Part shown: one piece after another, positions 1 through 55,205 of the stretch
Layout: each line of letters starts with the position of its first letter
How positions within the stretch are numbered: the stretch's first letter is position 1
Virus record (IMG/VR): IMGVR_UViG_3300009509_000033
Span: 1 to 55,205 of that record
DNA length: 55,205 bases
DNA from: a virus
Lineage: Duplodnaviria; Caudoviricetes
Reading direction: 5' to 3' (one strand)
Made by a program: the position numbers and the translations under genes
The notes under the pieces: model-generated
The model's database searches: none
The model's input: only the letters and a program-made list of their open reading frames with translations
What the model was told of the DNA's origin: nothing

Positions 1-182
1 AGGAAGTCCATGATGTAGTCCCATCGGATCGAGTCGCTGACGGCCTCGAAGTTGAGCGAGTTCACCACCTCCTCTTTCTCGAACCAGCCGTGGTCGGATA
101 GGCGCTCTGAGCAGGCGTCGAGCACCGCCGTGTGAACGGGGCACCGCCTCGCCTTCTCCCTCCGAAGGTACCTGGCTCCCAT
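1..182 (-). CDS. hypothetical protein, runs off the left edge (MGARYLRREKARRCPVHTAV...)
   Basis: ATG at 182-180 lies immediately after the ParB-like stop (184-186); the frame stays open to position 1. Confidence 0.6.
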   Translation of the reverse strand, partial: MGARYLRREKARRCPVHTAVLDACSERLSDHGWFEKEEVVNSLNFEAVSDSIRWDYIMDF

Positions 183-183
183 G

Positions 184-1221
184 TCAGCCGGTCCTCCTTT
201 CCTTCGCCTGCTCAACAAGCGAGATCACCTCAGCCTTCTTCGGCGTGAGGCGCTTCTGCCAGTTGGCCGTCCGCTGACCGAGTTGCTCCAACTCGAAGTC
301 GAGACGCCGGAGCACCTCGGCGTCCTCCGCCATGGTGATGTGCGGGAGAGCTTTCACCACCTCGGCCAGCTTCGTGGAGGTGGCATCGGACGAGAGCATC
401 TTCTCGATGCTGTCGGCCAGCGTCTTCCCGAACGTCTCGAACAGGAGCGTCTTCGGCGCCTTGGATGCCGCCGCAGCACGGTAGGTGTTGGCGTCCACCT
501 CCCCTCGAAGATCCTTCTGGGCGACCTCTCCGCGCCGGGCCTTGCGCGCCGTGACCTTCGCCCCTTGAGCGACCTTGCCCTTCACCGCCTCGACCTCTCG
601 CGGAGGACGGTTGCGGGCTCTCCCGGCCTTCTCGATCCGCTTCATGTGCGCGTTGGCCCGCTGGACGATCTCCTTCGCGGCCTTCACGCTGAGGCCCTCC
701 AGGTCGTCCATGTCGAGGTAGCCGCCCTGAAGGAGCGAGTAGGCCGCCGAGCACGCCTCTGCGGTGGCGTTCATGATGCTCTGAGCGGGACGTTTCCCAG
801 CCCTCTCGCGGTCCCAGCCAAGAAGCCGTGCAATTTCGACAGCATCGGGTGTGTGTTCCTTCGCGGAGGAACAAAACTCCACTGCCCCCTGCCAGGTGTT
901 GAGCATGACGAGGAAGTCGGTCGAGTAGTCCTCGCCGTTCTCCCGGCCCATGAGCTTCAACATCTCCTCGTCGGAGAGGTCTCGGATGATGACCGGAACC
1001 CGCTTCAGTCCCAGCCGACGGGCGGCTTCGAGTCGGTGGTGCCCGAACGCCAGCTCGAACCTCTTGCCGACCGCTCGGACGATGACACCCTCCCAGAAGC
1101 CGACATCCTCGATCGAACGCATGAGCATCTCCACTTTGCTCTCGATCCAAGGATAGGTGTCCAACTTACGATGCGGGTTGGGACCAACTTTGCTAATTTC
1201 CACGTTAGACAGTTGCGCCAT
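184..1221 (-). CDS. parB: ParB/Srx N-terminal domain protein
   Basis: PNPHR, SIEDVGFWEGVIVR, FELAFGHHRLEAARRLGLKRVPVII, and EN motifs; GGAGG RBS before the ATG at 1221. Confidence 0.8.
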   Translation of the reverse strand: MAQLSNVEISKVGPNPHRKLDTYPWIESKVEMLMRSIEDVGFWEGVIVRAVGKRFELAFGHHRLEAARRLGLKRVPVIIRDLSDEEMLKLMGRENGEDYSTDFLVMLNTWQGAVEFCSSAKEHTPDAVEIARLLGWDRERAGKRPAQSIMNATAEACSAAYSLLQGGYLDMDDLEGLSVKAAKEIVQRANAHMKRIEKAGRARNRPPREVEAVKGKVAQGAKVTARKARRGEVAQKDLRGEVDANTYRAAAASKAPKTLLFETFGKTLADSIEKMLSSDATSTKLAEVVKALPHITMAEDAEVLRRLDFELEQLGQRTANWQKRLTPKKAEVISLVEQAKERRTG

Positions 1222-1292
1222 GTTTCCTCCAAATGTCATGAATGGAGCCTAACCCATGATCGACAGAAAACTCCACAAAATTCGACAGGTTA

Positions 1293-1321
1293 TTGACTAT
1301 CCCCTCTCTATGTGGTACGAC
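1293..1321 (+). promoter_or_regulatory. sigma70-like promoter, divergent from parB
   Basis: TTGACT-17nt-TACGAC with TG extension; shares TTGACTATCCC with the promoter at 26776. Confidence 0.6.
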
Positions 1322-1327
1322 TAGGAT

Positions 1328-1669
1328 ATGAGAGCACACCGTGGACTGAGCAAGGCGGATACCCTGCGACTGGCCGTGATCGAGCACTATGTCGAGACCG
1401 GCCAACGGCCCGATGGTCTGCACGTGACCGACGAGTGGATCGACGAGTCGATCAAGTTCCTGACCAAGGAGCTACGGCCTACGCTCGATGCTTGGGCCGA
1501 GATCGCTGACAGGGAAGAGAAGAGTTCCCTCGTCGCGCTCGAAGCCAGGAAGGTGCTCCGCATGTGGAAGCGGAAGCGGAGTGGGAAGCCAGTGGACCCC
1601 GAGAAGCTGGACGCTGCCTTCAACGCGCTCGACCTCGCTGTCGAGGCCGCCAAGACCTCCCCACAGTAG
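1328..1669 (+). CDS. small hypothetical protein, possibly DNA-binding (RHH-like helix)
   Basis: 113-aa ORF behind the promoter; GLSKADTLRLAV resembles RHH helices. Confidence 0.6.
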   Translation: MRAHRGLSKADTLRLAVIEHYVETGQRPDGLHVTDEWIDESIKFLTKELRPTLDAWAEIADREEKSSLVALEARKVLRMWKRKRSGKPVDPEKLDAAFNALDLAVEAAKTSPQ

Positions 1670-1788
1670 AAAGATCGGTGCTGTCATGGTAAGGTCTGCG
1701 ACCGTGGATAACGCCTTGCACACCGTTTCCTCACCTCACATCGCATAGACGCTGACCCGGTGTGCCGGGCTCAGGAAGGAGGTAGCCG

Positions 1789-2856
1789 ATGGCTACGTGG
1801 AGTGGCATGTCGAGCAAACTCAGGGGGGCGGCAGTGATCGGAGCAATCCTGGTCACTGTTGCGGCCGGGGCGTCCGTGACCCCTTTCCTCGTCTCTTGCG
1901 AGGACACTGCGGAGGCTGGACAGAGCCCGGATGCTCGACGCGAGGCCGCCAAAGAGCGGAGGATGCGGGAGGCGGCCGAGTTCCGGGAGAGATGGGAGCA
2001 GCGAGAGCGCGAGAGCGAGGCCCGGTGGAAGCGGCTCGAAGAGGAGTCGGACCGGCAGAGAGCGGCTCTGGAGGAGGAGCTTGCCGCAACGCCCCAAAAG
2101 CATGTCCGCCGTGTTCGTCGGTTCCTGTGGGAGAGCCCTGCCGAGACGCGGGGGAAGATCTGGAATGTGCCCGTCGAGGAGAGCCACGACGCCCTTCTGA
2201 CGGCCTTGCTCCGAGTGTGCATCGCCGAGGCGGACGGGGACCCACAGGACTGCGCGGGCATCTGGCAGGTGGTCAAGAACAACCGCCGCCGGTCATGCGA
2301 CCGAGGGATGATCAGGCGCATCACGGAATGCGTGGAGGGCGAAGGCGAGACCTACATGTCAGCCCTCCGGAGACACCAGCGCCACGTGCTCGGGATGATC
2401 AAGGCCCGGAACAAGCGGGCGGTCTGGATCAGCAAACTCACCCCCGACTGTGAGATGCCAGAGGGCTACCCCGAGTCGGAGAACCACTGGGACTCCCACT
2501 ACGGCTCGAAGGTCTGTCCGCAAGCGGTGGCCGACGTGCGTCAGCTCATCGCCGGGAAGTTGCCGGAGTCGAGGCCAGGGCACCGCGTCCGATGGCTGCC
2601 AGGTCGCCCCGTCACCTGGGGAGGCCGCTGTGAGGCCAACGGAGGAGCCTGTGACGACCGTATCGCCTGCGCCCGAGGGCTCGCACGCATCCCGGGCACG
2701 GACACCCTGAACGCCTTCTGGTGCCGTCCTGGCGCGGCAGGCTGCCCGGATGACATCGACCCGATCTGCATTCAGATGGGGTACCCGAGCCGCCGAGTGA
2801 CAGAAACGGTCACTGCCGCAGAGCCCGAAGGATCTCCCTCCGACGAAAACTCTTGA
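1789..2856 (+). CDS. putative lipoprotein/membrane-anchored SleB (Hydrolase_2)-like cell-wall hydrolase, Cys-rich
   Basis: AGGAGG RBS; hydrophobic N-terminus ending in LVSC; coiled coil; LLRVCIAEADG..AGIWQVVKNNR resembles the SleB catalytic-Glu motif. Confidence 0.5.
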   Translation: MATWSGMSSKLRGAAVIGAILVTVAAGASVTPFLVSCEDTAEAGQSPDARREAAKERRMREAAEFRERWEQRERESEARWKRLEEESDRQRAALEEELAATPQKHVRRVRRFLWESPAETRGKIWNVPVEESHDALLTALLRVCIAEADGDPQDCAGIWQVVKNNRRRSCDRGMIRRITECVEGEGETYMSALRRHQRHVLGMIKARNKRAVWISKLTPDCEMPEGYPESENHWDSHYGSKVCPQAVADVRQLIAGKLPESRPGHRVRWLPGRPVTWGGRCEANGGACDDRIACARGLARIPGTDTLNAFWCRPGAAGCPDDIDPICIQMGYPSRRVTETVTAAEPEGSPSDENS

Positions 2857-2890
2857 CCTCGCGCTTTCTGGCGGGCAGTATCGTCAGGCT

Positions 2891-3102
2891 TTGGTTCGGT
2901 GGTGCCCACTGCTGGACCGAGGATTTGGTCATGACGAGACAATTTCTATATGCTACAGTTTGTTTCTGCGCGAGCCCACTCGGAGTACGGGTTCGAGGAT
3001 TGGCGTAGGCGCTCAGTCGCCACGCCCAACAGGCGCACCTAGCGCCACGTCATGACCGTCCTCGTTCTCGTTGGGCCTCCGAGTGGGCTCGCGTTTCCTT
3101 TT
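2891..3102 (+). ncRNA. structured leader / C4-like antisense RNA element upstream of the replication initiator
   Basis: perfect 17-bp inverted repeat 2969-2985/3077-3093 followed by a T tract; the bulge 3048-3057 is complementary to upstream 2927-2936. Confidence 0.55.
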
Positions 3103-3134
3103 GAGCGCGGGCCACGTGAGAGGAAGGTGGTTCC

Positions 3135-4517
3135 GTGCGCGTGGGTCCTGAGCAATTCATCTACCGTGACTTCGCTTTCATCGACGCGATGATCCTGCCC
3201 GTGGTCGGGCCGAAGACGATCGCCATCTACGACGTCCTCCGTCGCTACATCTGGAGGGCTGCCGACCGAGGTGCGAAGAAGTCGCGGGACGCCTTCAAGA
3301 AGGGAAAGCTCTCAGCCTCCATCACCCGGAGCAAGTTGGCCGAGCTGTCCGGCGTCTCGGTCCGCACCGTCCAGCGACACCTCAACCGCCTCAAAGACAT
3401 CCGATGGGTGGAGTGGGAGTGCGGGAACGGGACCGGGGAAACGGTCGTCTACGAGCTGGGCTTCCGCACCCCGGACGGCGTGGAGGTGTTCTACGCCGAC
3501 GCCAGCGCTCGGAGGCTCTGGCTCGGGCTCGAAGAGTTGGCCGTGGAGCAGGGGGCCGAGCGCGTGAACGACCTTCCCTGCGACGTCCGTCTCGCTTTCG
3601 CCCGAGGATGGTTCGACCCGGAGGGGGGTGGTGACAAAAATGTCACCAGGGTGGTGTCACCAGTGTCACCAGGGGTGGTGACAGAAATGGCACCTAGTAA
3701 TAGAGAACCCTTCGGGGAGGGAATAGAGAAGTCCGAGGAATATGCTGGGCGCTCCGCGCCAGCACACACCCCCGGCCCGAAACACTGGGATGCTCCCGCC
3801 GGTCGAGAACGAAGAAGTCCTTCCAAAGACAAAGAACGAGACTCAGAAGGCGCGGAGATTGCTCTTGACATTGCTCTTGACTCCGGCGAGGATGAGGATA
3901 GGTTCGCGCGGGCTGCGGCGGCCGGTGCCGAGGGGAAGGCCAAGGCCGACCACCAGACCGAGGCCAACATCCGGAGAGCGACGCGACGCCTGAAGGAGAA
4001 GAGGACGGAGCAGGTGGAGCGAGTCCAACAGGACGAGCAGAGGGCCAAGAACCTGAAGGGGGGCACACGCTACACGCACGCGATACTTCGAGCAGCACGC
4101 GACGCCTGGGATGTCTACGTCGAGCTGATCAAGGGCGCTCACCCGGCGATGCCCGTCGTGAGGTGGAACGCCGAGGGCAACGCGAAGGCGCGCGGACAGA
4201 TGTGCCGTCTCGTCGACATGTACGGTGGCGAAGCGACGAAGCAAGCGATACGTTATATGGTAGGGAACTGGGACGCGATCAACGCCCGATTCTTCAAGAA
4301 GGGGCCAGGCAGCGTTCCAAACTTCGGGCTGCTCACGTCCATGCACGAGTCCTTGTTCCGGGAGTCGGCGTTGTGGAGAGAGCACCGAGAGGTCATGGAG
4401 GAGTGGGAGGCGTGGCAGAGCGAGCACGCGGACGACGACGAGACCCCTCCTTCAGAGTTGCAGGGGCGCTATGAGAACGCACGCACAGCGCTGGAGTCTC
4501 TTGGGCTCGGGGTCTGA
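3135..4517 (+). CDS. HTH replication initiator (lambda O-like organisation)
   Basis: wHTH TRSKLAELSGVSVRTVQRHLNRL; internal iterons; followed by DnaC-like and DnaB genes. Confidence 0.75.
   Translation: MRVGPEQFIYRDFAFIDAMILPVVGPKTIAIYDVLRRYIWRAADRGAKKSRDAFKKGKLSASITRSKLAELSGVSVRTVQRHLNRLKDIRWVEWECGNGTGETVVYELGFRTPDGVEVFYADASARRLWLGLEELAVEQGAERVNDLPCDVRLAFARGWFDPEGGGDKNVTRVVSPVSPGVVTEMAPSNREPFGEGIEKSEEYAGRSAPAHTPGPKHWDAPAGRERRSPSKDKERDSEGAEIALDIALDSGEDEDRFARAAAAGAEGKAKADHQTEANIRRATRRLKEKRTEQVERVQQDEQRAKNLKGGTRYTHAILRAARDAWDVYVELIKGAHPAMPVVRWNAEGNAKARGQMCRLVDMYGGEATKQAIRYMVGNWDAINARFFKKGPGSVPNFGLLTSMHESLFRESALWREHREVMEEWEAWQSEHADDDETPPSELQGRYENARTALESLGLGV
3630..3694. repeat. three 18-bp palindromic iterons, putative replication origin
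   Basis: GGTGACAAAAATGTCACC (3630), GGTGTCACCAGTGTCACC (3653), GGTGACAGAAATGGCACC (3677), followed by AT-richer TAGTAATAGAGAA. Confidence 0.75.
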
Positions 4518-4535
4518 CGATGCCCGGAGGCAAGC

Positions 4536-5144
4536 ATGACCAGCCCCGCGCCATTCAGACGCAAGCTCGGTCGTGTGGACTTGGAGCGGATGAACATCCC
4601 GGAAGACCTCTGGCTCGCCAAGATTCAGAGCGTCAGCGAGGACGTGCGCGAGAAGGTCGAGACCTACCTCCGGAACGTGAACGTGGCGGTGGCCAACGGA
4701 GCCGGGCTCGTCATCCACGGCTCGAAAGGTGTTGGCAAGACGGCCATCGCTGCCCTGATCGCGAAGGAGGCCAGGTCGAGAGGCCATACGGCGCTGTTCT
4801 GCCGCATCTGGGAGCTACGAGAGATGATCCGATCTCGCGTCCAGTTCGACGCCGACTCGTCGGTGGCGGAGCGGGCTCGGAGCGTGGATGTGCTTGTGCT
4901 GGACGACCTTCGAGCGGAGGATGCCGGAGAGAAGTTTTTCACCTTGTCAGAGATCAACGAGCTGGTCCGGTATCGGGCGTCACGACGTTGCGTCACGATC
5001 ATCACGACCAGGCTCGACAAGGGGGCGCTCACAGTGCCTCCGATGAACGTCCTGTTGGACGTCTTGCTCCTGTTCAAGGTGTCGGGTCCCGACCTGCACG
5101 ACGAGAAGAAGCGGGCACTGAAGGAAGCGGTCCTGGGGACCTGA
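4536..5144 (+). CDS. DnaC/IstB-like AAA+ helicase loader
   Basis: Walker A GSKGVGKT, Walker B LVLDDL, TIITT; lies between the initiator and DnaB. Confidence 0.85.
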   Translation: MTSPAPFRRKLGRVDLERMNIPEDLWLAKIQSVSEDVREKVETYLRNVNVAVANGAGLVIHGSKGVGKTAIAALIAKEARSRGHTALFCRIWELREMIRSRVQFDADSSVAERARSVDVLVLDDLRAEDAGEKFFTLSEINELVRYRASRRCVTIITTRLDKGALTVPPMNVLLDVLLLFKVSGPDLHDEKKRALKEAVLGT

Positions 5145-5165
5145 TAGCGTAGGCGGGGGTAGGGC

Positions 5166-6551
5166 GTGGACCTCGACACCATCTTTGTCGCCAGTGTGCT
5201 GAAAGGCGGCCGTGAGGCCGTTCGGTTCGCCATCGAGCGCGGGGTCGATGAGGACTGCCTTGGCGGCAAGGGGCTCACGGCGTGGAAGTTCGTTCTCGAC
5301 TACCTGAAGCAGTACCACGACGTCCCTGACCCTGGCGTGGTCGAGGGGAAGACCAACGTCAAACTCCCGGACCCGGACAAGCAGCACCCGCCCGCGTTCT
5401 GGGTGGACGAGGTGCTCAACCGCCGACTCCACAACGCCATCGGCGACAAGTTGCTCGCCATCACGGCGCACTTCAAGGCACGCGACCCGCAGGCGGCCTT
5501 TCAGGAGTACGCGGACGGGCTCCATGACCTTCGGAAGCTGGGAGCTGGCGTAGCCAAGACGGTCAGCCTCTTCTCTCTCGGCCCGGAGTTCCTGGACTAC
5601 TACGACAAGATCAAGGCCGGCTATCGAGGCATCCTGACACCATGGCCGACGATCAACGAAGCGACTCTCGGCTTCTGGCCGGAGGACTTCGTGCTCTACG
5701 TCGCGCGCCTGGGAGTGGGCAAGACGTGGGCGCTTGCCATCCTCGCGAACCACGTGTGGACGGTCCAGAAGAAGCGCGTGCTGTTCGTCACGACGGAGAT
5801 GTCGCAGCTAGCGATCGTCCGTCGGTGGATCGCCATCCACTACAAGTACCCCTACAACGATCTTCGGAAGGGGATGCTGAGCGCGTTCGCCGAGCAGCGG
5901 ATGAGGGACGACCTCTCGGAGAAGGCGAAGGAGGAAGGGCTCTACCTCATCGGAGGAGATTTCGACTTCCGGATCGAGTCCATCGAAGGGGCCATCGAGG
6001 AGAGCGAGCCGGACGTCGTGTTCGTGGATGGGGCGTACCTGCTCAAGGTGAAAGGCGAGGGCCGGATCGAGAAGGCGGCCAACTCGTTCGACGAGTTGAA
6101 GCGGGTGGCCAAGCGCAACCACCTTCCTCTCGTAGCCTCGACCCAGTTCAACCGTGAGGTGAAGGGGAACAAACTCTCGACAGCCGGCCCGGAGAAGATC
6201 GCCCTGTCGGACGCCGCCGGGTGGAACGCGGACCTCATCTTCGGTCTCGTGCGGACCGACGACATGAAGCGCGACAAGCGCATGATCCAGCTACCCTTGA
6301 AGTTCCGAGAGGGGGAGGGGGACGAGATCGAGACGCACTGGGACTTCGATACCATGAATTTCGATGAGCTACCCAAGGGCGCTGCGGCGGCTACAGCGGG
6401 CGCTGGAGGCGCTGGAGGCGCTGGAGGGGGTCAGGGCGGTGGAGCTGGCTCTGGGGCCTCTGGAGGCGGCACAGCCCCCGACCCAGACCCCTACGGGACC
6501 GGGCTCCTGTTCGGCGATGACGACGACACGAAGGACCAGGTGCCATTCTGA
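5166..6551 (+). CDS. dnaB: DnaB-like replicative helicase with Gly-rich linker and acidic C-terminal tail
   Basis: ARLGVGKT, FVTTEM, VFVDGAYL and STQFNR motifs. Confidence 0.9.
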   Translation: MDLDTIFVASVLKGGREAVRFAIERGVDEDCLGGKGLTAWKFVLDYLKQYHDVPDPGVVEGKTNVKLPDPDKQHPPAFWVDEVLNRRLHNAIGDKLLAITAHFKARDPQAAFQEYADGLHDLRKLGAGVAKTVSLFSLGPEFLDYYDKIKAGYRGILTPWPTINEATLGFWPEDFVLYVARLGVGKTWALAILANHVWTVQKKRVLFVTTEMSQLAIVRRWIAIHYKYPYNDLRKGMLSAFAEQRMRDDLSEKAKEEGLYLIGGDFDFRIESIEGAIEESEPDVVFVDGAYLLKVKGEGRIEKAANSFDELKRVAKRNHLPLVASTQFNREVKGNKLSTAGPEKIALSDAAGWNADLIFGLVRTDDMKRDKRMIQLPLKFREGEGDEIETHWDFDTMNFDELPKGAAAATAGAGGAGGAGGGQGGGAGSGASGGGTAPDPDPYGTGLLFGDDDDTKDQVPF

Positions 6552-7012
6552 TGCCGGCGAAGCAGATGCCAGTCCTGGTCAAGCACTGCGCGCTCGCGAT
6601 CTATAAGAGCGGGTACTGCTCTGGGACCGAGGTCGAGAAGGTCCAACAGGCCCTCGACATCGCGGTGAGCCGGCTCGTTCAGTACGGGTTCCTGTGGAAG
6701 AACGCTGGGAAGGTCTCTCCGGAGAAGATCAAACTCCGGGCCAAGGGTCAGAAGGCCGAGTCTAGGCACCGTCGGGAGAAGGACGGGAGCGTGAAGACGA
6801 AGGAGTGGAACGCGCTCTACAAGCTGATCCAAGAGGAGGCCGAAGAGGACGAGGGTGCTGGGGCGACGTCCGAGGACGCCGAGCCCGAGACGATGGAGCC
6901 AGTGGAGAACAAGCCACTGCAACGACGGAGACGGCTCGCGAAGACAGCCCGCGCCTCAGCGCGTCGGAAGCCGAAGCGCGTGAAGAGGGCCAAGCGAGCG
7001 AAGCGACGGTGA
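6551..7012 (+). CDS. hypothetical protein with basic C-terminus
   Basis: TGATG coupling to dnaB; Arg/Lys-rich tail. Confidence 0.7.
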   Translation: MPAKQMPVLVKHCALAIYKSGYCSGTEVEKVQQALDIAVSRLVQYGFLWKNAGKVSPEKIKLRAKGQKAESRHRREKDGSVKTKEWNALYKLIQEEAEEDEGAGATSEDAEPETMEPVENKPLQRRRRLAKTARASARRKPKRVKRAKRAKRR

Positions 7013-7016
7013 GACG

Positions 7017-8108
7017 ATGGACGTTGGCGAGATACGACAGTTCCTCCACGCGCTAGGGTGCCAGAAGATTTCAGTAGGATCGAAGTGGGTGCGATCGACG
7101 TGCCCGATGGGGCACCTTCACGCGGGCGGGAAAGACAGGCAGCCCTCATTCGCCATCTGTATCGACCCCGGTGATGAGAGCAACTGCCGGTGCCAGGCGT
7201 GTGGCATCTACGGAGGGCTTCTTCAACTCGTGTGGCGCATCTCGGCAGACGGACGACGCCCACGCCCCGACCTGTTCGACTACCTCGTCGAGCACAATCA
7301 GATCAACGTGGAGAAGTTCAACCTGGACGAGCCGGAGCCGGCAGAGGACGACATCGAGGGACAGATACGGGCCGCGAGGAAGTACATCCCGGTTCCGAAG
7401 CGGGAGAGCAAGTTCGTCCACCCGGACGATGAGCCACAGGCCGAGGTGCCGGAGGATGTCCTACGGCAGATGATCTCCGACATGCCGGACTACGTGCGCG
7501 AGTACCTCACGCGGCGCTCGGACCCGCTCATGGGGGTCGACGGTCGCGGGCTCGAACCGCTCACGGTCACGGAGTGGGAACTCGGCTGGCACAAGGTCCA
7601 GCGGCGCGTCTGCATTCCCATCCGGGACGAGGACGGCAAACTCGTGGCGATCAGCGGCAGGGCCTTCGATGACAACGCCCGGCCGAAGTACCTGCACAGC
7701 CGGTTCAAGCGGGACCGAGTGCTGTTCGGCGAGCATCGCCACGACGCCAGCATCCGATCCGGGTTCCTCTTCGAGGGGTTCTTTCAGACGATCTACTCAT
7801 GGCAGTACGGCTACGCCAACGTCCTCGCGCGCATGGGTACGCATCTGAGCCGCCAGCAAGCCACGAAGCTAGTCCTCTGGTTCGATCATCTCACCATCGT
7901 TCCGGACGGAGACAAGGCCGGAAGGGAAGCGGCAGAGCGCGATAGGAGGACGCTCTCGGACCTCTCCTACGACTTCAAGACCGGGGAGGCTGGGACTGTC
8001 TCTCGCATCGAGCAGATCGACATCGCCGACATGCCCAACAAGATGGACGCGGACACGCTGAAACCCGATGTATTACGGGCTGTTCTCGGCCCGCAAAATA
8101 CCGCTTGA
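7017..8108 (+). CDS. dnaG: DnaG-like primase (Zn finger + TOPRIM)
   Basis: CPMGH...CQAC Zn finger, IPIRD, SGR, PKYL, FEGFF, PDGDKAG. Confidence 0.85.
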   Translation: MDVGEIRQFLHALGCQKISVGSKWVRSTCPMGHLHAGGKDRQPSFAICIDPGDESNCRCQACGIYGGLLQLVWRISADGRRPRPDLFDYLVEHNQINVEKFNLDEPEPAEDDIEGQIRAARKYIPVPKRESKFVHPDDEPQAEVPEDVLRQMISDMPDYVREYLTRRSDPLMGVDGRGLEPLTVTEWELGWHKVQRRVCIPIRDEDGKLVAISGRAFDDNARPKYLHSRFKRDRVLFGEHRHDASIRSGFLFEGFFQTIYSWQYGYANVLARMGTHLSRQQATKLVLWFDHLTIVPDGDKAGREAAERDRRTLSDLSYDFKTGEAGTVSRIEQIDIADMPNKMDADTLKPDVLRAVLGPQNTA

Positions 8109-8133
8109 CAATCCGGGCGGTACTAGGTAGTTT
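8105..8133 (+). promoter_or_regulatory. sigma70-like promoter
   Basis: TTGACA-17nt-TAGTTT. Confidence 0.7.
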
Positions 8134-8181
8134 GCAAGATGCCGTGTAGGCAATGATCGGCCTTGGGCCGGGAGGTGACAG

Positions 8182-8814
8182 ATGACCGTTCGGACGAATG
8201 CGGTCCAGACCTGCGACCGCTGCATGAAGCCTTTCAGCGAGAAGCACCTGAAGTCGGGCGACGCCGTGCCGGTCTTCAAGCAACGCGGGCTCGTCGTCAC
8301 GACCGGGACGAGCACGGGGGACGAGCCGAAGTTCACCGTCCTCTTCTCGTTCGACGACATGTGCCCCGACTGCCAGAAGGCGGTGGACAACCTGCTCGCC
8401 AAGGTGCGTCTCGACGCCAAGCCGGCGGCCGGGAAGAAGGGTCCCGCGAAGAAGCGCGGCTCCAAGAAGAAGAAGGAGGAGGAGAAGAAGCCTCCGACCG
8501 AGGAGTACACCGAAGGGGCTGCCGCCGAGGGCGCGGAGCCAGCCCCCGAGGACAAGGACGCTCCCCCGCCCAAGGAGGAGACCGAGCCCGCCGAGACACC
8601 TCCAGCCGAGGCCAAGAGTGAGGAGCCTACCCCGGAGCCCCCGGCAGAGGAGCCGGCGGAAAGCTCCGGAGGGAACGGCGCGGAAGCGGCTTCCGAGCCG
8701 GACACGTCCAACCTGATCGAGGACCCCTCGACGGGCGACAAGTACGACCCCGAGACCGGCGAGGTCGTGGTTCGAGGAAACAAGGACGGGGCGCCCGAAA
8801 AGCACCCCTTCTGA
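8182..8814 (+). CDS. Zn-binding hypothetical protein with Lys-rich and Glu/Pro-rich low-complexity regions
   Basis: GGAGG RBS; CDRC/CPDC; ends DPETGEVV...KHPF. Confidence 0.75.
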   Translation: MTVRTNAVQTCDRCMKPFSEKHLKSGDAVPVFKQRGLVVTTGTSTGDEPKFTVLFSFDDMCPDCQKAVDNLLAKVRLDAKPAAGKKGPAKKRGSKKKKEEEKKPPTEEYTEGAAAEGAEPAPEDKDAPPPKEETEPAETPPAEAKSEEPTPEPPAEEPAESSGGNGAEAASEPDTSNLIEDPSTGDKYDPETGEVVVRGNKDGAPEKHPF

Positions 8815-8862
8815 TAGGCCGGGTGGCCAAGTCAACGATCGTGTGATCGGGAGGATGAAGCG

Positions 8863-9657
8863 ATGAGCGGATCATGGTACGAAACTGGTTTCGACGGGAT
8901 CGCCGGAGAGGAGCAGCGCCTCGATGAGGCTCAAGGCCCTCACCGGCTGTGGATTCCCGGCGGGGCGGGCAAGGACGTCGTGTGGGTGGACGACGATCCG
9001 GTGTGCGTCTACGAGCACAACCCCAAGATGAACGGCAACTACCGCAACTGGCTCACCTGCCAGCAGGGAGTTTACGACGAGGTGGTGTGCTGCCAGAAGC
9101 TCGGTCCCAAGAGCCGGTACTACGTCGGCTACCTGACCGGCGTGGACTGCACCCTGTGGAAGGACCAGCGCGGGAACGAGCACCAGTACGAGATGCGACT
9201 CGTGCCGATGAAGCTGAGGTCCCTCAAGAAGTTCCGCCGGAAGAAGGAAGACCGGGGAAAGATGGCCGGCACGATGTGGACGATGAACCGCGAGGACGAC
9301 AACGCGGCCAGCATCGGCGACGACTGGGACTTCCAGCGTGACGTGGACATGGCGAAGATGTTCGATTTCGTCAACTACCGTGGCACGCTCCTGTCCGAGA
9401 TGTGGGACCAGGCTGAGGGAGACCCAGAGGCCATGGCGCGCGTCCAGCGGATCTTCCAGATCAAGCCGGACGAGGAGGGCAAGCTCCCTCGCATCGTGGC
9501 GCCGTTCAACTACATGAAGGTCTTGGAGCCGAAGGCCCCGAAGGACATGCGATTGATCCTCGGCGCCGTCCAAGAGGACGACGACGATGACCGGCGCTCC
9601 TCGGGTTCGTCGGGTGGGCGGGGAGGGGCCGCGAAGCAGGACGACGTTCCGTTCTAG
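8863..9657 (+). CDS. phage single-stranded DNA-binding protein (gp32-like)
   Basis: position in the replication module; YEH...TC...CC metal-binding cluster; acidic C-terminus ending DDVPF. Confidence 0.6.
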   Translation: MSGSWYETGFDGIAGEEQRLDEAQGPHRLWIPGGAGKDVVWVDDDPVCVYEHNPKMNGNYRNWLTCQQGVYDEVVCCQKLGPKSRYYVGYLTGVDCTLWKDQRGNEHQYEMRLVPMKLRSLKKFRRKKEDRGKMAGTMWTMNREDDNAASIGDDWDFQRDVDMAKMFDFVNYRGTLLSEMWDQAEGDPEAMARVQRIFQIKPDEEGKLPRIVAPFNYMKVLEPKAPKDMRLILGAVQEDDDDDRRSSGSSGGRGGAAKQDDVPF

Positions 9658-9686
9658 GCCCCGAAGGACGACGGTGATAGAGGTGG

Positions 9687-9815
9687 CGCTCTCCCACCTT
9701 CCCCGGCCCGGCCATTCGGGGAGAAGCCGTAGGCAGGGAGCGAATACAAATGGCGCAAGCCCCCGCGCCTTCCACGGATCGGCCATTCGAGGAGAAGCGG
9801 GATACCGCAGGGGGC
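9687..9815 (+). ncRNA. tandem pair of structured elements (candidate novel RNA motif)
   Basis: two units share CCTTCC-N-CGG-NN-CGGCCATTCG-R-GGAGAAG; the flanking stems differ in sequence but both pair. Confidence 0.5.
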
Positions 9816-9953
9816 ACTTGGAATCGGGCAGGAGTCGAGGGCGAGGAACAGTGGTGGGGCAACCGCGCCATGGAGCGGCCACCCGGCCCCCTCGCTAGCG
9901 GGGATCACTGGGCGACTCCAGCGGTGGGTCCGGGTGGAGGCACCGCACCCCTA

Positions 9954-9969
9954 GCGACAATTGGTCGCA
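9954..9969. promoter_or_regulatory. quasi-palindromic operator/parS-like site, copy 1
   Basis: GCGACAATTGGTCGCA is the exact reverse complement of 40692-40707. Confidence 0.5.
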
Positions 9970-9977
9970 GGAGAGAC

Positions 9978-10217
9978 ATGGACGACTCGGCTCCCAAACT
10001 CCAGTTCGTCCGGCTCCACCTTGGAGAGCACCGGATGGATGTGGTCCTACACGATCCTGTCCTCGGAGATCGTCGGCTGATTCGCTACGAGTGGCACGCC
10101 AAGGAAGCGACCGATGTGCCTCCCGATGGCTGGTACAACACCGTGCTCGGAGAGGTTCGGTTCCAGCGGGGCCAAGAGTTGCAGAAGCGGACCGGGCGAT
10201 TCATCCCGAGGGGGTAG
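9978..10217 (+). CDS. hypothetical protein (MDDSAPKLQF...)
   Basis: AGGAG RBS before the ATG at 9978; the upstream part of the track ORF overlaps structured sequence. Confidence 0.65.
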   Translation: MDDSAPKLQFVRLHLGEHRMDVVLHDPVLGDRRLIRYEWHAKEATDVPPDGWYNTVLGEVRFQRGQELQKRTGRFIPRG

Positions 10218-10219
10218 CA

Positions 10220-11560
10220 GTGGACGTTACGGTAGACGGGTGGGCGTGGCTCCCCAAGTCAGACCTCACCCCTGACCAGATCGTGAACCTGGAGCAGATG
10301 CTCACGGTTCACCCTCAGAAGGTCGGGGACTATCCGGGCGATGAGCCCCTTCCCATTCCCCTGTACGCGCATGATGGGAAGGAACGATTCGGAGTTCCGC
10401 GCGAGTTCTTTTTCAGCAACCGTAGGGCCGTCCACAACGTCCGCATGGATGTCACCGAGGGTTCGACGGAGTGGTGGCCAGCGGAGTTTGTCGGCACCCT
10501 TCGTTCGGAGCAGCGTGTGGCTGTGAACGAGGTCGTCTCCTTGTTCCGGGCAGGGCGGCTCGGAGGCATCGTTCAGGCGAAGCCAGGGTGGGGAAAGACG
10601 GTCGCCGCGCTCGCCATCGCTGCGGAGATGGGCCTCCCCACGCTCGTCGTGGTCCACAAGGAGTTCCTGATGGACCAGTGGACCGAGCGCATCGAGAAGT
10701 TCCTTCCGGCTGCGAAGATCGGCCGCGTCCAACAGAACGAGTGCGACTTCCTCGGGAAGACCATCGTCATGGGCATGGTGCACTCGCTTGGAGGGGACCA
10801 GCCCTATCCTGACGCTCTGTGGGAGTGGCCAGGGCTCCTCATGGTGGACGAGTGCCACCGCATCGGAGCCCGCACGTGGGCGCCCGTACCACCACGATTC
10901 TCGGCCAAGTACAGGCTCGGCTTCACTGCGACGCCTCGGCGCAAGGACGGAGCTGACAACGTGTTCTGGCAGCACATCGGCCCGATCGTCTTCGCCGGGA
11001 AAGAGGAGCGACTGAAGCCGGTGATCAAGCGGGTGTGGACCAAGTTCAAACTCGTGAAGACGGACCGCTTCAATCCGCATCTCGCTCCGAAGGCCCTCAT
11101 CACGAGGTTCTTGGTCAAGAGCCGACACCGGAACGACCTGATCATCGAACAGCTCATCGCCGCTGTGACGGCTGGCAGGAAGATCCTCGTGCTCAGCGAA
11201 CGGCTTCAGCATCTCCAGGACATGGAGAACCTGCTTCGGAAGCTGTGGCCGGCGGTCGTTGGGCCTGTCTCCATCGGACAGTACGTCGGAGGTCGAACGA
11301 AGGAGCAACTCGAACGAGCGGCGCAGGCCCGGGTCATCTTCGCCACGATTCAGTACGCGGCAGAGGGGCTCGACATTCCGGCGCTCGACACGCTGTTTCT
11401 CACGACCCCGATGAGCGATGTGGAGCAGGCTGTGGGTCGAATCCAGAGGCCGTTTCATGACAAGAAGGACCCGATCGTCGTGGACTTTCGAGACGACGCT
11501 ATCCCCATGTTCGAGGCGATGGGAGGAAAGCGGGATCGCTTCTACAGGAAGGTGACTTGA
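10220..11560 (+). CDS. superfamily 2 DEAD/DEAH helicase (UvsW/XPB-like)
   Basis: AKPGWGKT, DECH, TATP, EGLDIP, QAVGRIQR; GTG start at 10220. Confidence 0.9.
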   Translation: MDVTVDGWAWLPKSDLTPDQIVNLEQMLTVHPQKVGDYPGDEPLPIPLYAHDGKERFGVPREFFFSNRRAVHNVRMDVTEGSTEWWPAEFVGTLRSEQRVAVNEVVSLFRAGRLGGIVQAKPGWGKTVAALAIAAEMGLPTLVVVHKEFLMDQWTERIEKFLPAAKIGRVQQNECDFLGKTIVMGMVHSLGGDQPYPDALWEWPGLLMVDECHRIGARTWAPVPPRFSAKYRLGFTATPRRKDGADNVFWQHIGPIVFAGKEERLKPVIKRVWTKFKLVKTDRFNPHLAPKALITRFLVKSRHRNDLIIEQLIAAVTAGRKILVLSERLQHLQDMENLLRKLWPAVVGPVSIGQYVGGRTKEQLERAAQARVIFATIQYAAEGLDIPALDTLFLTTPMSDVEQAVGRIQRPFHDKKDPIVVDFRDDAIPMFEAMGGKRDRFYRKVT

Positions 11561-11584
11561 CAATCGGGGCTTATTTGGTAGAGG
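11557..11584 (+). promoter_or_regulatory. sigma70-like promoter
   Basis: TTGACA-16nt-TAGAGG, with the same TTGACAATC...GGTAG pattern as 8105. Confidence 0.55.
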
Positions 11585-11591
11585 TTCTGGT

Positions 11592-12413
11592 ATGCCTCGG
11601 GCCTCGAAAGCTCAGGACTACTTTCAGGAGTGGTACGACGACAACCGCGATGAGTTGAACCAGCGGCGCCGCGAGAGGTACGCGAAGGACCCCGAGTACC
11701 GGCAGAAGGTACAGCAGTGGAACAGGGAAGCCAGAGCGAGGCGTCGGAAGGAGTCCGAGAAAGAGGATCGGAAGGCGAAGAGGGCTGTGAAGATCGGAAC
11801 GATAGGGGCGTGGAAGACCGTCGAGATCGAGGTGGACGGCGTGAAGGTCCGCATGTTCACCATCGGAGCCCTGGCCCGAGCGACCGGGAAGGGCATCTCC
11901 ACGATCCGTGTCTGGGAGAGGAATGGGACGCTCCCAGAGACCCCGTACCGCTCGAAGAAGGGCGACCGGCTCTACACCCTGGAGATGGTCGAGGCGATTC
12001 AACGGGCGCTTCGCCAGGCTGGAAAACTCGACATCGGCGTTCTGAAGGAGAAGAGGCGCCCGACCTACGTGGAGAGAGCCGTCCGGTTCAAGGGCAAGAA
12101 GAAGCCAGTCCGGATGAGGCTCTACAAGGTCGGGACGCTCGCGAAGGCTGTCAACCGGACGGTGGTGGCGCTCACGCAGATGGAGAAGCGCGGGGTGCTG
12201 CCGAAGACACCGCTCGCCGCATCCTCTCTGGAGTACCGACTCTACACGCTCGACATGATCGAGGTCGTGCAGAAGGCGTTCGACAAGAGAGGAGGTGTGA
12301 TTCGAGGGCAGTCCGAATGGGAAGATTTCCACGATGAGATCGTGGATGGATGGACGAGACTAGGAGTCATGAGCGCGAGGTTGGACGATGAAAGCGAAGG
12401 CAGTCAAGGATGA
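11592..12413 (+). CDS. tandem MerR-type HTH DNA-binding protein
   Basis: two repeats: FTIGALARATGKGISTIRVWERNG..P...RLYT and YKVGTLAKAVNRTVVALTQMEKRG..P...RLYT. Confidence 0.8.
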   Translation: MPRASKAQDYFQEWYDDNRDELNQRRRERYAKDPEYRQKVQQWNREARARRRKESEKEDRKAKRAVKIGTIGAWKTVEIEVDGVKVRMFTIGALARATGKGISTIRVWERNGTLPETPYRSKKGDRLYTLEMVEAIQRALRQAGKLDIGVLKEKRRPTYVERAVRFKGKKKPVRMRLYKVGTLAKAVNRTVVALTQMEKRGVLPKTPLAASSLEYRLYTLDMIEVVQKAFDKRGGVIRGQSEWEDFHDEIVDGWTRLGVMSARLDDESEGSQG

Positions 12414-12837
12414 CCACCCCACGGTGGAGGGGCAGGTCGAGAAGGACCGTGAGTCCGTTCAAGAGACGTTGACGGAGGCCGTCGGAGGCCCTGTCCACAT
12501 GGAGCCGATCGTGCTCACGGTGCGTCGGCAATACAAGCACAGTGGGGACCTGGTGGTCGACCCCGAAGAGGAGGTCGAGGAGATCGCGGTGCAGGACTTC
12601 CACGTGGACCCTGCCCATGCGAGCCTCCGGGTGAACCACACGCTGAACCTCGGGAACTTCTGGTCCCTGTCGGTTCAAGTCGGGCTCGACGCGCCCCACT
12701 ACCGCGAGGAGCACAAGGAGGCGTGGGAGTTTGTGGCCAAGACGGTCGCCGAGCGTCTCTTGGAGCAGATCGAGGCCGGCAAGGAACGTGCTTCTGAACT
12801 CCGGAAGAAGCGTGGGACGGGCTCGAACCTGTTCTAG
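12388..12837 (+). CDS. hypothetical protein
   Basis: coding-like ORF overlapping the upstream stop, in an operon with recA. Confidence 0.7.
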   Translation: MKAKAVKDDHPTVEGQVEKDRESVQETLTEAVGGPVHMEPIVLTVRRQYKHSGDLVVDPEEEVEEIAVQDFHVDPAHASLRVNHTLNLGNFWSLSVQVGLDAPHYREEHKEAWEFVAKTVAERLLEQIEAGKERASELRKKRGTGSNLF

Positions 12838-12846
12838 GAGGCACGA

Positions 12847-13953
12847 ATGGCGAAGACGGTTGATCGCTTCAAGGCGCTCATGGCGAGCGACCTGATAGCG
12901 AAGATCAAGAAGAAGCACGGGGCGAACATCCTCACGCCGGCCGACGAGTTTCGGATTCAGAGGGTGCCTCGAATCCCCACGGGCATCTTCTTTCTCGACT
13001 ACGCGCTCGGGGGAGGCGGCTTCCCGGCTGGGAGGACGAACATCGTCTGGGGGCACAAGAGCACGGGCAAGACCGTCATCTGCCTTCGGACCATGGGCAA
13101 CGCTCAGAGGCTCTGCGCCAACTGCTACACGTTCCCGGACGAGGAGACGGGGAAGTGCCAGTGTGGCGACTTCCGTGAGACCATCTGCTCATTCCTGGAC
13201 GTCGAGGGCTCATGGGACCAGGACTGGGCACGGCTCCACGGCGTGAACACGGAGAGGGTCATCTTGTCGGTTCCGGAATACGCCGAGCAAACTCTCGACA
13301 TCGCCGAGGCGTTGCTCCGGTCCGGGGAGGTGGACTTCCTCGTCATTGACTCGCTCGCCTTCCTCACGCCCGCGAAGGAGATCGAGGAGTCCACGGCGAA
13401 GGCCCTTCAGGCTGAGCAGGCTCGGGCTCTCGGCCGAGGCATCCGCAAGTTCGTGGCGGCCCTGAATCATATGGGCAATGTGACGGGAAGGCGCCCGACG
13501 CTGATCTTCACGAACCAGATTCGGATGAAGGTCGGGCTCCTGTTCGGGAACCCTGAGACACAGCCCGGCGGGTACGCCCCGGGCTTCTCCGCCACGACCG
13601 AGATCAAGACGTTCGGCGGAAAGTACGAGATGGACGAGGTGACCGGCCGACCCATCCATGTGGACATGAGCTACCGGGTCGAGAAGAACAAGTCCGCCGG
13701 AGCGAAGATCGAAGGTGAGTGGCGACTCATGCTGGCCGACACCGCGATCAAGAAGAAGGGCGAGATCTATGAGGAGCCCGCCATGGTGGACATGGGGATC
13801 AAGATCGGGCTCGTCGAGAAGGACGGGAACGGCTGGGTATGCCTCGGAGAGAAGTACCGATCGAAAGCTCTCCTGGTCACAGCGATGGTGGAGAACGCGG
13901 CCCTGAAGAGGCAGTACGGGGACACGTTGATGGGCGTCTTGACGGCGGGGTAG
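12847..13953 (+). CDS. recA: RecA/UvsX recombinase with Cys-rich insertion
   Basis: IPTG..LDYALG.GGFP.GR, GHKSTGKT, FLDVE, VIDSLA, FTNQIRMKVG..FGNPETQPGG, VEKNK. Confidence 0.92.
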   Translation: MAKTVDRFKALMASDLIAKIKKKHGANILTPADEFRIQRVPRIPTGIFFLDYALGGGGFPAGRTNIVWGHKSTGKTVICLRTMGNAQRLCANCYTFPDEETGKCQCGDFRETICSFLDVEGSWDQDWARLHGVNTERVILSVPEYAEQTLDIAEALLRSGEVDFLVIDSLAFLTPAKEIEESTAKALQAEQARALGRGIRKFVAALNHMGNVTGRRPTLIFTNQIRMKVGLLFGNPETQPGGYAPGFSATTEIKTFGGKYEMDEVTGRPIHVDMSYRVEKNKSAGAKIEGEWRLMLADTAIKKKGEIYEEPAMVDMGIKIGLVEKDGNGWVCLGEKYRSKALLVTAMVENAALKRQYGDTLMGVLTAG

Positions 13954-14342
13954 ACGGACCGCGACCGAAGACGTTCGACTCCAACTATGACCGGGTGAAG
14001 AAGTCGACTCGCGAGGAGCGCAAGGTCGCGAAGCGTCTTGGCGGACGCACGCACAAGCGCTCTGGCGGTCTCCCCTGGTCCAAGCACGACTCGACGACGG
14101 CGCAGGGTGACGTTACCACCCCTGACCTCCACATAGAGCACAAGCGGGCAGAGCCCGACACCAAGTCGATAGGGGTCACCCGGGCGTGGCTCGCCAAGGT
14201 GAGCGAGGGCGCGCGACGGCGGATGAAGACGCCGGCCATGGTGCTCCACTACGAGAAGGCCACTGGGCACGCCGAGGACTGGCTCATGATGCCTCTGGAC
14301 GTAGCCGAGCGCCTTCTGGCGGTGCTCAGGGAGGACGAATGA
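13950..14342 (+). CDS. PD-(D/E)xK nuclease, Holliday-junction-resolvase-like (start uncertain)
   Basis: EERKVAKRLGG...SGG...GDV...IEHK; no clear start codon next to the recA stop. Confidence 0.6.
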   Translation, partial: VDGPRPKTFDSNYDRVKKSTREERKVAKRLGGRTHKRSGGLPWSKHDSTTAQGDVTTPDLHIEHKRAEPDTKSIGVTRAWLAKVSEGARRRMKTPAMVLHYEKATGHAEDWLMMPLDVAERLLAVLREDE

Positions 14343-14689
14343 CGGGCAAGCCCATGCTGCTCCGGGACCTTGAACGGCTGCGCCCACACCTCCGGGTCCC
14401 GGCTTTCGATCGTGTGCGAGTGATCCTCGGAGCCAGCGAGAGCAATCTCCGTGTGGACTTAGAGTGCATCGCCTGTGAGGAGTTGCTAGAATGGGACGCT
14501 CACAAAGGGTGGTGGGTGTGTCCCGGCTGCCAACAGGAGACGACGGACCGGGAGGGCGCCGACCTCCTTCGGGCCTGCCATAAGGGGCTCGGAGAGGTTC
14601 TGGGCGAGACGGATGGTGGTGGGACCAAGGATGAGGGAAGGGGTATCGGACGATGGCTACGGAAAGCGATGGGGATCTCCGACGACTGA
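14339..14689 (+). CDS. Zn-ribbon hypothetical protein
   Basis: GGAGG RBS, ATGA overlap, CIAC/CPGC. Confidence 0.7.
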   Translation: MTGKPMLLRDLERLRPHLRVPAFDRVRVILGASESNLRVDLECIACEELLEWDAHKGWWVCPGCQQETTDREGADLLRACHKGLGEVLGETDGGGTKDEGRGIGRWLRKAMGISDD

Positions 14690-15498
14690 TCAGTGAGGCT
14701 ATCCCAGAGGAGCGGGACAAGCCTCCGCTCACCAAGGACATGTGGATTCGGGTCTCCGGGCTCGCGATGGTGTGCGGGCGGGAGGAGGTGCTCTGCGCTC
14801 GCGACGGGCGCTCTCGTGAGGACAACGTAGACGCTGACCTCATGATGATCTTCGAGCACGGGCACGGGCTCCACTGGGACCTCCAGAACCGCATCCTCCC
14901 CCTGACGAAAACTCTCTACGGACGTTGGCTCTGCGGACATTGCGGGTCGTACCACGGCGGTCGAGACGAGTGGGACACGACCGAGATGGCCGAGTTCGCC
15001 GAGTCGCAGATCCTCCGGCCGGCTACGTGTCCGACCTGCGGGGCGGCCATGACGCCGGACATGAGCCTCTACCACGAGCAGTGGATCAAGGACCCGAAGT
15101 ACCGTCTCGCGGGCCACCCAGACGGCTTCCTGCGGCTCCCAGGGATGCCTGGGCTCGGGGTCCTGGAGGTGAAGTCGATCAGCCCTCGGGGCGCCTATGA
15201 GGTCCGCAACTGCGCGAAGCTCGACCATGTGGTGCAGGCGCAGTGCTACATGTGGATGACCGGGTGCCGCTGGGGCAAGGTGCTCTACTGGGACAAGGGC
15301 ACGGTAGGGATGAAGGGCCTCATCGAGCACACGGTCGAGTACGACGAGGACCACGTGGAGGCCATGCAGAACCTCGTTCGGGACATCTGGGCCGGCATCG
15401 AGGGAGGAAAGCTCCCTGAGCGCATCTGCGGCTCTCCGGATTGCAAGAGGGCCGACCTGTGCTCCTCGGTCGCGAGGTGTTTCGAGGAGCCGGCATGA
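14653..15498 (+). CDS. Cas4/RecB-family exonuclease
   Basis: LAGHPDGF, VLEVKS, QAQCYM; an N-terminal Cys plus a C-terminal Cys cluster. Confidence 0.8.
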   Translation: MATESDGDLRRLISEAIPEERDKPPLTKDMWIRVSGLAMVCGREEVLCARDGRSREDNVDADLMMIFEHGHGLHWDLQNRILPLTKTLYGRWLCGHCGSYHGGRDEWDTTEMAEFAESQILRPATCPTCGAAMTPDMSLYHEQWIKDPKYRLAGHPDGFLRLPGMPGLGVLEVKSISPRGAYEVRNCAKLDHVVQAQCYMWMTGCRWGKVLYWDKGTVGMKGLIEHTVEYDEDHVEAMQNLVRDIWAGIEGGKLPERICGSPDCKRADLCSSVARCFEEPA

Positions 15499-15905
15499 AG
15501 ACGATCATCGACGACCCGGCCTTTCTCCAAGTCCAGCCCGTTCGGCCCGTCTACCTGGACCCGCTGCTCCTTCGTCCGCTTGCCCCGGCCCTGTGGGGCA
15601 TCTCCTGTTCGATGTGCGACAAGCGGCAGTCGGTCTGGGAACTTCCTTCCGTCAAGCGTGGGGAGCCCGTCTGCTCTCTGTGCTGGCTCTACGAGTCGGA
15701 GTGGGGGAAGGGCGTTCGTGAGGACATCGACGCACTCGTTCGCGCTGTCGAGGTCCACAAGGGGGAGATCTTCAGGAAGACAGACGACGGCCGCCTCTGG
15801 TCCTGTCGGGACGCGGATCGTATCCTCGGGTCGATAGCGGTGACCTCGCGCATCGTTCGGCAACGGGTGAGGTTAGACATGCTCGGAGGGGACGATGAGC
15901 CGTGA
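15495..15905 (+). CDS. hypothetical protein (CxxC pairs)
   Basis: GAGGAG RBS, ATGA overlap. Confidence 0.65.
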   Translation: MKTIIDDPAFLQVQPVRPVYLDPLLLRPLAPALWGISCSMCDKRQSVWELPSVKRGEPVCSLCWLYESEWGKGVREDIDALVRAVEVHKGEIFRKTDDGRLWSCRDADRILGSIAVTSRIVRQRVRLDMLGGDDEP

Positions 15906-16455
15906 AGTTTTCATCTTGGGGGTGGACCCCGGCTTCGCCTCCTTCGGCTACAGCATGGTGCACCTCCTCCCGTCGATCGAGGAGGTGATGTTGACCGATG
16001 TGATTCGCACTCAGAAGTCCCCGAAGAAGCTGAACGTGAAGGCGGCCGACGACAACTTTCGGAGGTCGCAAGCCATCGCGGCTGTGCTCCACGAGGTCGT
16101 GAAGAAGTGGCAGCCGGTGGCCATCGCAGCCGAGGCCATGTCGTTTCCTCGGAACGCCAGCGCGGCGGCCAAGGTCGCCATGGCGTGGGGCATCCTCTCC
16201 GACATCTGCTACGTCTACCAGTTGCCGATGGTCCAGGCGACTCCACAGGAGATCAAGAAAGCTCTCTGCGACAACAAGTCGGCCACCAAGTCGGATATTC
16301 AACGCGCCTTGGAGGACCGCTACCCGAACCAATTCCTGCGGTTCACTCAGACTGTGCCGGCAGGACAGTGGGAGCACGGGTTCGACGCGGCCGGGGCGGT
16401 CGTGACGTGCCTGGACAGCGACGTCGTTCGTATGGCACGAGGGATGGCAGCATGA
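15895..16455 (+). CDS. ruvC: RuvC-like Holliday junction resolvase
   Basis: ILGVDPGFASFGY, AAE, TPQEIKKAL..NKSATK, DAAG. Confidence 0.88.
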   Translation: MSREVFILGVDPGFASFGYSMVHLLPSIEEVMLTDVIRTQKSPKKLNVKAADDNFRRSQAIAAVLHEVVKKWQPVAIAAEAMSFPRNASAAAKVAMAWGILSDICYVYQLPMVQATPQEIKKALCDNKSATKSDIQRALEDRYPNQFLRFTQTVPAGQWEHGFDAAGAVVTCLDSDVVRMARGMAA

Positions 16456-16763
16456 GAGGTATCAACAAGGCCGTCATCTCCGGGAACGTGTCGAGGGAGA
16501 TCAACTACGGCAAGATGCCCGACGGCTCGCCCGTCCTCTCGTTCACGATGGCATCGGATCGCCCTGCGAACGGGGTCGTCATCACGGCGTGGGTGAAGGT
16601 GAACGTCTACATCGACACGCTCGTCGAGCAGTGCAGGGAGCACCTTCGATGTAGCGGGTACGTCATCGTCGAGGGCGAACTCATGAATCGAGAAGGGCGC
16701 CACGGAAAGCTCACGGAGGTGAGGGCGAAGGAGATCATCTTCGTGAAGGAGGGCAGGAAGTGA
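16452..16763 (+). CDS. ssb: bacterial-type SSB, OB-fold only, without acidic tail
   Basis: INKAVISGNV, VLSFTMASDR, W.KVNVY, VIVEGEL. Confidence 0.8.
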   Translation: MRGINKAVISGNVSREINYGKMPDGSPVLSFTMASDRPANGVVITAWVKVNVYIDTLVEQCREHLRCSGYVIVEGELMNREGRHGKLTEVRAKEIIFVKEGRK

Positions 16764-17626
16764 GCACGATGCTGGCGATGGTCGAGGCCCCAGGCTCAGA
16801 GGCGTGGGGAACGAAGATCAGGAAGCGCGCCCGGACGCTCGTGAAGGTGATCAACCAAGGCTACATGGAGCTGGCCGAGATCATCCACACGGTCTGGAAC
16901 ACGACGATCAACGGAGAGCCTCACAACGCCTGCGTGACGGTGGCGTGGGGGTACGAGAACTACAAGCAATGGGGAGAGGAGGAGCTGGGCCTCCACCCGC
17001 GCAAGGTCGAGCGACTGAAGGCCATCTGGCACCACCTCCATGTTACGCTGGAGGGAAAGCTCGACCGCCGCATCCGAAACAAGGTCATCGACCTCGGGTG
17101 GACCAAGGTCCGTGAGCTGATCCGGGTGATCGACGCGAACAACGCGGAGCAGTGGGTAGAAGTGGCCGAGAACCTCAACTACAACGAGCTGTGCGAGGTC
17201 ATCCGCCGCGCGCTGGAGGACCAAGAGAAGAAGGACCAAGCGGCGGCGGTCGGCACGGCCGATGACGACGACGAGGAGGAATTCCGGGGGCACGACCCTC
17301 CTCCCGACATGGACCGCTTCAAACAGGTCGGGTTCATGCTCACTCCGGAGCAGAAGGCCAACGTCGAGTTGGCGTTGGAGCGAGCCGAGCAACTGGCAAA
17401 CTCCAGCAAGCCTGGGCACCTTCTCGACCTCATCTGCACCGACTTCCTCGCTACCAACGACTTCCGAAAGAAGGACGATCCCCTCCGCCATCTGAAGTTC
17501 TTGGCCAAGTTCGAGCCCCTCATGGGCAAGCGTCTCGTCGTGATCGACGCGACGAATTGGGTGATCGAGTACGGGATGGAGGCCCTGTCTAGGGTCGCCG
17601 AGGTCTTGGAGGCGGACGGTGACTGA
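16760..17626 (+). CDS. hypothetical protein, probably DNA-binding
   Basis: GTGA-coupled 288-aa ORF; LGWTKVREL motif. Confidence 0.7.
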   Translation: MSTMLAMVEAPGSEAWGTKIRKRARTLVKVINQGYMELAEIIHTVWNTTINGEPHNACVTVAWGYENYKQWGEEELGLHPRKVERLKAIWHHLHVTLEGKLDRRIRNKVIDLGWTKVRELIRVIDANNAEQWVEVAENLNYNELCEVIRRALEDQEKKDQAAAVGTADDDDEEEFRGHDPPPDMDRFKQVGFMLTPEQKANVELALERAEQLANSSKPGHLLDLICTDFLATNDFRKKDDPLRHLKFLAKFEPLMGKRLVVIDATNWVIEYGMEALSRVAEVLEADGD

Positions 17627-17858
17627 TCCGAGCATGACGCTGCCCATCACGCCCGACAACATCCACACCGAGTTGGAGCACGTCGAGCAGATCGTGAAGA
17701 AGTGGCGCGAGTTCGTTGGGACGGGCATCCCCGGTATCGACATGCCGGCACAGGATTCCGAGGCGAAGCTGGACTCGTTCCTCCGGCAGTTTACCGGAGA
17801 GATGCTCTACGTGGCCGGCAAGTGTCAGAACCTCGCCGTGGTGTTGTCCGAGCGATGA
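17619..17858 (+). CDS. hypothetical protein
   Basis: overlaps both flanking genes in the operon. Confidence 0.6.
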   Translation: MTDPSMTLPITPDNIHTELEHVEQIVKKWREFVGTGIPGIDMPAQDSEAKLDSFLRQFTGEMLYVAGKCQNLAVVLSER

Positions 17859-18661
17859 AACAGAAGACGGCGAAGACCAGGTTCGAGATGCTCGACCCTG
17901 GACTGTTCGATCCGAACCCATGGAACCCGAACACCATGGACCAGGACGACTACAACCGCCTCGTGCGTGAGATCGACGAGGTTGGTTTCATCGTCCCGGT
18001 CCAGGCGGTCCCAATCGAGGGCGGACGCTATCGGCTCATCGGTGGGGAGCATCGAATCGACGCCGCGAAAGACCTCCTCTTGAAGGAGGTTCCGGCGATG
18101 GTGCTGGACGGCCCTCGCTGGCAGGACGAGGAGCTACAGCAACTCGTCACGGTGCGCCTGAACGTGCTGAACGGGAAGATGAATCCCGAGAAGATGGCGA
18201 TCCTCTACAACCGCTACGCGAAGAAGTACGGGGAGGACGCTCTCCAGAACCTCTTCGCCTATACGGACAAGCACGCCTGGGACAAGCTGGTGAGCGGGAT
18301 CAAGCGCGGGCTATCGAAGGCAGCGCTCCCGAAAGAGAAGCAGAAGGAGTTTGCGGATCGGGCGAAGGAGGCCAAGACCCTCCAAGACCTCGAACGCATC
18401 CTGAATGAGCTGTGGTCCAGCTACGGCGACACGGTGAACCTCTCCTTCATGATCTTCACCTACGGCAAGCGAGAGCACTTCTACGTGGCCATGGACAAGA
18501 AGACCAGGGAAGCGGTCAAGCGCATCGGCGCGCACTGCAAGGGCCTCGCGAAGGACATCAACACGGTCCTCGGTCCGGCTCTCCAGGCCCTCGCTGACGT
18601 CCTCGACAAGTCCGATTCGGAGCCGAAGCAACAGCCCGAGCAGGATGACGTTGGCTTCTGA
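17855..18661 (+). CDS. second ParB/Srx-domain protein
   Basis: PNPWNPNTM, EIDEVGFIVPV, YRLIGGEHR; ATG at 17855; ends DDVGF. Confidence 0.8.
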   Translation: MKQKTAKTRFEMLDPGLFDPNPWNPNTMDQDDYNRLVREIDEVGFIVPVQAVPIEGGRYRLIGGEHRIDAAKDLLLKEVPAMVLDGPRWQDEELQQLVTVRLNVLNGKMNPEKMAILYNRYAKKYGEDALQNLFAYTDKHAWDKLVSGIKRGLSKAALPKEKQKEFADRAKEAKTLQDLERILNELWSSYGDTVNLSFMIFTYGKREHFYVAMDKKTREAVKRIGAHCKGLAKDINTVLGPALQALADVLDKSDSEPKQQPEQDDVGF

Positions 18662-18701
18662 CCTGTGGTACTCATAAACTCGACCTAGATCGGTCGGGTA
18701 G

Positions 18702-21700
18702 GTGGCCATGGGTATGATGAGCGAGACCATCTCGAATCGGGCTCGACCTCTCTGGGAGGCGCAGCAAGAGCCAGACCCGGAGAAGTTCGTTCCCGTCTTC
18801 TCTTGGGACAGCAAGCACGTGTGGGTGTGGGTGAAGAAGCCGGGCGGGAAGGTCGTCGGCCCGGTAGAGGTCCCGCACGATCAGGTGCACAAATACAAGG
18901 GAAAGCTCGGTTGGCTGGCGAAGAAGACCGAGTACACCGCGCTCCTCGACCCCGGCTGGTACGCCGGAGTGGAAGACCTTTACCCCGCGACGTGGAAGCC
19001 GGGGGACTCGCTCGCCATCGGCCAGCTCCCATCTGAAAAGATCACGGCAGCGTTCAAGCCCTTCACCGTCACTCCGGAGAAGGCCGCGAAGAAGCCGAAG
19101 ACGATCCCTCCCGAGTTCACTCTGACCGGCAAGAAAGACCCCCACGGGTACCAGACGGTCGAGGATGAGGCGACCGGAGAGGAGTATTCCCTTCTCCCCG
19201 ACGACAAGATCGGCCAGTGGACTCCAGAGGAAGGCGTCTACTACATCGCGAAGAAGTTGCCTGGAGAGGATTGGGCGGTCCACCTCGACTCGCCGGTCTA
19301 CAAGCCGCACGAGTTGGAACCGAAGACGTCTCTGCCGCCTATGGACCCTCCCAAGGACTTCGAGCTACCCCCCAACTACACGATCAAGAAAGTCGCGCCG
19401 TCCTATGTCCTCGCCACGACCCCGGACGGCACGGACGTGAAGTGGATCAAGGCGACGGACCACTGGGTTCACGCCGACGACCCCACCAAGGAGCACGAGC
19501 CTCTTCAAGCGGCAGTTCCGAAGGTGAAGAAGTACCCGAAGGTGCCGAAGAAGAAGGCGGCCCCAAAGGCACCTCCAGCCGGCAAGCCATCGACTCCGAA
19601 GCCGGAGGAGAAGAAGGTCGTCTCGAAGACGGCGGAACCTGCTCCGCACATGACCAAGTACCTGGGGCAGGTGGACGACAACGGGCTTCCGCTTGTCGAT
19701 GAGGTCCCAGAGGGAGATTACGAGGAGGAGGAGGTCGCGAAGGGCCTCACCTTGCTTCCCGACGATCGGGTGGCCCGGTGGAGGCCGACCGAGGGCGTCT
19801 ATCTCATCTACGACTACGACCCCTACTTCGGCTTCATGTTCTCCAAGAGCGGTGAGACGGTCACGCCTGACGAGGCCAAGCAACTCATGGCCGCGCTGCA
19901 TCTCACGGTGCACGCTGGTCGGTATCACAAGTACGACGTGGCCGGGGCGGAGGCTCCTCAGCCGACAACGTACAGCGCCCCTCTCCCGGACCACTGCAAG
20001 TCCATCTCGGGCACGGATGTGAACGGCCTGCCCATGGTGCTGACGGTTCCGGAGGACCCCTACGATGAGGCTCACAAGCTCACTGTATTCCCGAACGCTC
20101 GCGTGGGCAGGTGGGACTCGCTCTCGAAGAAGTACCTGTACTGGGAGTGGCGAGAGATCCTCGGGGACTACAACTACTACCCGACGCATCCGGCCGAGTA
20201 CGTCTCCTTGAAGGAGATCCAGAAGATGCAAGCTCAGGCCGGCGGGGGGCCGGTTCCGGCGCCGGCTCCGGCGGTGATCACAGGGCTGATATGGCCCACG
20301 AAGCAGAAGCCGAAGCCGAAGGTCAGCAAGCCGAACGCTCCTCCCCCGAGCCCAAGCACGACGGCGGCAAAGCCTCCTCCCGTTCCCGCGAAGCCTCCAG
20401 TGCTCGCTGGCGCTCTGAAGCCGACAGGGAAGGACGACCCGCTCGGCTACCACATCGGCTCCTACAAGGGCAGCACCTACTCCATGCTGCCGGACAAGAA
20501 GGTCGGTGTCTGGTCTGCCGTGAGCGGGGCCTACATCCTCTACGACTACGACCCTCTTGGGGACGCCTTCTTCAACACCGGCTACACCTGGACGCCTCCA
20601 GGGAAGCACAAGGCGCTGGCCTACGTGTCGCTTGTCGGGCTCGACCACGCCCAGTTGGAGGACAGCACCGGGAAGAGTGTGGTCGTCCTCGCGAATGGGA
20701 AGTTTGCTCGACACGAGAAGGGGGCGTGGTTCGCCTACAAGGTGGACCCGGCGCAGGGGAAGAAGTTCGTTCCCACTGGCGAGGAGATCAGCTCCGAGAC
20801 GATGGCGGCCATCGCCAAGACGCCGAGCTACAAGACGATGAAGCCGACGGGCGAGGTCGATGAGAATGGCCTCCCCACCTACAAGATCGTCAAGGGTCCC
20901 ACGAAGGGGAAGGTCTTCACGATGCTCCCAACCGGGAGCCTCGCGCACTACAACCCGAAGTCCAAGTCCTACCGCCTCATGTCTTTCGACCCCGACATCG
21001 AGGGGTGGGAGCTGTCCTGGCCCAAGGAGACGTTCACCCTCAACGACATCAACGCGATGTACCTGAAGGTTGGCTCCGAGCCGATGGAGCCGAAGGAGAC
21101 GGCCCCGACCGAGAAGCCCGCTCCGAAGGTTCCGACGGAGCCGCAGACCCCGGTGTTCGTCACGCCTCAAGGAAAGCTCCCGGACCCCAAGACGCTCAAA
21201 GACCTGGGAGGTGTGGGGCTGTTGGGGGCAGGACCGGACAAGACGGTTCTCCAGGACCCGAAGACAGGGCAGCGCTACCTCTTCAAGCCGGCCCTTCCGA
21301 AGGGCGGAGCGAAGGTCGTGCAGCCCTACAAGGCGAAGTCGCAAGAGGGCTTCGCGGCAGTCGCGGCCCTTGTCCGTCCGGATGCCCACGTCCCAGTCGA
21401 GACCGTCACTCACAATGGGAAGTTGGGAACGATCCAGCCGATGCTGGACCTGGACCCGAACCAGCCGGACCTGAACGGCGTGAACCCGGCAGACCTCACG
21501 GATCAGCAGAAGCTCGACGTGGCCGATGAGCACCTCCTTGACTGGCTCATGTCGCAGCACGACTCGTTCGCTTCAAACTTCGTGATCACGAAGGAGGGGC
21601 GCGTCGTCGGCATCGACAAGGAGCAGGGCTGGAGGTACGTCAACGACCCGAAGTACCCAGACAGGTTGGCCACGGACTACAAGCCCAACTCGGAGATCTA

Positions 21701-23750
21701 CGGGGAGCAGGAGCCCTACTACAACAAGTTCTGGAAAGCCTTCGCGGCCGGGAAGATGGACTTCGATCCGACCCAGATGGCTCCGGCTCTGTCTCGTGTC
21801 GAGGCGATGGACCCGCTCGTGCTGGAGAAGGCACTCTCGGAGTACGCTGACACGGTGAAGCGGATGCAGGGGCCGGCGAAGGCATATGACCGCTACGCCT
21901 TCATGAAGCAGATGCTCAGCCGCAAGAACACCCTCCGGTACGACTTCGAGAAGTTCATCACGGAGCAGTACGAGAAGCGGACCGGGAAGAAGGGCGTGTT
22001 CACCTTCAAGGCCGGGTGGAAGCCGGAGGGGGTCGAGGAAGGGCCGAAGTACGAGACCATCTCTCAGTCGGCCCGGGACTGGGCTCTGAAGGAGTTTGGT
22101 CCGAAGGCCCTGAAGCCTCACAAGGACTTCCCGGAGCTGATCCTCGTGCGCGTGCAAAACGACGAGCCGATCACAAAGGTGCAGGAGTTCCTGAGCAAGA
22201 TGGGCGTCGAACCGGCAACGACGGACCCGGACGGGAACCCGCTTCCCATGAACCCGATCCTCGGCTCCAACTACAACAGCGTCATCGTGAAGGTGTCCGA
22301 CCTGGAGAAGGTGGTCAAGCGCAAGGTCGAGATCAAGAAGGACCCGGGGCAGAAGTACGCCGACCACACTGGGGTTCCGACCTACCAGGCACAGGTTCTC
22401 GCGCCCCCGGACGCGCCTGGGAACGTGGACGGCCTCGCGACGGCGCACAAGGAGCACCTCGGCCCGCTCGGGAAGGACTTCACGCTCGACTCGGATGCCG
22501 TGGAGCAGCAGACGGCCTCGGTCCAGCGAGTCATCGGCCAGGACGGAGAGACCTACTACCGGGCTCACTTCAAACTCCGCCGGCCGTACTGGGAGCCGCT
22601 GGTTCACACGGGCAAGTCCGGGACCTTCACGTGGCCGCTCGGGGCCTACGAGCCGGACAAGGACGCGCTCGTGATCAGCAGCTACCAATCGGGAGCCCAC
22701 TCTGAGCCAGCTCGCGTCTTCAAGTCCGGCAAGGACGAACTCTACCTCATCACGGGCGAGACGAACTGGGCGTTCATGGGATCGGTCTACGTGCTCATCC
22801 GATCTGGCGAGGGGAAGGTCAAGGCGGCCCTCACGAAGCTGTTGAAGGAGCTGGGTCTCGACAAGAAGGTGCTGACAGACCCGACGTCGGAGGACATCCG
22901 GCTCTACAACCTCACGCAGGCCCTCTGGTACCTCTCACCGAAGGCGCACAAAGAGCTGGCCGACTCAGGGGACCTCACGCTCGATGCCGTGACCAAGCGG
23001 TTGAAGGGGCGCCTCACCAAGGAGGAGATGGAGGGGATTCGCCAGGTGACCGGCACGGTGGGACGCGGGTCCGCGATGGTTCCTGGTCTCTGGAGAAAAC
23101 TCGGAGGAGGGACCCCGGAGAAGCCGGTCATCCGCTTCGTGTTCTGGAACGTCCGAACGACGAGCGTCCCGAAGATCCTTCGCTCGGCTGCCACAGGCGT
23201 TCACGAGCGGGTCCGAATGGGGCTGCCGGGCGGGGCGACGGGGCACGGGGCGTCGGAGGAGCAGGACATGGCGACGGGTGGCGCCGATACGACCACGATG
23301 CGTATCTCGACAGCGCAGGCCGGCAATGTGCCGATCAGCGTCGTTGGGAACATCCATCGGGAGGTGCGGATCATCATCGCTCCTGAGCTACTCGATCGTC
23401 TGGACATCTCGCTGGCGACTGGTGACGCCTTCGGGTGCCAACGCTACTCTGGGTACAAGAGCGAATACTTCCGTCAACGCCAGGGCATGAGCAACGCGAT
23501 CAAGACCTTCGATGGAGGTGGGGCGTCCACGCATAAAGGCAACACCGAGATTCAGATCCGACGTGGTGTCCCACCGAATCTGATCAAGAGGGTGTGCACG
23601 ACGTCCGAGCACCACCGCAAGGAGGTGCTGGCGAACTGCGAGAAGGTCGGCATCACGGAGCACAACAAGGTGCCCATCGAAGATTTCGTCGTGGTTGAGG
23701 ACAACGCCGGGACCATCTATAATAAGTACATAAAGCCTTTGGGGTACTGA
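18702..23750 (+). CDS. 1682-aa multidomain (polyvalent-type) protein: about six beta-rich repeats, a HipA/PI3K-like kinase fold and a possible C-terminal ADP-ribosyltransferase-like domain
   Basis: repeat G..D.NG.P...LLP...V..W....G.Y; kinase motifs YLFKP, DWLMSQHDSFASNF, GIDKE; C-terminal SEEQDMATGGAD and NTEIQIRRGV. Confidence 0.7.
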   Translation: MAMGMMSETISNRARPLWEAQQEPDPEKFVPVFSWDSKHVWVWVKKPGGKVVGPVEVPHDQVHKYKGKLGWLAKKTEYTALLDPGWYAGVEDLYPATWKPGDSLAIGQLPSEKITAAFKPFTVTPEKAAKKPKTIPPEFTLTGKKDPHGYQTVEDEATGEEYSLLPDDKIGQWTPEEGVYYIAKKLPGEDWAVHLDSPVYKPHELEPKTSLPPMDPPKDFELPPNYTIKKVAPSYVLATTPDGTDVKWIKATDHWVHADDPTKEHEPLQAAVPKVKKYPKVPKKKAAPKAPPAGKPSTPKPEEKKVVSKTAEPAPHMTKYLGQVDDNGLPLVDEVPEGDYEEEEVAKGLTLLPDDRVARWRPTEGVYLIYDYDPYFGFMFSKSGETVTPDEAKQLMAALHLTVHAGRYHKYDVAGAEAPQPTTYSAPLPDHCKSISGTDVNGLPMVLTVPEDPYDEAHKLTVFPNARVGRWDSLSKKYLYWEWREILGDYNYYPTHPAEYVSLKEIQKMQAQAGGGPVPAPAPAVITGLIWPTKQKPKPKVSKPNAPPPSPSTTAAKPPPVPAKPPVLAGALKPTGKDDPLGYHIGSYKGSTYSMLPDKKVGVWSAVSGAYILYDYDPLGDAFFNTGYTWTPPGKHKALAYVSLVGLDHAQLEDSTGKSVVVLANGKFARHEKGAWFAYKVDPAQGKKFVPTGEEISSETMAAIAKTPSYKTMKPTGEVDENGLPTYKIVKGPTKGKVFTMLPTGSLAHYNPKSKSYRLMSFDPDIEGWELSWPKETFTLNDINAMYLKVGSEPMEPKETAPTEKPAPKVPTEPQTPVFVTPQGKLPDPKTLKDLGGVGLLGAGPDKTVLQDPKTGQRYLFKPALPKGGAKVVQPYKAKSQEGFAAVAALVRPDAHVPVETVTHNGKLGTIQPMLDLDPNQPDLNGVNPADLTDQQKLDVADEHLLDWLMSQHDSFASNFVITKEGRVVGIDKEQGWRYVNDPKYPDRLATDYKPNSEIYGEQEPYYNKFWKAFAAGKMDFDPTQMAPALSRVEAMDPLVLEKALSEYADTVKRMQGPAKAYDRYAFMKQMLSRKNTLRYDFEKFITEQYEKRTGKKGVFTFKAGWKPEGVEEGPKYETISQSARDWALKEFGPKALKPHKDFPELILVRVQNDEPITKVQEFLSKMGVEPATTDPDGNPLPMNPILGSNYNSVIVKVSDLEKVVKRKVEIKKDPGQKYADHTGVPTYQAQVLAPPDAPGNVDGLATAHKEHLGPLGKDFTLDSDAVEQQTASVQRVIGQDGETYYRAHFKLRRPYWEPLVHTGKSGTFTWPLGAYEPDKDALVISSYQSGAHSEPARVFKSGKDELYLITGETNWAFMGSVYVLIRSGEGKVKAALTKLLKELGLDKKVLTDPTSEDIRLYNLTQALWYLSPKAHKELADSGDLTLDAVTKRLKGRLTKEEMEGIRQVTGTVGRGSAMVPGLWRKLGGGTPEKPVIRFVFWNVRTTSVPKILRSAATGVHERVRMGLPGGATGHGASEEQDMATGGADTTTMRISTAQAGNVPISVVGNIHREVRIIIAPELLDRLDISLATGDAFGCQRYSGYKSEYFRQRQGMSNAIKTFDGGGASTHKGNTEIQIRRGVPPNLIKRVCTTSEHHRKEVLANCEKVGITEHNKVPIEDFVVVEDNAGTIYNKYIKPLGY

Positions 23751-24157
23751 TGATTCCGTTCAACCGCGTCTACCGCATGAAACCCTACGGTTCAGACATC
23801 TGGACCGTCGTGATGGGGCTGACGCCGTACCCAGATGGAAGCGGGCTGTGGATGGCCGTCGCGAGTGAGGCGAAGCCGGCCACGACCGTCCTCGGGAAGG
23901 TGTTCGAGGGCGACGATGGCCGGGTTGTCGTCGTCGGGAAATACGATCGCTGCCTCTTCGAGCCGCTGACGCTGAGCCGGTTCGACGAGATGCGAGACAG
24001 CATCTCCGGCTTCGATGCGATCCGTGGGGCGTTCACGACGGACGACTTCCTCCAGTCCTGGTACTGGGACGAGTTCGCCCACAATGGAGAGGGCGACCCT
24101 CTCGATCAAGCGGACATCGCTCGCAGACTGGCGGCGCAGGTCCAACCCACCGAGTAG
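23750..24157 (+). CDS. small acidic protein translationally coupled to the 1682-aa gene
   Basis: TGATG overlap; 135 aa. Confidence 0.7.
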   Translation: MIPFNRVYRMKPYGSDIWTVVMGLTPYPDGSGLWMAVASEAKPATTVLGKVFEGDDGRVVVVGKYDRCLFEPLTLSRFDEMRDSISGFDAIRGAFTTDDFLQSWYWDEFAHNGEGDPLDQADIARRLAAQVQPTE

Positions 24158-24186
24158 CTGTGCAAGACCGATCGTTGGTAGCTGTC

Positions 24187-24412
24187 GTCCCGTCTCCGAG
24201 AGTCTCGTCGGAGGAGTTTGTCGGCATCCTCGCCGACAACGGGATCGAGGCATCCATCCTCGGCCGAGGTGTGGCGACGGTGACCACGCCGCTCGGTCAA
24301 AATAGGGTTGCGGGCGTGCTGGTAGTTGCTATCCTGTCCCCCGATCTGCGGCGCTCGAAAGCGCACGCGAGACTCTGCGGGGTATCTCTCGCCCCTCTCG
24401 AAATTGAGGGGT
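24187..24412 (+). ncRNA. candidate multi-stem structured RNA
   Basis: at least seven contiguous stems found by eye; G-U pairs favour the + strand. Confidence 0.45.
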
Positions 24413-24430
24413 GCACATCAAGAGCAAACG

Positions 24431-24439
24431 TGATATAGT
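24431..24439 (+). promoter_or_regulatory. extended -10 promoter
   Basis: TGATATAGT upstream of the 24491 gene. Confidence 0.5.
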
Positions 24440-24490
24440 CCCCCCATGGATGTTGGGAGTGATCGCTCCCATGGATAAGGAGATCGGACG

Positions 24491-24967
24491 ATGGCTGACG
24501 AATCCAAGGTTGCTGGTGTGGCTGAGGCGGTGAAGGCGGCGAAGGGGAAGACCGCGAAGAAGCGCGGCACCAAGACCAAGGCGAAGCCGCACAAGACCCC
24601 CGTCCCGCGCAAGCGCAAGGGCGCCAAGACCTCCAAGCCGAAGGCACCTCCCAAGACGACGGCCGAGAAGACGACCCCCACGAGCGGGCAGAGCGGTCCT
24701 CCCTTGGAGCTTTCCGTTGAGGGGCTCAACACGAAGGAGGCCAAGATCTTCGAGGCCCTGAACGGCACCGGCTCCGGTGTTCGCGAGATCATCTCGATCG
24801 AAGACCTCGCCTCGACCTGCTTCAAGTCGCGCGGGAAGAAGCAGGCCAACTCGTGGGTCCGGAACTCGCTTCGCCGGCTCGTGCAGGGTGGTCTCGTCGA
24901 GAAGGTCGAGCGGGGCAAGTACCGCGTCTCCGAGGCCGGCAGGAAGAAGCTGGCTCGCGCGGCGTAG
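24491..24967 (+). CDS. histone H1-like Lys-rich N-terminus plus winged-helix DNA-binding protein
   Basis: AAGGAG RBS; K/A/P-rich N-terminal half; VRNSLRRLVQGGLVEKVERGKYRVSEAG wing. Confidence 0.75.
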   Translation: MADESKVAGVAEAVKAAKGKTAKKRGTKTKAKPHKTPVPRKRKGAKTSKPKAPPKTTAEKTTPTSGQSGPPLELSVEGLNTKEAKIFEALNGTGSGVREIISIEDLASTCFKSRGKKQANSWVRNSLRRLVQGGLVEKVERGKYRVSEAGRKKLARAA

Positions 24968-24970
24968 GTC

Positions 24971-26767
24971 GTGCTCGACTACGACTTCATCACGCGGGCG
25001 GACGACCTCGACCGCATCGCGACGGACGTCCTGCAAGCGGACGTCCTCGGTCTCGACATCGAGACCACGGCCCTCGACCCCCGCTACGGGGACATCCGAC
25101 TCGTCCAGTTGATCGTCCCCGGCGTCGAGAACGACGGCAGGGGCCGCATCTACGTGATCGACCTCTTCGAGACGAAGACCCTCGGCCCTGTCCTCGCAGC
25201 CATGCGCGAGACGAAGGCAATCTTCGTGGTCCACAACGCGAAGTTCGAGCAGAAGTGGTTCTGGTGGAAGTTCCGCTTCCGCATGTGGCCGGTCTTCTGC
25301 ACGTTCCGAGCAAGCGCGATCATCTACAACGGCAAGAAGGGTCTGCGGCACGACCTCGATTCCGTGGTCATCCGCGAAGTGGGTGAGCACCCTGTGAACG
25401 TCGGGCAGGGCGCGTCGGACTGGACCGGGACGCTCAATCAGGCGCAGAAGGACTACGCGGCTGAGGACGTTCTGAGGCTCCTTCGGCTTCGGGTCGCGTT
25501 GAAGAAGAAGCTGACCGAGTACGGGCTGCTCACGACGGCGCTCGTGGAGTTTGGTGTCGTGTTCGCCGAGGGCCGCACCGAGTTGAACGGCTTCGCGCTC
25601 AACAGCAAGAAGTGGACGACGCTCGCCGAGACCAATATGGCGGCTCGGGCGACGGCTCGCGAGGAGCTACTCTACGAGCTACCACATCCCAAGGACCAAC
25701 TCGCGCTTCCGGGGATGGGCGGCAACTGGAACATCGACTCGCCTCAGCAGATGCTCGCCTCGCTCCGTCGGCTCGGGCTGGACATCGACAAGACGCCAGA
25801 GATCGTGCTCGCTCAGCACGCGAGCCGATACCCGCTCGTCAAGAAGGTGCTCGACTATCGGCACATCGCCCAGCGCGTCAAGACGTTCGGAATGACGTTC
25901 CTGCGGCACCTCGACTCGGACGGTCGCATCCACCCCGAGTATTTCGGGCTGCTCGTGACGGGGCGGTACAGCGCGAACAAGTCCATGCAGCAGATCCCGA
26001 GGGCCTACGAGTTCCGCGACTGCTTCGAGGCCCCCGAGGGCCGGAAGCTGGTAGGCGGCGACTACTCCGGGATCGAGATGGTCCTCTGCGCCGAAATCTC
26101 CGGCGATCCGGTTCTCACTGCGGTCTTCGTGAACGGAGAGGACGCGCACCGGGCGACGGCAGCCGTCATCATGGACGTGCCGGTCCACCTCGTGACGAAG
26201 GACCAACGCCAGAACGCGAAGCCAGTGAATTTCGGGTTCATCTACGGAATGATGCCGGAGAAGTTCGTTCTCTACGCGATGGCCAACTACGGCGTCATCG
26301 TCACGCTCTCGCAAGCGAAGAAGTACCGAGAGCGCTACTTCGAGAACTACAAGGGCATCGAGCAGTGGCACCGCCGAGTGCTTCGCGACGGACAGCGGAA
26401 CGGCTTCTCTCGGACGCTGTGCGGGCGCATCCGATACCTCGACCCGAATGAGGCGTTCAACGAGTTCTACAACACCCCAGTGCAAGGGTCCGGCGCCGAT
26501 GCTCTGAAGACCTCCCTCGGGATCGTGCAGGACAACCTGGACAAGCGCTTCGGCATCACCCCGGCGGAAACTCCGGATGGGCCTGTCCCCATCGTCCACC
26601 ACGTGCATGACGAGATCATACTGGAGGCGGACGACGACCACGAGATGATCGCCGAGGCCGAGACGATTCTCCACGACAGCATGAAGGAGGGGATGGAGCG
26701 GTATGTGAAGAAGGTCCCTGTCGTGGTAGACCCGTCGAACGGAAGGTCATGGGCTGAGATACACTGA
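24971..26767 (+). CDS. polA: family A DNA polymerase with 3'-5' exonuclease
   Basis: DIETT, HNAKFE, YAAED; motif A DYSGIE, motif B RQNAKPVNFGFIYG, motif C VHDE. Confidence 0.95.
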   Translation: MLDYDFITRADDLDRIATDVLQADVLGLDIETTALDPRYGDIRLVQLIVPGVENDGRGRIYVIDLFETKTLGPVLAAMRETKAIFVVHNAKFEQKWFWWKFRFRMWPVFCTFRASAIIYNGKKGLRHDLDSVVIREVGEHPVNVGQGASDWTGTLNQAQKDYAAEDVLRLLRLRVALKKKLTEYGLLTTALVEFGVVFAEGRTELNGFALNSKKWTTLAETNMAARATAREELLYELPHPKDQLALPGMGGNWNIDSPQQMLASLRRLGLDIDKTPEIVLAQHASRYPLVKKVLDYRHIAQRVKTFGMTFLRHLDSDGRIHPEYFGLLVTGRYSANKSMQQIPRAYEFRDCFEAPEGRKLVGGDYSGIEMVLCAEISGDPVLTAVFVNGEDAHRATAAVIMDVPVHLVTKDQRQNAKPVNFGFIYGMMPEKFVLYAMANYGVIVTLSQAKKYRERYFENYKGIEQWHRRVLRDGQRNGFSRTLCGRIRYLDPNEAFNEFYNTPVQGSGADALKTSLGIVQDNLDKRFGITPAETPDGPVPIVHHVHDEIILEADDDHEMIAEAETILHDSMKEGMERYVKKVPVVVDPSNGRSWAEIH

Positions 26768-26775
26768 GTTTGCCA

Positions 26776-26804
26776 TTGACTATCCCTTGCCTTGCTGGTA
26801 GTGT
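26776..26804 (+). promoter_or_regulatory. sigma70-like promoter
   Basis: TTGACT-17nt-TAGTGT with TG extension. Confidence 0.7.
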
Positions 26805-26825
26805 CACGACGCTGGGAGGGGAACC

Positions 26826-27473
26826 ATGCCAGAGTTGATCGCGCCTCAATACATCATCCTGGAGTGCCCGGAGAACGCCGCGCTCAGCATCGAGCGCGCG
26901 GCCCGGACCTGCTACAAGAGCGAGGACAAGATCACGGAGGGCTCGGCTGAGAAGATGACCAAGGGGCTCATCGAGCGTGGCCATCACGCGATGGTCGAGT
27001 TCGGCGGGTGGATCGTGGTCAAGTTCTTCTCGAACCGGGGCTTCACGCACGAGTTGGTTCGGCATCGCATCGCCAGCTTCGCGCAGGAGAGCACCCGCTA
27101 CTGCAACTACTCGAAGGGGAAGTTTGGTGGGGCGATCACCTGCATCGACCCGTCGTCCATGCTGGAGATGCGAGTCCAGGACCCGGAGAAACGCGCCGAG
27201 TTCAAGGCGCACCTCATCGAAACGTGGGCCATGTGCGAAGCGAGGTACATGGACCTCGTGGAGAAAGGGTGCCCTGCCGAGATCGCCAGAGAGGGGCTGC
27301 CCATCGGACTGAAGGCCGAGATCGTCATCGGGGCCACGGTCCGGGAGTGGCGGCACATCTTCACGCTGCGCTGCTCCAAGAAGGCTCACCCACGCATGAG
27401 GGAGCTGATGATCCCGTTGCGCGAGGAGCTACGCGAACGCCTGCCGGTCGTGTTCGATGACCTCGGAGAGTAG
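26826..27473 (+). CDS. thyX: FAD-dependent thymidylate synthase
   Basis: AARTCY, GHHAMVEF, ELVRHRIASFAQESTRY signature, HIFTLRC. Confidence 0.95.
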   Translation: MPELIAPQYIILECPENAALSIERAARTCYKSEDKITEGSAEKMTKGLIERGHHAMVEFGGWIVVKFFSNRGFTHELVRHRIASFAQESTRYCNYSKGKFGGAITCIDPSSMLEMRVQDPEKRAEFKAHLIETWAMCEARYMDLVEKGCPAEIAREGLPIGLKAEIVIGATVREWRHIFTLRCSKKAHPRMRELMIPLREELRERLPVVFDDLGE

Positions 27474-27770
27474 ATGAGCCTCGACTACCAGGAAGACCTC
27501 CTGCCCCCGGAACCAGGGGCGCCACGGTATCCGGACAAGCACGGCCCCGTCATCTTGAAGCCGTGCGAGGTGTTCGTCGGAGATGCCAAGATCGACAAGG
27601 CGCTCCGAAAACTCAAACGGAAGATGGCCGCAGAGGGTATCCTGAAGGAATTGAAGAGGAGGCGACGCGCGACCAAGCCGAGCGATCAGCGGCGAAGGAA
27701 GCGCATCGACGCGGCACGGAGACGACGGAAGCGCGAACGCGCTGCCGAGAAGGCGAGGAGAAAAGCGTGA
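27474..27770 (+). CDS. rpsU: phage-encoded 30S ribosomal protein bS21 with N-terminal extension
   Basis: V.V....IDKALRKLKRKMAAEGILKELKRRR...KPS..RRRKR..A.RR matches the bS21 pattern. Confidence 0.85.
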   Translation: MSLDYQEDLLPPEPGAPRYPDKHGPVILKPCEVFVGDAKIDKALRKLKRKMAAEGILKELKRRRRATKPSDQRRRKRIDAARRRRKRERAAEKARRKA

Positions 27771-28234
27771 GAGGGAACGGGAAGAGTTCGGAGTGCACAC
27801 CGATCAAGCACTGGGAGACGCTTGAGGTGCTCCACAGCGACACGCGGCGCGTTGGTCGGGACGACCTTGGGATCGTGATCGAGGTCCAGCGCCCCGTGTT
27901 CGAGGACGGTCGTACCGGCCGGGTGTCCATGGGGATGGTGATCCGCCGAGGCGAGAGGATGCTCCGCCTGTTCTGCCGAGACGGCTCGACGGACGAAATC
28001 TCCGCGCTTCGGGAGATGCTGGACGGGGTGCACGGGCTGGACGGGTTTACGGACCGCTTCGCTGAGCTACGAGCGGAGAACGACCCTCCCCCGCGCGAGC
28101 GTGAGAGCCGTCGGGAACGAGGTTCTGGACCGAAGCCAGGCGAGGTTGGCGGGGGCCTCAGTCGGTTCTCCGGTGAGTCCAAGCGGGACAAGCGCCGGAG
28201 GAAGCGTGAGGCTCGGGAGCGCGACCACGGATGA
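27767..28234 (+). CDS. hypothetical protein
   Basis: GTGA overlap with the bS21 stop; GAGGAG RBS. Confidence 0.65.
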   Translation: MRGNGKSSECTPIKHWETLEVLHSDTRRVGRDDLGIVIEVQRPVFEDGRTGRVSMGMVIRRGERMLRLFCRDGSTDEISALREMLDGVHGLDGFTDRFAELRAENDPPPRERESRRERGSGPKPGEVGGGLSRFSGESKRDKRRRKREARERDHG

Positions 28235-28506
28235 AAGAGCACGACCTCAAGACCTGGCCCAATGAGTTTTCCGCCGTGGCGCACGGGGAGAAGCGGTTCG
28301 AGTGGCGCCGGGACGATGGTCGGGGCTTCGAGGTCGGGGACGTGCTCATCCTACACGAATGGGAGCCGACTCCGGGGGAGTACACTGGGCGCGTCCTCCG
28401 GGCTCACGTGACCTACCTGCTCCGGGGGCCTGCCTTCGATGTGCCTCCCGGCTACGTGGTCATGTCCATCCTGCCCGATCCAATGGGGGAGCCATGGGTA
28501 ACATAG
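28231..28506 (+). CDS. ASCH/PUA-like (DUF3850-type) protein
   Basis: HDLKTWP..F.AV..GEKRFEWR.DD.RGFEVGDVL.L.EW, YTGR, GYVVMSI. Confidence 0.85.
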   Translation: MKEHDLKTWPNEFSAVAHGEKRFEWRRDDGRGFEVGDVLILHEWEPTPGEYTGRVLRAHVTYLLRGPAFDVPPGYVVMSILPDPMGEPWVT

Positions 28507-28733
28507 GACCGGACCTCACCCCCGAGGAGATGAGGCGGGAGTACGCGGAAGCGATCCGAGTCATCGCCCAGCTTCGGGCTGAGGCCGACGCTGCCAAGAG
28601 CAAGGCTGCGCGGTGGAAGGAGCTGTACGAGTCAGCCCTCACCATCGTTCGCCGCTACCAGGCCGAGCGGGAGAGATTTCTGGCCCGCGTCGAGGCCGCG
28701 CTCCTCGGGATCGCCTCCACCTCTGAGGACTGA
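28494..28733 (+). CDS. small coiled-coil hypothetical protein
   Basis: GGGGAG RBS; ATG at 28494. Confidence 0.6.
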   Translation: MGNIGPDLTPEEMRREYAEAIRVIAQLRAEADAAKSKAARWKELYESALTIVRRYQAERERFLARVEAALLGIASTSED

Positions 28734-28782
28734 CATGCACCTACACTATCCGACAAAAATGCACGAGGGGCAACGTTTGCTC

Positions 28783-28811
28783 TTGACGGGGCTCCGGGGC
28801 TGAGGTAGGCT
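28783..28811 (+). promoter_or_regulatory. sigma70-like promoter
   Basis: TTGACG-17nt-TAGGCT. Confidence 0.65.
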
Positions 28812-28852
28812 GGTACTCAGATGGCGGATGGGTTCCGCCAAGGAGGCCGAGG

Positions 28853-29575
28853 ATGCAGGCACAGACGAACCACGACGAGCCCTACAAGTACCAGCCGGTG
28901 ATCCGCCACATCACGAACGAGAACGTGCACAAGCACGGAGTGTGGGCCGTCGTCATCCACACGATGATCATGAACGCGCGACGCGCGATGAGGCGTTGGG
29001 AGGAGGCGGCGTTCGACGCGGCTCACGCGGCGGGCGCGAAGGGGCTCGACGAGTCGGAGGACCCGATCGCTGTTCGGACGTACTCCACCCTTCGTCGGTA
29101 CAGGAAGGACGTTGGTCGTCTGGAGATGATGCTCGCTCTGGAAGTCGCCAAGCGCGACATGGCCCATCTCGACGACGAGATCGTCTCGTGCTTCAAGAAG
29201 GACACGGCGCACATGGAGGACACGATCGTCCGTCGCCTCTTCAAGAGTGGGCCGTGTAGCGTCGACTGGGACTGGACGCGCTTCGTCCAGGCACGCCTGG
29301 AGAGGATGCGGAAGGCCGGACGGCTCGACATGAGCTACGGCTTCGGCCGCGAGCAGACCAAGTGGTATGTGGTCACTCCCAAGGTGCTCGCCGACCGGAA
29401 GGCCGCGAAGGAGCGACGCGCGAAGGAGGCGGCCAAGCGGGATGTCCGTCGGGCGCGCGAGAAGGCCGTGGTGGCGTTCTTGGAGGAGAAGGGCATCCGC
29501 GCGACGGCCGAGTACGGGCAGGTCACGCTGAACCTGAAGGCCATGGAGACGCTCCTCGGTCTCACGGGGAAGTAG
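28853..29575 (+). CDS. hypothetical protein
   Basis: AAGGAGG RBS; coding-like composition. Confidence 0.75.
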   Translation: MQAQTNHDEPYKYQPVIRHITNENVHKHGVWAVVIHTMIMNARRAMRRWEEAAFDAAHAAGAKGLDESEDPIAVRTYSTLRRYRKDVGRLEMMLALEVAKRDMAHLDDEIVSCFKKDTAHMEDTIVRRLFKSGPCSVDWDWTRFVQARLERMRKAGRLDMSYGFGREQTKWYVVTPKVLADRKAAKERRAKEAAKRDVRRAREKAVVAFLEEKGIRATAEYGQVTLNLKAMETLLGLTGK

Positions 29576-29652
29576 GGGCGTGTAATCTTCGCCCCGGGAG
29601 GCCGGGGCTCGTCTGATGAACGTGTGGCCGAAGTGTCGGCCAAGGAGGAGAG

Positions 29653-30312
29653 ATGCCGCGAGTCAACACGGTGCAGAAGGCGCGCAAGGCGCAGGGCAGG
29701 TGTGGTCGCTGTGGGGCCGAGATCGGCGTGGGCGACGGGTACAGGTGGATCAAGTTCCGTCACGGGGGCCGGCGCGTGCGGTGCCTCAAGTCCGAGTGCC
29801 GGTTCCGCGAGAGCGACCTCACGCAGTCCAAGATGTCGGCCGTCTACGCCGCGCAGGAGAACGTGGAGGACAGCATCGGCGACTGCGAGTCGATCGCCGA
29901 CCTGAAGGCGCTGGCCGAGGAGACCGCCGAGTCCGTCCGCGAGGTGTCGCAGGAGTACCAGGAAGCGGCCGACAACATCCACGACTCGTTCAGCGAGTCC
30001 GCGACCGCCGACGAGTGCGAAGAGAAGGCGCAGGAGTTGGAAAGCTGGGCTGACGAGATCGAGAACGCCCTGGACGAGTTCGGGGACGAGTTCGAGCCGA
30101 CCCAGGTGGACGACCCCGAGTGCCCCAAGTGCGGCGGCCCCATGACCGAGCGCGAGGGCGACGACGGGACGTGGGACTGCAACGACGCGGAGTGCGGGAA
30201 GCGCGGCATCACCTTCGAGAACGACAAGGACGACGAGGGCCGGACCGAGGACGAGTGGCTGGACGCCGCTCGTGAGACCCTGGAGAGCATCGTCTCCGAG
30301 TGCCCCATCTGA
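29653..30312 (+). CDS. Zn-binding, acidic coiled-coil hypothetical protein
   Basis: AGGAGG RBS; CGRC and CPKC motifs. Confidence 0.75.
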   Translation: MPRVNTVQKARKAQGRCGRCGAEIGVGDGYRWIKFRHGGRRVRCLKSECRFRESDLTQSKMSAVYAAQENVEDSIGDCESIADLKALAEETAESVREVSQEYQEAADNIHDSFSESATADECEEKAQELESWADEIENALDEFGDEFEPTQVDDPECPKCGGPMTEREGDDGTWDCNDAECGKRGITFENDKDDEGRTEDEWLDAARETLESIVSECPI

Positions 30313-30411
30313 CCCCGCCCCGAGCCCTTCGAGCCCTCCTAGACCCCTCTCAGCCTCACGACGAGCCCCTCTAGCTGGCCACGCCTGCCAGGTTGCTCTA
30401 TGATGGTCAAG

Positions 30412-31065
30412 ATGGGCAAGAGACGATCGCACAAGCCTCCGGGCCGAGACACCAGGTTCAAGAAGCTGAGGGCGCTCGCCTGCTACCAAGAGGTCTACGA
30501 GCGCATCTGCGCCGGCTGGCCGCTGGCACAGGTGGCGAGGTTCGTCCAAGAGGAGCGCCGCGAGTACACCTCAATCTCCCGTCACGGCCTCGAACAGCAG
30601 TTGGCCGACTTCCGGAAGACGATGCCTCCGGGGGACCTCGTGGCCAAGCGCTTCCCCGAGGTCTTCGATCAGGCCAAGGAGGCGGTCGAGAAGGGCATCG
30701 ACGAGCTGGCCGAGTTGGAGGAGCTGTACCGACTCCAGATGCACCGCATCGGGATCGACTTCGCCACGGAGAAGGGGATCGGCAAGCTCATGCCGTCGAT
30801 GACGGCGGAGATCCGGGAGGCCCGGAACCTTCTGGAGAGCATGGCCAACCTGAAGATGGAGATGGGCGTCCTCTCGCGCGCACCCAAGGGCGTGGACGTG
30901 AGTGTCGGTGTCGAGGTGGAGGCCACGCTGAGCGACGACCTCATGGCGCGCTTCGGGGACGGGGCTGTCGGGAAGGTGCTTCAGGACCCGGAGTCCCGCC
31001 GCAAGGTGATGGGGGTCGTGGAGCGCTTCCTGAAGTTGCCCGCTGCCTCCGAGGAAGTCCACTAG
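30412..31065 (+). CDS. putative terminase small subunit
   Basis: directly upstream of TerL; N-terminal HTH-like segment and helical body; TGGCCA-17-TATGAT promoter lies 7 nt before the ATG at 30412. Confidence 0.5.
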   Translation: MGKRRSHKPPGRDTRFKKLRALACYQEVYERICAGWPLAQVARFVQEERREYTSISRHGLEQQLADFRKTMPPGDLVAKRFPEVFDQAKEAVEKGIDELAELEELYRLQMHRIGIDFATEKGIGKLMPSMTAEIREARNLLESMANLKMEMGVLSRAPKGVDVSVGVEVEATLSDDLMARFGDGAVGKVLQDPESRRKVMGVVERFLKLPAASEEVH

Positions 31066-31074
31066 GCTCTCCTC

Positions 31075-33093
31075 ATGATCGAGTACGAGAACGGCCACTG
31101 GCGGTCGGCACGGACGCCGCAGGAGAAGACCGGGCTCCTAGAGCGGGACCTGGAAACTCTCACGCCAGAGGAGCGCACGACGATCGAACTCATCATGCAG
31201 GAACTCGCCAACCCGGAGGAGTCGGCCGGGCTCCTACGGACGATCGGCAACCTGGAGTGGGTTCGGACTCCGGTGGACATGCAGACGTTCGTGATGGACC
31301 CCTACTACCTGGGGAACACCTGCGACAACCTGTACCCGCTCCTCCTCGAAGACCTAACGACCCTTTTCGACGAGGGCTACAGGGAGGCGATCTTCACGGG
31401 TGCCATCGGGTGGGGAAAGACGTTCGGGGCGTCCATCGGCATCTGCCGGCTGCTCTACATCCTGTCGTGCATGAGGGACCCTCACCGCTCGTTCGGGATC
31501 GCGGCCAACTCGAACATCTCCATCGTCTGCCTCTCGGTCAACGAGATCCTGGCCACCAAGGTCGCCTACGAGAACATCGCCACCAAGATCGAAGCGAGCC
31601 CCTACTTCCAGGAAAACTTCCCTTTCGAGAAGACCAAGAAGGAGCTTCGGTTCCCTCGGAAGGTGTGGGTTGCGGCTCGGGCCTCGAATGACGGCTCCGT
31701 GCTCGGTCTGAACGTGATCGGCGGGCTGCTCGACGAGACCAACTTCATGCCCAAGGCGTCCAAGGGGCAGGACCCTCGGTTCAACCTACAGGACCGGGCC
31801 GAGGTGCTCTACAACGCCATGCAGCGCCGGATGAAGTCCCGGTTCGAGCGCAAGGGGCGACTCCCTGGCATCCTGTTCGTCGTCTCCTCGAAGCAGACCA
31901 ACGACGACTTCACGGCGAAGCGGATCAAGGAGTCGATCAAGGACCCGACGGTGTTCGTTCGGGACTACGCTCTGTGGGACGTGAAGCCGGACATCTACTA
32001 CTCCGGGGACTGGTTCCACGTTGTCGTTGGAAACGAGCAAGCTCCTAGCCGAATCATCGACACGGACGAGGACTTGGACGAGGTTCGGGTCACCCTCCCC
32101 GAGGACTGTGTGATCATCTCCGTCCCCGAGGACTTCCGAGGGGACTTCGAGAACGACCTCGAAGGGGCCATTCGCGACCTTGCTGGAGTGGCTACTGTCT
32201 CGGTGAGTCCCTACATCCAACGCCGGACCAAGATCATCGACGCCATCCGGAAGGACTTGAGACACCCATTCAGCACGGAGATCTACGACCCCTCTCAGCC
32301 TGGCCGGTTCTACTGGCACAAGATGTTGCGCCCGGCGAAGGATGCGGAGGCCGGTCAACGGCCGATCCTGAACCCATACGCTCCTCGGCATATCCACATC
32401 GACCCGTCCCTGACAGGCGACTCGACAGGCTTCGCGATGGGACACATCTCCGGCTGGCGAGAGGTGGTCCGTCGCGACGACGAGGGGAACAAGTATCCCG
32501 AGCGCGCCCCCGAGGTGACGTTCGATGTGATACTGAAGATCGTCCCACCGATTGGAGGGGAGATCATCCTTGGGGAGGTCCGAAAACTCGTCTACCAGTT
32601 GAGCAAGCACGGGTACATGATCACCTGCGTCTCGATCGACTCGTGGAACTCGGCTGACGCGATCCAGAAGTTGAACCAGCGTGGCTTCAACGCGATGCAG
32701 TTGTCTGTGGATCGGACGATGGGTCCCTACGACCTGCTCAAGACCGGGCTCTATGAGGACCGGGTGTACTACTACGAGTACGAGCCCCTTCTTCAGGAGC
32801 TACGCGAGTTGGAGCACGACCGCTTGAAGCGGAAAGTGGACCACCCCTTGAGAGGCTCGAAGGACGTCGCGGACGCGGTGGCCGGGGTGATGTGGACGCT
32901 CACAGAAAACTCCTCGGCGCTCCCGTTGGCGATCCTCCGCAGCGCGCGGGACGATGGGGATGCGTGGATGCAGGAGCACCAGCAAGCGGCACTAGCTCGG
33001 AGCTATGGGAGCGAGGACGTGGCCGAGATGTCTGAAGACGTTACGGCTTTGCCTCCATTTCTGATAGGCTCTGGGGGCAGTTGGGGAGACTGA
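31075..33093 (+). CDS. terL: terminase large subunit
   Basis: Walker A GAIGWGKT, Walker B GGLLDE, RNase H-like HIHIDPS and KDVADAV. Confidence 0.9.
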   Translation: MIEYENGHWRSARTPQEKTGLLERDLETLTPEERTTIELIMQELANPEESAGLLRTIGNLEWVRTPVDMQTFVMDPYYLGNTCDNLYPLLLEDLTTLFDEGYREAIFTGAIGWGKTFGASIGICRLLYILSCMRDPHRSFGIAANSNISIVCLSVNEILATKVAYENIATKIEASPYFQENFPFEKTKKELRFPRKVWVAARASNDGSVLGLNVIGGLLDETNFMPKASKGQDPRFNLQDRAEVLYNAMQRRMKSRFERKGRLPGILFVVSSKQTNDDFTAKRIKESIKDPTVFVRDYALWDVKPDIYYSGDWFHVVVGNEQAPSRIIDTDEDLDEVRVTLPEDCVIISVPEDFRGDFENDLEGAIRDLAGVATVSVSPYIQRRTKIIDAIRKDLRHPFSTEIYDPSQPGRFYWHKMLRPAKDAEAGQRPILNPYAPRHIHIDPSLTGDSTGFAMGHISGWREVVRRDDEGNKYPERAPEVTFDVILKIVPPIGGEIILGEVRKLVYQLSKHGYMITCVSIDSWNSADAIQKLNQRGFNAMQLSVDRTMGPYDLLKTGLYEDRVYYYEYEPLLQELRELEHDRLKRKVDHPLRGSKDVADAVAGVMWTLTENSSALPLAILRSARDDGDAWMQEHQQAALARSYGSEDVAEMSEDVTALPPFLIGSGGSWGD

Positions 33094-33132
33094 TCGGTTT
33101 CCAGGTCTCTCGGCACGTGGTATTAGAACAAC

Positions 33133-33471
33133 ATGGACAGCCTGCTCCAACAACTCACAGAGGTCTTCGGAGGCGACATGAACGTGGCCCCCGGAGGTAC
33201 GGGTGCTGTGCTGACTCGGCCCTCAAAGCTGTCCTTGGAGGTGGCGCAGCAAGCCGTTCGGTCCATGCCGATCGACGGTCTGTACCGGGATGTGGGAGCT
33301 GTTGCAGCGCGGGTCCTGGCCGACGAGTTGGAGAGCCGATCTCTCCGGCCGGCGGACTACGCTAACCTCCCCGACCTACCGAAGGTGGTGGCGAAGAGGA
33401 TCGTCGGCTACCTTCTCCGGTCGGAGGAGTTTGCTCGGTCGTTCTCCGAGCACCTTGCCGCGAGGGGATAG
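33133..33471 (+). CDS. hypothetical protein in the head module
   Basis: stop overlaps the portal GTG. Confidence 0.65.
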   Translation: MDSLLQQLTEVFGGDMNVAPGGTGAVLTRPSKLSLEVAQQAVRSMPIDGLYRDVGAVAARVLADELESRSLRPADYANLPDLPKVVAKRIVGYLLRSEEFARSFSEHLAARG

Positions 33472-35255
33472 TGGGCGCCGTACAGAACGTCATCGATCGC
33501 CTCCGTGGCGCGTTCATCGCCGACAAGGAACGGGGAGGGGAGCTACTCGCCAAGGGAAGCACCTCTCCGACCTACCCTGATTCTGGGTACGACCTGCTCC
33601 AAGCCTACGGGTACGACGCCCTCTCGGACTACCTTCGGTTGGAGCACGATCTCCTGTCCCGCTACGTGGACTACGAGGAGATGGACGACTACCCGGAGAT
33701 CGCCTCCTCCATCGACATCTACGCCGACGACGCTTCACAGCCCGACACGCAACTCCAGCGGACGGTGTGGGTGTCGAGCCCAGACAAGACCCTTCAGGGT
33801 GTGCTCGACGACCTGTTCCACAAGCGGCTTCGCCTGGACGAGGAGATCTGGGAGATTGTCCGCTCGCTTGTGAAGTACGGGAACGACTACGAGGAGATGC
33901 TCGTCACCCAAGAAGGTGTCGTCGGGCTGAACTTCCTTCCGGCGCCGACCGTGCGCCGCGTGGAAGGCCCACGTGGGGAGCTGTACGGGTTCGTGCAGGA
34001 CTTCAAGGGCCGGTTCGGCTACTCCCCGCAGGAATTCCAGAAGATCCTGGCTCAGCGGACCGACGCCATTCGCCAGACGCTTCAACCCGGGGTCGCGCGT
34101 GTGCCCGGGAACATCCTCCAGCGCGTCTCTGCGTTGGAGCCGTGGGAGGTGGCCCACTTCCGTCTGCGAGGGAAGCACCGCCGCAGCGTGTACGGCTACT
34201 CGGTCTTGGAGCCGGCCCGGTGGATATGGAAGCGGCTCATGCTGCTCGAAGACGCTGCGATGATCTACCGACTCCAGCGCGCTCCCGAGCGGTACGCCTT
34301 CTATGTGGACGTCGGCGACCTTCCCCCTGGGGAGGCTCTGGCGTTCGTGAACAAGATCCGGCAGCAGCACAAGAAGAAGCGCTACGTCAACCCCTCCACT
34401 GGAAAACTCGATCTGAAATTCGAGCCCCTGTCCCAGGACGACGACTTCTGGGTCCCTGTCCGGAAGGGAGTAGAGGGGACGAGGATCGAGGTGCTCGGCG
34501 GCCCGTCCTGGCAGCACATGGACGACGTAGAGTATTTCCAGACCAAGTTGTTCACCGCAGTGAAGGTGCCCAAGGCGTACCTGGCTCAGGATGAGAATAC
34601 GGCTCGGGCCGTGCTCTCCAGCGAAGACGTCCGGTTCGCCCGCTCGGTGCTTCGCGTTCAGCGAGAGGTCCGCAACGGCCTTCGCAAGGTGACCCGGACA
34701 CACCTCGCCGCGCTCAACATCGACCCCTACGCGACCGAGTACACCATCCACATGACCGTGCCCTCGGCCATTTTCGAGTTGGCCCAGCTTGAGGTGCGGA
34801 ACGCGCGAGCCGACCTGGCATCTCGGATGCGAGAGCACGTCTCGCTTCGGTGGGTGCTGGAGAACGTCTACCAGCTCTCGGATGAGGATATCAAGATCAT
34901 CATCCAAGAACGCTCGGAGGATGTCATTCGGGAGGGGAAAGCGCAGGCCGAGGTCGAAAAACTCAGCGCCATGGCCCAGGCTGCCGCAGAGCGGGGCGCC
35001 GGAGGGGCACCTGGAGTGGAGTCCCTCGGCGCTCCTTCTGGGATGAGGGTTCTCGAACGGAAGCTGGCCGCCATTCCGCGTCAACTGCGCGGCATGATCA
35101 CGGAGAAGGAGCTTCTGAGAGGGAGTCGCGAAGCCGAGAAGAGGGCAGAGGAGAAGCTGAATCGCATCCTCCGATCGAACGACGTGAACACCCGTCGTCT
35201 GAAGGAGAGCATCTCTCTGCTCCGCGAAGTCGTGGCGGCCGGTCGAGGTCGCTGA
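33471..35255 (+). CDS. T4 gp20-like portal protein
   Basis: PEIASSIDIYADDA, LEDAAMIYRLQRAPERYAFYVDVGDLP, DDFWVPVR.G..GTRIEVLGG, KVPKAYL. Confidence 0.93.
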   Translation: MGAVQNVIDRLRGAFIADKERGGELLAKGSTSPTYPDSGYDLLQAYGYDALSDYLRLEHDLLSRYVDYEEMDDYPEIASSIDIYADDASQPDTQLQRTVWVSSPDKTLQGVLDDLFHKRLRLDEEIWEIVRSLVKYGNDYEEMLVTQEGVVGLNFLPAPTVRRVEGPRGELYGFVQDFKGRFGYSPQEFQKILAQRTDAIRQTLQPGVARVPGNILQRVSALEPWEVAHFRLRGKHRRSVYGYSVLEPARWIWKRLMLLEDAAMIYRLQRAPERYAFYVDVGDLPPGEALAFVNKIRQQHKKKRYVNPSTGKLDLKFEPLSQDDDFWVPVRKGVEGTRIEVLGGPSWQHMDDVEYFQTKLFTAVKVPKAYLAQDENTARAVLSSEDVRFARSVLRVQREVRNGLRKVTRTHLAALNIDPYATEYTIHMTVPSAIFELAQLEVRNARADLASRMREHVSLRWVLENVYQLSDEDIKIIIQERSEDVIREGKAQAEVEKLSAMAQAAAERGAGGAPGVESLGAPSGMRVLERKLAAIPRQLRGMITEKELLRGSREAEKRAEEKLNRILRSNDVNTRRLKESISLLREVVAAGRGR

Positions 35256-35293
35256 TTTGACTTTCGTTTGACAGAGGGTTCGAGGAGCAGCTA

Positions 35294-36187
35294 GTGTCGG
35301 CCAAGATGATCGAGCGTTCCAACAAACTCCTTCCCGGGACTGAGCTACGGAGGCTCCGCATGGGGAGCTACGAGTCTCGGATCGAGGAGACGGTTCGCAC
35401 GGTCCGGGCCTTGTTGGGGGAGACGCCGTTCGAGGTCGTTTCCACAAGGGACGATGGGGCGATTGTCTTCTCGGATGGGAAGTTCCTCCGGTTGGAGCTG
35501 ACCGAGGAGGGACCGACGCTCTCCGATCTTGACGTCGAGATGTTCGACACGACCACCCTCTACGCATTCGTGGAGCGCGAGGCCGAGGTCGTGGCCGATC
35601 TGTTCCTTCACGGGTCGATGAAGTCGGCCGTTTCGCGACTTGAGAACCTGGTTCCGTTGGCGGCGATTCCGGACAGAGAGGTCGCTCGGGCTGAGGCCCT
35701 GATCGCGGCTCAGCGTCCATGGAAGCGCCTCTTCGAGGCCCGACGTGAGGCCATCATGGCTTTCCTGGGGGACGCGACCGTAGTGCTCGAAGAGGGCCGG
35801 TTGCGCCTCAAGTTGGGGAAGTTGTATGATGAGTCGATCGAAGAGGGCAAACTCGATGGCTTCGAGGATCGAGTAGCAGAGGTTCTTAGGATCGTGGTCG
35901 AGAGAATCGAAGAGGCTCGGGACGAGGTGGAGGCGGCACTTCTGGCAGCAGAGGCCCCTCTCTCCGAGGCCACGGAGCCCGTCTCTGTCACATTCAGGCA
36001 GTTCGCCCACGACCTTCTCGCCGATCTGCGTGTGCTATGCGACTCAAGTTCCCATGCAATCGAGGTGGTGGACGATATCCGTGCTCGTGGTAAACTCTGC
36101 GACACGCTTGTCGAGGGGTTGTACGATCGTGAGGTCGCCAGCCGCTTCGTCGTCGTAGTGGCCGATAGAATGGTCGAGGCCAGCTAG
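35294..36187 (+). CDS. hypothetical head-module protein
   Basis: GAGGAG RBS, GTG start; lies between the portal and the protease. Confidence 0.7.
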   Translation: MSAKMIERSNKLLPGTELRRLRMGSYESRIEETVRTVRALLGETPFEVVSTRDDGAIVFSDGKFLRLELTEEGPTLSDLDVEMFDTTTLYAFVEREAEVVADLFLHGSMKSAVSRLENLVPLAAIPDREVARAEALIAAQRPWKRLFEARREAIMAFLGDATVVLEEGRLRLKLGKLYDESIEEGKLDGFEDRVAEVLRIVVERIEEARDEVEAALLAAEAPLSEATEPVSVTFRQFAHDLLADLRVLCDSSSHAIEVVDDIRARGKLCDTLVEGLYDREVASRFVVVVADRMVEAS

Positions 36188-36197
36188 GAGGATCGAG

Positions 36198-37127
36198 ATG
36201 ACTTTGCTCAGGCACCCGGTGGTGATCACCTCCCTGGAGGAGGACTTCCGGAAGATCGGCCTCATCACGGAGGCCCGCGACGAGAACGCCGACGTGGAGG
36301 ACGTGGAGGACGACGCCGAGGACACCGAAGAGGTGGACGAGTCGTCGTGCGGGTCCAAGAAGGGCAAGAAGGGCAAGAAGCCCCCCATGTCCATGGAGTC
36401 CGAGGACGACGAGGACGACGAGAGCGTCGATGAGTCCGAGGGCGAGGACGACGAGGACAACGAGGCCATGGCCGAGGCCGTCGCCTTCCACGAGAGCGCG
36501 AAGCAGATGTGGGAGGAGATGGGAGCGGCCGGTGTCGAGACCATCACGCTCGACGAGGAGGACATGGCCGAGTTGGAGTCCATGGCCGGCTCCATCACGG
36601 AGCTTCCCCTCGAAGTCATCGGCGAGGATTCCTTCGGCGATGAGGACGGGGAGGAGTTCGTCGAGGACGAGGGCGAGGAGGACGACGAGGCGTCGCCGTC
36701 TCCCTTCGAGTCGGTCGCCGAGGCCATGAGCACCATCGAGTCCATCCTGGACGAGGACACCGCTCCCCCGTCGTCGCTCGAAGAGGCGACCCCGGCGTTC
36801 GCCAACCTCGCGCTCATCTCGGAGAAGCTGTTCGGCTTCTTCGCCGAGCTGTCCGAGGCCCAAGAGGACGCGGAGTACGGGGAGATTGCCGAGGCGTACA
36901 AGAACATCGCGCAGTACGCGGCGGCGATCGTGGACACCCTCCAGAAGGAGGACGAGTCCACCATCAACTTCGATGCGCTCACCGAGACCTTCCAAGAGTA
37001 CCTCGGGACGGTCCTGCAAGGACTGGAGACCTACGCCATCCTTCGGGAGGCGGACGAGGGAGACGAGGAGGGCGAAGAGGGCGAGGAGCAGGACGAGGGC
37101 GAGGAGCAGGACGAGGGAAACGAGTAG
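36198..37127 (+). CDS. very acidic prohead core/scaffold-like protein
   Basis: AGGAGG RBS; extremely E/D-rich; lies before the protease; ends at slippery G GGA AAC. Confidence 0.7.
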   Translation: MTLLRHPVVITSLEEDFRKIGLITEARDENADVEDVEDDAEDTEEVDESSCGSKKGKKGKKPPMSMESEDDEDDESVDESEGEDDEDNEAMAEAVAFHESAKQMWEEMGAAGVETITLDEEDMAELESMAGSITELPLEVIGEDSFGDEDGEEFVEDEGEEDDEASPSPFESVAEAMSTIESILDEDTAPPSSLEEATPAFANLALISEKLFGFFAELSEAQEDAEYGEIAEAYKNIAQYAAAIVDTLQKEDESTINFDALTETFQEYLGTVLQGLETYAILREADEGDEEGEEGEEQDEGEEQDEGNE

Positions 37128-37360
37128 AGCGGCGACGGCCGCTCCCGCCTCATAAGGGTGGGTCGTGGCGCCGCCGCAGAACAGCGTATTCCTCGGGGAG
37201 ACGAGAAGTGATCGGAGTCGAGAAGAGTCCAGTGAAGCGGAAGACGCGGACAGTCGGTCCGGCCGGCTCCGTGCTCGACCGTCCTGGGCTCGGGGGCGTG
37301 CTCGACACCATCGTCGGCCGCACCCCGTTCCGGTCCAACTTCCGATGGAAGAGGTCGTGA
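37115..37360 (+). other. putative -1 programmed frameshift site and 79-codon extension frame
   Basis: in-phase G GGA AAC (37115-37121), a hairpin 5 nt downstream, and a -1 frame open to TGA 37358-37360 overlapping the protease ATG. Confidence 0.6.
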
Positions 37361-39042
37361 TGGGCGATCAGACCAATTCCCCGACCCCTACCCAGTTGAT
37401 CGACGAGCAGGTTCACCACTGCAAACTCGAACTGGTAGAAGGGGAAGGCGAGAAGAAGGGCCGCGTTTTCGCACGCGGCGAATTCGGCCACGCGGCCAAG
37501 CCGACCGCGAACGGCCGTTTCTATCGGCACAACATCTGGGAGAGCAACATCTCTCGGCTCCGGCCGAACCTGGAGTCGCGGAAGGTGCTCGGGGAACTCG
37601 ACCACCCCACCGACGGGCGCACGGCTCTCCAGCGCGCCTCGCACGTCATCACCGACCTTCGGTTGGAGGGCGATCAGGTGATGGGCGAGGCGGAGATCCT
37701 CGACACGGCCAAGGGGCGCGACCTCAAGGCCATCCTGGCGGCTGGCGTGCCAGTCGGCATCTCGTCGCGCGGCTTCGGGAGCACCAAGCCGAATCGTGAA
37801 GGTGTCGAGGAGGTCCAAGAGGACTACAAACTCGTCACCTTCGACTTCGTGGCGGAGCCGGCCGACCCGACGGCCTATCCAGAGGTCGTCTTCGAGAACG
37901 TCGAGCAGGGCGCGACACTCATGTTCGAGGGGATGGCGTTCGAGGCTCAGGAGCCGGAACCTGCTTCCGAGCCAGAGCCCGAGCCCGAGCCCGAGCCCGA
38001 AGGCGGCGAAGGCGGCGAAGGCGACGAGGACGGAGACGACCCGGCAGAGGAAGGCGTGGCCCCGAACGTAGGGTCCGCTCCTCCGGGAGAAGCCGAGATG
38101 GCCAAGCGTTTCGCCGCGCGTGTGCTGGCGGACGCGGAAGGCAACGAGATCGACGTCGAGGCACTCCGCCAAGAGTTTGCGGACCAGATCGTCGCACGCA
38201 TCGCCGCTCTCCGCGCGGACGTCGAGAAGCAGGTTCGTGCAGAGATGGCGGCCGACCCGACTGTTGCGGACGCCCGTGCGGCGTTGGAGCAGGTCCAGAG
38301 GGCACTGCTCCCGTTCTCGCTGACGGAGGACGCCAACGCGCTCCTTTCCGAGCGCGATGCGGAAATCCGTGTGCTGCGCTCTCAACTCGAAGAGGCGGAG
38401 CAGCAGATCGAGCAGAGCGAGACGCTGATCGAGACGCTGACAGCGGCGGCTCGCGAGGCGGGCTACAGGTACCACCTGGAGTGCCTGCTCCACGAGGACG
38501 ACTCGGACACCGAACGGCTTCGGACCATCGTGGGTGACGTGCTGCAATACGAGAGCCCGGACGCGCTTCGCGAGCGTGTGGAGGAGGCGTACCAAGAGTT
38601 GCAGACGTTCCGCCTCGAAGAGGCCCGCGTCGAACAGCGCCGGTCTGCGATGGCCGATCAACTTCGATCCAAGAACCGCGAGTTGGCGGAAGGGCTTGAG
38701 CAGGCCCTCGTCGCCAATCGGGACCTGGCTCTCCAGGTGTACGCATCGGAGAGGTTGCAAACTCACCCACAAGGTGCGAAGATCCTCCGGATGCTCAGGC
38801 GATCTGGAATCCAGTCGCGTGAGCAAGTGGACGCCATGATCGAGGACTTCCGAGAGCCGGTCCGGGACGCTGACGATCTTGAGCAGGTGCGAGCGAGGGT
38901 TCGTGCGCGCCTGCATGGTGGTCAGGAGTACCTGGCAGAAGACGCACAGCCCGCGCGTGGCCGGGGGGCCAACGCGAGCAACTACAACGGTCTCGGAGCG
39001 TCCCTGGCAGATCTGAAACACCTGGCAGGGATGGGCGACTGA
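37360..39042 (+). CDS. T4 gp21-like prohead protease fused to a coiled-coil scaffold region
   Basis: NGRFY, LGELDHP, ASHVI, GISSRGFGS, LVTFDFVAEP; start reassigned to the ATG at 37360. Confidence 0.9.
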   Translation: MGDQTNSPTPTQLIDEQVHHCKLELVEGEGEKKGRVFARGEFGHAAKPTANGRFYRHNIWESNISRLRPNLESRKVLGELDHPTDGRTALQRASHVITDLRLEGDQVMGEAEILDTAKGRDLKAILAAGVPVGISSRGFGSTKPNREGVEEVQEDYKLVTFDFVAEPADPTAYPEVVFENVEQGATLMFEGMAFEAQEPEPASEPEPEPEPEPEGGEGGEGDEDGDDPAEEGVAPNVGSAPPGEAEMAKRFAARVLADAEGNEIDVEALRQEFADQIVARIAALRADVEKQVRAEMAADPTVADARAALEQVQRALLPFSLTEDANALLSERDAEIRVLRSQLEEAEQQIEQSETLIETLTAAAREAGYRYHLECLLHEDDSDTERLRTIVGDVLQYESPDALRERVEEAYQELQTFRLEEARVEQRRSAMADQLRSKNRELAEGLEQALVANRDLALQVYASERLQTHPQGAKILRMLRRSGIQSREQVDAMIEDFREPVRDADDLEQVRARVRARLHGGQEYLAEDAQPARGRGANASNYNGLGASLADLKHLAGMGD

Positions 39043-39100
39043 GGAAGGATTCTGGCGGGCGACGACGATCCGCCGTGGAAGGAAACTAAGGAGGCAAGCC

Positions 39101-40597
39101 GTGGAAGCTCGACAGATGCTTCAGGAAGAGGGTCGTCGAACGATCGCCGACCAGAGCTACGTCGGGGCCTTGATCCGGAAGTGGGGAGACTTCCTGGAGG
39201 GCCTCGCGGACCGAAGCGAGCAGGACAGGTACATCCTCGGATGCACCGCCATGCTCATGGAGAACGAGTCGCTGTGGCTCCAGAGCCTCACGGAGGAGAC
39301 TCGGACGGTGAACGTCGGATCGTTCACCAAGTTCATCTTCCCCGTGTTGCGGCGAGTTTTCCCGAACCTGATCGCGAACGAGATCGTCTCGGTCCAGCCG
39401 ATGACGGCCCCGATCGGCGCGGTCTTCTTCCTCGACTACGTGTACGGCTCGACCAAGGGCGCCACGACCGAGGGAGCCGTGTTCCCGCGCGACTTCGATC
39501 GGGACTACTCCTCGGAGTACGTCAACGGCGAGCCGCTCGTGACCGGCGATGGCGTCAACTTCGGCGGAGGTGGCACACCGCTCGACGCCGTGCTGGCGTG
39601 GACGCCGGTTCGTCCGCTCGACGCGGCGCGTGGCTTCCAGGTCGCGATCCGTGAGATCGACTCCTCGACCGGAGCGACCCTGAAGGAGATCGTCTTCGAT
39701 GCGGCCGGGACTGGCTCGGCTTCGGCGGACTACTCCGCCGGGTCGATCAACCACTCCAACGGCTCGATCACCGGGCTCCTGTTCACGGCGATTCCGGCGC
39801 TGGGGAACCAGATCAAGGCGTTCTACTACTTCGATGGCGAGCTGAACACCAAGGTTCCCGAGGTGAAGCTCGACGTCAAGAAAGCTCCCGTGGAAGCCGT
39901 GCCGCGTCGGCTCAAGGCTCTGTGGTCGAGCGAGGCAGCGGAAGACCTCCGCGCCTTCCACGGCCTCGACGCCGAGACCGAGATCGTGTCGATCATCGCG
40001 CAGGAGATCGCGCTGGAGATCGATCGCGAGATCATCCAAGACCTGTTCCTGTCCTCGACGGGGACCACCGGCACGTTCGATCGCATCCCGCCGGGCGGCA
40101 TCGCCGAGATCGACCACATCCGCGCGTTCATCACGCAGATCAGCACGGTCTCGAACCTCATCCACAAGAAGACCCTCCGCGCGCCGGCCAACTGGATCGT
40201 CACGAGCCCCGAGATTTCGGCGCTCCTGACCCAGCTCACCACGCACGGCGACTTCAAGCCCATCTGGTCGGCGGACATGAACCCGAACTCGCCGACCGAC
40301 ATCATGCGGCCCCGGACGGCCCACGGGCAGTTCTCGATCTACAAGACCGGGACGCTCATGAACAAGTGGGTCGTCTACGAGGACCCCTTCTTCACGACCA
40401 ACAAGATGATGGTCGGTCTGAAGGGCGGGAGCTTCCTGGAGTCCGGCTACTGCTGGGCGCCCTACGTGCCCCTCCAGGTCACCCCGACGTTCCTCGACCC
40501 GAGCGACTTCAGCTTCCGCAAGGGCCTCCGGACCCGGTACGCGAAGAAGCTGCTTCGCCCGGACTTCTACGGTCAGATCACGGTCAACAACCTGTAG
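39101..40597 (+). CDS. T4 gp23-like major capsid protein
   Basis: VQPMTAPIG.VF, RRLKALWSSEAAEDLRAFHGLDAE, EIDREII, APYVPLQ, RTRYA. Confidence 0.95.
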   Translation: MEARQMLQEEGRRTIADQSYVGALIRKWGDFLEGLADRSEQDRYILGCTAMLMENESLWLQSLTEETRTVNVGSFTKFIFPVLRRVFPNLIANEIVSVQPMTAPIGAVFFLDYVYGSTKGATTEGAVFPRDFDRDYSSEYVNGEPLVTGDGVNFGGGGTPLDAVLAWTPVRPLDAARGFQVAIREIDSSTGATLKEIVFDAAGTGSASADYSAGSINHSNGSITGLLFTAIPALGNQIKAFYYFDGELNTKVPEVKLDVKKAPVEAVPRRLKALWSSEAAEDLRAFHGLDAETEIVSIIAQEIALEIDREIIQDLFLSSTGTTGTFDRIPPGGIAEIDHIRAFITQISTVSNLIHKKTLRAPANWIVTSPEISALLTQLTTHGDFKPIWSADMNPNSPTDIMRPRTAHGQFSIYKTGTLMNKWVVYEDPFFTTNKMMVGLKGGSFLESGYCWAPYVPLQVTPTFLDPSDFSFRKGLRTRYAKKLLRPDFYGQITVNNL

Positions 40598-40645
40598 GCG
40601 GCGACGCCTGCGACGAGTGACCTGATCGACCTCGGTTCGTTCTCG

Positions 40646-40685
40646 ACGGCCGCTGGCTCCCAAGGGGCCGGCGGCCGTTTGCTTT
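40646..40685 (+). terminator. intrinsic terminator after the capsid gene
   Basis: 15-bp stem ACGGCCGCTGGCTCC/GGGGCCGGCGGCCGT followed by TTGCTTT. Confidence 0.75.
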
Positions 40686-40691
40686 GAGGGG

Positions 40692-40707
40692 TGCGACCAA
40701 TTGTCGC
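40692..40707. promoter_or_regulatory. quasi-palindromic operator/parS-like site, copy 2
   Basis: TGCGACCAATTGTCGC, just upstream of the TGG-TAAGGT -10 box. Confidence 0.5.
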
Positions 40708-40726
40708 ACCTGGTAAGGTAGGGACG

Positions 40727-41341
40727 ATGGCGATGGCAAAGAAGACGGACGATGTGTTGGCCGACCTCAAGAGAGTCGGCGCAGTAGGCGGCTCACCGAA
40801 AACTCCATCAATTTCCGAGGCTATTGTCACGGAGGTCGAGATCGAGCAGGGTGCCCCAGGGGCGGTCCTACGCGATCTTCGTGGGGAGCGAGCGGTCGAG
40901 GCCATAGACGACGCGGTGCGGCATCTGGACGATGCGATGCGCGCGTTCGAGGGGCTTCGAGAGTCTCTCGTGCACCTCAGACGGGTGTGGGAGCCGGTCT
41001 CTGGGGACGAGGTTCCCTCTTTCCAGGCCCCGGAGACGCCTGAGACGGCCCTGGACGGGTTGGAGAGGCCGGGAGCCCCTCCTATGCCTCCGAACCCGCA
41101 GGGGCCGCCAGAGGCCGATAGGGGGCCACAGGACGTCGATCCCGAGGCTATCGCGCGTGCCCGAGAGATGGCGCGGCGGAAGATACTCGGCGAGGACATC
41201 CCCCCGGAGCAGAGGAAGGAGGACGAGGACGACGTTCCCTACGTCGGGCAAACGCGGGCGCTTCCCCCTGGGATGGAGCCCGAAGAAATCACGATCGGCA
41301 CGGTCGGGACGATCAAGCCGAGTTTTCCAGCGGAGGAATGA
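40727..41341 (+). CDS. hypothetical protein
   Basis: ATG at 40727 after a -10 box; coupled to the next gene. Confidence 0.65.
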   Translation: MAMAKKTDDVLADLKRVGAVGGSPKTPSISEAIVTEVEIEQGAPGAVLRDLRGERAVEAIDDAVRHLDDAMRAFEGLRESLVHLRRVWEPVSGDEVPSFQAPETPETALDGLERPGAPPMPPNPQGPPEADRGPQDVDPEAIARAREMARRKILGEDIPPEQRKEDEDDVPYVGQTRALPPGMEPEEITIGTVGTIKPSFPAEE

Positions 41342-41733
41342 CCATGGCACGTAGGTTCAGAAAGAAGGCAGGGCTCGGCATCGTGAGTCTCCCCGGACTG
41401 CCCGGCCTCGGAAACGACACGATCGTGGAGGGCGACGAGTACGCTCGGTTCTGCCCGGCCATCCTCGAAGAGGTCTTCGAGAAGGCCCCGCCGAAGCCGG
41501 CCTCGAAGCCGGCCGCCGTCAAGCCCCCGCCCCCGCCTCCTCCCCCGCCCCCGCCGCCTCCAGAGGAGCCGGAGGACGAGCCGGAGGACGACGAGGAGGA
41601 GGAGGTCGAGCCTCCGAACATGTCGTGGCGGAAGGACGAACTCGTGGAGTACGCCGAAGGGCTCGGTCTCGACGTGTCGGGCCTGACCAAGGCGCAGATC
41701 CTCGAAGCGATCGAGGAAGAAGAGGGGGAGTGA
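41338..41733 (+). CDS. small protein with poly-Pro linker and C-terminal HeH/Rho-N-like domain
   Basis: WRKDELVEYAEGLGLDVSGLTKAQILEAI. Confidence 0.7.
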   Translation: MTMARRFRKKAGLGIVSLPGLPGLGNDTIVEGDEYARFCPAILEEVFEKAPPKPASKPAAVKPPPPPPPPPPPPPEEPEDEPEDDEEEEVEPPNMSWRKDELVEYAEGLGLDVSGLTKAQILEAIEEEEGE

Positions 41734-41737
41734 CGCC

Positions 41738-41902
41738 ATGAAGTGCCCACAGTGCGGCCATCCGGAAGTCCTTGTCGAGAGCAAGCCGAACGGCGACAAG
41801 CACGTGAAGTGTCCGAAGTGCGGCCTGGACGAGGTGCGTGACAGCCAGGGGCGAAAACTGCTCCTCGACACTGTAGGTGGCGGCGACGTCCTGCTATCCT
41901 GA
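41738..41902 (+). CDS. 54-aa Zn-ribbon protein (not in the ORF track)
   Basis: MKCPQCGH...KCPKCG; GGGGAG RBS. Confidence 0.7.
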   Translation: MKCPQCGHPEVLVESKPNGDKHVKCPKCGLDEVRDSQGRKLLLDTVGGGDVLLS

Positions 41903-41912
41903 TCAGTGAGAG

Positions 41913-42656
41913 GTGGAGATGGCGCGGCCCCCTGGAAACAAGTTGATGAACCGGGAGGAGTTGGGGGAGTGGATTCTCCGCCGACTGGGAGCACCCTTCT
42001 GGGACATCGAGCTATGCCAAGAGCACGTCAAGGACGCGGTGGAGATGGCTGTCCGCTGGTTCGCCGCGAAGAAGGGCGTCTCGAAGCTATTCACCATCCG
42101 AACGACTCCGAGCGTCGTGGAGTACACCCTCGACTCAGAGATCGACCGGGTGATCGACGTCGCCTACGAGACGCACAAGCTGGACCTCTCCCTCATCTTC
42201 TCGCCCTTCACGCTGCTCGAAGAGAAGATACCCTACGACACGTTCGCGTCGGGTGGGTCTGGGGGCCTCTACTCCAGCTACGTGCAGGCTCTCCAGTACA
42301 TCGAGATGGCGAAGCGGGTTCTGAGTGCCGAGTTCGAGTGGACTGAGATCAACGACAAACTCTTCATCGCGCCGCCGCCCCAGGACTCTCGGAACCTCGT
42401 TGTCTGGGCGAAGATCAACTTCACGCAGATCGAAGACCTGGAGGAGCGGGATCACGAGCTGGTCAAGCGCTACGCGCTGGCGAAGGCGCAGGTGGACCTC
42501 GCGTGGATTCGTGGGAAGTACGGGGAGTACCCGAGCGCTCAGGGCACAACAACCTTGAACTGGGACAGGCTGCTCGACTCCGCACAGACCGAGATCGAGA
42601 AGCTCGAAGACGAGATCATGGGCGCCGGCTACCCGATGGGCTTCGTGACGGGGTGA
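41913..42656 (+). CDS. T4 gp13-like neck protein
   Basis: WILRRLGAP..DIEL, VKRYALAKA....RGKY, P.GFVTG C-terminus. Confidence 0.8.
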   Translation: MEMARPPGNKLMNREELGEWILRRLGAPFWDIELCQEHVKDAVEMAVRWFAAKKGVSKLFTIRTTPSVVEYTLDSEIDRVIDVAYETHKLDLSLIFSPFTLLEEKIPYDTFASGGSGGLYSSYVQALQYIEMAKRVLSAEFEWTEINDKLFIAPPPQDSRNLVVWAKINFTQIEDLEERDHELVKRYALAKAQVDLAWIRGKYGEYPSAQGTTTLNWDRLLDSAQTEIEKLEDEIMGAGYPMGFVTG

Positions 42657-42660
42657 GGCC

Positions 42661-43236
42661 ATGGCGATCGTGAAGAAGTGCTCCCGGTGCGAGTTTGCGA
42701 AGCTCAAGCGGAGTGGGCCTCAGACATGTGGGCCGTTCGCACTCGATGGACGTGACGCGGACATGTTCGAGCACTTCGCGCAGGAGCACACGGAGGCGTC
42801 CGGGACGGAGATCCTTCTCTGGCATCAGAACCTCGAAGAGTCACTGCGCGACCCTCTCTACGACGAGCCGATCGACAGGGCGTGGCTCGGCCCATTCAAG
42901 CTCACTGCCTACGTGGAGTACATCGCCGGCTCTCCCCAGATGACCGAGAACGGCATGACGGTCCGATGGGAAGGTCGCATCTGGATCGCCAAGAAGACGT
43001 TGCAGGATACGGGGACACCTGCCCCGCTCGAAGGGGACGTCATCCGGTACTGGGACGATCGCTTCTTCGCGGAGCACGGCGTCAACGCCGAGGAGGGCGT
43101 CCACGGAGGGTACTACTTCGATATCATCAACGTGGACGACGACGGTCACGTGCAGGACTCGGCCAGCTTCGTTGGTCTCACGATCAACGTCCTCCGGCGC
43201 ACGGAGTTTACGCCCGAGCGGCGTCTCGACGGATAA
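42661..43236 (+). CDS. T4 gp14-like neck/head-closure protein
   Basis: DPLYDEP, P.EGDVI; follows the gp13-like gene. Confidence 0.6.
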   Translation: MAIVKKCSRCEFAKLKRSGPQTCGPFALDGRDADMFEHFAQEHTEASGTEILLWHQNLEESLRDPLYDEPIDRAWLGPFKLTAYVEYIAGSPQMTENGMTVRWEGRIWIAKKTLQDTGTPAPLEGDVIRYWDDRFFAEHGVNAEEGVHGGYYFDIINVDDDGHVQDSASFVGLTINVLRRTEFTPERRLDG

Positions 43237-43253
43237 CGGACAAGGGTGAGAAC

Positions 43254-43712
43254 ATGGACATGGTGAGAGTTGGACAGGCCATTGCGAGCGGCGTGTCCAT
43301 CGTCTGTGCGACGTGCAAGAGGTACTGGGAGGGACGTGAACGGGGGCTACCCGACCCGAAGTGCACGGCAGCCCGGCCTTGTGGGTCGCCTCTCGCTGCG
43401 CTGACGTTCCCGGAGTACGACGGCCCGATGACGGACTTCGCGAGGTGGTGCTTCGTTTGTGGGGGCCACGCCACGAAGGGCGTGAAGGTCCGAGAGGAGC
43501 CCCGCGTCATCGGCATGTGCGATGAGCACGTGCAGTGGCTTGGGAAGGTGGAGCCTGTCGGCCTGAAGTTGAATGGCGAGAACCTGACGGACATCATCGA
43601 TCGAGAGATGGGTCGAGTGTCGCAGGCTCGTTTCTTCGGGCCGGAGAAGAAAACTCTCGGCCAGGCCATCGCGGAGACGGAGGCCGAGCTGGCAGAAGAG
43701 GAGAGTCGTTGA
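43254..43712 (+). CDS. Cys-rich hypothetical protein
   Basis: CATC, CFVC, C..H; ATG at 43254. Confidence 0.65.
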   Translation: MDMVRVGQAIASGVSIVCATCKRYWEGRERGLPDPKCTAARPCGSPLAALTFPEYDGPMTDFARWCFVCGGHATKGVKVREEPRVIGMCDEHVQWLGKVEPVGLKLNGENLTDIIDREMGRVSQARFFGPEKKTLGQAIAETEAELAEEESR

Positions 43713-44536
43713 AGGTCGAGGTCCAATCGGCGCAGTTCGATGAGGCGTATGCGCTCGTTCAGCAGTGGCAGAAAAGGGCGAGGGCTGTCCGACGCCAGTT
43801 CTTGTATCTCGCCGTTCAGAAGACCTACGATGACCTCCTCGGCTTCCTTCCCTCGGACAGGAAGGAGCTTCGGACCTCCCTCCGGATGCAGAAGATACGA
43901 GGGCTCCCGGACTCGGTGGATGGGTATGTCATCCGCTCGATTCCGAAGGGGCGTGCGATAGCACAGGCGGAGAGCGAGAACGCCGTCATCTACGTGGCGG
44001 CCAAGAGCCACCTCATGCGCTCTGTTCCGAAGGAGACCGCGCTCCTCGAAGCGTACAGTCCGTGGACATTGGAAACTCTGCCCTACCCTCCGGACCCGAA
44101 GACGGCGAACGTCATCTCTCGGCGAGTGAGCAAGCGGGAGGTGAACCGGGTCCGTCAGATGCGCCTTCGGGACCGCCCAGAGTGGCGGAGGCAGATGATC
44201 AAGGAAGGGATCAAGGTCCATCGGCCGGGACTGGAACCGAAGGCCGGCAACACCCCATCCGTCCCGGACACCGCGTTCGAGTCGCTGCGGCTGGAATTCG
44301 GCCTCGGAGGGGAGCCAGCGAAGCCGCATTGGAGGAAGGCGATCCTCAAGTTGGCTCTACGAGGTGGAACTGGTATGATCGCCCGAAAACGAGAGTTTAC
44401 GAGAGCGATGACCAGTCTGTCCTTCAACGCTTGGGAGCGGTGGCCGAAACGGACCACGGGCTTTGCCACGCTGGCAGAGGCCAAGCGCTACGTCCCGTTC
44501 CAACAGCGGCTCGGGCTCCGATTGGGACGGCCATGA
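43709..44536 (+). CDS. basic hypothetical virion morphogenesis protein
   Basis: TTG start overlapping the upstream TGA; located in the neck region. Confidence 0.6.
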   Translation: MKVEVQSAQFDEAYALVQQWQKRARAVRRQFLYLAVQKTYDDLLGFLPSDRKELRTSLRMQKIRGLPDSVDGYVIRSIPKGRAIAQAESENAVIYVAAKSHLMRSVPKETALLEAYSPWTLETLPYPPDPKTANVISRRVSKREVNRVRQMRLRDRPEWRRQMIKEGIKVHRPGLEPKAGNTPSVPDTAFESLRLEFGLGGEPAKPHWRKAILKLALRGGTGMIARKREFTRAMTSLSFNAWERWPKRTTGFATLAEAKRYVPFQQRLGLRLGRP

Positions 44537-44823
44537 GCATGAAGGCCAGGTCTCACGCGCGTGAGATGCAGCGTCGCGAGAACCTCGTTCAAGAGGCATT
44601 CGACAGCTACCTCGACCACACTGTCGACCGCCTCGTTGCTCTCGGCGTGGAGGAGGCGGACGCGATCGAAGCCGTCTTCAACACGGTGGAGTACCTCGGG
44701 AACGAGGGAGTGCTGCCGCCGTTTCCGGAGGGCCGTGTGAGTCATGAGACGATGGGCAGGTGGCTTGTCGAGGCCGCTTCCTTCGGGCTCGTGGACTTCA
44801 TGGTGGAGGCGGCTCAAGCATGA
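44533..44823 (+). CDS. hypothetical protein
   Basis: ATGA overlaps on both sides. Confidence 0.6.
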   Translation: MSMKARSHAREMQRRENLVQEAFDSYLDHTVDRLVALGVEEADAIEAVFNTVEYLGNEGVLPPFPEGRVSHETMGRWLVEAASFGLVDFMVEAAQA

Positions 44824-45659
44824 CACACGACCCACAGATCGCTATCAGCGACTTCGAGGCTCGTGAAGCTGGCGAGGCCCCGAGCGGCATCGTCGGGCTC
44901 AGGAACTTCGATGCGGGGGTCGTGGAAACTCTCGGAGCAGAGGTCCATGAGATCGAGACAGGGAAAGGGCCTCACTCCAACTACTACATCACCCCGAGCA
45001 AGACCTTCCCCGTTGACCCGGCTCCCGGTCTTCCTGGCATCCCGGTGACGTTCTCCCACCCGGAGGACATCTACGCGAGGTACCGACAGCCGGTGATCGT
45101 GGTGCGTCGCGACGACATCTCTCCGGCGATGAATCGTTGGCACCCAGGGCACAAGTCGTGGAAGGCACCGGCACAAGAGGCCAACCCGGTCACTGTCACC
45201 ATCTACCCAGGGACCTTCGGGGAGCTTGTGCTGCAAGGGTTCGACAAGTACGAGACGAAGGACACCGGGGTCCCATTCGACATCACCTACTCGATCCAGA
45301 TCTACGCGAGGCACCGTGGAAAGGGACCTCTCCCGAAGAAAGGGACGCCCACGGGGTTCGTTGATGGGACGGGTGTTCCCGCAGCCGGGTCGCCTCGAAA
45401 CCAGGTGAACGCGGTCCTGGACTACGTTCTCCGCCGGTACGCGCCCTACTGCCAGGTGTTCGTGGAGGACAGTCTCGGGGATCGCCGAAAGTATTCGGCC
45501 TTCATGGAAGCTATTTCTCACTTGGACGAGGTTCCCGAAGTCACCGAGCGTGTGCTAGGATTCGCCGTGACACTGCGAGTCGAGGCAGAGCTAGACCTGT
45601 CCGATCCTGTGGTGCAACGGGCCGCACAGGCATTGACGCTCAGGTCAAAAGTGCTGTAA
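44820..45659 (+). CDS. tail terminator/sheath stabiliser (gp15-like)
   Basis: lies before the sheath; P.I.V.R.D and VPFDITYSIQIYA motifs. Confidence 0.6.
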   Translation: MTHDPQIAISDFEAREAGEAPSGIVGLRNFDAGVVETLGAEVHEIETGKGPHSNYYITPSKTFPVDPAPGLPGIPVTFSHPEDIYARYRQPVIVVRRDDISPAMNRWHPGHKSWKAPAQEANPVTVTIYPGTFGELVLQGFDKYETKDTGVPFDITYSIQIYARHRGKGPLPKKGTPTGFVDGTGVPAAGSPRNQVNAVLDYVLRRYAPYCQVFVEDSLGDRRKYSAFMEAISHLDEVPEVTERVLGFAVTLRVEAELDLSDPVVQRAAQALTLRSKVL

Positions 45660-45672
45660 AGGATGGTGGAAT

Positions 45673-46047
45673 ATGGCTAGCTACTTCAATAAAACTCGCG
45701 GTCCGATCACGGTGTCTCTGCGAACGGGTGAGCCGGCTGTCGTCGGCCCGAAGAAGACGCTCCACGTGACGCCGGAGCAGGACCGATCGGCTAGCCTCTT
45801 GTCCAGGGTCAAGAAGGGCCTGCTCGTCGAGGTCAAGGACAAGTCACCGAAGCCGACGCCGGCTACCGCGCCTGAGCCGAAGCCGGTCCCAGCCTCGAAG
45901 CCCCCGGCGGAATCGAAGCCGGAAGCACCTTCCATGGAGTGGACCAAGAGCCGGCTGACGGAGCACGCCGAATCGTTGGGCTTGGAGGTTCCGTCGAGTT
46001 GGACTAAGGTGGAGATCCTGGAGGCGATCGAGGAGGCGAGTCGATGA
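45673..46047 (+). CDS. small protein with C-terminal HeH/Rho-N-like domain (paralogous to 41338)
   Basis: PSMEWTKSRLTEHAESLGLEVPSSWTKVEILEAI. Confidence 0.7.
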   Translation: MASYFNKTRGPITVSLRTGEPAVVGPKKTLHVTPEQDRSASLLSRVKKGLLVEVKDKSPKPTPATAPEPKPVPASKPPAESKPEAPSMEWTKSRLTEHAESLGLEVPSSWTKVEILEAIEEASR

Positions 46048-46106
46048 CGATCGCGATCAAGAAAACTTCGAGGCGCAACGGTCGCCAACAGAGGAGGGAC
46101 TAGGCC

Positions 46107-48671
46107 ATGGCCGAAATTCTGTCGCCAGGCGTGTTCATCGAGGAGGTGCCGAGCGCCGTCCAGGTCGTGCAGCCGGTCTCCACGTCGAACATGGGAATCG
46201 TCGGCGCGACCAAGCGAGGCCCCACGGATGAGGCCACGCTCGTCACGTCGTTCGCGCAGTTCACGCGCATCTTCGGCGAGTTGATCTCCGACTCGCGGAC
46301 CGGCCTGTCGATGGCCGCGTACTTCGCCAACGGAGGGAGGCGGGCTTTCGTGGTCCGTGTCATGCCGAGCGACGCGGTGGAGGCCGGAACGGACCAGAGC
46401 GGGGCGCCCTCGGCCTACGACAAGGGCCAGCTCACGAGCGCTCGGAGAGATTTCGAGTGCAACGTGGGCGACGGCGTGACGGCCACCGTCACGGAGTCCG
46501 TCCTCTCTGCGACCGCCCTCATCACACCCCTCGTGGCCGAGCCCGGCGTGTCCGGAATCACCTTCCGGTGGCGTTCGGATGACACCGCGCTCGTGGCCGA
46601 CCCGCTCATGCAGCGGGACGGCGTGACCGCTCTCGTGACGGTCATCGCCAAGGCTCTCGTGGAGGGTCGAATCGACCCGACCTCGATCCCGACCGACCTC
46701 GACCTCGCGCTCCCGAGCGTGATGCCAGGGGCCACCATGCAGTTGACGTTCGACCCCGGTGCCGGGGCTGTGAACGTCGCTCTGACTCAGGTCGGCACGT
46801 CGCTGATCGCGACGGGGACCTCGGGTGCCGGCTCCACGTTCACGCTCGACCTCGTGACGGGCTTCCTGTCCATGGAGTTGACGGGCGCGGACATCCCGAC
46901 CGCGAACGGCAACGCCTTCACGCTCGACTTCACCCCAGGCACGGCGGTGAGGTCAATCTCCGATGACGGCAACGGGGCCATCCCGGATGTTGGTCCGATC
47001 CTCACGGCGGCCGGCTCGGTGGACTACATCGGAGCAACGGCCGGGGACTACACGTTCACGGCGGCGGCCGGCTACGAGCCCGGCGACGGGTGCCCGGTCC
47101 TCTGCGACTACGACGTCCAAGCGTGGGACCTCGATCCCATCTCGGTCGGGTCGTGGGCCAACGACATGCTCGTGGAGGTCATCGGCAACGACGACTACTA
47201 CGACGTGGCGACGGACACGTACACCCGGTTCAACGTCAACGTCCGGCTGCTCAACTCCTCGACCAGCCTCTACGACATCGTGGAGACCTACGAGGAGATT
47301 ACCTTCACCGACCCGACCTCGGCGCAGTATTTCCCCGACGTGCTCAACGACCTGTCCGATCTGGTCAACGTCGTCGAGCCGGCGCTCAACGGCGAGGGTC
47401 CGGCGCAACTCAACGGTGAGGCTCGGAGCCAGGTCGTCGCTGGCGGCGACGAGGACGTGGCGAACCGGCAGATCACGGACACCCTCGCCTCGGTCCCCGT
47501 CAACGCCAGGTCGTTCAGCCTGTCCTGGACGGATGACACCGGGACGGCCCGGTCCATCACGGACGACGGGGCCGGCAACCTGATCGGCGACGTGGACGGA
47601 GCAGGCAACAACACGATCGACTACACCACGGGCGCGATCGACGTGCTGCTCTCGAACCCGATCGCCCGCGACTCGCTCCTCTCGGCGACGTGGCGGGAGT
47701 CCTCCGAGGAGGACAGCCACCTCGACGGCTTCGCTGGCGGGGCGGACGGCACCTTCACCAGCACGACCACCTACGGTCGGAACCAGTTCACGGCGATCAC
47801 CCTGGAGCCAAACTTCCAGGGCCTCTACGCCCTGAACAAGATCGAGGAGTTGATGCAGGTGGTCATCCCCGACTTCGCCGGGGACATTCAGATCACCCGC
47901 GACCTGCTCGACTACGTGGACAGCCGAGAGGTTCTGCCCTCGGGCGGAGACCGCTTCGCCATCCTCATGGTCCCGCAGGGCTCGTCGGCGCAAGAGGCGG
48001 TGGACTTCCTCCGCATCGACGTGGGGCAATACTCCAAGTTCGCGGCGATGTACTGGCCGTGGGTCAAGATCGCCGATCCGCTCTCCGACAACCGTCCGGT
48101 CGTGTTCCCGCCGCTGGGTCACATCGCGGGCATCTACGCGCGCACGGACTCGACCCGGAACGTGGGCAAGGCCCCGGCTGGGACCGTGGACGGTGCTCTC
48201 CGCTTCCTCGTCGGGCTGGAGATTGACTCCATCAGCCAGGGCGAGCGCGACCTCGTGTACCCGGCGAGGATCAACCCGCTCGTCTCCGGCCCGCAGACCG
48301 GCCTCGCCGTCTGGGGTGCCAGGACCATCTCGCTTCAGAGCGAGTGGCGCTACATCAACGCCCGGCGCCTCTTCATGTTCGTCGAGAAGTCGGTCTACAA
48401 CGCGACGCACTGGATCGTGTTCGAGAACAACGGTCCGGGCCTCTGGGCGAGGATCAAGGCCCAGATTCAGGGCTTCCTCACCAATCTCTTCAACGACGGT
48501 CTCTTCGCGGGGACGACCCCGGCGCAAGCCTTCTTCGTCACCGTGGACGAGAGCAACAACGATCAGGCGTCCATCGACGCCGGACAGGTCATCATCGACG
48601 TCGGGATCGCGCCGAACAAGCCCGCCGAGTTCGTGCGCTTCCGCTTCCAGCAGAAGACGCTGGACTCATAG
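46107..48671 (+). CDS. contractile tail sheath protein with inserted domains
   Basis: SPGVFIEEV, YFANGG, YWPWV, GKAPAG, WGART, WRYINARR, VFENN, APNKPAEFV. Confidence 0.95.
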   Translation: MAEILSPGVFIEEVPSAVQVVQPVSTSNMGIVGATKRGPTDEATLVTSFAQFTRIFGELISDSRTGLSMAAYFANGGRRAFVVRVMPSDAVEAGTDQSGAPSAYDKGQLTSARRDFECNVGDGVTATVTESVLSATALITPLVAEPGVSGITFRWRSDDTALVADPLMQRDGVTALVTVIAKALVEGRIDPTSIPTDLDLALPSVMPGATMQLTFDPGAGAVNVALTQVGTSLIATGTSGAGSTFTLDLVTGFLSMELTGADIPTANGNAFTLDFTPGTAVRSISDDGNGAIPDVGPILTAAGSVDYIGATAGDYTFTAAAGYEPGDGCPVLCDYDVQAWDLDPISVGSWANDMLVEVIGNDDYYDVATDTYTRFNVNVRLLNSSTSLYDIVETYEEITFTDPTSAQYFPDVLNDLSDLVNVVEPALNGEGPAQLNGEARSQVVAGGDEDVANRQITDTLASVPVNARSFSLSWTDDTGTARSITDDGAGNLIGDVDGAGNNTIDYTTGAIDVLLSNPIARDSLLSATWRESSEEDSHLDGFAGGADGTFTSTTTYGRNQFTAITLEPNFQGLYALNKIEELMQVVIPDFAGDIQITRDLLDYVDSREVLPSGGDRFAILMVPQGSSAQEAVDFLRIDVGQYSKFAAMYWPWVKIADPLSDNRPVVFPPLGHIAGIYARTDSTRNVGKAPAGTVDGALRFLVGLEIDSISQGERDLVYPARINPLVSGPQTGLAVWGARTISLQSEWRYINARRLFMFVEKSVYNATHWIVFENNGPGLWARIKAQIQGFLTNLFNDGLFAGTTPAQAFFVTVDESNNDQASIDAGQVIIDVGIAPNKPAEFVRFRFQQKTLDS

Positions 48672-48685
48672 GGAGGTAGGAACCC

Positions 48686-49033
48686 ATGTTGGTCACATTC
48701 ACGAACGCTTCCGCTGAGGACATCTTCGTGAGCCTGCTCTACAAGAACCTCGCGCCCGGGGAGTCCGTCGTGGTCTCCAAGTCGCGCTCGGAGCTTGACA
48801 TGGAGCAGCCTCTCAAGGCGCTCGTTCAGGCCGGAGACATCGTTCTCTCCTTCGCGGAGGAGAACGGCGACAGCGCGGCCGTGGGCACCGAGCCCCACCC
48901 CGCGTTCACCGACCTGACGCGGCCACTGCCGGCCGACTGGCCGCTGTTCGCTGCGATCTGGAACACGGACGACAACGCGCTCAACTGGACCGACGGGACC
49001 AACTGGCGCGACGCGGCGGGGGTCATCACCTGA
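48686..49033 (+). CDS. small structural/hypothetical protein
   Basis: GGAGG RBS; WTDGTNWRDAAG motif. Confidence 0.65.
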   Translation: MLVTFTNASAEDIFVSLLYKNLAPGESVVVSKSRSELDMEQPLKALVQAGDIVLSFAEENGDSAAVGTEPHPAFTDLTRPLPADWPLFAAIWNTDDNALNWTDGTNWRDAAGVIT

Positions 49034-49131
49034 TAGGTGCGGTTCCCGAGGTGGGCTCGTCGTAGGTCATGCAAACTCGACTGGACGGGCGCGGGGATCG
49101 TACTGTAGGTTTGAGGTAAGGAGGCTGACAC

Positions 49132-49665
49132 ATGGCGCGGCCTGTAGCAGAAGATTTTCTTCACTCGATGCGGTTCCACGTCGAGATCATCGACGGTACG
49201 CGGCCGGATGCGGGCTTCGGCCCGCCCGAGGCTGGCTTCTCCATGTGCTCGGTCCCCGAGGCCACAACCGAGGCGGTCGAGTACAAGGAGGGGACGTACA
49301 TCTACACCCGGAAGCAGCCCGGGAACACCACCTTCGCGGCGATCTCTCTGTCGCGCGGCGTGGCGATCACGGACTCGGCTTTCTGGACGTGGATGAAGAT
49401 CGTCATCGAGGGTGCCGGCGAGTACCGGCAGGACATCCGGATCAAGCACTACCACCGCGAGGAGGCCCTTCCGGGGAGCGGCGACGTCACCGCGAACCTG
49501 ACGGCCATCCCGACGAGCGTCCCGGCGGCGCGCACCTACGAGGTGTTCAACGCCTTCCCGTCTCGGCACAAGGTGGCAGGAGACCTCGACGCCACGGCGT
49601 CCGAAATCTCCATCATGGAACTCGACCTGGAATTCGAGTATTTCAACCTGATCATCAACGCATAG
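49132..49665 (+). CDS. T4 gp19-like tail tube protein
   Basis: RFHVEI, AGFS, EYKEG, RKQPG, LSRG, AFP, DLDA. Confidence 0.9.
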   Translation: MARPVAEDFLHSMRFHVEIIDGTRPDAGFGPPEAGFSMCSVPEATTEAVEYKEGTYIYTRKQPGNTTFAAISLSRGVAITDSAFWTWMKIVIEGAGEYRQDIRIKHYHREEALPGSGDVTANLTAIPTSVPAARTYEVFNAFPSRHKVAGDLDATASEISIMELDLEFEYFNLIINA

Positions 49666-49670
49666 CGAGA

Positions 49671-49706
49671 GGCCGGGACTTGCTGCGGCGAGTGCCCGGC
49701 CGTTTC
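49671..49706 (+). terminator. possible terminator hairpin after the tube gene
   Basis: GGCCGGG-ACTTGC...GCGAGT-G-CCCGGCC followed by GTTTC. Confidence 0.5.
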
Positions 49707-49734
49707 GCGGGGCTGGTTACCTAAGAGTTGACAG

Positions 49735-50508
49735 ATGGCGCGCTCGAACCTGACGGACTACCTCCAGAACTACCCGTTCTGGCTCATGGACATCGCGCCG
49801 ATCGAGCCCCTCGCGTTGCCTCTCTTCACGCCCCTTCTCGGGTTCTCGGCGATCACCTCTCCTGAGATCAACGTCGATATCACGGAGATTACCGAAGCCA
49901 ACTGGTTCTTCCGGCGCAAGGTGGTCAAGGGCGGAGACGCCTCGAACATGACGCTCTCCAGGGCCTCGAAGTGGTACGACAACGACTTCTACAAGTGGGT
50001 CTTCTCGGCTCTCGCTGGGAACACCGGAGGCACCCGGACCCTGCACGCCTTTGCTGTCGGAGGGGTGACGCCTCGTCGCGACCTGCTCTTGGTCCATTTC
50101 CTGTCCCGGAACCCGATCAGCCACCCCGGTGGCAACGCATTGGCCGCTTCCTTGGGCCTGTTGGCCCTCCAGGGGACCGCAACGGGTCTGGTGGGGGGTG
50201 CGTCCACCCTCGCATCCGGGGCCTTTGTAGGGGGTGCTACGGCCACCGCAACGTCTATCGGGTTCACGGCTGCCGGAGCCCCGCTCGGGCCGTTCGAGGT
50301 GGCTCCTCGCCTGCCCGCGAAGGCATGGGTCCTCTACGGGTGCGTTCCGTCCCGCTACAAGGCAGCCGGGGACTTCGATGCCACAGACGGGAGCATCTCC
50401 ATTCAGGAGTTGGAGCTTGCCGTCGAGTCCTGGGACGAACTCTCGCTCGGCACTGAAGCGGCTATCGCGGCTTATGGGATAGCCATCGCGGATGCTGTGA
50501 GGAGATGA
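49735..50508 (+). CDS. second gp19-like tube/tube-initiator protein
   Basis: GFSAITSPE, MTLSR, FYKW, AWVLYGCVPSRYK..DFDA..ISIQELEL. Confidence 0.8.
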   Translation: MARSNLTDYLQNYPFWLMDIAPIEPLALPLFTPLLGFSAITSPEINVDITEITEANWFFRRKVVKGGDASNMTLSRASKWYDNDFYKWVFSALAGNTGGTRTLHAFAVGGVTPRRDLLLVHFLSRNPISHPGGNALAASLGLLALQGTATGLVGGASTLASGAFVGGATATATSIGFTAAGAPLGPFEVAPRLPAKAWVLYGCVPSRYKAAGDFDATDGSISIQELELAVESWDELSLGTEAAIAAYGIAIADAVRR

Positions 50509-50696
50509 TCATGGGAAAGGACTGGGAAGACCTCGACACCGAGAAGCTACTTCGCAGGCAGCGAGAGCAGCACGAGCAGACCACCTCCGGAGGCGTTGGA
50601 GGGTACGAGGTTCCGCTCGGAACCCCTCTTCGGCCGCCCATCCCTCCTTACGAGCCCGTCGAGCAACCCAAGAAGAAGCGCCCGAAGAAGGCGTAG
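50505..50696 (+). CDS. small hypothetical protein
   Basis: AGGAG RBS, ATGA overlap; EQTTSGGVGGYEVP. Confidence 0.55.
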   Translation: MIMGKDWEDLDTEKLLRRQREQHEQTTSGGVGGYEVPLGTPLRPPIPPYEPVEQPKKKRPKKA

Positions 50697-50765
50697 CCGG
50701 ACGTTGAGCGGCTCAGGGAGATTGATCCAGTTGGCTTTACATCAAAAATGCAGTAAAAGGAGCGC

Positions 50766-51350
50766 ATGATGGACGAACGAGCGGAGATCCTGAAGGCGAC
50801 GGTGGACGACAGGAAGGAGTCCTGGACCACGCGAGTATGGGACGCCTGTGGGGGCAAGTGCTCCAACTGCGGCTCGACCTACCGCCTGAAGGTGAGGATG
50901 ATCGTCCCGAAAGAGGCGGGCGGCCAAGAGGTCGTGAGCAACGCTATCCTCCTCTGCCGGACGTGCGAGTTGGCTCGCGAGATCAAGACCAAGGTGCCAC
51001 AGCCCGCGTCTGGTGAGCACACGAGGCCGATCAACTTCTTCGTGAGCCAGGAACTCCACCACAAACTCAAGAACGGGCTCGCGGCGGACTACGGGTTCAG
51101 GAGCGTGTCGGCGCTCGTCCGATACCTCATGGCGAAGTTCGTGGCGGACGCCGACGAGTTCGATGACCTGGAGATGTACCAGGACGGAGGCTCGGATGTG
51201 AAGGTCAACGTCTGGGTTGGGCGGGACGTCTACGCCCGATTCAAGGCGATCACGGACAGGAACGGGACGACGGTGACGGATACCTTGAAGGGCCTCATCC
51301 GGATGTACGAGGCGGAGGCTCGGAGGATCGTAGGGAGGACGAGGGCATGA
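50766..51350 (+). CDS. degenerate HNH domain fused to two ribbon-helix-helix-like domains
   Basis: CSNCG..LKVRMIVP...GG....NAILLCRTC; PINFFVSQELH.KLK and KVNVWV..DVY..FK. Confidence 0.65.
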   Translation: MMDERAEILKATVDDRKESWTTRVWDACGGKCSNCGSTYRLKVRMIVPKEAGGQEVVSNAILLCRTCELAREIKTKVPQPASGEHTRPINFFVSQELHHKLKNGLAADYGFRSVSALVRYLMAKFVADADEFDDLEMYQDGGSDVKVNVWVGRDVYARFKAITDRNGTTVTDTLKGLIRMYEAEARRIVGRTRA

Positions 51351-52204
51351 GCGACGAACAGACACTCCAGGACGAGCTGGAAACTTCCGACAGGCCGGAC
51401 CCCTCGGTCGGCGGCGCCATCGAGCGGATTCACACCGTTCGGCAGATGGAGACGCCGAAGGGAGCAAACGGCGTCTTCGAGTTGCCGTGCGGGTATCTCG
51501 ATCCGCGTACACGGGAGCTATGGACGGAGGTGCAGGTCAAGGAGATCACCGGGAACGAAGAGGACATGCTTGCCTCGCAGCAAGTCCCCTCTGCCCAGAA
51601 GATTTCACAACTTCTGGCCGGCTGCGTGACGCGCATCGGGAACGTGACGGACAAGGGGCTCATCGCCGGAATGGTCCAAGACCTCACGGTCGGGGATCGC
51701 GTCTTCCTCATTTTCGCCATCCGCCGCGTCACGCTCGGCGACGAGTTGCCGGTCCGCGAGAAGTGCCCCGAGTGCAAGGTCACCACGCTGTTCATGGTGG
51801 ACCTCGACAAGGATCTCGAACCGAAGCCGATGCCCGATCCGACCAAGCGCGTGTTCGACGTGACGCTTCCGTCCGGGCTCTCAGCTCGATTCCGGGTATC
51901 CACTGGGCAGGACGAGGCGAACATGGCGAAGCTCGTTCGGCGCCAGAAGCACAAGTCCGACGCGCTCTCTCAGGCCATCCTCATGCGATTGGAGATGCTT
52001 GGGGATGAAAAGCCGACGCTCAAGATGGTAAAGTCTCTTGGGATGCGTGATCGGAACTTCCTCCGGGACCAGTTTCAGGCGGTGGAGGGAGGCGTGGACA
52101 CGGCGCTGGAGTTGGAGTGCCCGGCGTGTGGGCACGAGTGGGAGAAAGACCTCGACCTGAGTGCTGCGAATTTTTTCTTCCCTGGGGGTCGGCGGAGGCC
52201 CTAG
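51347..52204 (+). CDS. tail assembly chaperone (T4 gp26-like/G protein)
   Basis: ELPCG, EEDML, L.VGDR.FL..AIR, CPEC, CPAC, terminal FFF; lies before the tape measure. Confidence 0.8.
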   Translation: MSDEQTLQDELETSDRPDPSVGGAIERIHTVRQMETPKGANGVFELPCGYLDPRTRELWTEVQVKEITGNEEDMLASQQVPSAQKISQLLAGCVTRIGNVTDKGLIAGMVQDLTVGDRVFLIFAIRRVTLGDELPVREKCPECKVTTLFMVDLDKDLEPKPMPDPTKRVFDVTLPSGLSARFRVSTGQDEANMAKLVRRQKHKSDALSQAILMRLEMLGDEKPTLKMVKSLGMRDRNFLRDQFQAVEGGVDTALELECPACGHEWEKDLDLSAANFFFPGGRRRP

Positions 52205-52383
52205 AGAAGGAAATCTTCTTTCTCATGGAGGTGTGGTCGGGGCTCTCCTACGAGTCGGTCATGGCGATGCCGGTGACGCGCCGCCACCGTCTCATGCTCG
52301 AAAAGAGCAACCTGGAACGGAGGCGAGCGGAGGAGCACAAGGCGGCGATGCAACGGGCTCGTTCCCGCGCCCGACGACGGTAG
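52171..52383 (+). other. -1 frameshift (T TTT TTC) into the chaperone T-like extension
   Basis: in-phase slippery heptamer 52171-52177; the -1 frame encodes LPWGSAEALEKEIFFLM...LSYESVMAMPVTRR to TAG 52383. Confidence 0.8.
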
Positions 52384-52392
52384 GAGGCGGCA

Positions 52393-55205
52393 GTGGCGTT
52401 GAACTTCATGGGGCTGGGCTTTTCGTTCGGTGCGAAAGACACCGGCCTGGACGCCACTCTCGGAGGTGTCGGCGATCAGTTCAAGCAACTGAACGACTCG
52501 CTCAAGGAGTTTCAGGACGCCGCTTCTGTAGGATTCTCGCCAGCCGAAGAGTCGCTCAAGGGGCTCTCTGACAGCCTCTCCTCTTTGGGGGATGCGGCAG
52601 ACGTCGATCCCGGTGGGACGTTCATCAAAGGGCTCTCTGACGAGATCGACACGCTCAAGAAGACCGGCGAGGAGTGGTCGCTTAGCGACCTCGATCTCGA
52701 CATGCCGTCCGACCCGAAGGACCAGGTAGACGACCTCGGCGCGGCGATGGCGGGCATGGCGGGTGAGGCCGCACTCGGCGGGTCCAAGTTCGGCCGGATG
52801 GCAAACTCCGTCCTCGGCGGAGCCGGGAAGATCACAGGAGCCCTCGGGTGGGTCGGCATGGCGCTCGGTCCGATCATCTCCGGGTTCGGGCAGGCTGCCG
52901 AGTCGGCTGGAGGGATGATCGACGCGGTGACCGGGCTTCCTGCCCGCGTCGGGAACCGCATCCACGCTCTCGCGAATGAGGGCATCAACCTGACGAACAG
53001 CCTCGAAGGGGAGGCGGTGGCGCTCGGCCAGACGGCTCGGCAGGTCGGCGTCAACATGGGGTACACCGGGGCCAACCTGCGCCGCTTCATCGGGCAGGCC
53101 ACCGGCATGGCGATGGGCCTCAACATCGGTGCCGACGAGGCGGCCCGCGCTATTCGTGCGTGGGACGAGTCGGCCGATACGTTGGGTGCGACCGGGCTGA
53201 GAAGCGCACAAGACGTGGCGAGGCTGACGGCGGCGTTGGGTATCAACGCCGACGTGCTCCGCAACTCGACTTTGGAGTTGAGAAATCTCGGCGCCTCGGA
53301 TGAACAGATCCACCTCGTCACGTCGGCCTTGGCGCAGATGGGGCGAGAGACCGGCGACGTCTCTGGGGCCTTGAACGAGCTTCCACAGGTCTTGCAGATG
53401 CTCGAACGCCGCCGTGCACTGGGGGACACCCCGGAGCAGATGGCAGCCTTCGCGGCGGACACGGCGGCGGCAGCGCGCGGCCTGTTCGCTTTCACGCAGG
53501 ACTCCGAGCGCGCTCGGTCAATGGCGTCTGAGCTGGCCGGGACCGTCACAGAGAGTCGCGAGGCGTTCCAGAACATGTTCGCGGGCGTCGAGGACCAGCT
53601 ACCTCAGTTGGTCACGGAGCTTGCAGTCACGCGAGGGGAGGTGGACGAGTCGTTCCGTCTCATGCAGGGCGGACCCGGAGGGCTCATCGAGGGGATGGGG
53701 CGCCTCGTTCAGAGCACTCGTGAACGCGGAGGGAACGTCGGGCGGCTCATGGAGTTCATGCGGGGCCGACTGCAACAGGTCTTCGGCCCCGAGATGACGG
53801 CCACGCTGGTCAACTTCTGGGGGACGATGGACGCGGAGACCGTCTCCGCGATGGGGGCCATCCGCAACGCCACGGTGGACCTCGGGGAGATGGGACGCGA
53901 GGCCCACACCACTGGGCGAACGCTCGATGAAGTTTTCGAGCGGATGCGAGCAGGGTTCCAGACCGCTTTCCGTCGAGTAGCTCGCCCGGCCGTGCGCGAC
54001 TTCGTTCGAGACACCGGACGCACGCTTCGCACGCTTCGCACGCGCATGACTGAGGCGTCCCGAGGTGGAGGGGCGCTTGCACAGGTCATGGAGACGCTCT
54101 CCCTGTCATCGCAGATCGGCGGCTTGGCGCTCATGCCTCGGGAACTTCGTTCCACGACGATCGCAGCCGACGAGCTACAGGGGATGGTGACTCCGCTCAT
54201 TCAGTCGTTCTCGACGTGGGGAGGCATCGTCGAGACCGTCGGGTCCTACATCGCCCTGTTCGTGACGGAGGTCATTCTCGCTCGAAGGGCTGGGGAGGAC
54301 TGGTCCGATGCGATCGGGAGGGTCGCGAGCCGGTTCGCTGACATCTTCGTGAACTGGATCAACGACGCAGAGAGGTTCATCGTCCAGATCGTCGATGCCT
54401 TCGCCTCTTTCAACTGGGACGACCTCTTCGGGCCGGAGCAGGGTGAGGGGAGCATTGCTGGGGCGCTCGGTCGTGTCATCCGACGTATCGGAGAGATGGA
54501 CTGGGGTCACATCTGGAAGCAACTCCAGACCGGCTTCGACAATCTCTTCGAGCGCGTTCGCCCGTGGCTTGAGCAGAAGGTGAACGAGGTGAAGGCCCTT
54601 CTCGGCCAGATGCTCGAACAGTGGTGGAACGAGATCGACTGGGGACAGGTCTTCCGTGGTATAGGGAGCCTCGCAGCCGGTCTCTGGGAGGCTGTGCAAC
54701 CGGCTCTGGCGCAACTCGCGACGATGATCGGGACCTGGCTCCAAGACCACTGGCTCGACATCGTGATGATCTCCAACGCCGCTCTGTCGGCCGCGCTACT
54801 CTTGCTGATCGTCGGCGCTGTCGCGGCTGTTGTCGCGCTGGCGTTGCTCCCGTTCATCTCCATGTTCGCGATGATCTCCGAGGCGTGGGATCGCTGGGGC
54901 GACGACTTCATGGAGTTCATGGGAGGGATCGGTGAGTGGTTCGTTGAGCAGTGGGAGAGCCTGACCGGGTGGTACACCGATCAGTGGAACGAAACGATTG
55001 ACGACCTCGCTCAGATCTGGAGATTGGCTCGGAACGCCCCCACCATCTTCATGAACTGGCTCCGAGGCTTGTGGGACGGGTTCATACAGTGGTTCCGGCA
55101 GAGGTTCCCTCAGACGACGCAGGCTATCGCCGAGGTGCTTCCGCAATGGCAGGCCCGGTTCGAGGCTCTCCGAGAGACGATCGTCAACATCTGGAACTCG
55201 ATCTC
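52393..55205 (+). CDS. tape measure protein, runs off the right edge (absent from the ORF track because it has no stop)
   Basis: GGAGG RBS plus GTG at 52393; no stop found before the window end; Ala/Gly-rich helical sequence with periodic Trp and a hydrophobic stretch. Confidence 0.85.
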   Translation, partial: MALNFMGLGFSFGAKDTGLDATLGGVGDQFKQLNDSLKEFQDAASVGFSPAEESLKGLSDSLSSLGDAADVDPGGTFIKGLSDEIDTLKKTGEEWSLSDLDLDMPSDPKDQVDDLGAAMAGMAGEAALGGSKFGRMANSVLGGAGKITGALGWVGMALGPIISGFGQAAESAGGMIDAVTGLPARVGNRIHALANEGINLTNSLEGEAVALGQTARQVGVNMGYTGANLRRFIGQATGMAMGLNIGADEAARAIRAWDESADTLGATGLRSAQDVARLTAALGINADVLRNSTLELRNLGASDEQIHLVTSALAQMGRETGDVSGALNELPQVLQMLERRRALGDTPEQMAAFAADTAAAARGLFAFTQDSERARSMASELAGTVTESREAFQNMFAGVEDQLPQLVTELAVTRGEVDESFRLMQGGPGGLIEGMGRLVQSTRERGGNVGRLMEFMRGRLQQVFGPEMTATLVNFWGTMDAETVSAMGAIRNATVDLGEMGREAHTTGRTLDEVFERMRAGFQTAFRRVARPAVRDFVRDTGRTLRTLRTRMTEASRGGGALAQVMETLSLSSQIGGLALMPRELRSTTIAADELQGMVTPLIQSFSTWGGIVETVGSYIALFVTEVILARRAGEDWSDAIGRVASRFADIFVNWINDAERFIVQIVDAFASFNWDDLFGPEQGEGSIAGALGRVIRRIGEMDWGHIWKQLQTGFDNLFERVRPWLEQKVNEVKALLGQMLEQWWNEIDWGQVFRGIGSLAAGLWEAVQPALAQLATMIGTWLQDHWLDIVMISNAALSAALLLLIVGAVAAVVALALLPFISMFAMISEAWDRWGDDFMEFMGGIGEWFVEQWESLTGWYTDQWNETIDDLAQIWRLARNAPTIFMNWLRGLWDGFIQWFRQRFPQTTQAIAEVLPQWQARFEALRETIVNIWNSI

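Follow-up and report, generated by a model that had tools for sequence, protein, structure and literature searches.

A conserved, terminator-ended leader RNA with two co-varying contacts precedes the putative replication initiator gene of an uncultivated myovirus

The DNA analysed here, referred to as the window, is the whole 55,205-base stretch of the virus record IMGVR_UViG_3300009509_000033 (Caudoviricetes), which is estimated to be 34% complete. It encodes a myovirus gene set (portal, capsid, sheath, and terminase) together with a full replication set, and the + strand carries nearly all of its predicted genes. A tRNA/tmRNA search of the window found none. The element described below occupies a 278-nt spacer between an open reading frame (ORF) of 355 amino acids (1789-2856) and a winged-helix-turn-helix (winged-HTH) ORF of 460 amino acids (3135-4517, + strand). 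The latter begins with a GTG codon at 3135, which is preceded by a purine-rich ribosome site (3120-3129), and shows a weak match (E 7.7e-4) to phrog_678, annotated as 'replication initiation O-like'. Genes for a DnaC/DnaI-like loader, a DnaB helicase, and a primase follow on its 3′ side, all on the + strand, and it is from this gene context that the winged-HTH protein is taken as the putative replication initiator.

The upstream 355-residue ORF belongs to no Pfam, PHROG, or NCBIfam family. Its N-terminus, inspected by eye, resembles a lipoprotein signal (a hydrophobic stretch followed by LVSC), and its C-terminal part is rich in cysteine. An ORF of 1682 amino acids (18702-23750) is located among replication and recombination genes.

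An earlier note on this DNA had placed a C4-like antisense or attenuator switch in front of the initiator gene, and the sequence features on which it drew are all present where it had put them. A repeat search recovered two inverted repeats with 100% complementarity, one of 17 nt (I1, 2969-2985/3077-3093) and one of 10 nt (I2, 2927-2936/3048-3057, GGTCATGACG/CGTCATGACC). In addition, CGAGGATT occurs as a direct repeat at 2918 and 2994, and the short motifs TTGGGC (3071-3076), GCCCA (2904-2908), GCCCAAC (3024-3030), and GTCCTCG (3058-3064) are found. The perfect 17-bp stem followed by a T-run, with two bulges in the 3′ arm, is likewise visible in the sequence and in the predicted fold.

The + strand of this region has a predicted folding energy of -110.3 kcal/mol, compared with -78.4 +/- 4.6 kcal/mol for shuffled sequences (z -6.9; none of 200 shuffles was as good), and the fold of the - strand is weaker (z -4.3). 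The structure consists of three parts, namely a 15-pair hairpin (HP1), an AT-rich spacer, and a long hairpin (2968-3094), and all features given here are read on the + strand. HP1 spans 2889-2922 (stem 2889-2903/2908-2922), its foot being the 5′ end of the putative transcript from promoter P1 (see below), and its loop contains site b (GCCCA, 2904-2908). Directly 3′ of HP1 lies site a (GGTCATGACG, 2927-2936), which is single-stranded. The long hairpin, together with its tail, forms a small-RNA domain of approximately 130-135 nt (2968-3102). It is closed by stem S1, whose 5′ arm (2968-2985) pairs with 3077-3094, the predicted fold lengthening the 17-bp stem to 18 pairs through G2968-U3094. Inside S1 are the stems S2 (2987-2991/3067-3071) and S3 (2994-3000/3058-3064), whose 5′ strands occupy 2987-3000, and an apical domain (3001-3046). 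On the 3′ side, segment a' (CGTCATGACC, 3048-3057), complementary to a, lies in a junction or bulge, and segment b' (TTGGGC, 3071-3076), complementary to b, forms the bulge that separates S2 from S1. In the predicted fold, the two 3′-arm bulges themselves comprise TGACC (3053-3057) and TGGGC (3072-3076).

Relatives were collected by protein-guided and pattern scans, and five distinct copies of the element were obtained: those of the window, L018, L003 (identical to L004), L002 (identical to L017), and L019. The gene neighbours are constant, the element lying between the same upstream gene and an initiator-type gene. The proteins of the relatives are only 43-82% identical, and the apical domain is almost invariant. 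According to nhmmer and covariance-model searches, each genome holds one element, as found in the window, in a 184.7-kb relative (88% complete), and in an 81.9-kb relative. A distant initiator relative (L024, 25% identity) has neither the spacer nor the element. In L019, an extra ORF (263-694) separates the element from the initiator gene and encodes a 143-residue paralog of the initiator winged-HTH domain (BLASTP E 4e-5); in L003/L004, a 53-residue remnant (L003:2856-3016) occupies the same interval in a different frame. Because of these extra ORFs, the element can be said to sit ahead of whichever gene comes first. Small ORFs spanning the spacer were ruled out, since 4-nt and 8-nt indels among the relatives disrupt all frames, and a hairpin at the initiator start was dropped as, judged by eye, it has no conservation in L002.

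Broader scans added no further copies. A scan of viral contigs with the 17-mer of the stem gave seven stretches, none of which was homologous outside the 17-mer, and an 18-mer scan gave five, namely three known relatives and two chance matches. An apical-motif scan returned 92 stretches, and nhmmer over 114 records recovered only the five known sequences; L026 proved on checking to be a chance match. In the species-genome collection, a protein scan found no relatives among 265 candidate stretches and a DNA pattern found two stretches, both by chance, while blastn against a phage record collection gave no match.

The helices are maintained by compensatory change. In the five-sequence alignment, 94.1% of the pair cells hold standard pairs, compared with 37-50% when the partners are slid by one to three columns, and nine pairs are changed on both sides, compared with zero to four in the slid controls. 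For HP1, 13 pairs were counted, of which four are changed on both sides and many are U-G (85.9% of cells paired); S1 has 18 pairs, three with double changes (98.9% paired); and S2/S3 (helix 4 of the alignment) have 11 pairs, one with a double change (100% paired). A read-derived variant, a more distant form assembled in contigs of two DNA runs, carries further compensatory changes, namely 2978 A>G/3084 T>C and 2982 G>A/3080 C>T within S1 and 2999 A>G/3059 T>C within S3. Among the 20 runs listed for the region, none is an RNA run. HP1 contains many G-U pairs, and S1, S2, and S3 have some as well; read on the opposite strand, they would be C-A mismatches. Since these pairs fit the + strand only, and since the U-run is also found on that strand only, the element is assigned to a + strand RNA.

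The apical 46 nt are the exception in that their pairs (helices 5 and 6) are invariant across the relatives, hence no covariation favours either of two possible forms. The RNAalifold consensus is a three-way junction with two hairpins (3002-3026 and 3032-3046), and the single-sequence minimum free energy (MFE) structure is one extended stem. In the junction model, the 4-nt indel seen among the relatives is located in the loop of the first apical hairpin.

The long hairpin ends in the signature of an intrinsic terminator, with a G+C-rich stem of 18 pairs (3′ arm 3077-3094) followed by the T-run TTTCCTTTT (3094-3102). A terminator scan marked a terminator-like site at 3072-3091 plus its tail, and the relatives have CTTTTTTAT, with six U. 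The distance from the T-run to the GTG start is 32 nt, so that any transcript of the replication genes has to run through the terminator. Immediately after the T-run, a conserved GCGCGGGCC (3105-3113) is similar to the base of the S1 5′ arm. On visual inspection, this segment could form 8-9 pairs with the S1 3′ arm in all five sequences, with the U-run as the loop; energetically it is no match for the 18-pair S1.

Two promoter-like boxes accompany the structure. Putative promoter P1 (2853-2881) comprises TTGACC (2853-2858), a 17-nt spacer, and CAGTAT (2876-2881), and would initiate transcription at the foot of HP1. Its hexamers are invariant and its spacer variable in the window, L002, L003, and L018; the L019 sequence starts at the -10 block. 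The stop codon of the 355-residue ORF (2854-2856) falls within the P1 -35 hexamer. Putative promoter P2 is a conserved box, CTATATGCTACAGT (2946-2959), which contains TG (2951-2952) and TACAGT (2954-2959) in the manner of an extended -10 promoter. The pattern TG-N-TA-NN-GT occurs in all five sequences, 8 nt ahead of the first base of the long hairpin, and the mean pairwise identity of the box is 0.85, compared with 0.36 and 0.68 in its flanks. Such a placement is what would be expected of a promoter producing the hairpin alone. Because the box directly precedes it, the hairpin is probably also made separately, as a small RNA of approximately 130 nt. A promoter scan of the window reported neither P1 nor P2, both of which fell below its threshold.

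Two contacts are predicted between the leader and the 3′ arm of the long hairpin. The a:a' contact forms Watson-Crick runs of 10, 9, 8, 10, and 7 nt (the last reaching 12 with G-U) in the five relatives, although their sequences differ. Runs of such length were matched by 1, 0, 18, 0, and 133 of 5000 shuffles, respectively (window: a run of 10, 1/5000), the number of related sequences being only five, so that these and the other shuffle controls overstate independence. The b:b' contact, between the HP1 loop and the bulge beside S1, has Watson-Crick runs of 5 in the window, 9 in L018, 8 in L003, 9 in L002, and, as read by eye, 7 in L019, and L018 shows a double change from G-C to A-U (alignment columns 21/204). 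In the read-derived variant, a:a' is kept by compensatory changes in both partners (2927 G>T/3057 C>A), and a U-G pair results from 3055 A>G. The earlier note had made its reading depend on complementarity being conserved in relatives, and this is what was found, with co-variation, in five of five sequences plus the variant.

Within the small-RNA domain, segment a' varies most, with an identity of 0.49 compared with 0.82-0.93 in neighbouring parts. It is also predicted to be accessible, the mean probability of being unpaired being 0.46-0.69 for a' and 0.61-0.79 for b', compared with 0.24-0.30 for the whole RNA. When the leaders and 3′ arms of all five elements were combined in a 5x5 duplex matrix, the cognate duplex was the strongest in all five rows (-39.8 to -42.5 versus -23.6 to -39.7 kcal/mol). 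The order of the sites is 5′ b..a, then a'..b' 3′, with spacings, estimated by eye, of 15-20 nt in the leader and approximately 12-14 nt from a' to b', an arrangement that would fit the docking of an intact HP1 beside S2-S3. On comparative sequence evidence, the element is confirmed as a real, conserved structured RNA of the + strand with two co-varying contacts. The RNA-level element that the earlier note had envisaged before a putative initiator operon is borne out to this extent, namely by the two unpaired 3′-arm segments that match upstream sites and by G-U pairs that suit only the + strand.

In the window (GTCATGAC; 2928-2935 and 3049-3056) and in L002 (ATAGCTAT; 2793-2802), site a contains an 8-nt palindrome; in L003, L018, and L019, it is non-palindromic. 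As GTCATGAC is palindromic, the a/a' pair of the window is also a direct repeat (D2), and it is the relatives that identify complementarity as the property under conservation. Two palindromic a sites in five are more than chance would suggest, and RNA dimers or the binding of a dimeric protein are possible.

The energetics of a switch between leader pairing and terminator formation were calculated for all five sequences. In transcripts cut at the end of b', the MFE structure pairs the leader with the 3′ part of the hairpin in five of five, with a gain of 5.2 to 17.0 kcal/mol beyond separate folding, and when S1 is forbidden the best fold runs the leader along the entire 3′ arm, again in five of five. 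In full-length transcripts, the terminator form is the more stable in all five, by 2.3 to 17.3 kcal/mol. Compared with shuffled leaders, the native leader gains more from pairing at the decision point in only three of the five, where its gain was equalled by 1 (L018), 2 (L003), and 4 (L019) of 200 shuffles; it is not above shuffles in the window (78/200) or in L002 (52/200), and the cognate leader is the best in only three of the five columns. The mutually exclusive pairings of the two CGAGGATT copies with GTCCTCG, described in the earlier note, do exist, but their proposed role is backed only in part by energy calculations.

The reading that is preferred here, tentatively and at a little under even confidence, is that the spacer (2853-3134) is a conserved regulatory leader RNA of P4-CI-like or attenuator-like character, in which an RNA of approximately 130 nt pairs with the leader, sets read-through into the replication genes, and exerts negative feedback. 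In such a scheme, a transcript from P1 would present HP1 first (with b in its loop), then single-stranded a, and, approximately 30 nt further on, the terminator-ended hairpin; the upstream genes could supply transcripts as well. While the transcript is nascent, the leader (b, the 3′ arm of HP1, and a) could capture the 3′ arm of the hairpin as that arm emerges, which would slow or block closure of the terminator stem and leave the replication genes on. Free small RNA, arising from P2 or from terminated transcripts, would act in trans, making a two-point kissing contact with sites b and a on leaders still being transcribed. With its leader occupied, the nascent hairpin would fold as a terminator, and expression would be turned off. 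The outcome would be dosage-dependent negative feedback by a regulator from the same strand as its target.

A bolder form of this proposal, possible though doubtful, makes the terminated leader itself the repressor. A same-strand small RNA would act against nascent copies that still have their upstream antiterminator strand, and a/a' would define 'compatibility groups', with exclusion between lytic phages as a consequence.

A somewhat improbable alternative to regulation by a free small RNA is a leader switch acting purely in cis, in which the contacts form within one transcript and the choice between termination and read-through is made by a small ligand or a protein, such as a host factor or the winged-HTH initiator, bound to the apex. 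The near-invariance of the apex (3001-3046), despite the 43-82% identity of the proteins, is as expected for a binding site, and the b..a / a'..b' order suits intramolecular antiparallel pairing. The alternative folds in all five sequences, as well as the position of P2 under the threshold of the promoter scan, point in the same direction. However, the TG-N-TA-NN-GT box 8 nt before the hairpin in five of five sequences is most simply a promoter, and the fast divergence of a/a' with cognate specificity, which a cis fold does not need, typifies recognition in trans; moreover, no Rfam riboswitch or leader family matches.

A search for further targets bears on whether the hairpin might instead be a stand-alone phage small RNA, with host or unsampled phage mRNAs as its true targets and the upstream a and b serving merely as a mask or sponge in precursors, a role that has been proposed for such sites in other systems. 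The b..a pattern occurs three times in the window, always within the element, where 0.08 would be expected. At up to one mismatch, GGTCATGACG has seven matches in the window, which is the chance level, and none of them is in the spacer except a and a'. No downstream copy of the a2/b2 type (seqC-like) was found in the window at the initiator ribosome site, and additional copies of the S1 motif are not above chance. On the + strand of the 184.7-kb relative (88% complete), the a 8-mer of the L003 type is found once, inside that phage's own leader. By energy alone, the leader site ranks only approximately 13th among + strand sites of the window. A site in a RuvC-like gene (16361-16420; -49.6 kcal/mol with the hairpin 3′ arm) was rejected as two relatives have lost its complementarity of the a type, and a multi-site nut/put-like system is excluded by the single copy per genome. 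Because the b..a pattern is confined to the element, the 8-mer is single, and the RuvC site is unconserved, the leader itself is the only target that these comparisons support.

The stand-alone small RNA appears unlikely on this evidence. It would account for the promoter-like box and terminator of the hairpin's own and for the predicted accessibility of a' and b', and 66% of the phage genome and the entire host genome lie outside the sample. Yet the window has no second b..a site, the a 8-mer has no further + strand copy in the 88%-complete relative, and the single strong external site, in the RuvC gene, is unconserved. In addition, a' is almost fully replaced between close relatives, so that a conserved external target would have to co-vary with it.

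A DNA-level element is very unlikely. Here, a and a' would be inverted operator or iteron copies bound by a protein such as the initiator, with the AT-rich stretch (2937-2967) as an unwinding region or promoter, and the locus would be an origin or an autoregulated operator. The palindromic a of the window and L002 would also suit a dimeric DNA-binding protein, the putative initiator gene is adjacent, an AT-rich island separates both sites, and operator specificities are able to co-evolve with proteins. On the other hand, imperfect a:a' positions (in L019, and at 3055 of the variant) are G-U compatible on the + strand, the helices that place a' at a junction or bulge and b within a hairpin loop themselves co-vary with G-U pairs, only two copies exist with no iteron array, and the sites are not palindromes in L003, L018, and L019.

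Finally, a plain strong intrinsic terminator or insulator between operons, with complementarities left over from a local duplication of the 5′ arm, is barely credible: S1 plus the U-run is canonical and the leader order GCCCAC..CGAGGATT repeats the motif order of the hairpin 5′ arm, as a duplication would, but leftovers would decay, whereas a:a' has been rebuilt with new sequence in every lineage, and the gap from the terminator to the initiator gene is too short to hold a promoter, so that termination would silence the replication genes.

With regard to known RNA families, Rfam gave no match at gathering score over the whole window, and the sole hit at E<=10 in 2800-3200 (401 nt) was MIR8788, a spurious miRNA hairpin scoring 23.4 bits against a gathering score of 124. 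The element of the four relatives was also unmatched. Membership in C4, c4-2, or c4-a1b1, for which the earlier note had suggested a covariance-model check, was found neither at gathering score nor at E<=10; judged by these models, the element does not belong to C4. It appears to represent a new RNA family, similar in logic to known phage and plasmid RNA controls. No paper on the element was found in literature searches aimed at known systems, which is weak evidence of absence.

C4 RNA is approximately 77 nt long, and P1/P7 heteroimmunity is due to differing C4 specificity segments. In P1, the C4 sites recur further downstream as second copies (a2, b2) that cover the ribosome site of the gene under control. 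The element differs in its length of approximately 130 nt with a long stem and in its position before replication genes, since C4 controls the icd/ant antirepressor genes of the immunity region. With the C4 RNAs of P1/P7 (RF01695, c4-a1b1; PMC2864571, PMC8198154), the likeness is that two segments of one structured RNA match two upstream sites of the same transcript and that the specificity segments vary between related phages.

Among the systems compared, the one that the element would most resemble in its working is the CI RNA of P4, a small RNA that is derived from the leader of the replication operon and that pairs with sites in the same leader, which leads to premature termination and turns the replication genes off, as outlined in PMC4825925. 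With this RNA, the element shares the location in a replication-operon leader on the same strand (the free RNA being a putative product here) and the complementarity to a site upstream of the RNA within the same leader. It differs in having two recognition segments, where P4 has one seqB, and in addressing upstream sites only, where P4 targets seqA upstream and seqC downstream (PMC4825925). In addition, it has an intrinsic terminator and probably also a promoter of its own, in contrast to the P4 CI RNA, which is cut out by processing, and P4 is a phage-plasmid, whereas the element resides in a large myovirus in which no lysogeny genes were found.

The same source (PMC4825925) offers a further parallel in the Gifsy-1 IsrK/STnc1160 RNA, a prophage leader RNA with a Rho-independent terminator and with short and read-through forms, whose complementary segments were proposed to modulate termination. 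The element has no Rfam IsrK match, and its gene context differs. In the rep leaders of pT181 and pIP501, formation of a terminator depends on pairing with a small antisense RNA, which provides negative feedback of the copy-number type, according to PMC5703833. The likeness would be a terminator in an initiator-gene leader whose formation may be governed by RNA-RNA pairing; the differences are that the countertranscript there comes from the opposite strand, whereas the regulator here would come from the same strand as the mRNA and would be the terminator hairpin itself (PMC5703833).

The temperate or plasmid state that the earlier note had deduced did not find support. Searches of the window and of two relatives, of which one is 88% complete, gave no tyrosine integrase, serine recombinase, or ParA-type ATPase, the records being incomplete. 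The window does encode two proteins with a ParB_N domain (184-1239 on the - strand and 17702-18661 on the + strand). Because a ParA-type ATPase is absent from the three records, these proteins more likely have nuclease or other ParB-like functions than form a partition system.

P4 is the main known case in which a same-strand leader RNA controls replication genes by RNA alone, with related immunity RNAs in enterobacterial phages of the P1/P7 type. The element would add an RNA family unrelated to known ones, found in large, high-G+C, uncultivated myoviruses of sediment metagenomes. If the terminated leader is itself the repressor, gene-dosage feedback would operate on the replication operon of a myovirus of approximately 190 kb in which no lysogeny genes were found. 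The RNA of a resident phage would then turn off replication genes in co-infecting phages of its own type and not in those of other types. The element would constitute a compact, testable switch of approximately 220 nt, and its five orthogonal recognition pairs on one conserved scaffold would be useful for studies of RNA specificity. RNA-RNA feedback on replication may be commoner in phages than the few model cases indicate.

Follow-up and report, generated by a model that had tools for sequence, protein, structure and literature searches.

A probable programmed -1 frameshift at the end of an acidic head-core-like gene in the head module of uncultured tailed phages

We analyzed a 55,205-nt stretch of DNA from an uncultured, T4-like tailed virus (Duplodnaviria; Caudoviricetes; IMG/VR record IMGVR_UViG_3300009509_000033), hereafter the window, with attention to a locus of its head module at which an acidic gene precedes the gene for the prohead protease. 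An earlier note on this DNA, written from its letters alone, had proposed that a -1 frameshift adds a basic tail to the acidic protein. Every element that it named, namely the heptamer, the hairpin, the -1 open reading frame (ORF) and the TGATG overlap, was found where it had been placed, correct to the base. The features of the locus and the neighboring head and tail genes are listed below.

33471-35255: portal gene
36198..37127, + strand: acidic head-core-like gene (0 frame), 309 aa, pI 4.05
37115..37121, + strand: slippery heptamer G_GGA_AAC, in phase as X_XXY_YYZ
37115..37360, + strand: -1-frame ORF, 81 codons from GGG plus the stop TGA, encoding a basic (pI 12.0), predicted disordered tail
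37125..37127, + strand: 0-frame stop codon TAG, one codon (GAG) past the last codon of the heptamer
37127..37144, + strand: short perfect 7-bp hairpin of the earlier note, an alternative local fold outside the consensus structure of the relatives
37129..37177, + strand: long hairpin of about 19 bp, interrupted by small bulges, that begins 7 nt 3' of the heptamer; probable frameshift stimulator
37175..37207, + strand: RRTAYSSGRRE, the most conserved peptide block of the tail, 5' of any canonical -1-frame start codon
37208..37210, + strand: GTG, the first canonical -1-frame start, with GGGGAG upstream; possible extra internal initiation site
37358..37362, + strand: TGATG, the -1-frame stop overlapping the start of the protease gene
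37360..39042, + strand: prohead protease gene (Peptidase_S77, T4 gp21-like), 560 aa, with the S77 domain at residues 31-174 followed by a long fused C-terminal region
39101-40597: gp23 homologue (major capsid protein gene)
46107-48671: tail sheath gene

The acidic ORF ends GAG GGA AAC GAG TAG, with the 0-frame codons of the heptamer being GGA at 37116 and AAC at 37119. Read in the -1 frame from GGG at 37115, the DNA encodes GK followed by the 79 residues that the earlier note had given, and ends at a TGA (37358-37360) whose last base is the first base of the protease ATG at 37360; an SD-like GAGG precedes that ATG. A scan of the gap between the acidic and protease genes found no terminator-like or promoter-like site, and a tRNA scan found no tRNA in the window.

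The acidic protein carries 104 D+E and only 15 K+R over its 309 residues; its N-terminal part holds a conserved motif (..VVITSLEEDFRKIGLI..), its C-terminal part forms a helical bundle, and its tail is acidic. Its predicted structure is helical, with confidence in the C-terminal bundle, and gave no Foldseek match at E <= 0.001 in BFVD or PDB. The name "scaffold protein" used in the earlier note draws on composition and position only: the protein has no Pfam or PHROG family, tblastn against GenBank phages returned nothing, and its family showed no detectable homology to T4 gp67, gp68 or gp22 (hhalign probabilities of 7.9%, 0.1% and 0.5%). Its gene does lie between those for the portal and the prohead protease, as do the genes for the T4 core proteins. 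The only hint that the acidic protein might be a core component degraded by the protease is a conserved [L/I/M]-x-E just ahead of the acidic tail, noticed by eye in the tails compared. T4-type proteases are described as cutting after Glu (PMC5694885). The best cultured relatives of the window's protease are cyanophage gp21 proteins, at less than 40% identity over its first third, and the bacterial and archaeal genomes searched held no relative of it.

We compared the locus across two sets of relatives: a close set of 13 lineages whose proteases are 52-87% identical to that of the window, and a wider set of 51 distinct tail homologues, in 49 of which the upstream gene is visible. Absence of the slippery site from relatives, which the earlier note had listed as counting against its proposal, was not what we found. 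All 13 close lineages have an in-phase heptamer within the last codons of the acidic gene (G_GGA_AAC in 11; in the other 2, G_GGA_AAA with TAG immediately after it), and it is kept although the surrounding acidic tail varies. GGA is itself a minor codon: over the six head-module genes whose codons were counted, it accounts for 13% of those for Gly. In the wider set, the tail lies in the frame that needs a -1 shift in 48 of 49 loci, and 33 of the 49 have one of the canonical heptamers in the final 3 codons (28 GGGAAAC, 4 GGGAAAA and 1 AAAAAAA); 7 have only one lying 6-21 codons before the stop, and 8 have none. Distant lineages have other canonical heptamers, C_CCT_TTG and C_CCT_TTC. Among the 33 heptamer-bearing loci, 27 have no ATG, GTG or TTG before the tail's conserved motif, and none has an ATG there. 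Within the window alone GGGAAAC occurs no more often than chance (3 occurrences versus 7 expected), and the significance of the site rests on its conservation across relatives. In E. coli, the most efficient heptamers are not known to include those that end in AAC. Positions 37115-37149 matched the full length of Rfam family RF01074 (RF_site1, putative RdRp ribosomal frameshift site), a generic model of a heptamer plus hairpin, below threshold; the score was 23.4 bits where 40 is the gathering score (E = 0.072), and these positions do not belong to that family.

In every close lineage the -1 frame stays open for 79-86 codons. Over the interval from the heptamer to the earliest possible start, the window and lineage L001 differ by 19 synonymous and 6 non-synonymous substitutions in the -1 frame (pN/pS 0.13). 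Counted by first, second and third position of the -1-frame codons, the differences were 4, 1 and 20 for this pair, 1, 0 and 6 for L005 versus L006, and 4, 5 and 14 for L003 versus L005. Ten pairs gave pN/pS values of 0.07-0.53 in the -1 frame from the heptamer to the position of the internal ATG or GTG, and six control pairs gave 1.1 to infinity in both other frames. In 4 of the 13 lineages (L003, L033, L015 and L029) the heptamer is preceded by a -1-frame stop, at its 5' edge or no more than 3 codons away, and in 12 of the 13 no canonical start occurs between the heptamer and the conserved block; this leaves a stretch of about 12 nt, the heptamer included, for the shift. On computational grounds, these comparisons establish that the -1 frame is translated from the heptamer onward.

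Codon statistics of the segment 37128-37207 in the -1 frame look non-coding (GC3 0.62, GC2 0.81, -0.57 bits per codon), which probably reflects its Arg, Pro and Gly codons together with pairing constraints. The DNA across the site was found again in one independent assembly contig of 230 nt (run X13), which spans 37036-37265 with zero differences. Other pieces among the contigs of four runs were short matches to the GAG/GAC-rich tail or lay off the site, and the sequencing runs listed for the stretch include no RNA run.

A hairpin starts about 7 nt 3' of the heptamer in all 13 close lineages, and its start column is identical in two subgroups whose inner stems differ. One subgroup (6 sequences) has 90.7% of cells pairing, versus 32-63% when the partner was slid, and a covariation score of 0.219 versus 0.090 in shuffles, a value reached by 0 of 500 shuffles; covariation was weaker in the other subgroup (20 of 500 shuffles). 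The double, compensatory changes fall at wobble-wobble pairs, with a third-codon position on either arm. The long stem at 37129-37177 is both the minimum-free-energy fold and the conserved structure, whereas the short hairpin that the earlier note had described is present at 37127-37144 but has no counterpart at that place in the sequences of relatives. The window's hairpin is no more stable than chance (z = -1.29 versus dinucleotide shuffles), and in most of the 13 lineages its energy is no better than that of synonymous recodings: 9 or fewer of 300 synonymous-codon permutations folded as well in 4 of 13 (L005, L006, L016 and L029), and 9 or fewer of 300 usage-weighted resamples did so in 2 of 13 (L005 and L016).

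The tail itself contains 23 K+R and 5 D+E over its 81 codons and is predicted to be disordered (mean pLDDT 58.9), with RRTAYSSGR.E as a conserved linear motif close to the start and TPFRSNFRW as a second one at the end. It has no match in Pfam or PHROGs. Four of the 51 tail homologues have their own ATG, as a free-standing gene at the same position, and these free-standing versions begin 5' of the conserved block. We did not find the acidic protein and the tail fused in a single ORF: 17 proteins among 1.84 billion representatives matched the tail profile, and all were 42-93 aa long. The tail motif is absent from 10 distant cyanophage-like loci (L020-L025 and L034-L037). In phage P-HM2 the corresponding place holds just a 98-aa acidic ORF. 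Distant lineages read E|AW, a conceivable protease site, upstream of the motif, where the window's clade reads GSW. A complex prediction for the tail with the major capsid protein scored 0.00, which is not evidence either way.

Could the tail region be an independent small gene and nothing else, 50 aa long and starting at GTG 37208 behind its GGGGAG, with the heptamer, the hairpin and the upstream conservation serving, for example, mRNA stability or initiation control? The segment 37208-37359 does code well (GC3 0.84, +0.24 bits per codon), an SD-like GGGGAG with a start at codons 31-35 is found in 11 of 13 close lineages, gene callers have called small ORFs here in public data, and the 4 homologues with their own ATG show that a separate gene can stand at this position. 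Yet the two remaining close lineages, L015 and L033, lack that start and have no canonical start until codon +38, and the free-standing versions start before the conserved block, not after it. The earlier note had held that an independent gene would be indicated if conservation began only at GTG 37208. Instead, the invariant peptide RRTAYSSGR.E..G lies upstream of and across that codon, spanning the supposed internal start, and in most loci the most conserved block is 5' of every canonical start. Substitution 5' of the start is dominated by synonymous changes in the -1 frame only, and the frame relation needed for a -1 shift is kept in all but one of the 49 wider loci. We therefore regard an independent gene as the sole product as improbable. 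The SD-like site and start in 11 of 13 lineages nevertheless mean that a separate 46-50-aa product may also be made.

Somewhat less probable still is that the -1 frame is reached by another route, either reinitiation on a non-canonical codon after the TAG at 37125 or slippage of RNA polymerase. The 0-frame stop lies two codons from the heptamer, so terminating ribosomes would be nearby, and one wider locus, L086, has a run of seven A at which polymerase slippage is conceivable. Against these routes, the vicinity of the stop lacks a conserved NTG: depending on the lineage, the fourth -1-frame codon is GTA, ATA or CTG. What is conserved is a canonical tandem-slippage heptamer, exchanged elsewhere for other canonical heptamers, and polymerase slippage is not known to occur on runs as short as three G and three A. 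That the gap encodes a 65-aa N-terminal extension of the protease from GTG 37165 can practically be dismissed: the protease frame is open from there, but over the part tested (about 37121-37219) pN/pS in that frame is 1.1 to infinity, the frame scores poorly as coding sequence (-0.19 to -0.27 bits per codon), and protease alignments begin at the ATG.

The comparison of related loci thus bears out the -1 frameshift reading, and we consider it highly likely, on comparative sequence evidence, that a programmed -1 frameshift at the end of the acidic gene yields a second, longer protein. We infer ribosomal slippage as the mechanism, with a stimulatory role for the hairpin, a sub-stoichiometric and fixed ratio of the isoforms, and a function in head assembly. 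Some ribosomes on the acidic head-core gene would slip back one base at G_GGA_AAC (37115-37121), where the hairpin at 37129-37177, 7 nt further on, probably makes them pause. The other ribosomes would end at TAG 37125 and release the 309-aa acidic protein of about 34 kDa. Those that slip would add a further 79 residues before terminating at TGA 37358, which overlaps the protease ATG; their product of about 387 aa would have a strongly basic, intrinsically disordered C-terminal tail. The frameshift would act as a partial gene fusion, because a few related phages encode a homologue of the tail, a small basic protein, in a gene of its own; a small head-module protein would be delivered attached to the acidic core protein, in a ratio set by how often ribosomes slip.

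Translational coupling to the protease is plausible. In most of the sequences compared, the -1-frame stop overlaps the apparent protease start or, as judged by eye, precedes it by between a few and about 11 nt. The stop in L053 lies about 18 nt upstream of the apparent protease start.

More speculatively, and in our judgment rather unlikely as a whole, the slip could be a stoichiometry device for a T4-type prohead core that also meters the protease. The tail family, which is not known to have relatives, would then be attached to a fixed minority of acidic core subunits, and the slip may meter protease synthesis because slipped ribosomes terminate on the protease start codon. Once assembly is complete, the protease may cut at the conserved [L/I/M]-x-E ahead of the acidic tail and so set free an acidic-basic peptide, which would remain with the incoming DNA or help to organize it.

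In the main texts of openly available papers, we found no frameshift described in the prohead-core part of the T4-type head module, and no report of this site. Its position, phase and heptamer type are conserved across dozens of uncultured phage contigs, in which standard gene callers misannotate the locus as a truncated small ORF or an empty gap. The analysis defines two unannotated protein families that always lie between the portal and the protease, one acidic and core-like and the other small, basic and disordered. The occurrence of the tail as a free-standing gene in a few lineages and as a frameshift-fused extension in most offers a natural experiment on how the ratios of core proteins are set. 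For recoding studies, the heptamer and hairpin would make a compact, high-GC frameshift cassette of about 65 nt.

For tail chaperones and some capsid proteins of phages, programmed -1 frameshifting is textbook knowledge. The tail assembly chaperone frameshift of tailed phages was reportedly treated by Xu, Hendrix and Duda in 2004. As in the lambda G/GT type, our locus would have a -1 slip on X_XXY_YYZ near the 3' end of a gene of a structural module, expected to give a minor, C-terminally extended isoform at a fixed ratio, and a site conserved by position across very divergent phages; the lambda heptamer, G_GGA_AAG, is one base different from this one. Unlike the chaperone sites, the present one is in the head module between portal and protease rather than upstream of the tape-measure gene, and its extension is a basic disordered tail without sequence relation to theirs.

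Capsid proteins offer a second comparison. The major capsid protein of Lactobacillus phage A2 is said to be C-terminally extended by a -1 frameshift, and T7 10A/10B is reportedly another capsid protein with a C-terminal extension made by frameshifting. In these systems, as proposed for ours, a slippery site at the end of a head-protein gene gives a minority of the product an additional C-terminal module. The capsid protein of the archaeal virus MSTV1 is extended by a -1 frameshift, and in one of its relatives the module is directly fused (PMC11375127). Our locus has the reverse variant, with the module free-standing in 4 of 51 homologues. The gene here, however, encodes an acidic internal or core-like protein and not a capsid protein, and its module is disordered and basic rather than an Ig-like decoration.

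The nearest parallel in gene order is T4 gp67/gp68. A comparison of the tail with T4 gp68 by hhalign gave a probability of at most 0.13%. In T4, gp67 and gp68 are core components that are degraded by the protease (PMC9958956). They occupy the same place in the module (T4 order 20-67-68-21-22-23), gp67 ends in a long acidic tail, the C-terminal half of gp68 is strongly basic, and start and stop codons overlap up to gene 21. T4 differs from the arrangement proposed here in that its two proteins are made separately, each from an ORF with its own start, and no frameshift is involved.

The earlier note had proposed that a -1 frameshift adds a basic tail to an acidic head protein, and every detail of its sequence observation was correct. 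The window record (55,205 bases, 63% G+C, estimated to be ~34% complete) holds, on the + strand around the proposed frameshift site, a head module of the T4 type:

31075-33093, + strand, large terminase
33471-35255, + strand, portal (Pfam Portal_T4, E 5e-71)
35294-36187, + strand, gene of 297 aa without assignment
36198-37127, + strand, acidic gene, 309 aa
gap of 232 nt between the acidic gene and the protease gene
37360-39042, + strand, protease gene, 560 aa (T4 gp21-like prohead protease domain, Peptidase_S77, at residues 31-174, E 8.5e-19)
39101-40597, + strand, gp23-type major capsid protein

The GGA (37116) and AAC (37119) of the heptamer G_GGA_AAC are 0-frame codons of the acidic gene, and the TAG lies at 37125. 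The short hairpin was present at 37127-37144, and the minimum-free-energy fold is the longer alternative stem, 37129-37177. Counted from 37115, the -1 frame stays open for 81 codons, up to the TGA at 37358-37360, which overlaps the protease ATG; its peptide has a computed pI of 12.0, versus 4.05 for the acidic protein. The generic putative frameshift site of Rfam (RF01074) matched 37115-37149 over its full length at a sub-threshold score (23.4 bits versus 40, E 0.072). A second in-phase slippery heptamer, G_GGA_AAG, lies within the large terminase gene (31413-31419), and in-phase C_CCT_TTC (31620) and T_TTC_CCG (39358) also occur.

Within the window alone, the site does not stand out statistically: there are 3 copies of GGGAAAC versus 7 expected, and the fold energy has a z of -1.29 versus dinucleotide shuffles. 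In the -1 frame, the initial 80 nt of the gap (37128-37207) had non-coding statistics (GC3 0.62, -0.57 bits per codon), and coding-like values were confined to 37208-37359 (GC3 0.84, +0.24 bits per codon). This pattern is the one predicted by an independent 50-aa gene starting at GTG 37208, so a comparison with relatives was needed.

We found relatives by protease searches of viral and metagenome contigs; the same searches of bacterial and archaeal genomes returned no related locus. Thirteen close lineages were compared (the window, L001, L003, L005, L006, L014-L017, L019, L029, L030 and L033), with protease identities to the window of 52-87%. The slippery site, whose loss from relatives would have counted against a frameshift, was kept, and all 13 share a common anatomy. 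In 11 of them an in-phase G_GGA_AAC at the end of the acidic gene is followed by one last codon and a stop (TAG, TAA or TGA); in L016 and L017 the gene ends with G_GGA_AAA and a TAG directly after. The -1 frame is open for 79-86 codons, reaching the protease start or ending just before it. Since the flanking acidic tail is variable in both length and sequence, and GGA is a minor glycine codon (13% over the six head-module genes counted), the heptamer is conserved at the nucleotide level.

Three results of this sequence comparison show a -1 frame that appears to be translated from the heptamer onward. We examined substitutions between the heptamer and the internal ATG/GTG position, ~35 codons, in 10 pairs. 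Differences fell mostly at third positions of -1-frame codons (4, 1 and 20 at first, second and third positions for the window versus L001; 1, 0 and 6 for L005 versus L006; 4, 5 and 14 for L003 versus L005). By the Nei-Gojobori method the window and L001 differ by 19 synonymous and 6 non-synonymous changes (pN/pS 0.13). Across all 10 pairs the -1 frame gave pN/pS of 0.07-0.53, equally low in the downstream part, and the other two frames gave 1.1 to infinity over identical columns. Conservation did not begin at GTG 37208, as the small gene would have it: an invariant block, RRTAYSSGR.E..G..KS, spans that supposed start. The interval from heptamer to block lacks ATG, GTG and TTG in 12 of the 13 lineages, the exception being a single TTG in L001; the first canonical start in L015 and L033 is codon +38. 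A -1-frame stop lies at the heptamer itself in L003 and L033, 1 codon 5' of it in L015 and 3 codons 5' in L029. Together with the 0-frame stop it bounds ~12 nt containing the heptamer, so translation of the block in these four would require a change of frame there.

The long hairpin was found in 13/13 close lineages, its first base always the eighth after the heptamer. Two subgroups share the outer stem and register and differ in their inner stems, and the peptides that they encode differ as well (RRRPLPPKKGGSWRRRR versus RRRRALxxRKGKTTRQRR). In the six-sequence subgroup, 90.7% of cells were paired, versus 32-63% with slid partners, and the covariation score was 0.219 versus 0.090 in shuffles, a value reached by 0 of 500; on few, related sequences this shuffle test may overstate the support. 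Covariation was weaker in the four-sequence subgroup (20 of 500 shuffles). Compensated pairs connect third-codon positions of both arms, so the stem can vary with the protein unchanged. Speaking against a special role, the hairpin's energy in most close lineages did not surpass that of synonymous recodings. We found no terminator-like or promoter-like site in the gap, and the hairpin has no T-run.

The best-supported explanation, and in our view a highly probable one, is canonical tandem-tRNA -1 slippage on G_GGA_AAC, which would yield a minor product of ~387 aa. Initiation at GTG 37208 may occur in addition, as 11 of the 13 close lineages have a start codon, with an SD-like sequence, at codons 31-35. 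The small gene as the only product, for all that the window's coding statistics are as it predicts, is unlikely beside the constraint upstream of its start. Reinitiation and polymerase slippage, as other routes to the -1 frame, lack a conserved signal.

Protease translation may be coupled to the -1 frame. In most close lineages the stop of that frame sits on the protease start itself (TGATG or TAATG); by eye, it lies a few to ~11 nt before the apparent start in L014, L016, L017, L019, L040 and L056, and ~18 nt before it in L053. Since a GAGG-type SD also precedes the protease ATG, coupling is no more than plausible. An upstream protease start within the gap was rejected.

We also searched 1.84 billion representatives with a tail profile. 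The 17 proteins matched were all 42-93 aa, with no fusion of the tail to a longer protein among them, and several have their own ATG just 5' of the conserved block (e.g. M-EAWRH-RRTAY..). Scans of viral contigs with tail alignments added loci, and a motif scan of all loci gave 51 distinct tail sequences, including the window's copy and one ended by a contig edge (L047). This sample was selected on the tail motif; heptamer and frame relation played no part. Out of 49 loci with a visible upstream gene, 48 have that gene in the frame requiring a -1 shift. A canonical in-phase heptamer lies within 3 codons of its end in 33 (28 GGGAAAC, 4 GGGAAAA, 1 AAAAAAA), and of these 27 have no canonical start before the motif and none has an ATG. 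The heptamer lies 6-21 codons before the stop in 7/49, including C_CCT_TTG and C_CCT_TTC, and is absent in 8/49. Of the more distant loci with a heptamer, most also fold a hairpin starting 5-9 nt downstream; a few fold only weakly. The tail has its own ATG in 4/51 (L058, L078, L117 and L133). The upstream gene belongs throughout to a single family with an N-terminal ..(V/L)(I/T)(T/S)LEEDF..IGL motif, and the gene 3' of the tail is always the protease.

Several distant loci with the tail in the -1 frame lack a canonical heptamer. Four of these, L054, L063, L070 and L138, are also without a start codon ahead of the motif; a fifth, L133, carries an ATG of its own 7 codons 5' of it. Close to the end of the upstream gene, L070, L133 and L138 have CGCCCTA(C/T)C in common; a related sequence, AACCCTACC, occurs in L137, where a canonical heptamer is retained. 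L054 has ..CCC TTC TTT C.. in the overlap region.

Neither the acidic protein nor the tail matched a family in Pfam or PHROG. The acidic protein is predicted to be helical, with a confident C-terminal bundle (residues ~190-290, pLDDT ~90) and disordered acidic stretches, and a fold search with this model gave no informative match; the tail is predicted to be disordered (mean pLDDT 58.9). An N-terminal motif of the acidic gene (window 36198-36270, ..VVITSLEEDFRKIGLI..) is strongly conserved and was seen in nearly all upstream genes of L001-L138, distant loci included, and may act as a signal for targeting or cleavage. Directly 5' of the variable acidic tail, close relatives conserve [L/I/M]-x-E (window ~37030-37045, ..AILRE|ADEG.., by eye), a candidate site that looks like the motifs at which T4-type prohead proteases cut after Glu. 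Its cleavage would set free the acidic tail and the frameshift tail together, as a single peptide.

The protease gene is ~2.5 times the length of T4 gene 21. After its S77 domain (residues 31-174) come a Pro/Glu-rich repeat linker (EPEPEPEPEPEP) and ~330 further residues, whose C-terminal motif (..NYNGLGASLADLKHLAGM) is retained even in distant relatives. The gene may be a protease-scaffold fusion, and the scaffold role may sit in its long C-terminal part; 'scaffold' as a name for the acidic protein is an unproven label based on composition and position. Near the T4-type head are genes for a family A DNA polymerase with 3'-5' exonuclease (24971-26767), a DnaB-like helicase (5166-6551), a DnaG-like primase (7017-8108) and a RecA-like protein (12847-13953), a set that differs from the family B polymerase set of T4, so the genome is mosaic. 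An ORF of 1682 aa (18702-23750) has good coding statistics (GC3 0.85) and no Pfam match at E <= 0.001.

T4 genes 67 and 68 occupy the same place as the acidic gene and tail, flanked by gene 20 (portal) and gene 21 (protease). A long acidic tail forms the C terminus of gp67, and the C-terminal half of gp68 is strongly basic. Both belong to the prohead core and are degraded by gp21 (PMC9958956; PMC5694885). Profile comparison of the acidic family and tail with T4 proteins found no homology, so the likeness is one of analogy, not membership. Searches of the main text of openly available articles found no frameshift described for prohead-core or scaffold genes in T4-type modules, and an earlier mention may exist. 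As far as we found, what is new is the gene context, how widely the site is conserved, and the split between free-standing and fused tails. The mechanism is of a known kind, and its nearest known cases are the extensions of capsid proteins and the tail chaperones.
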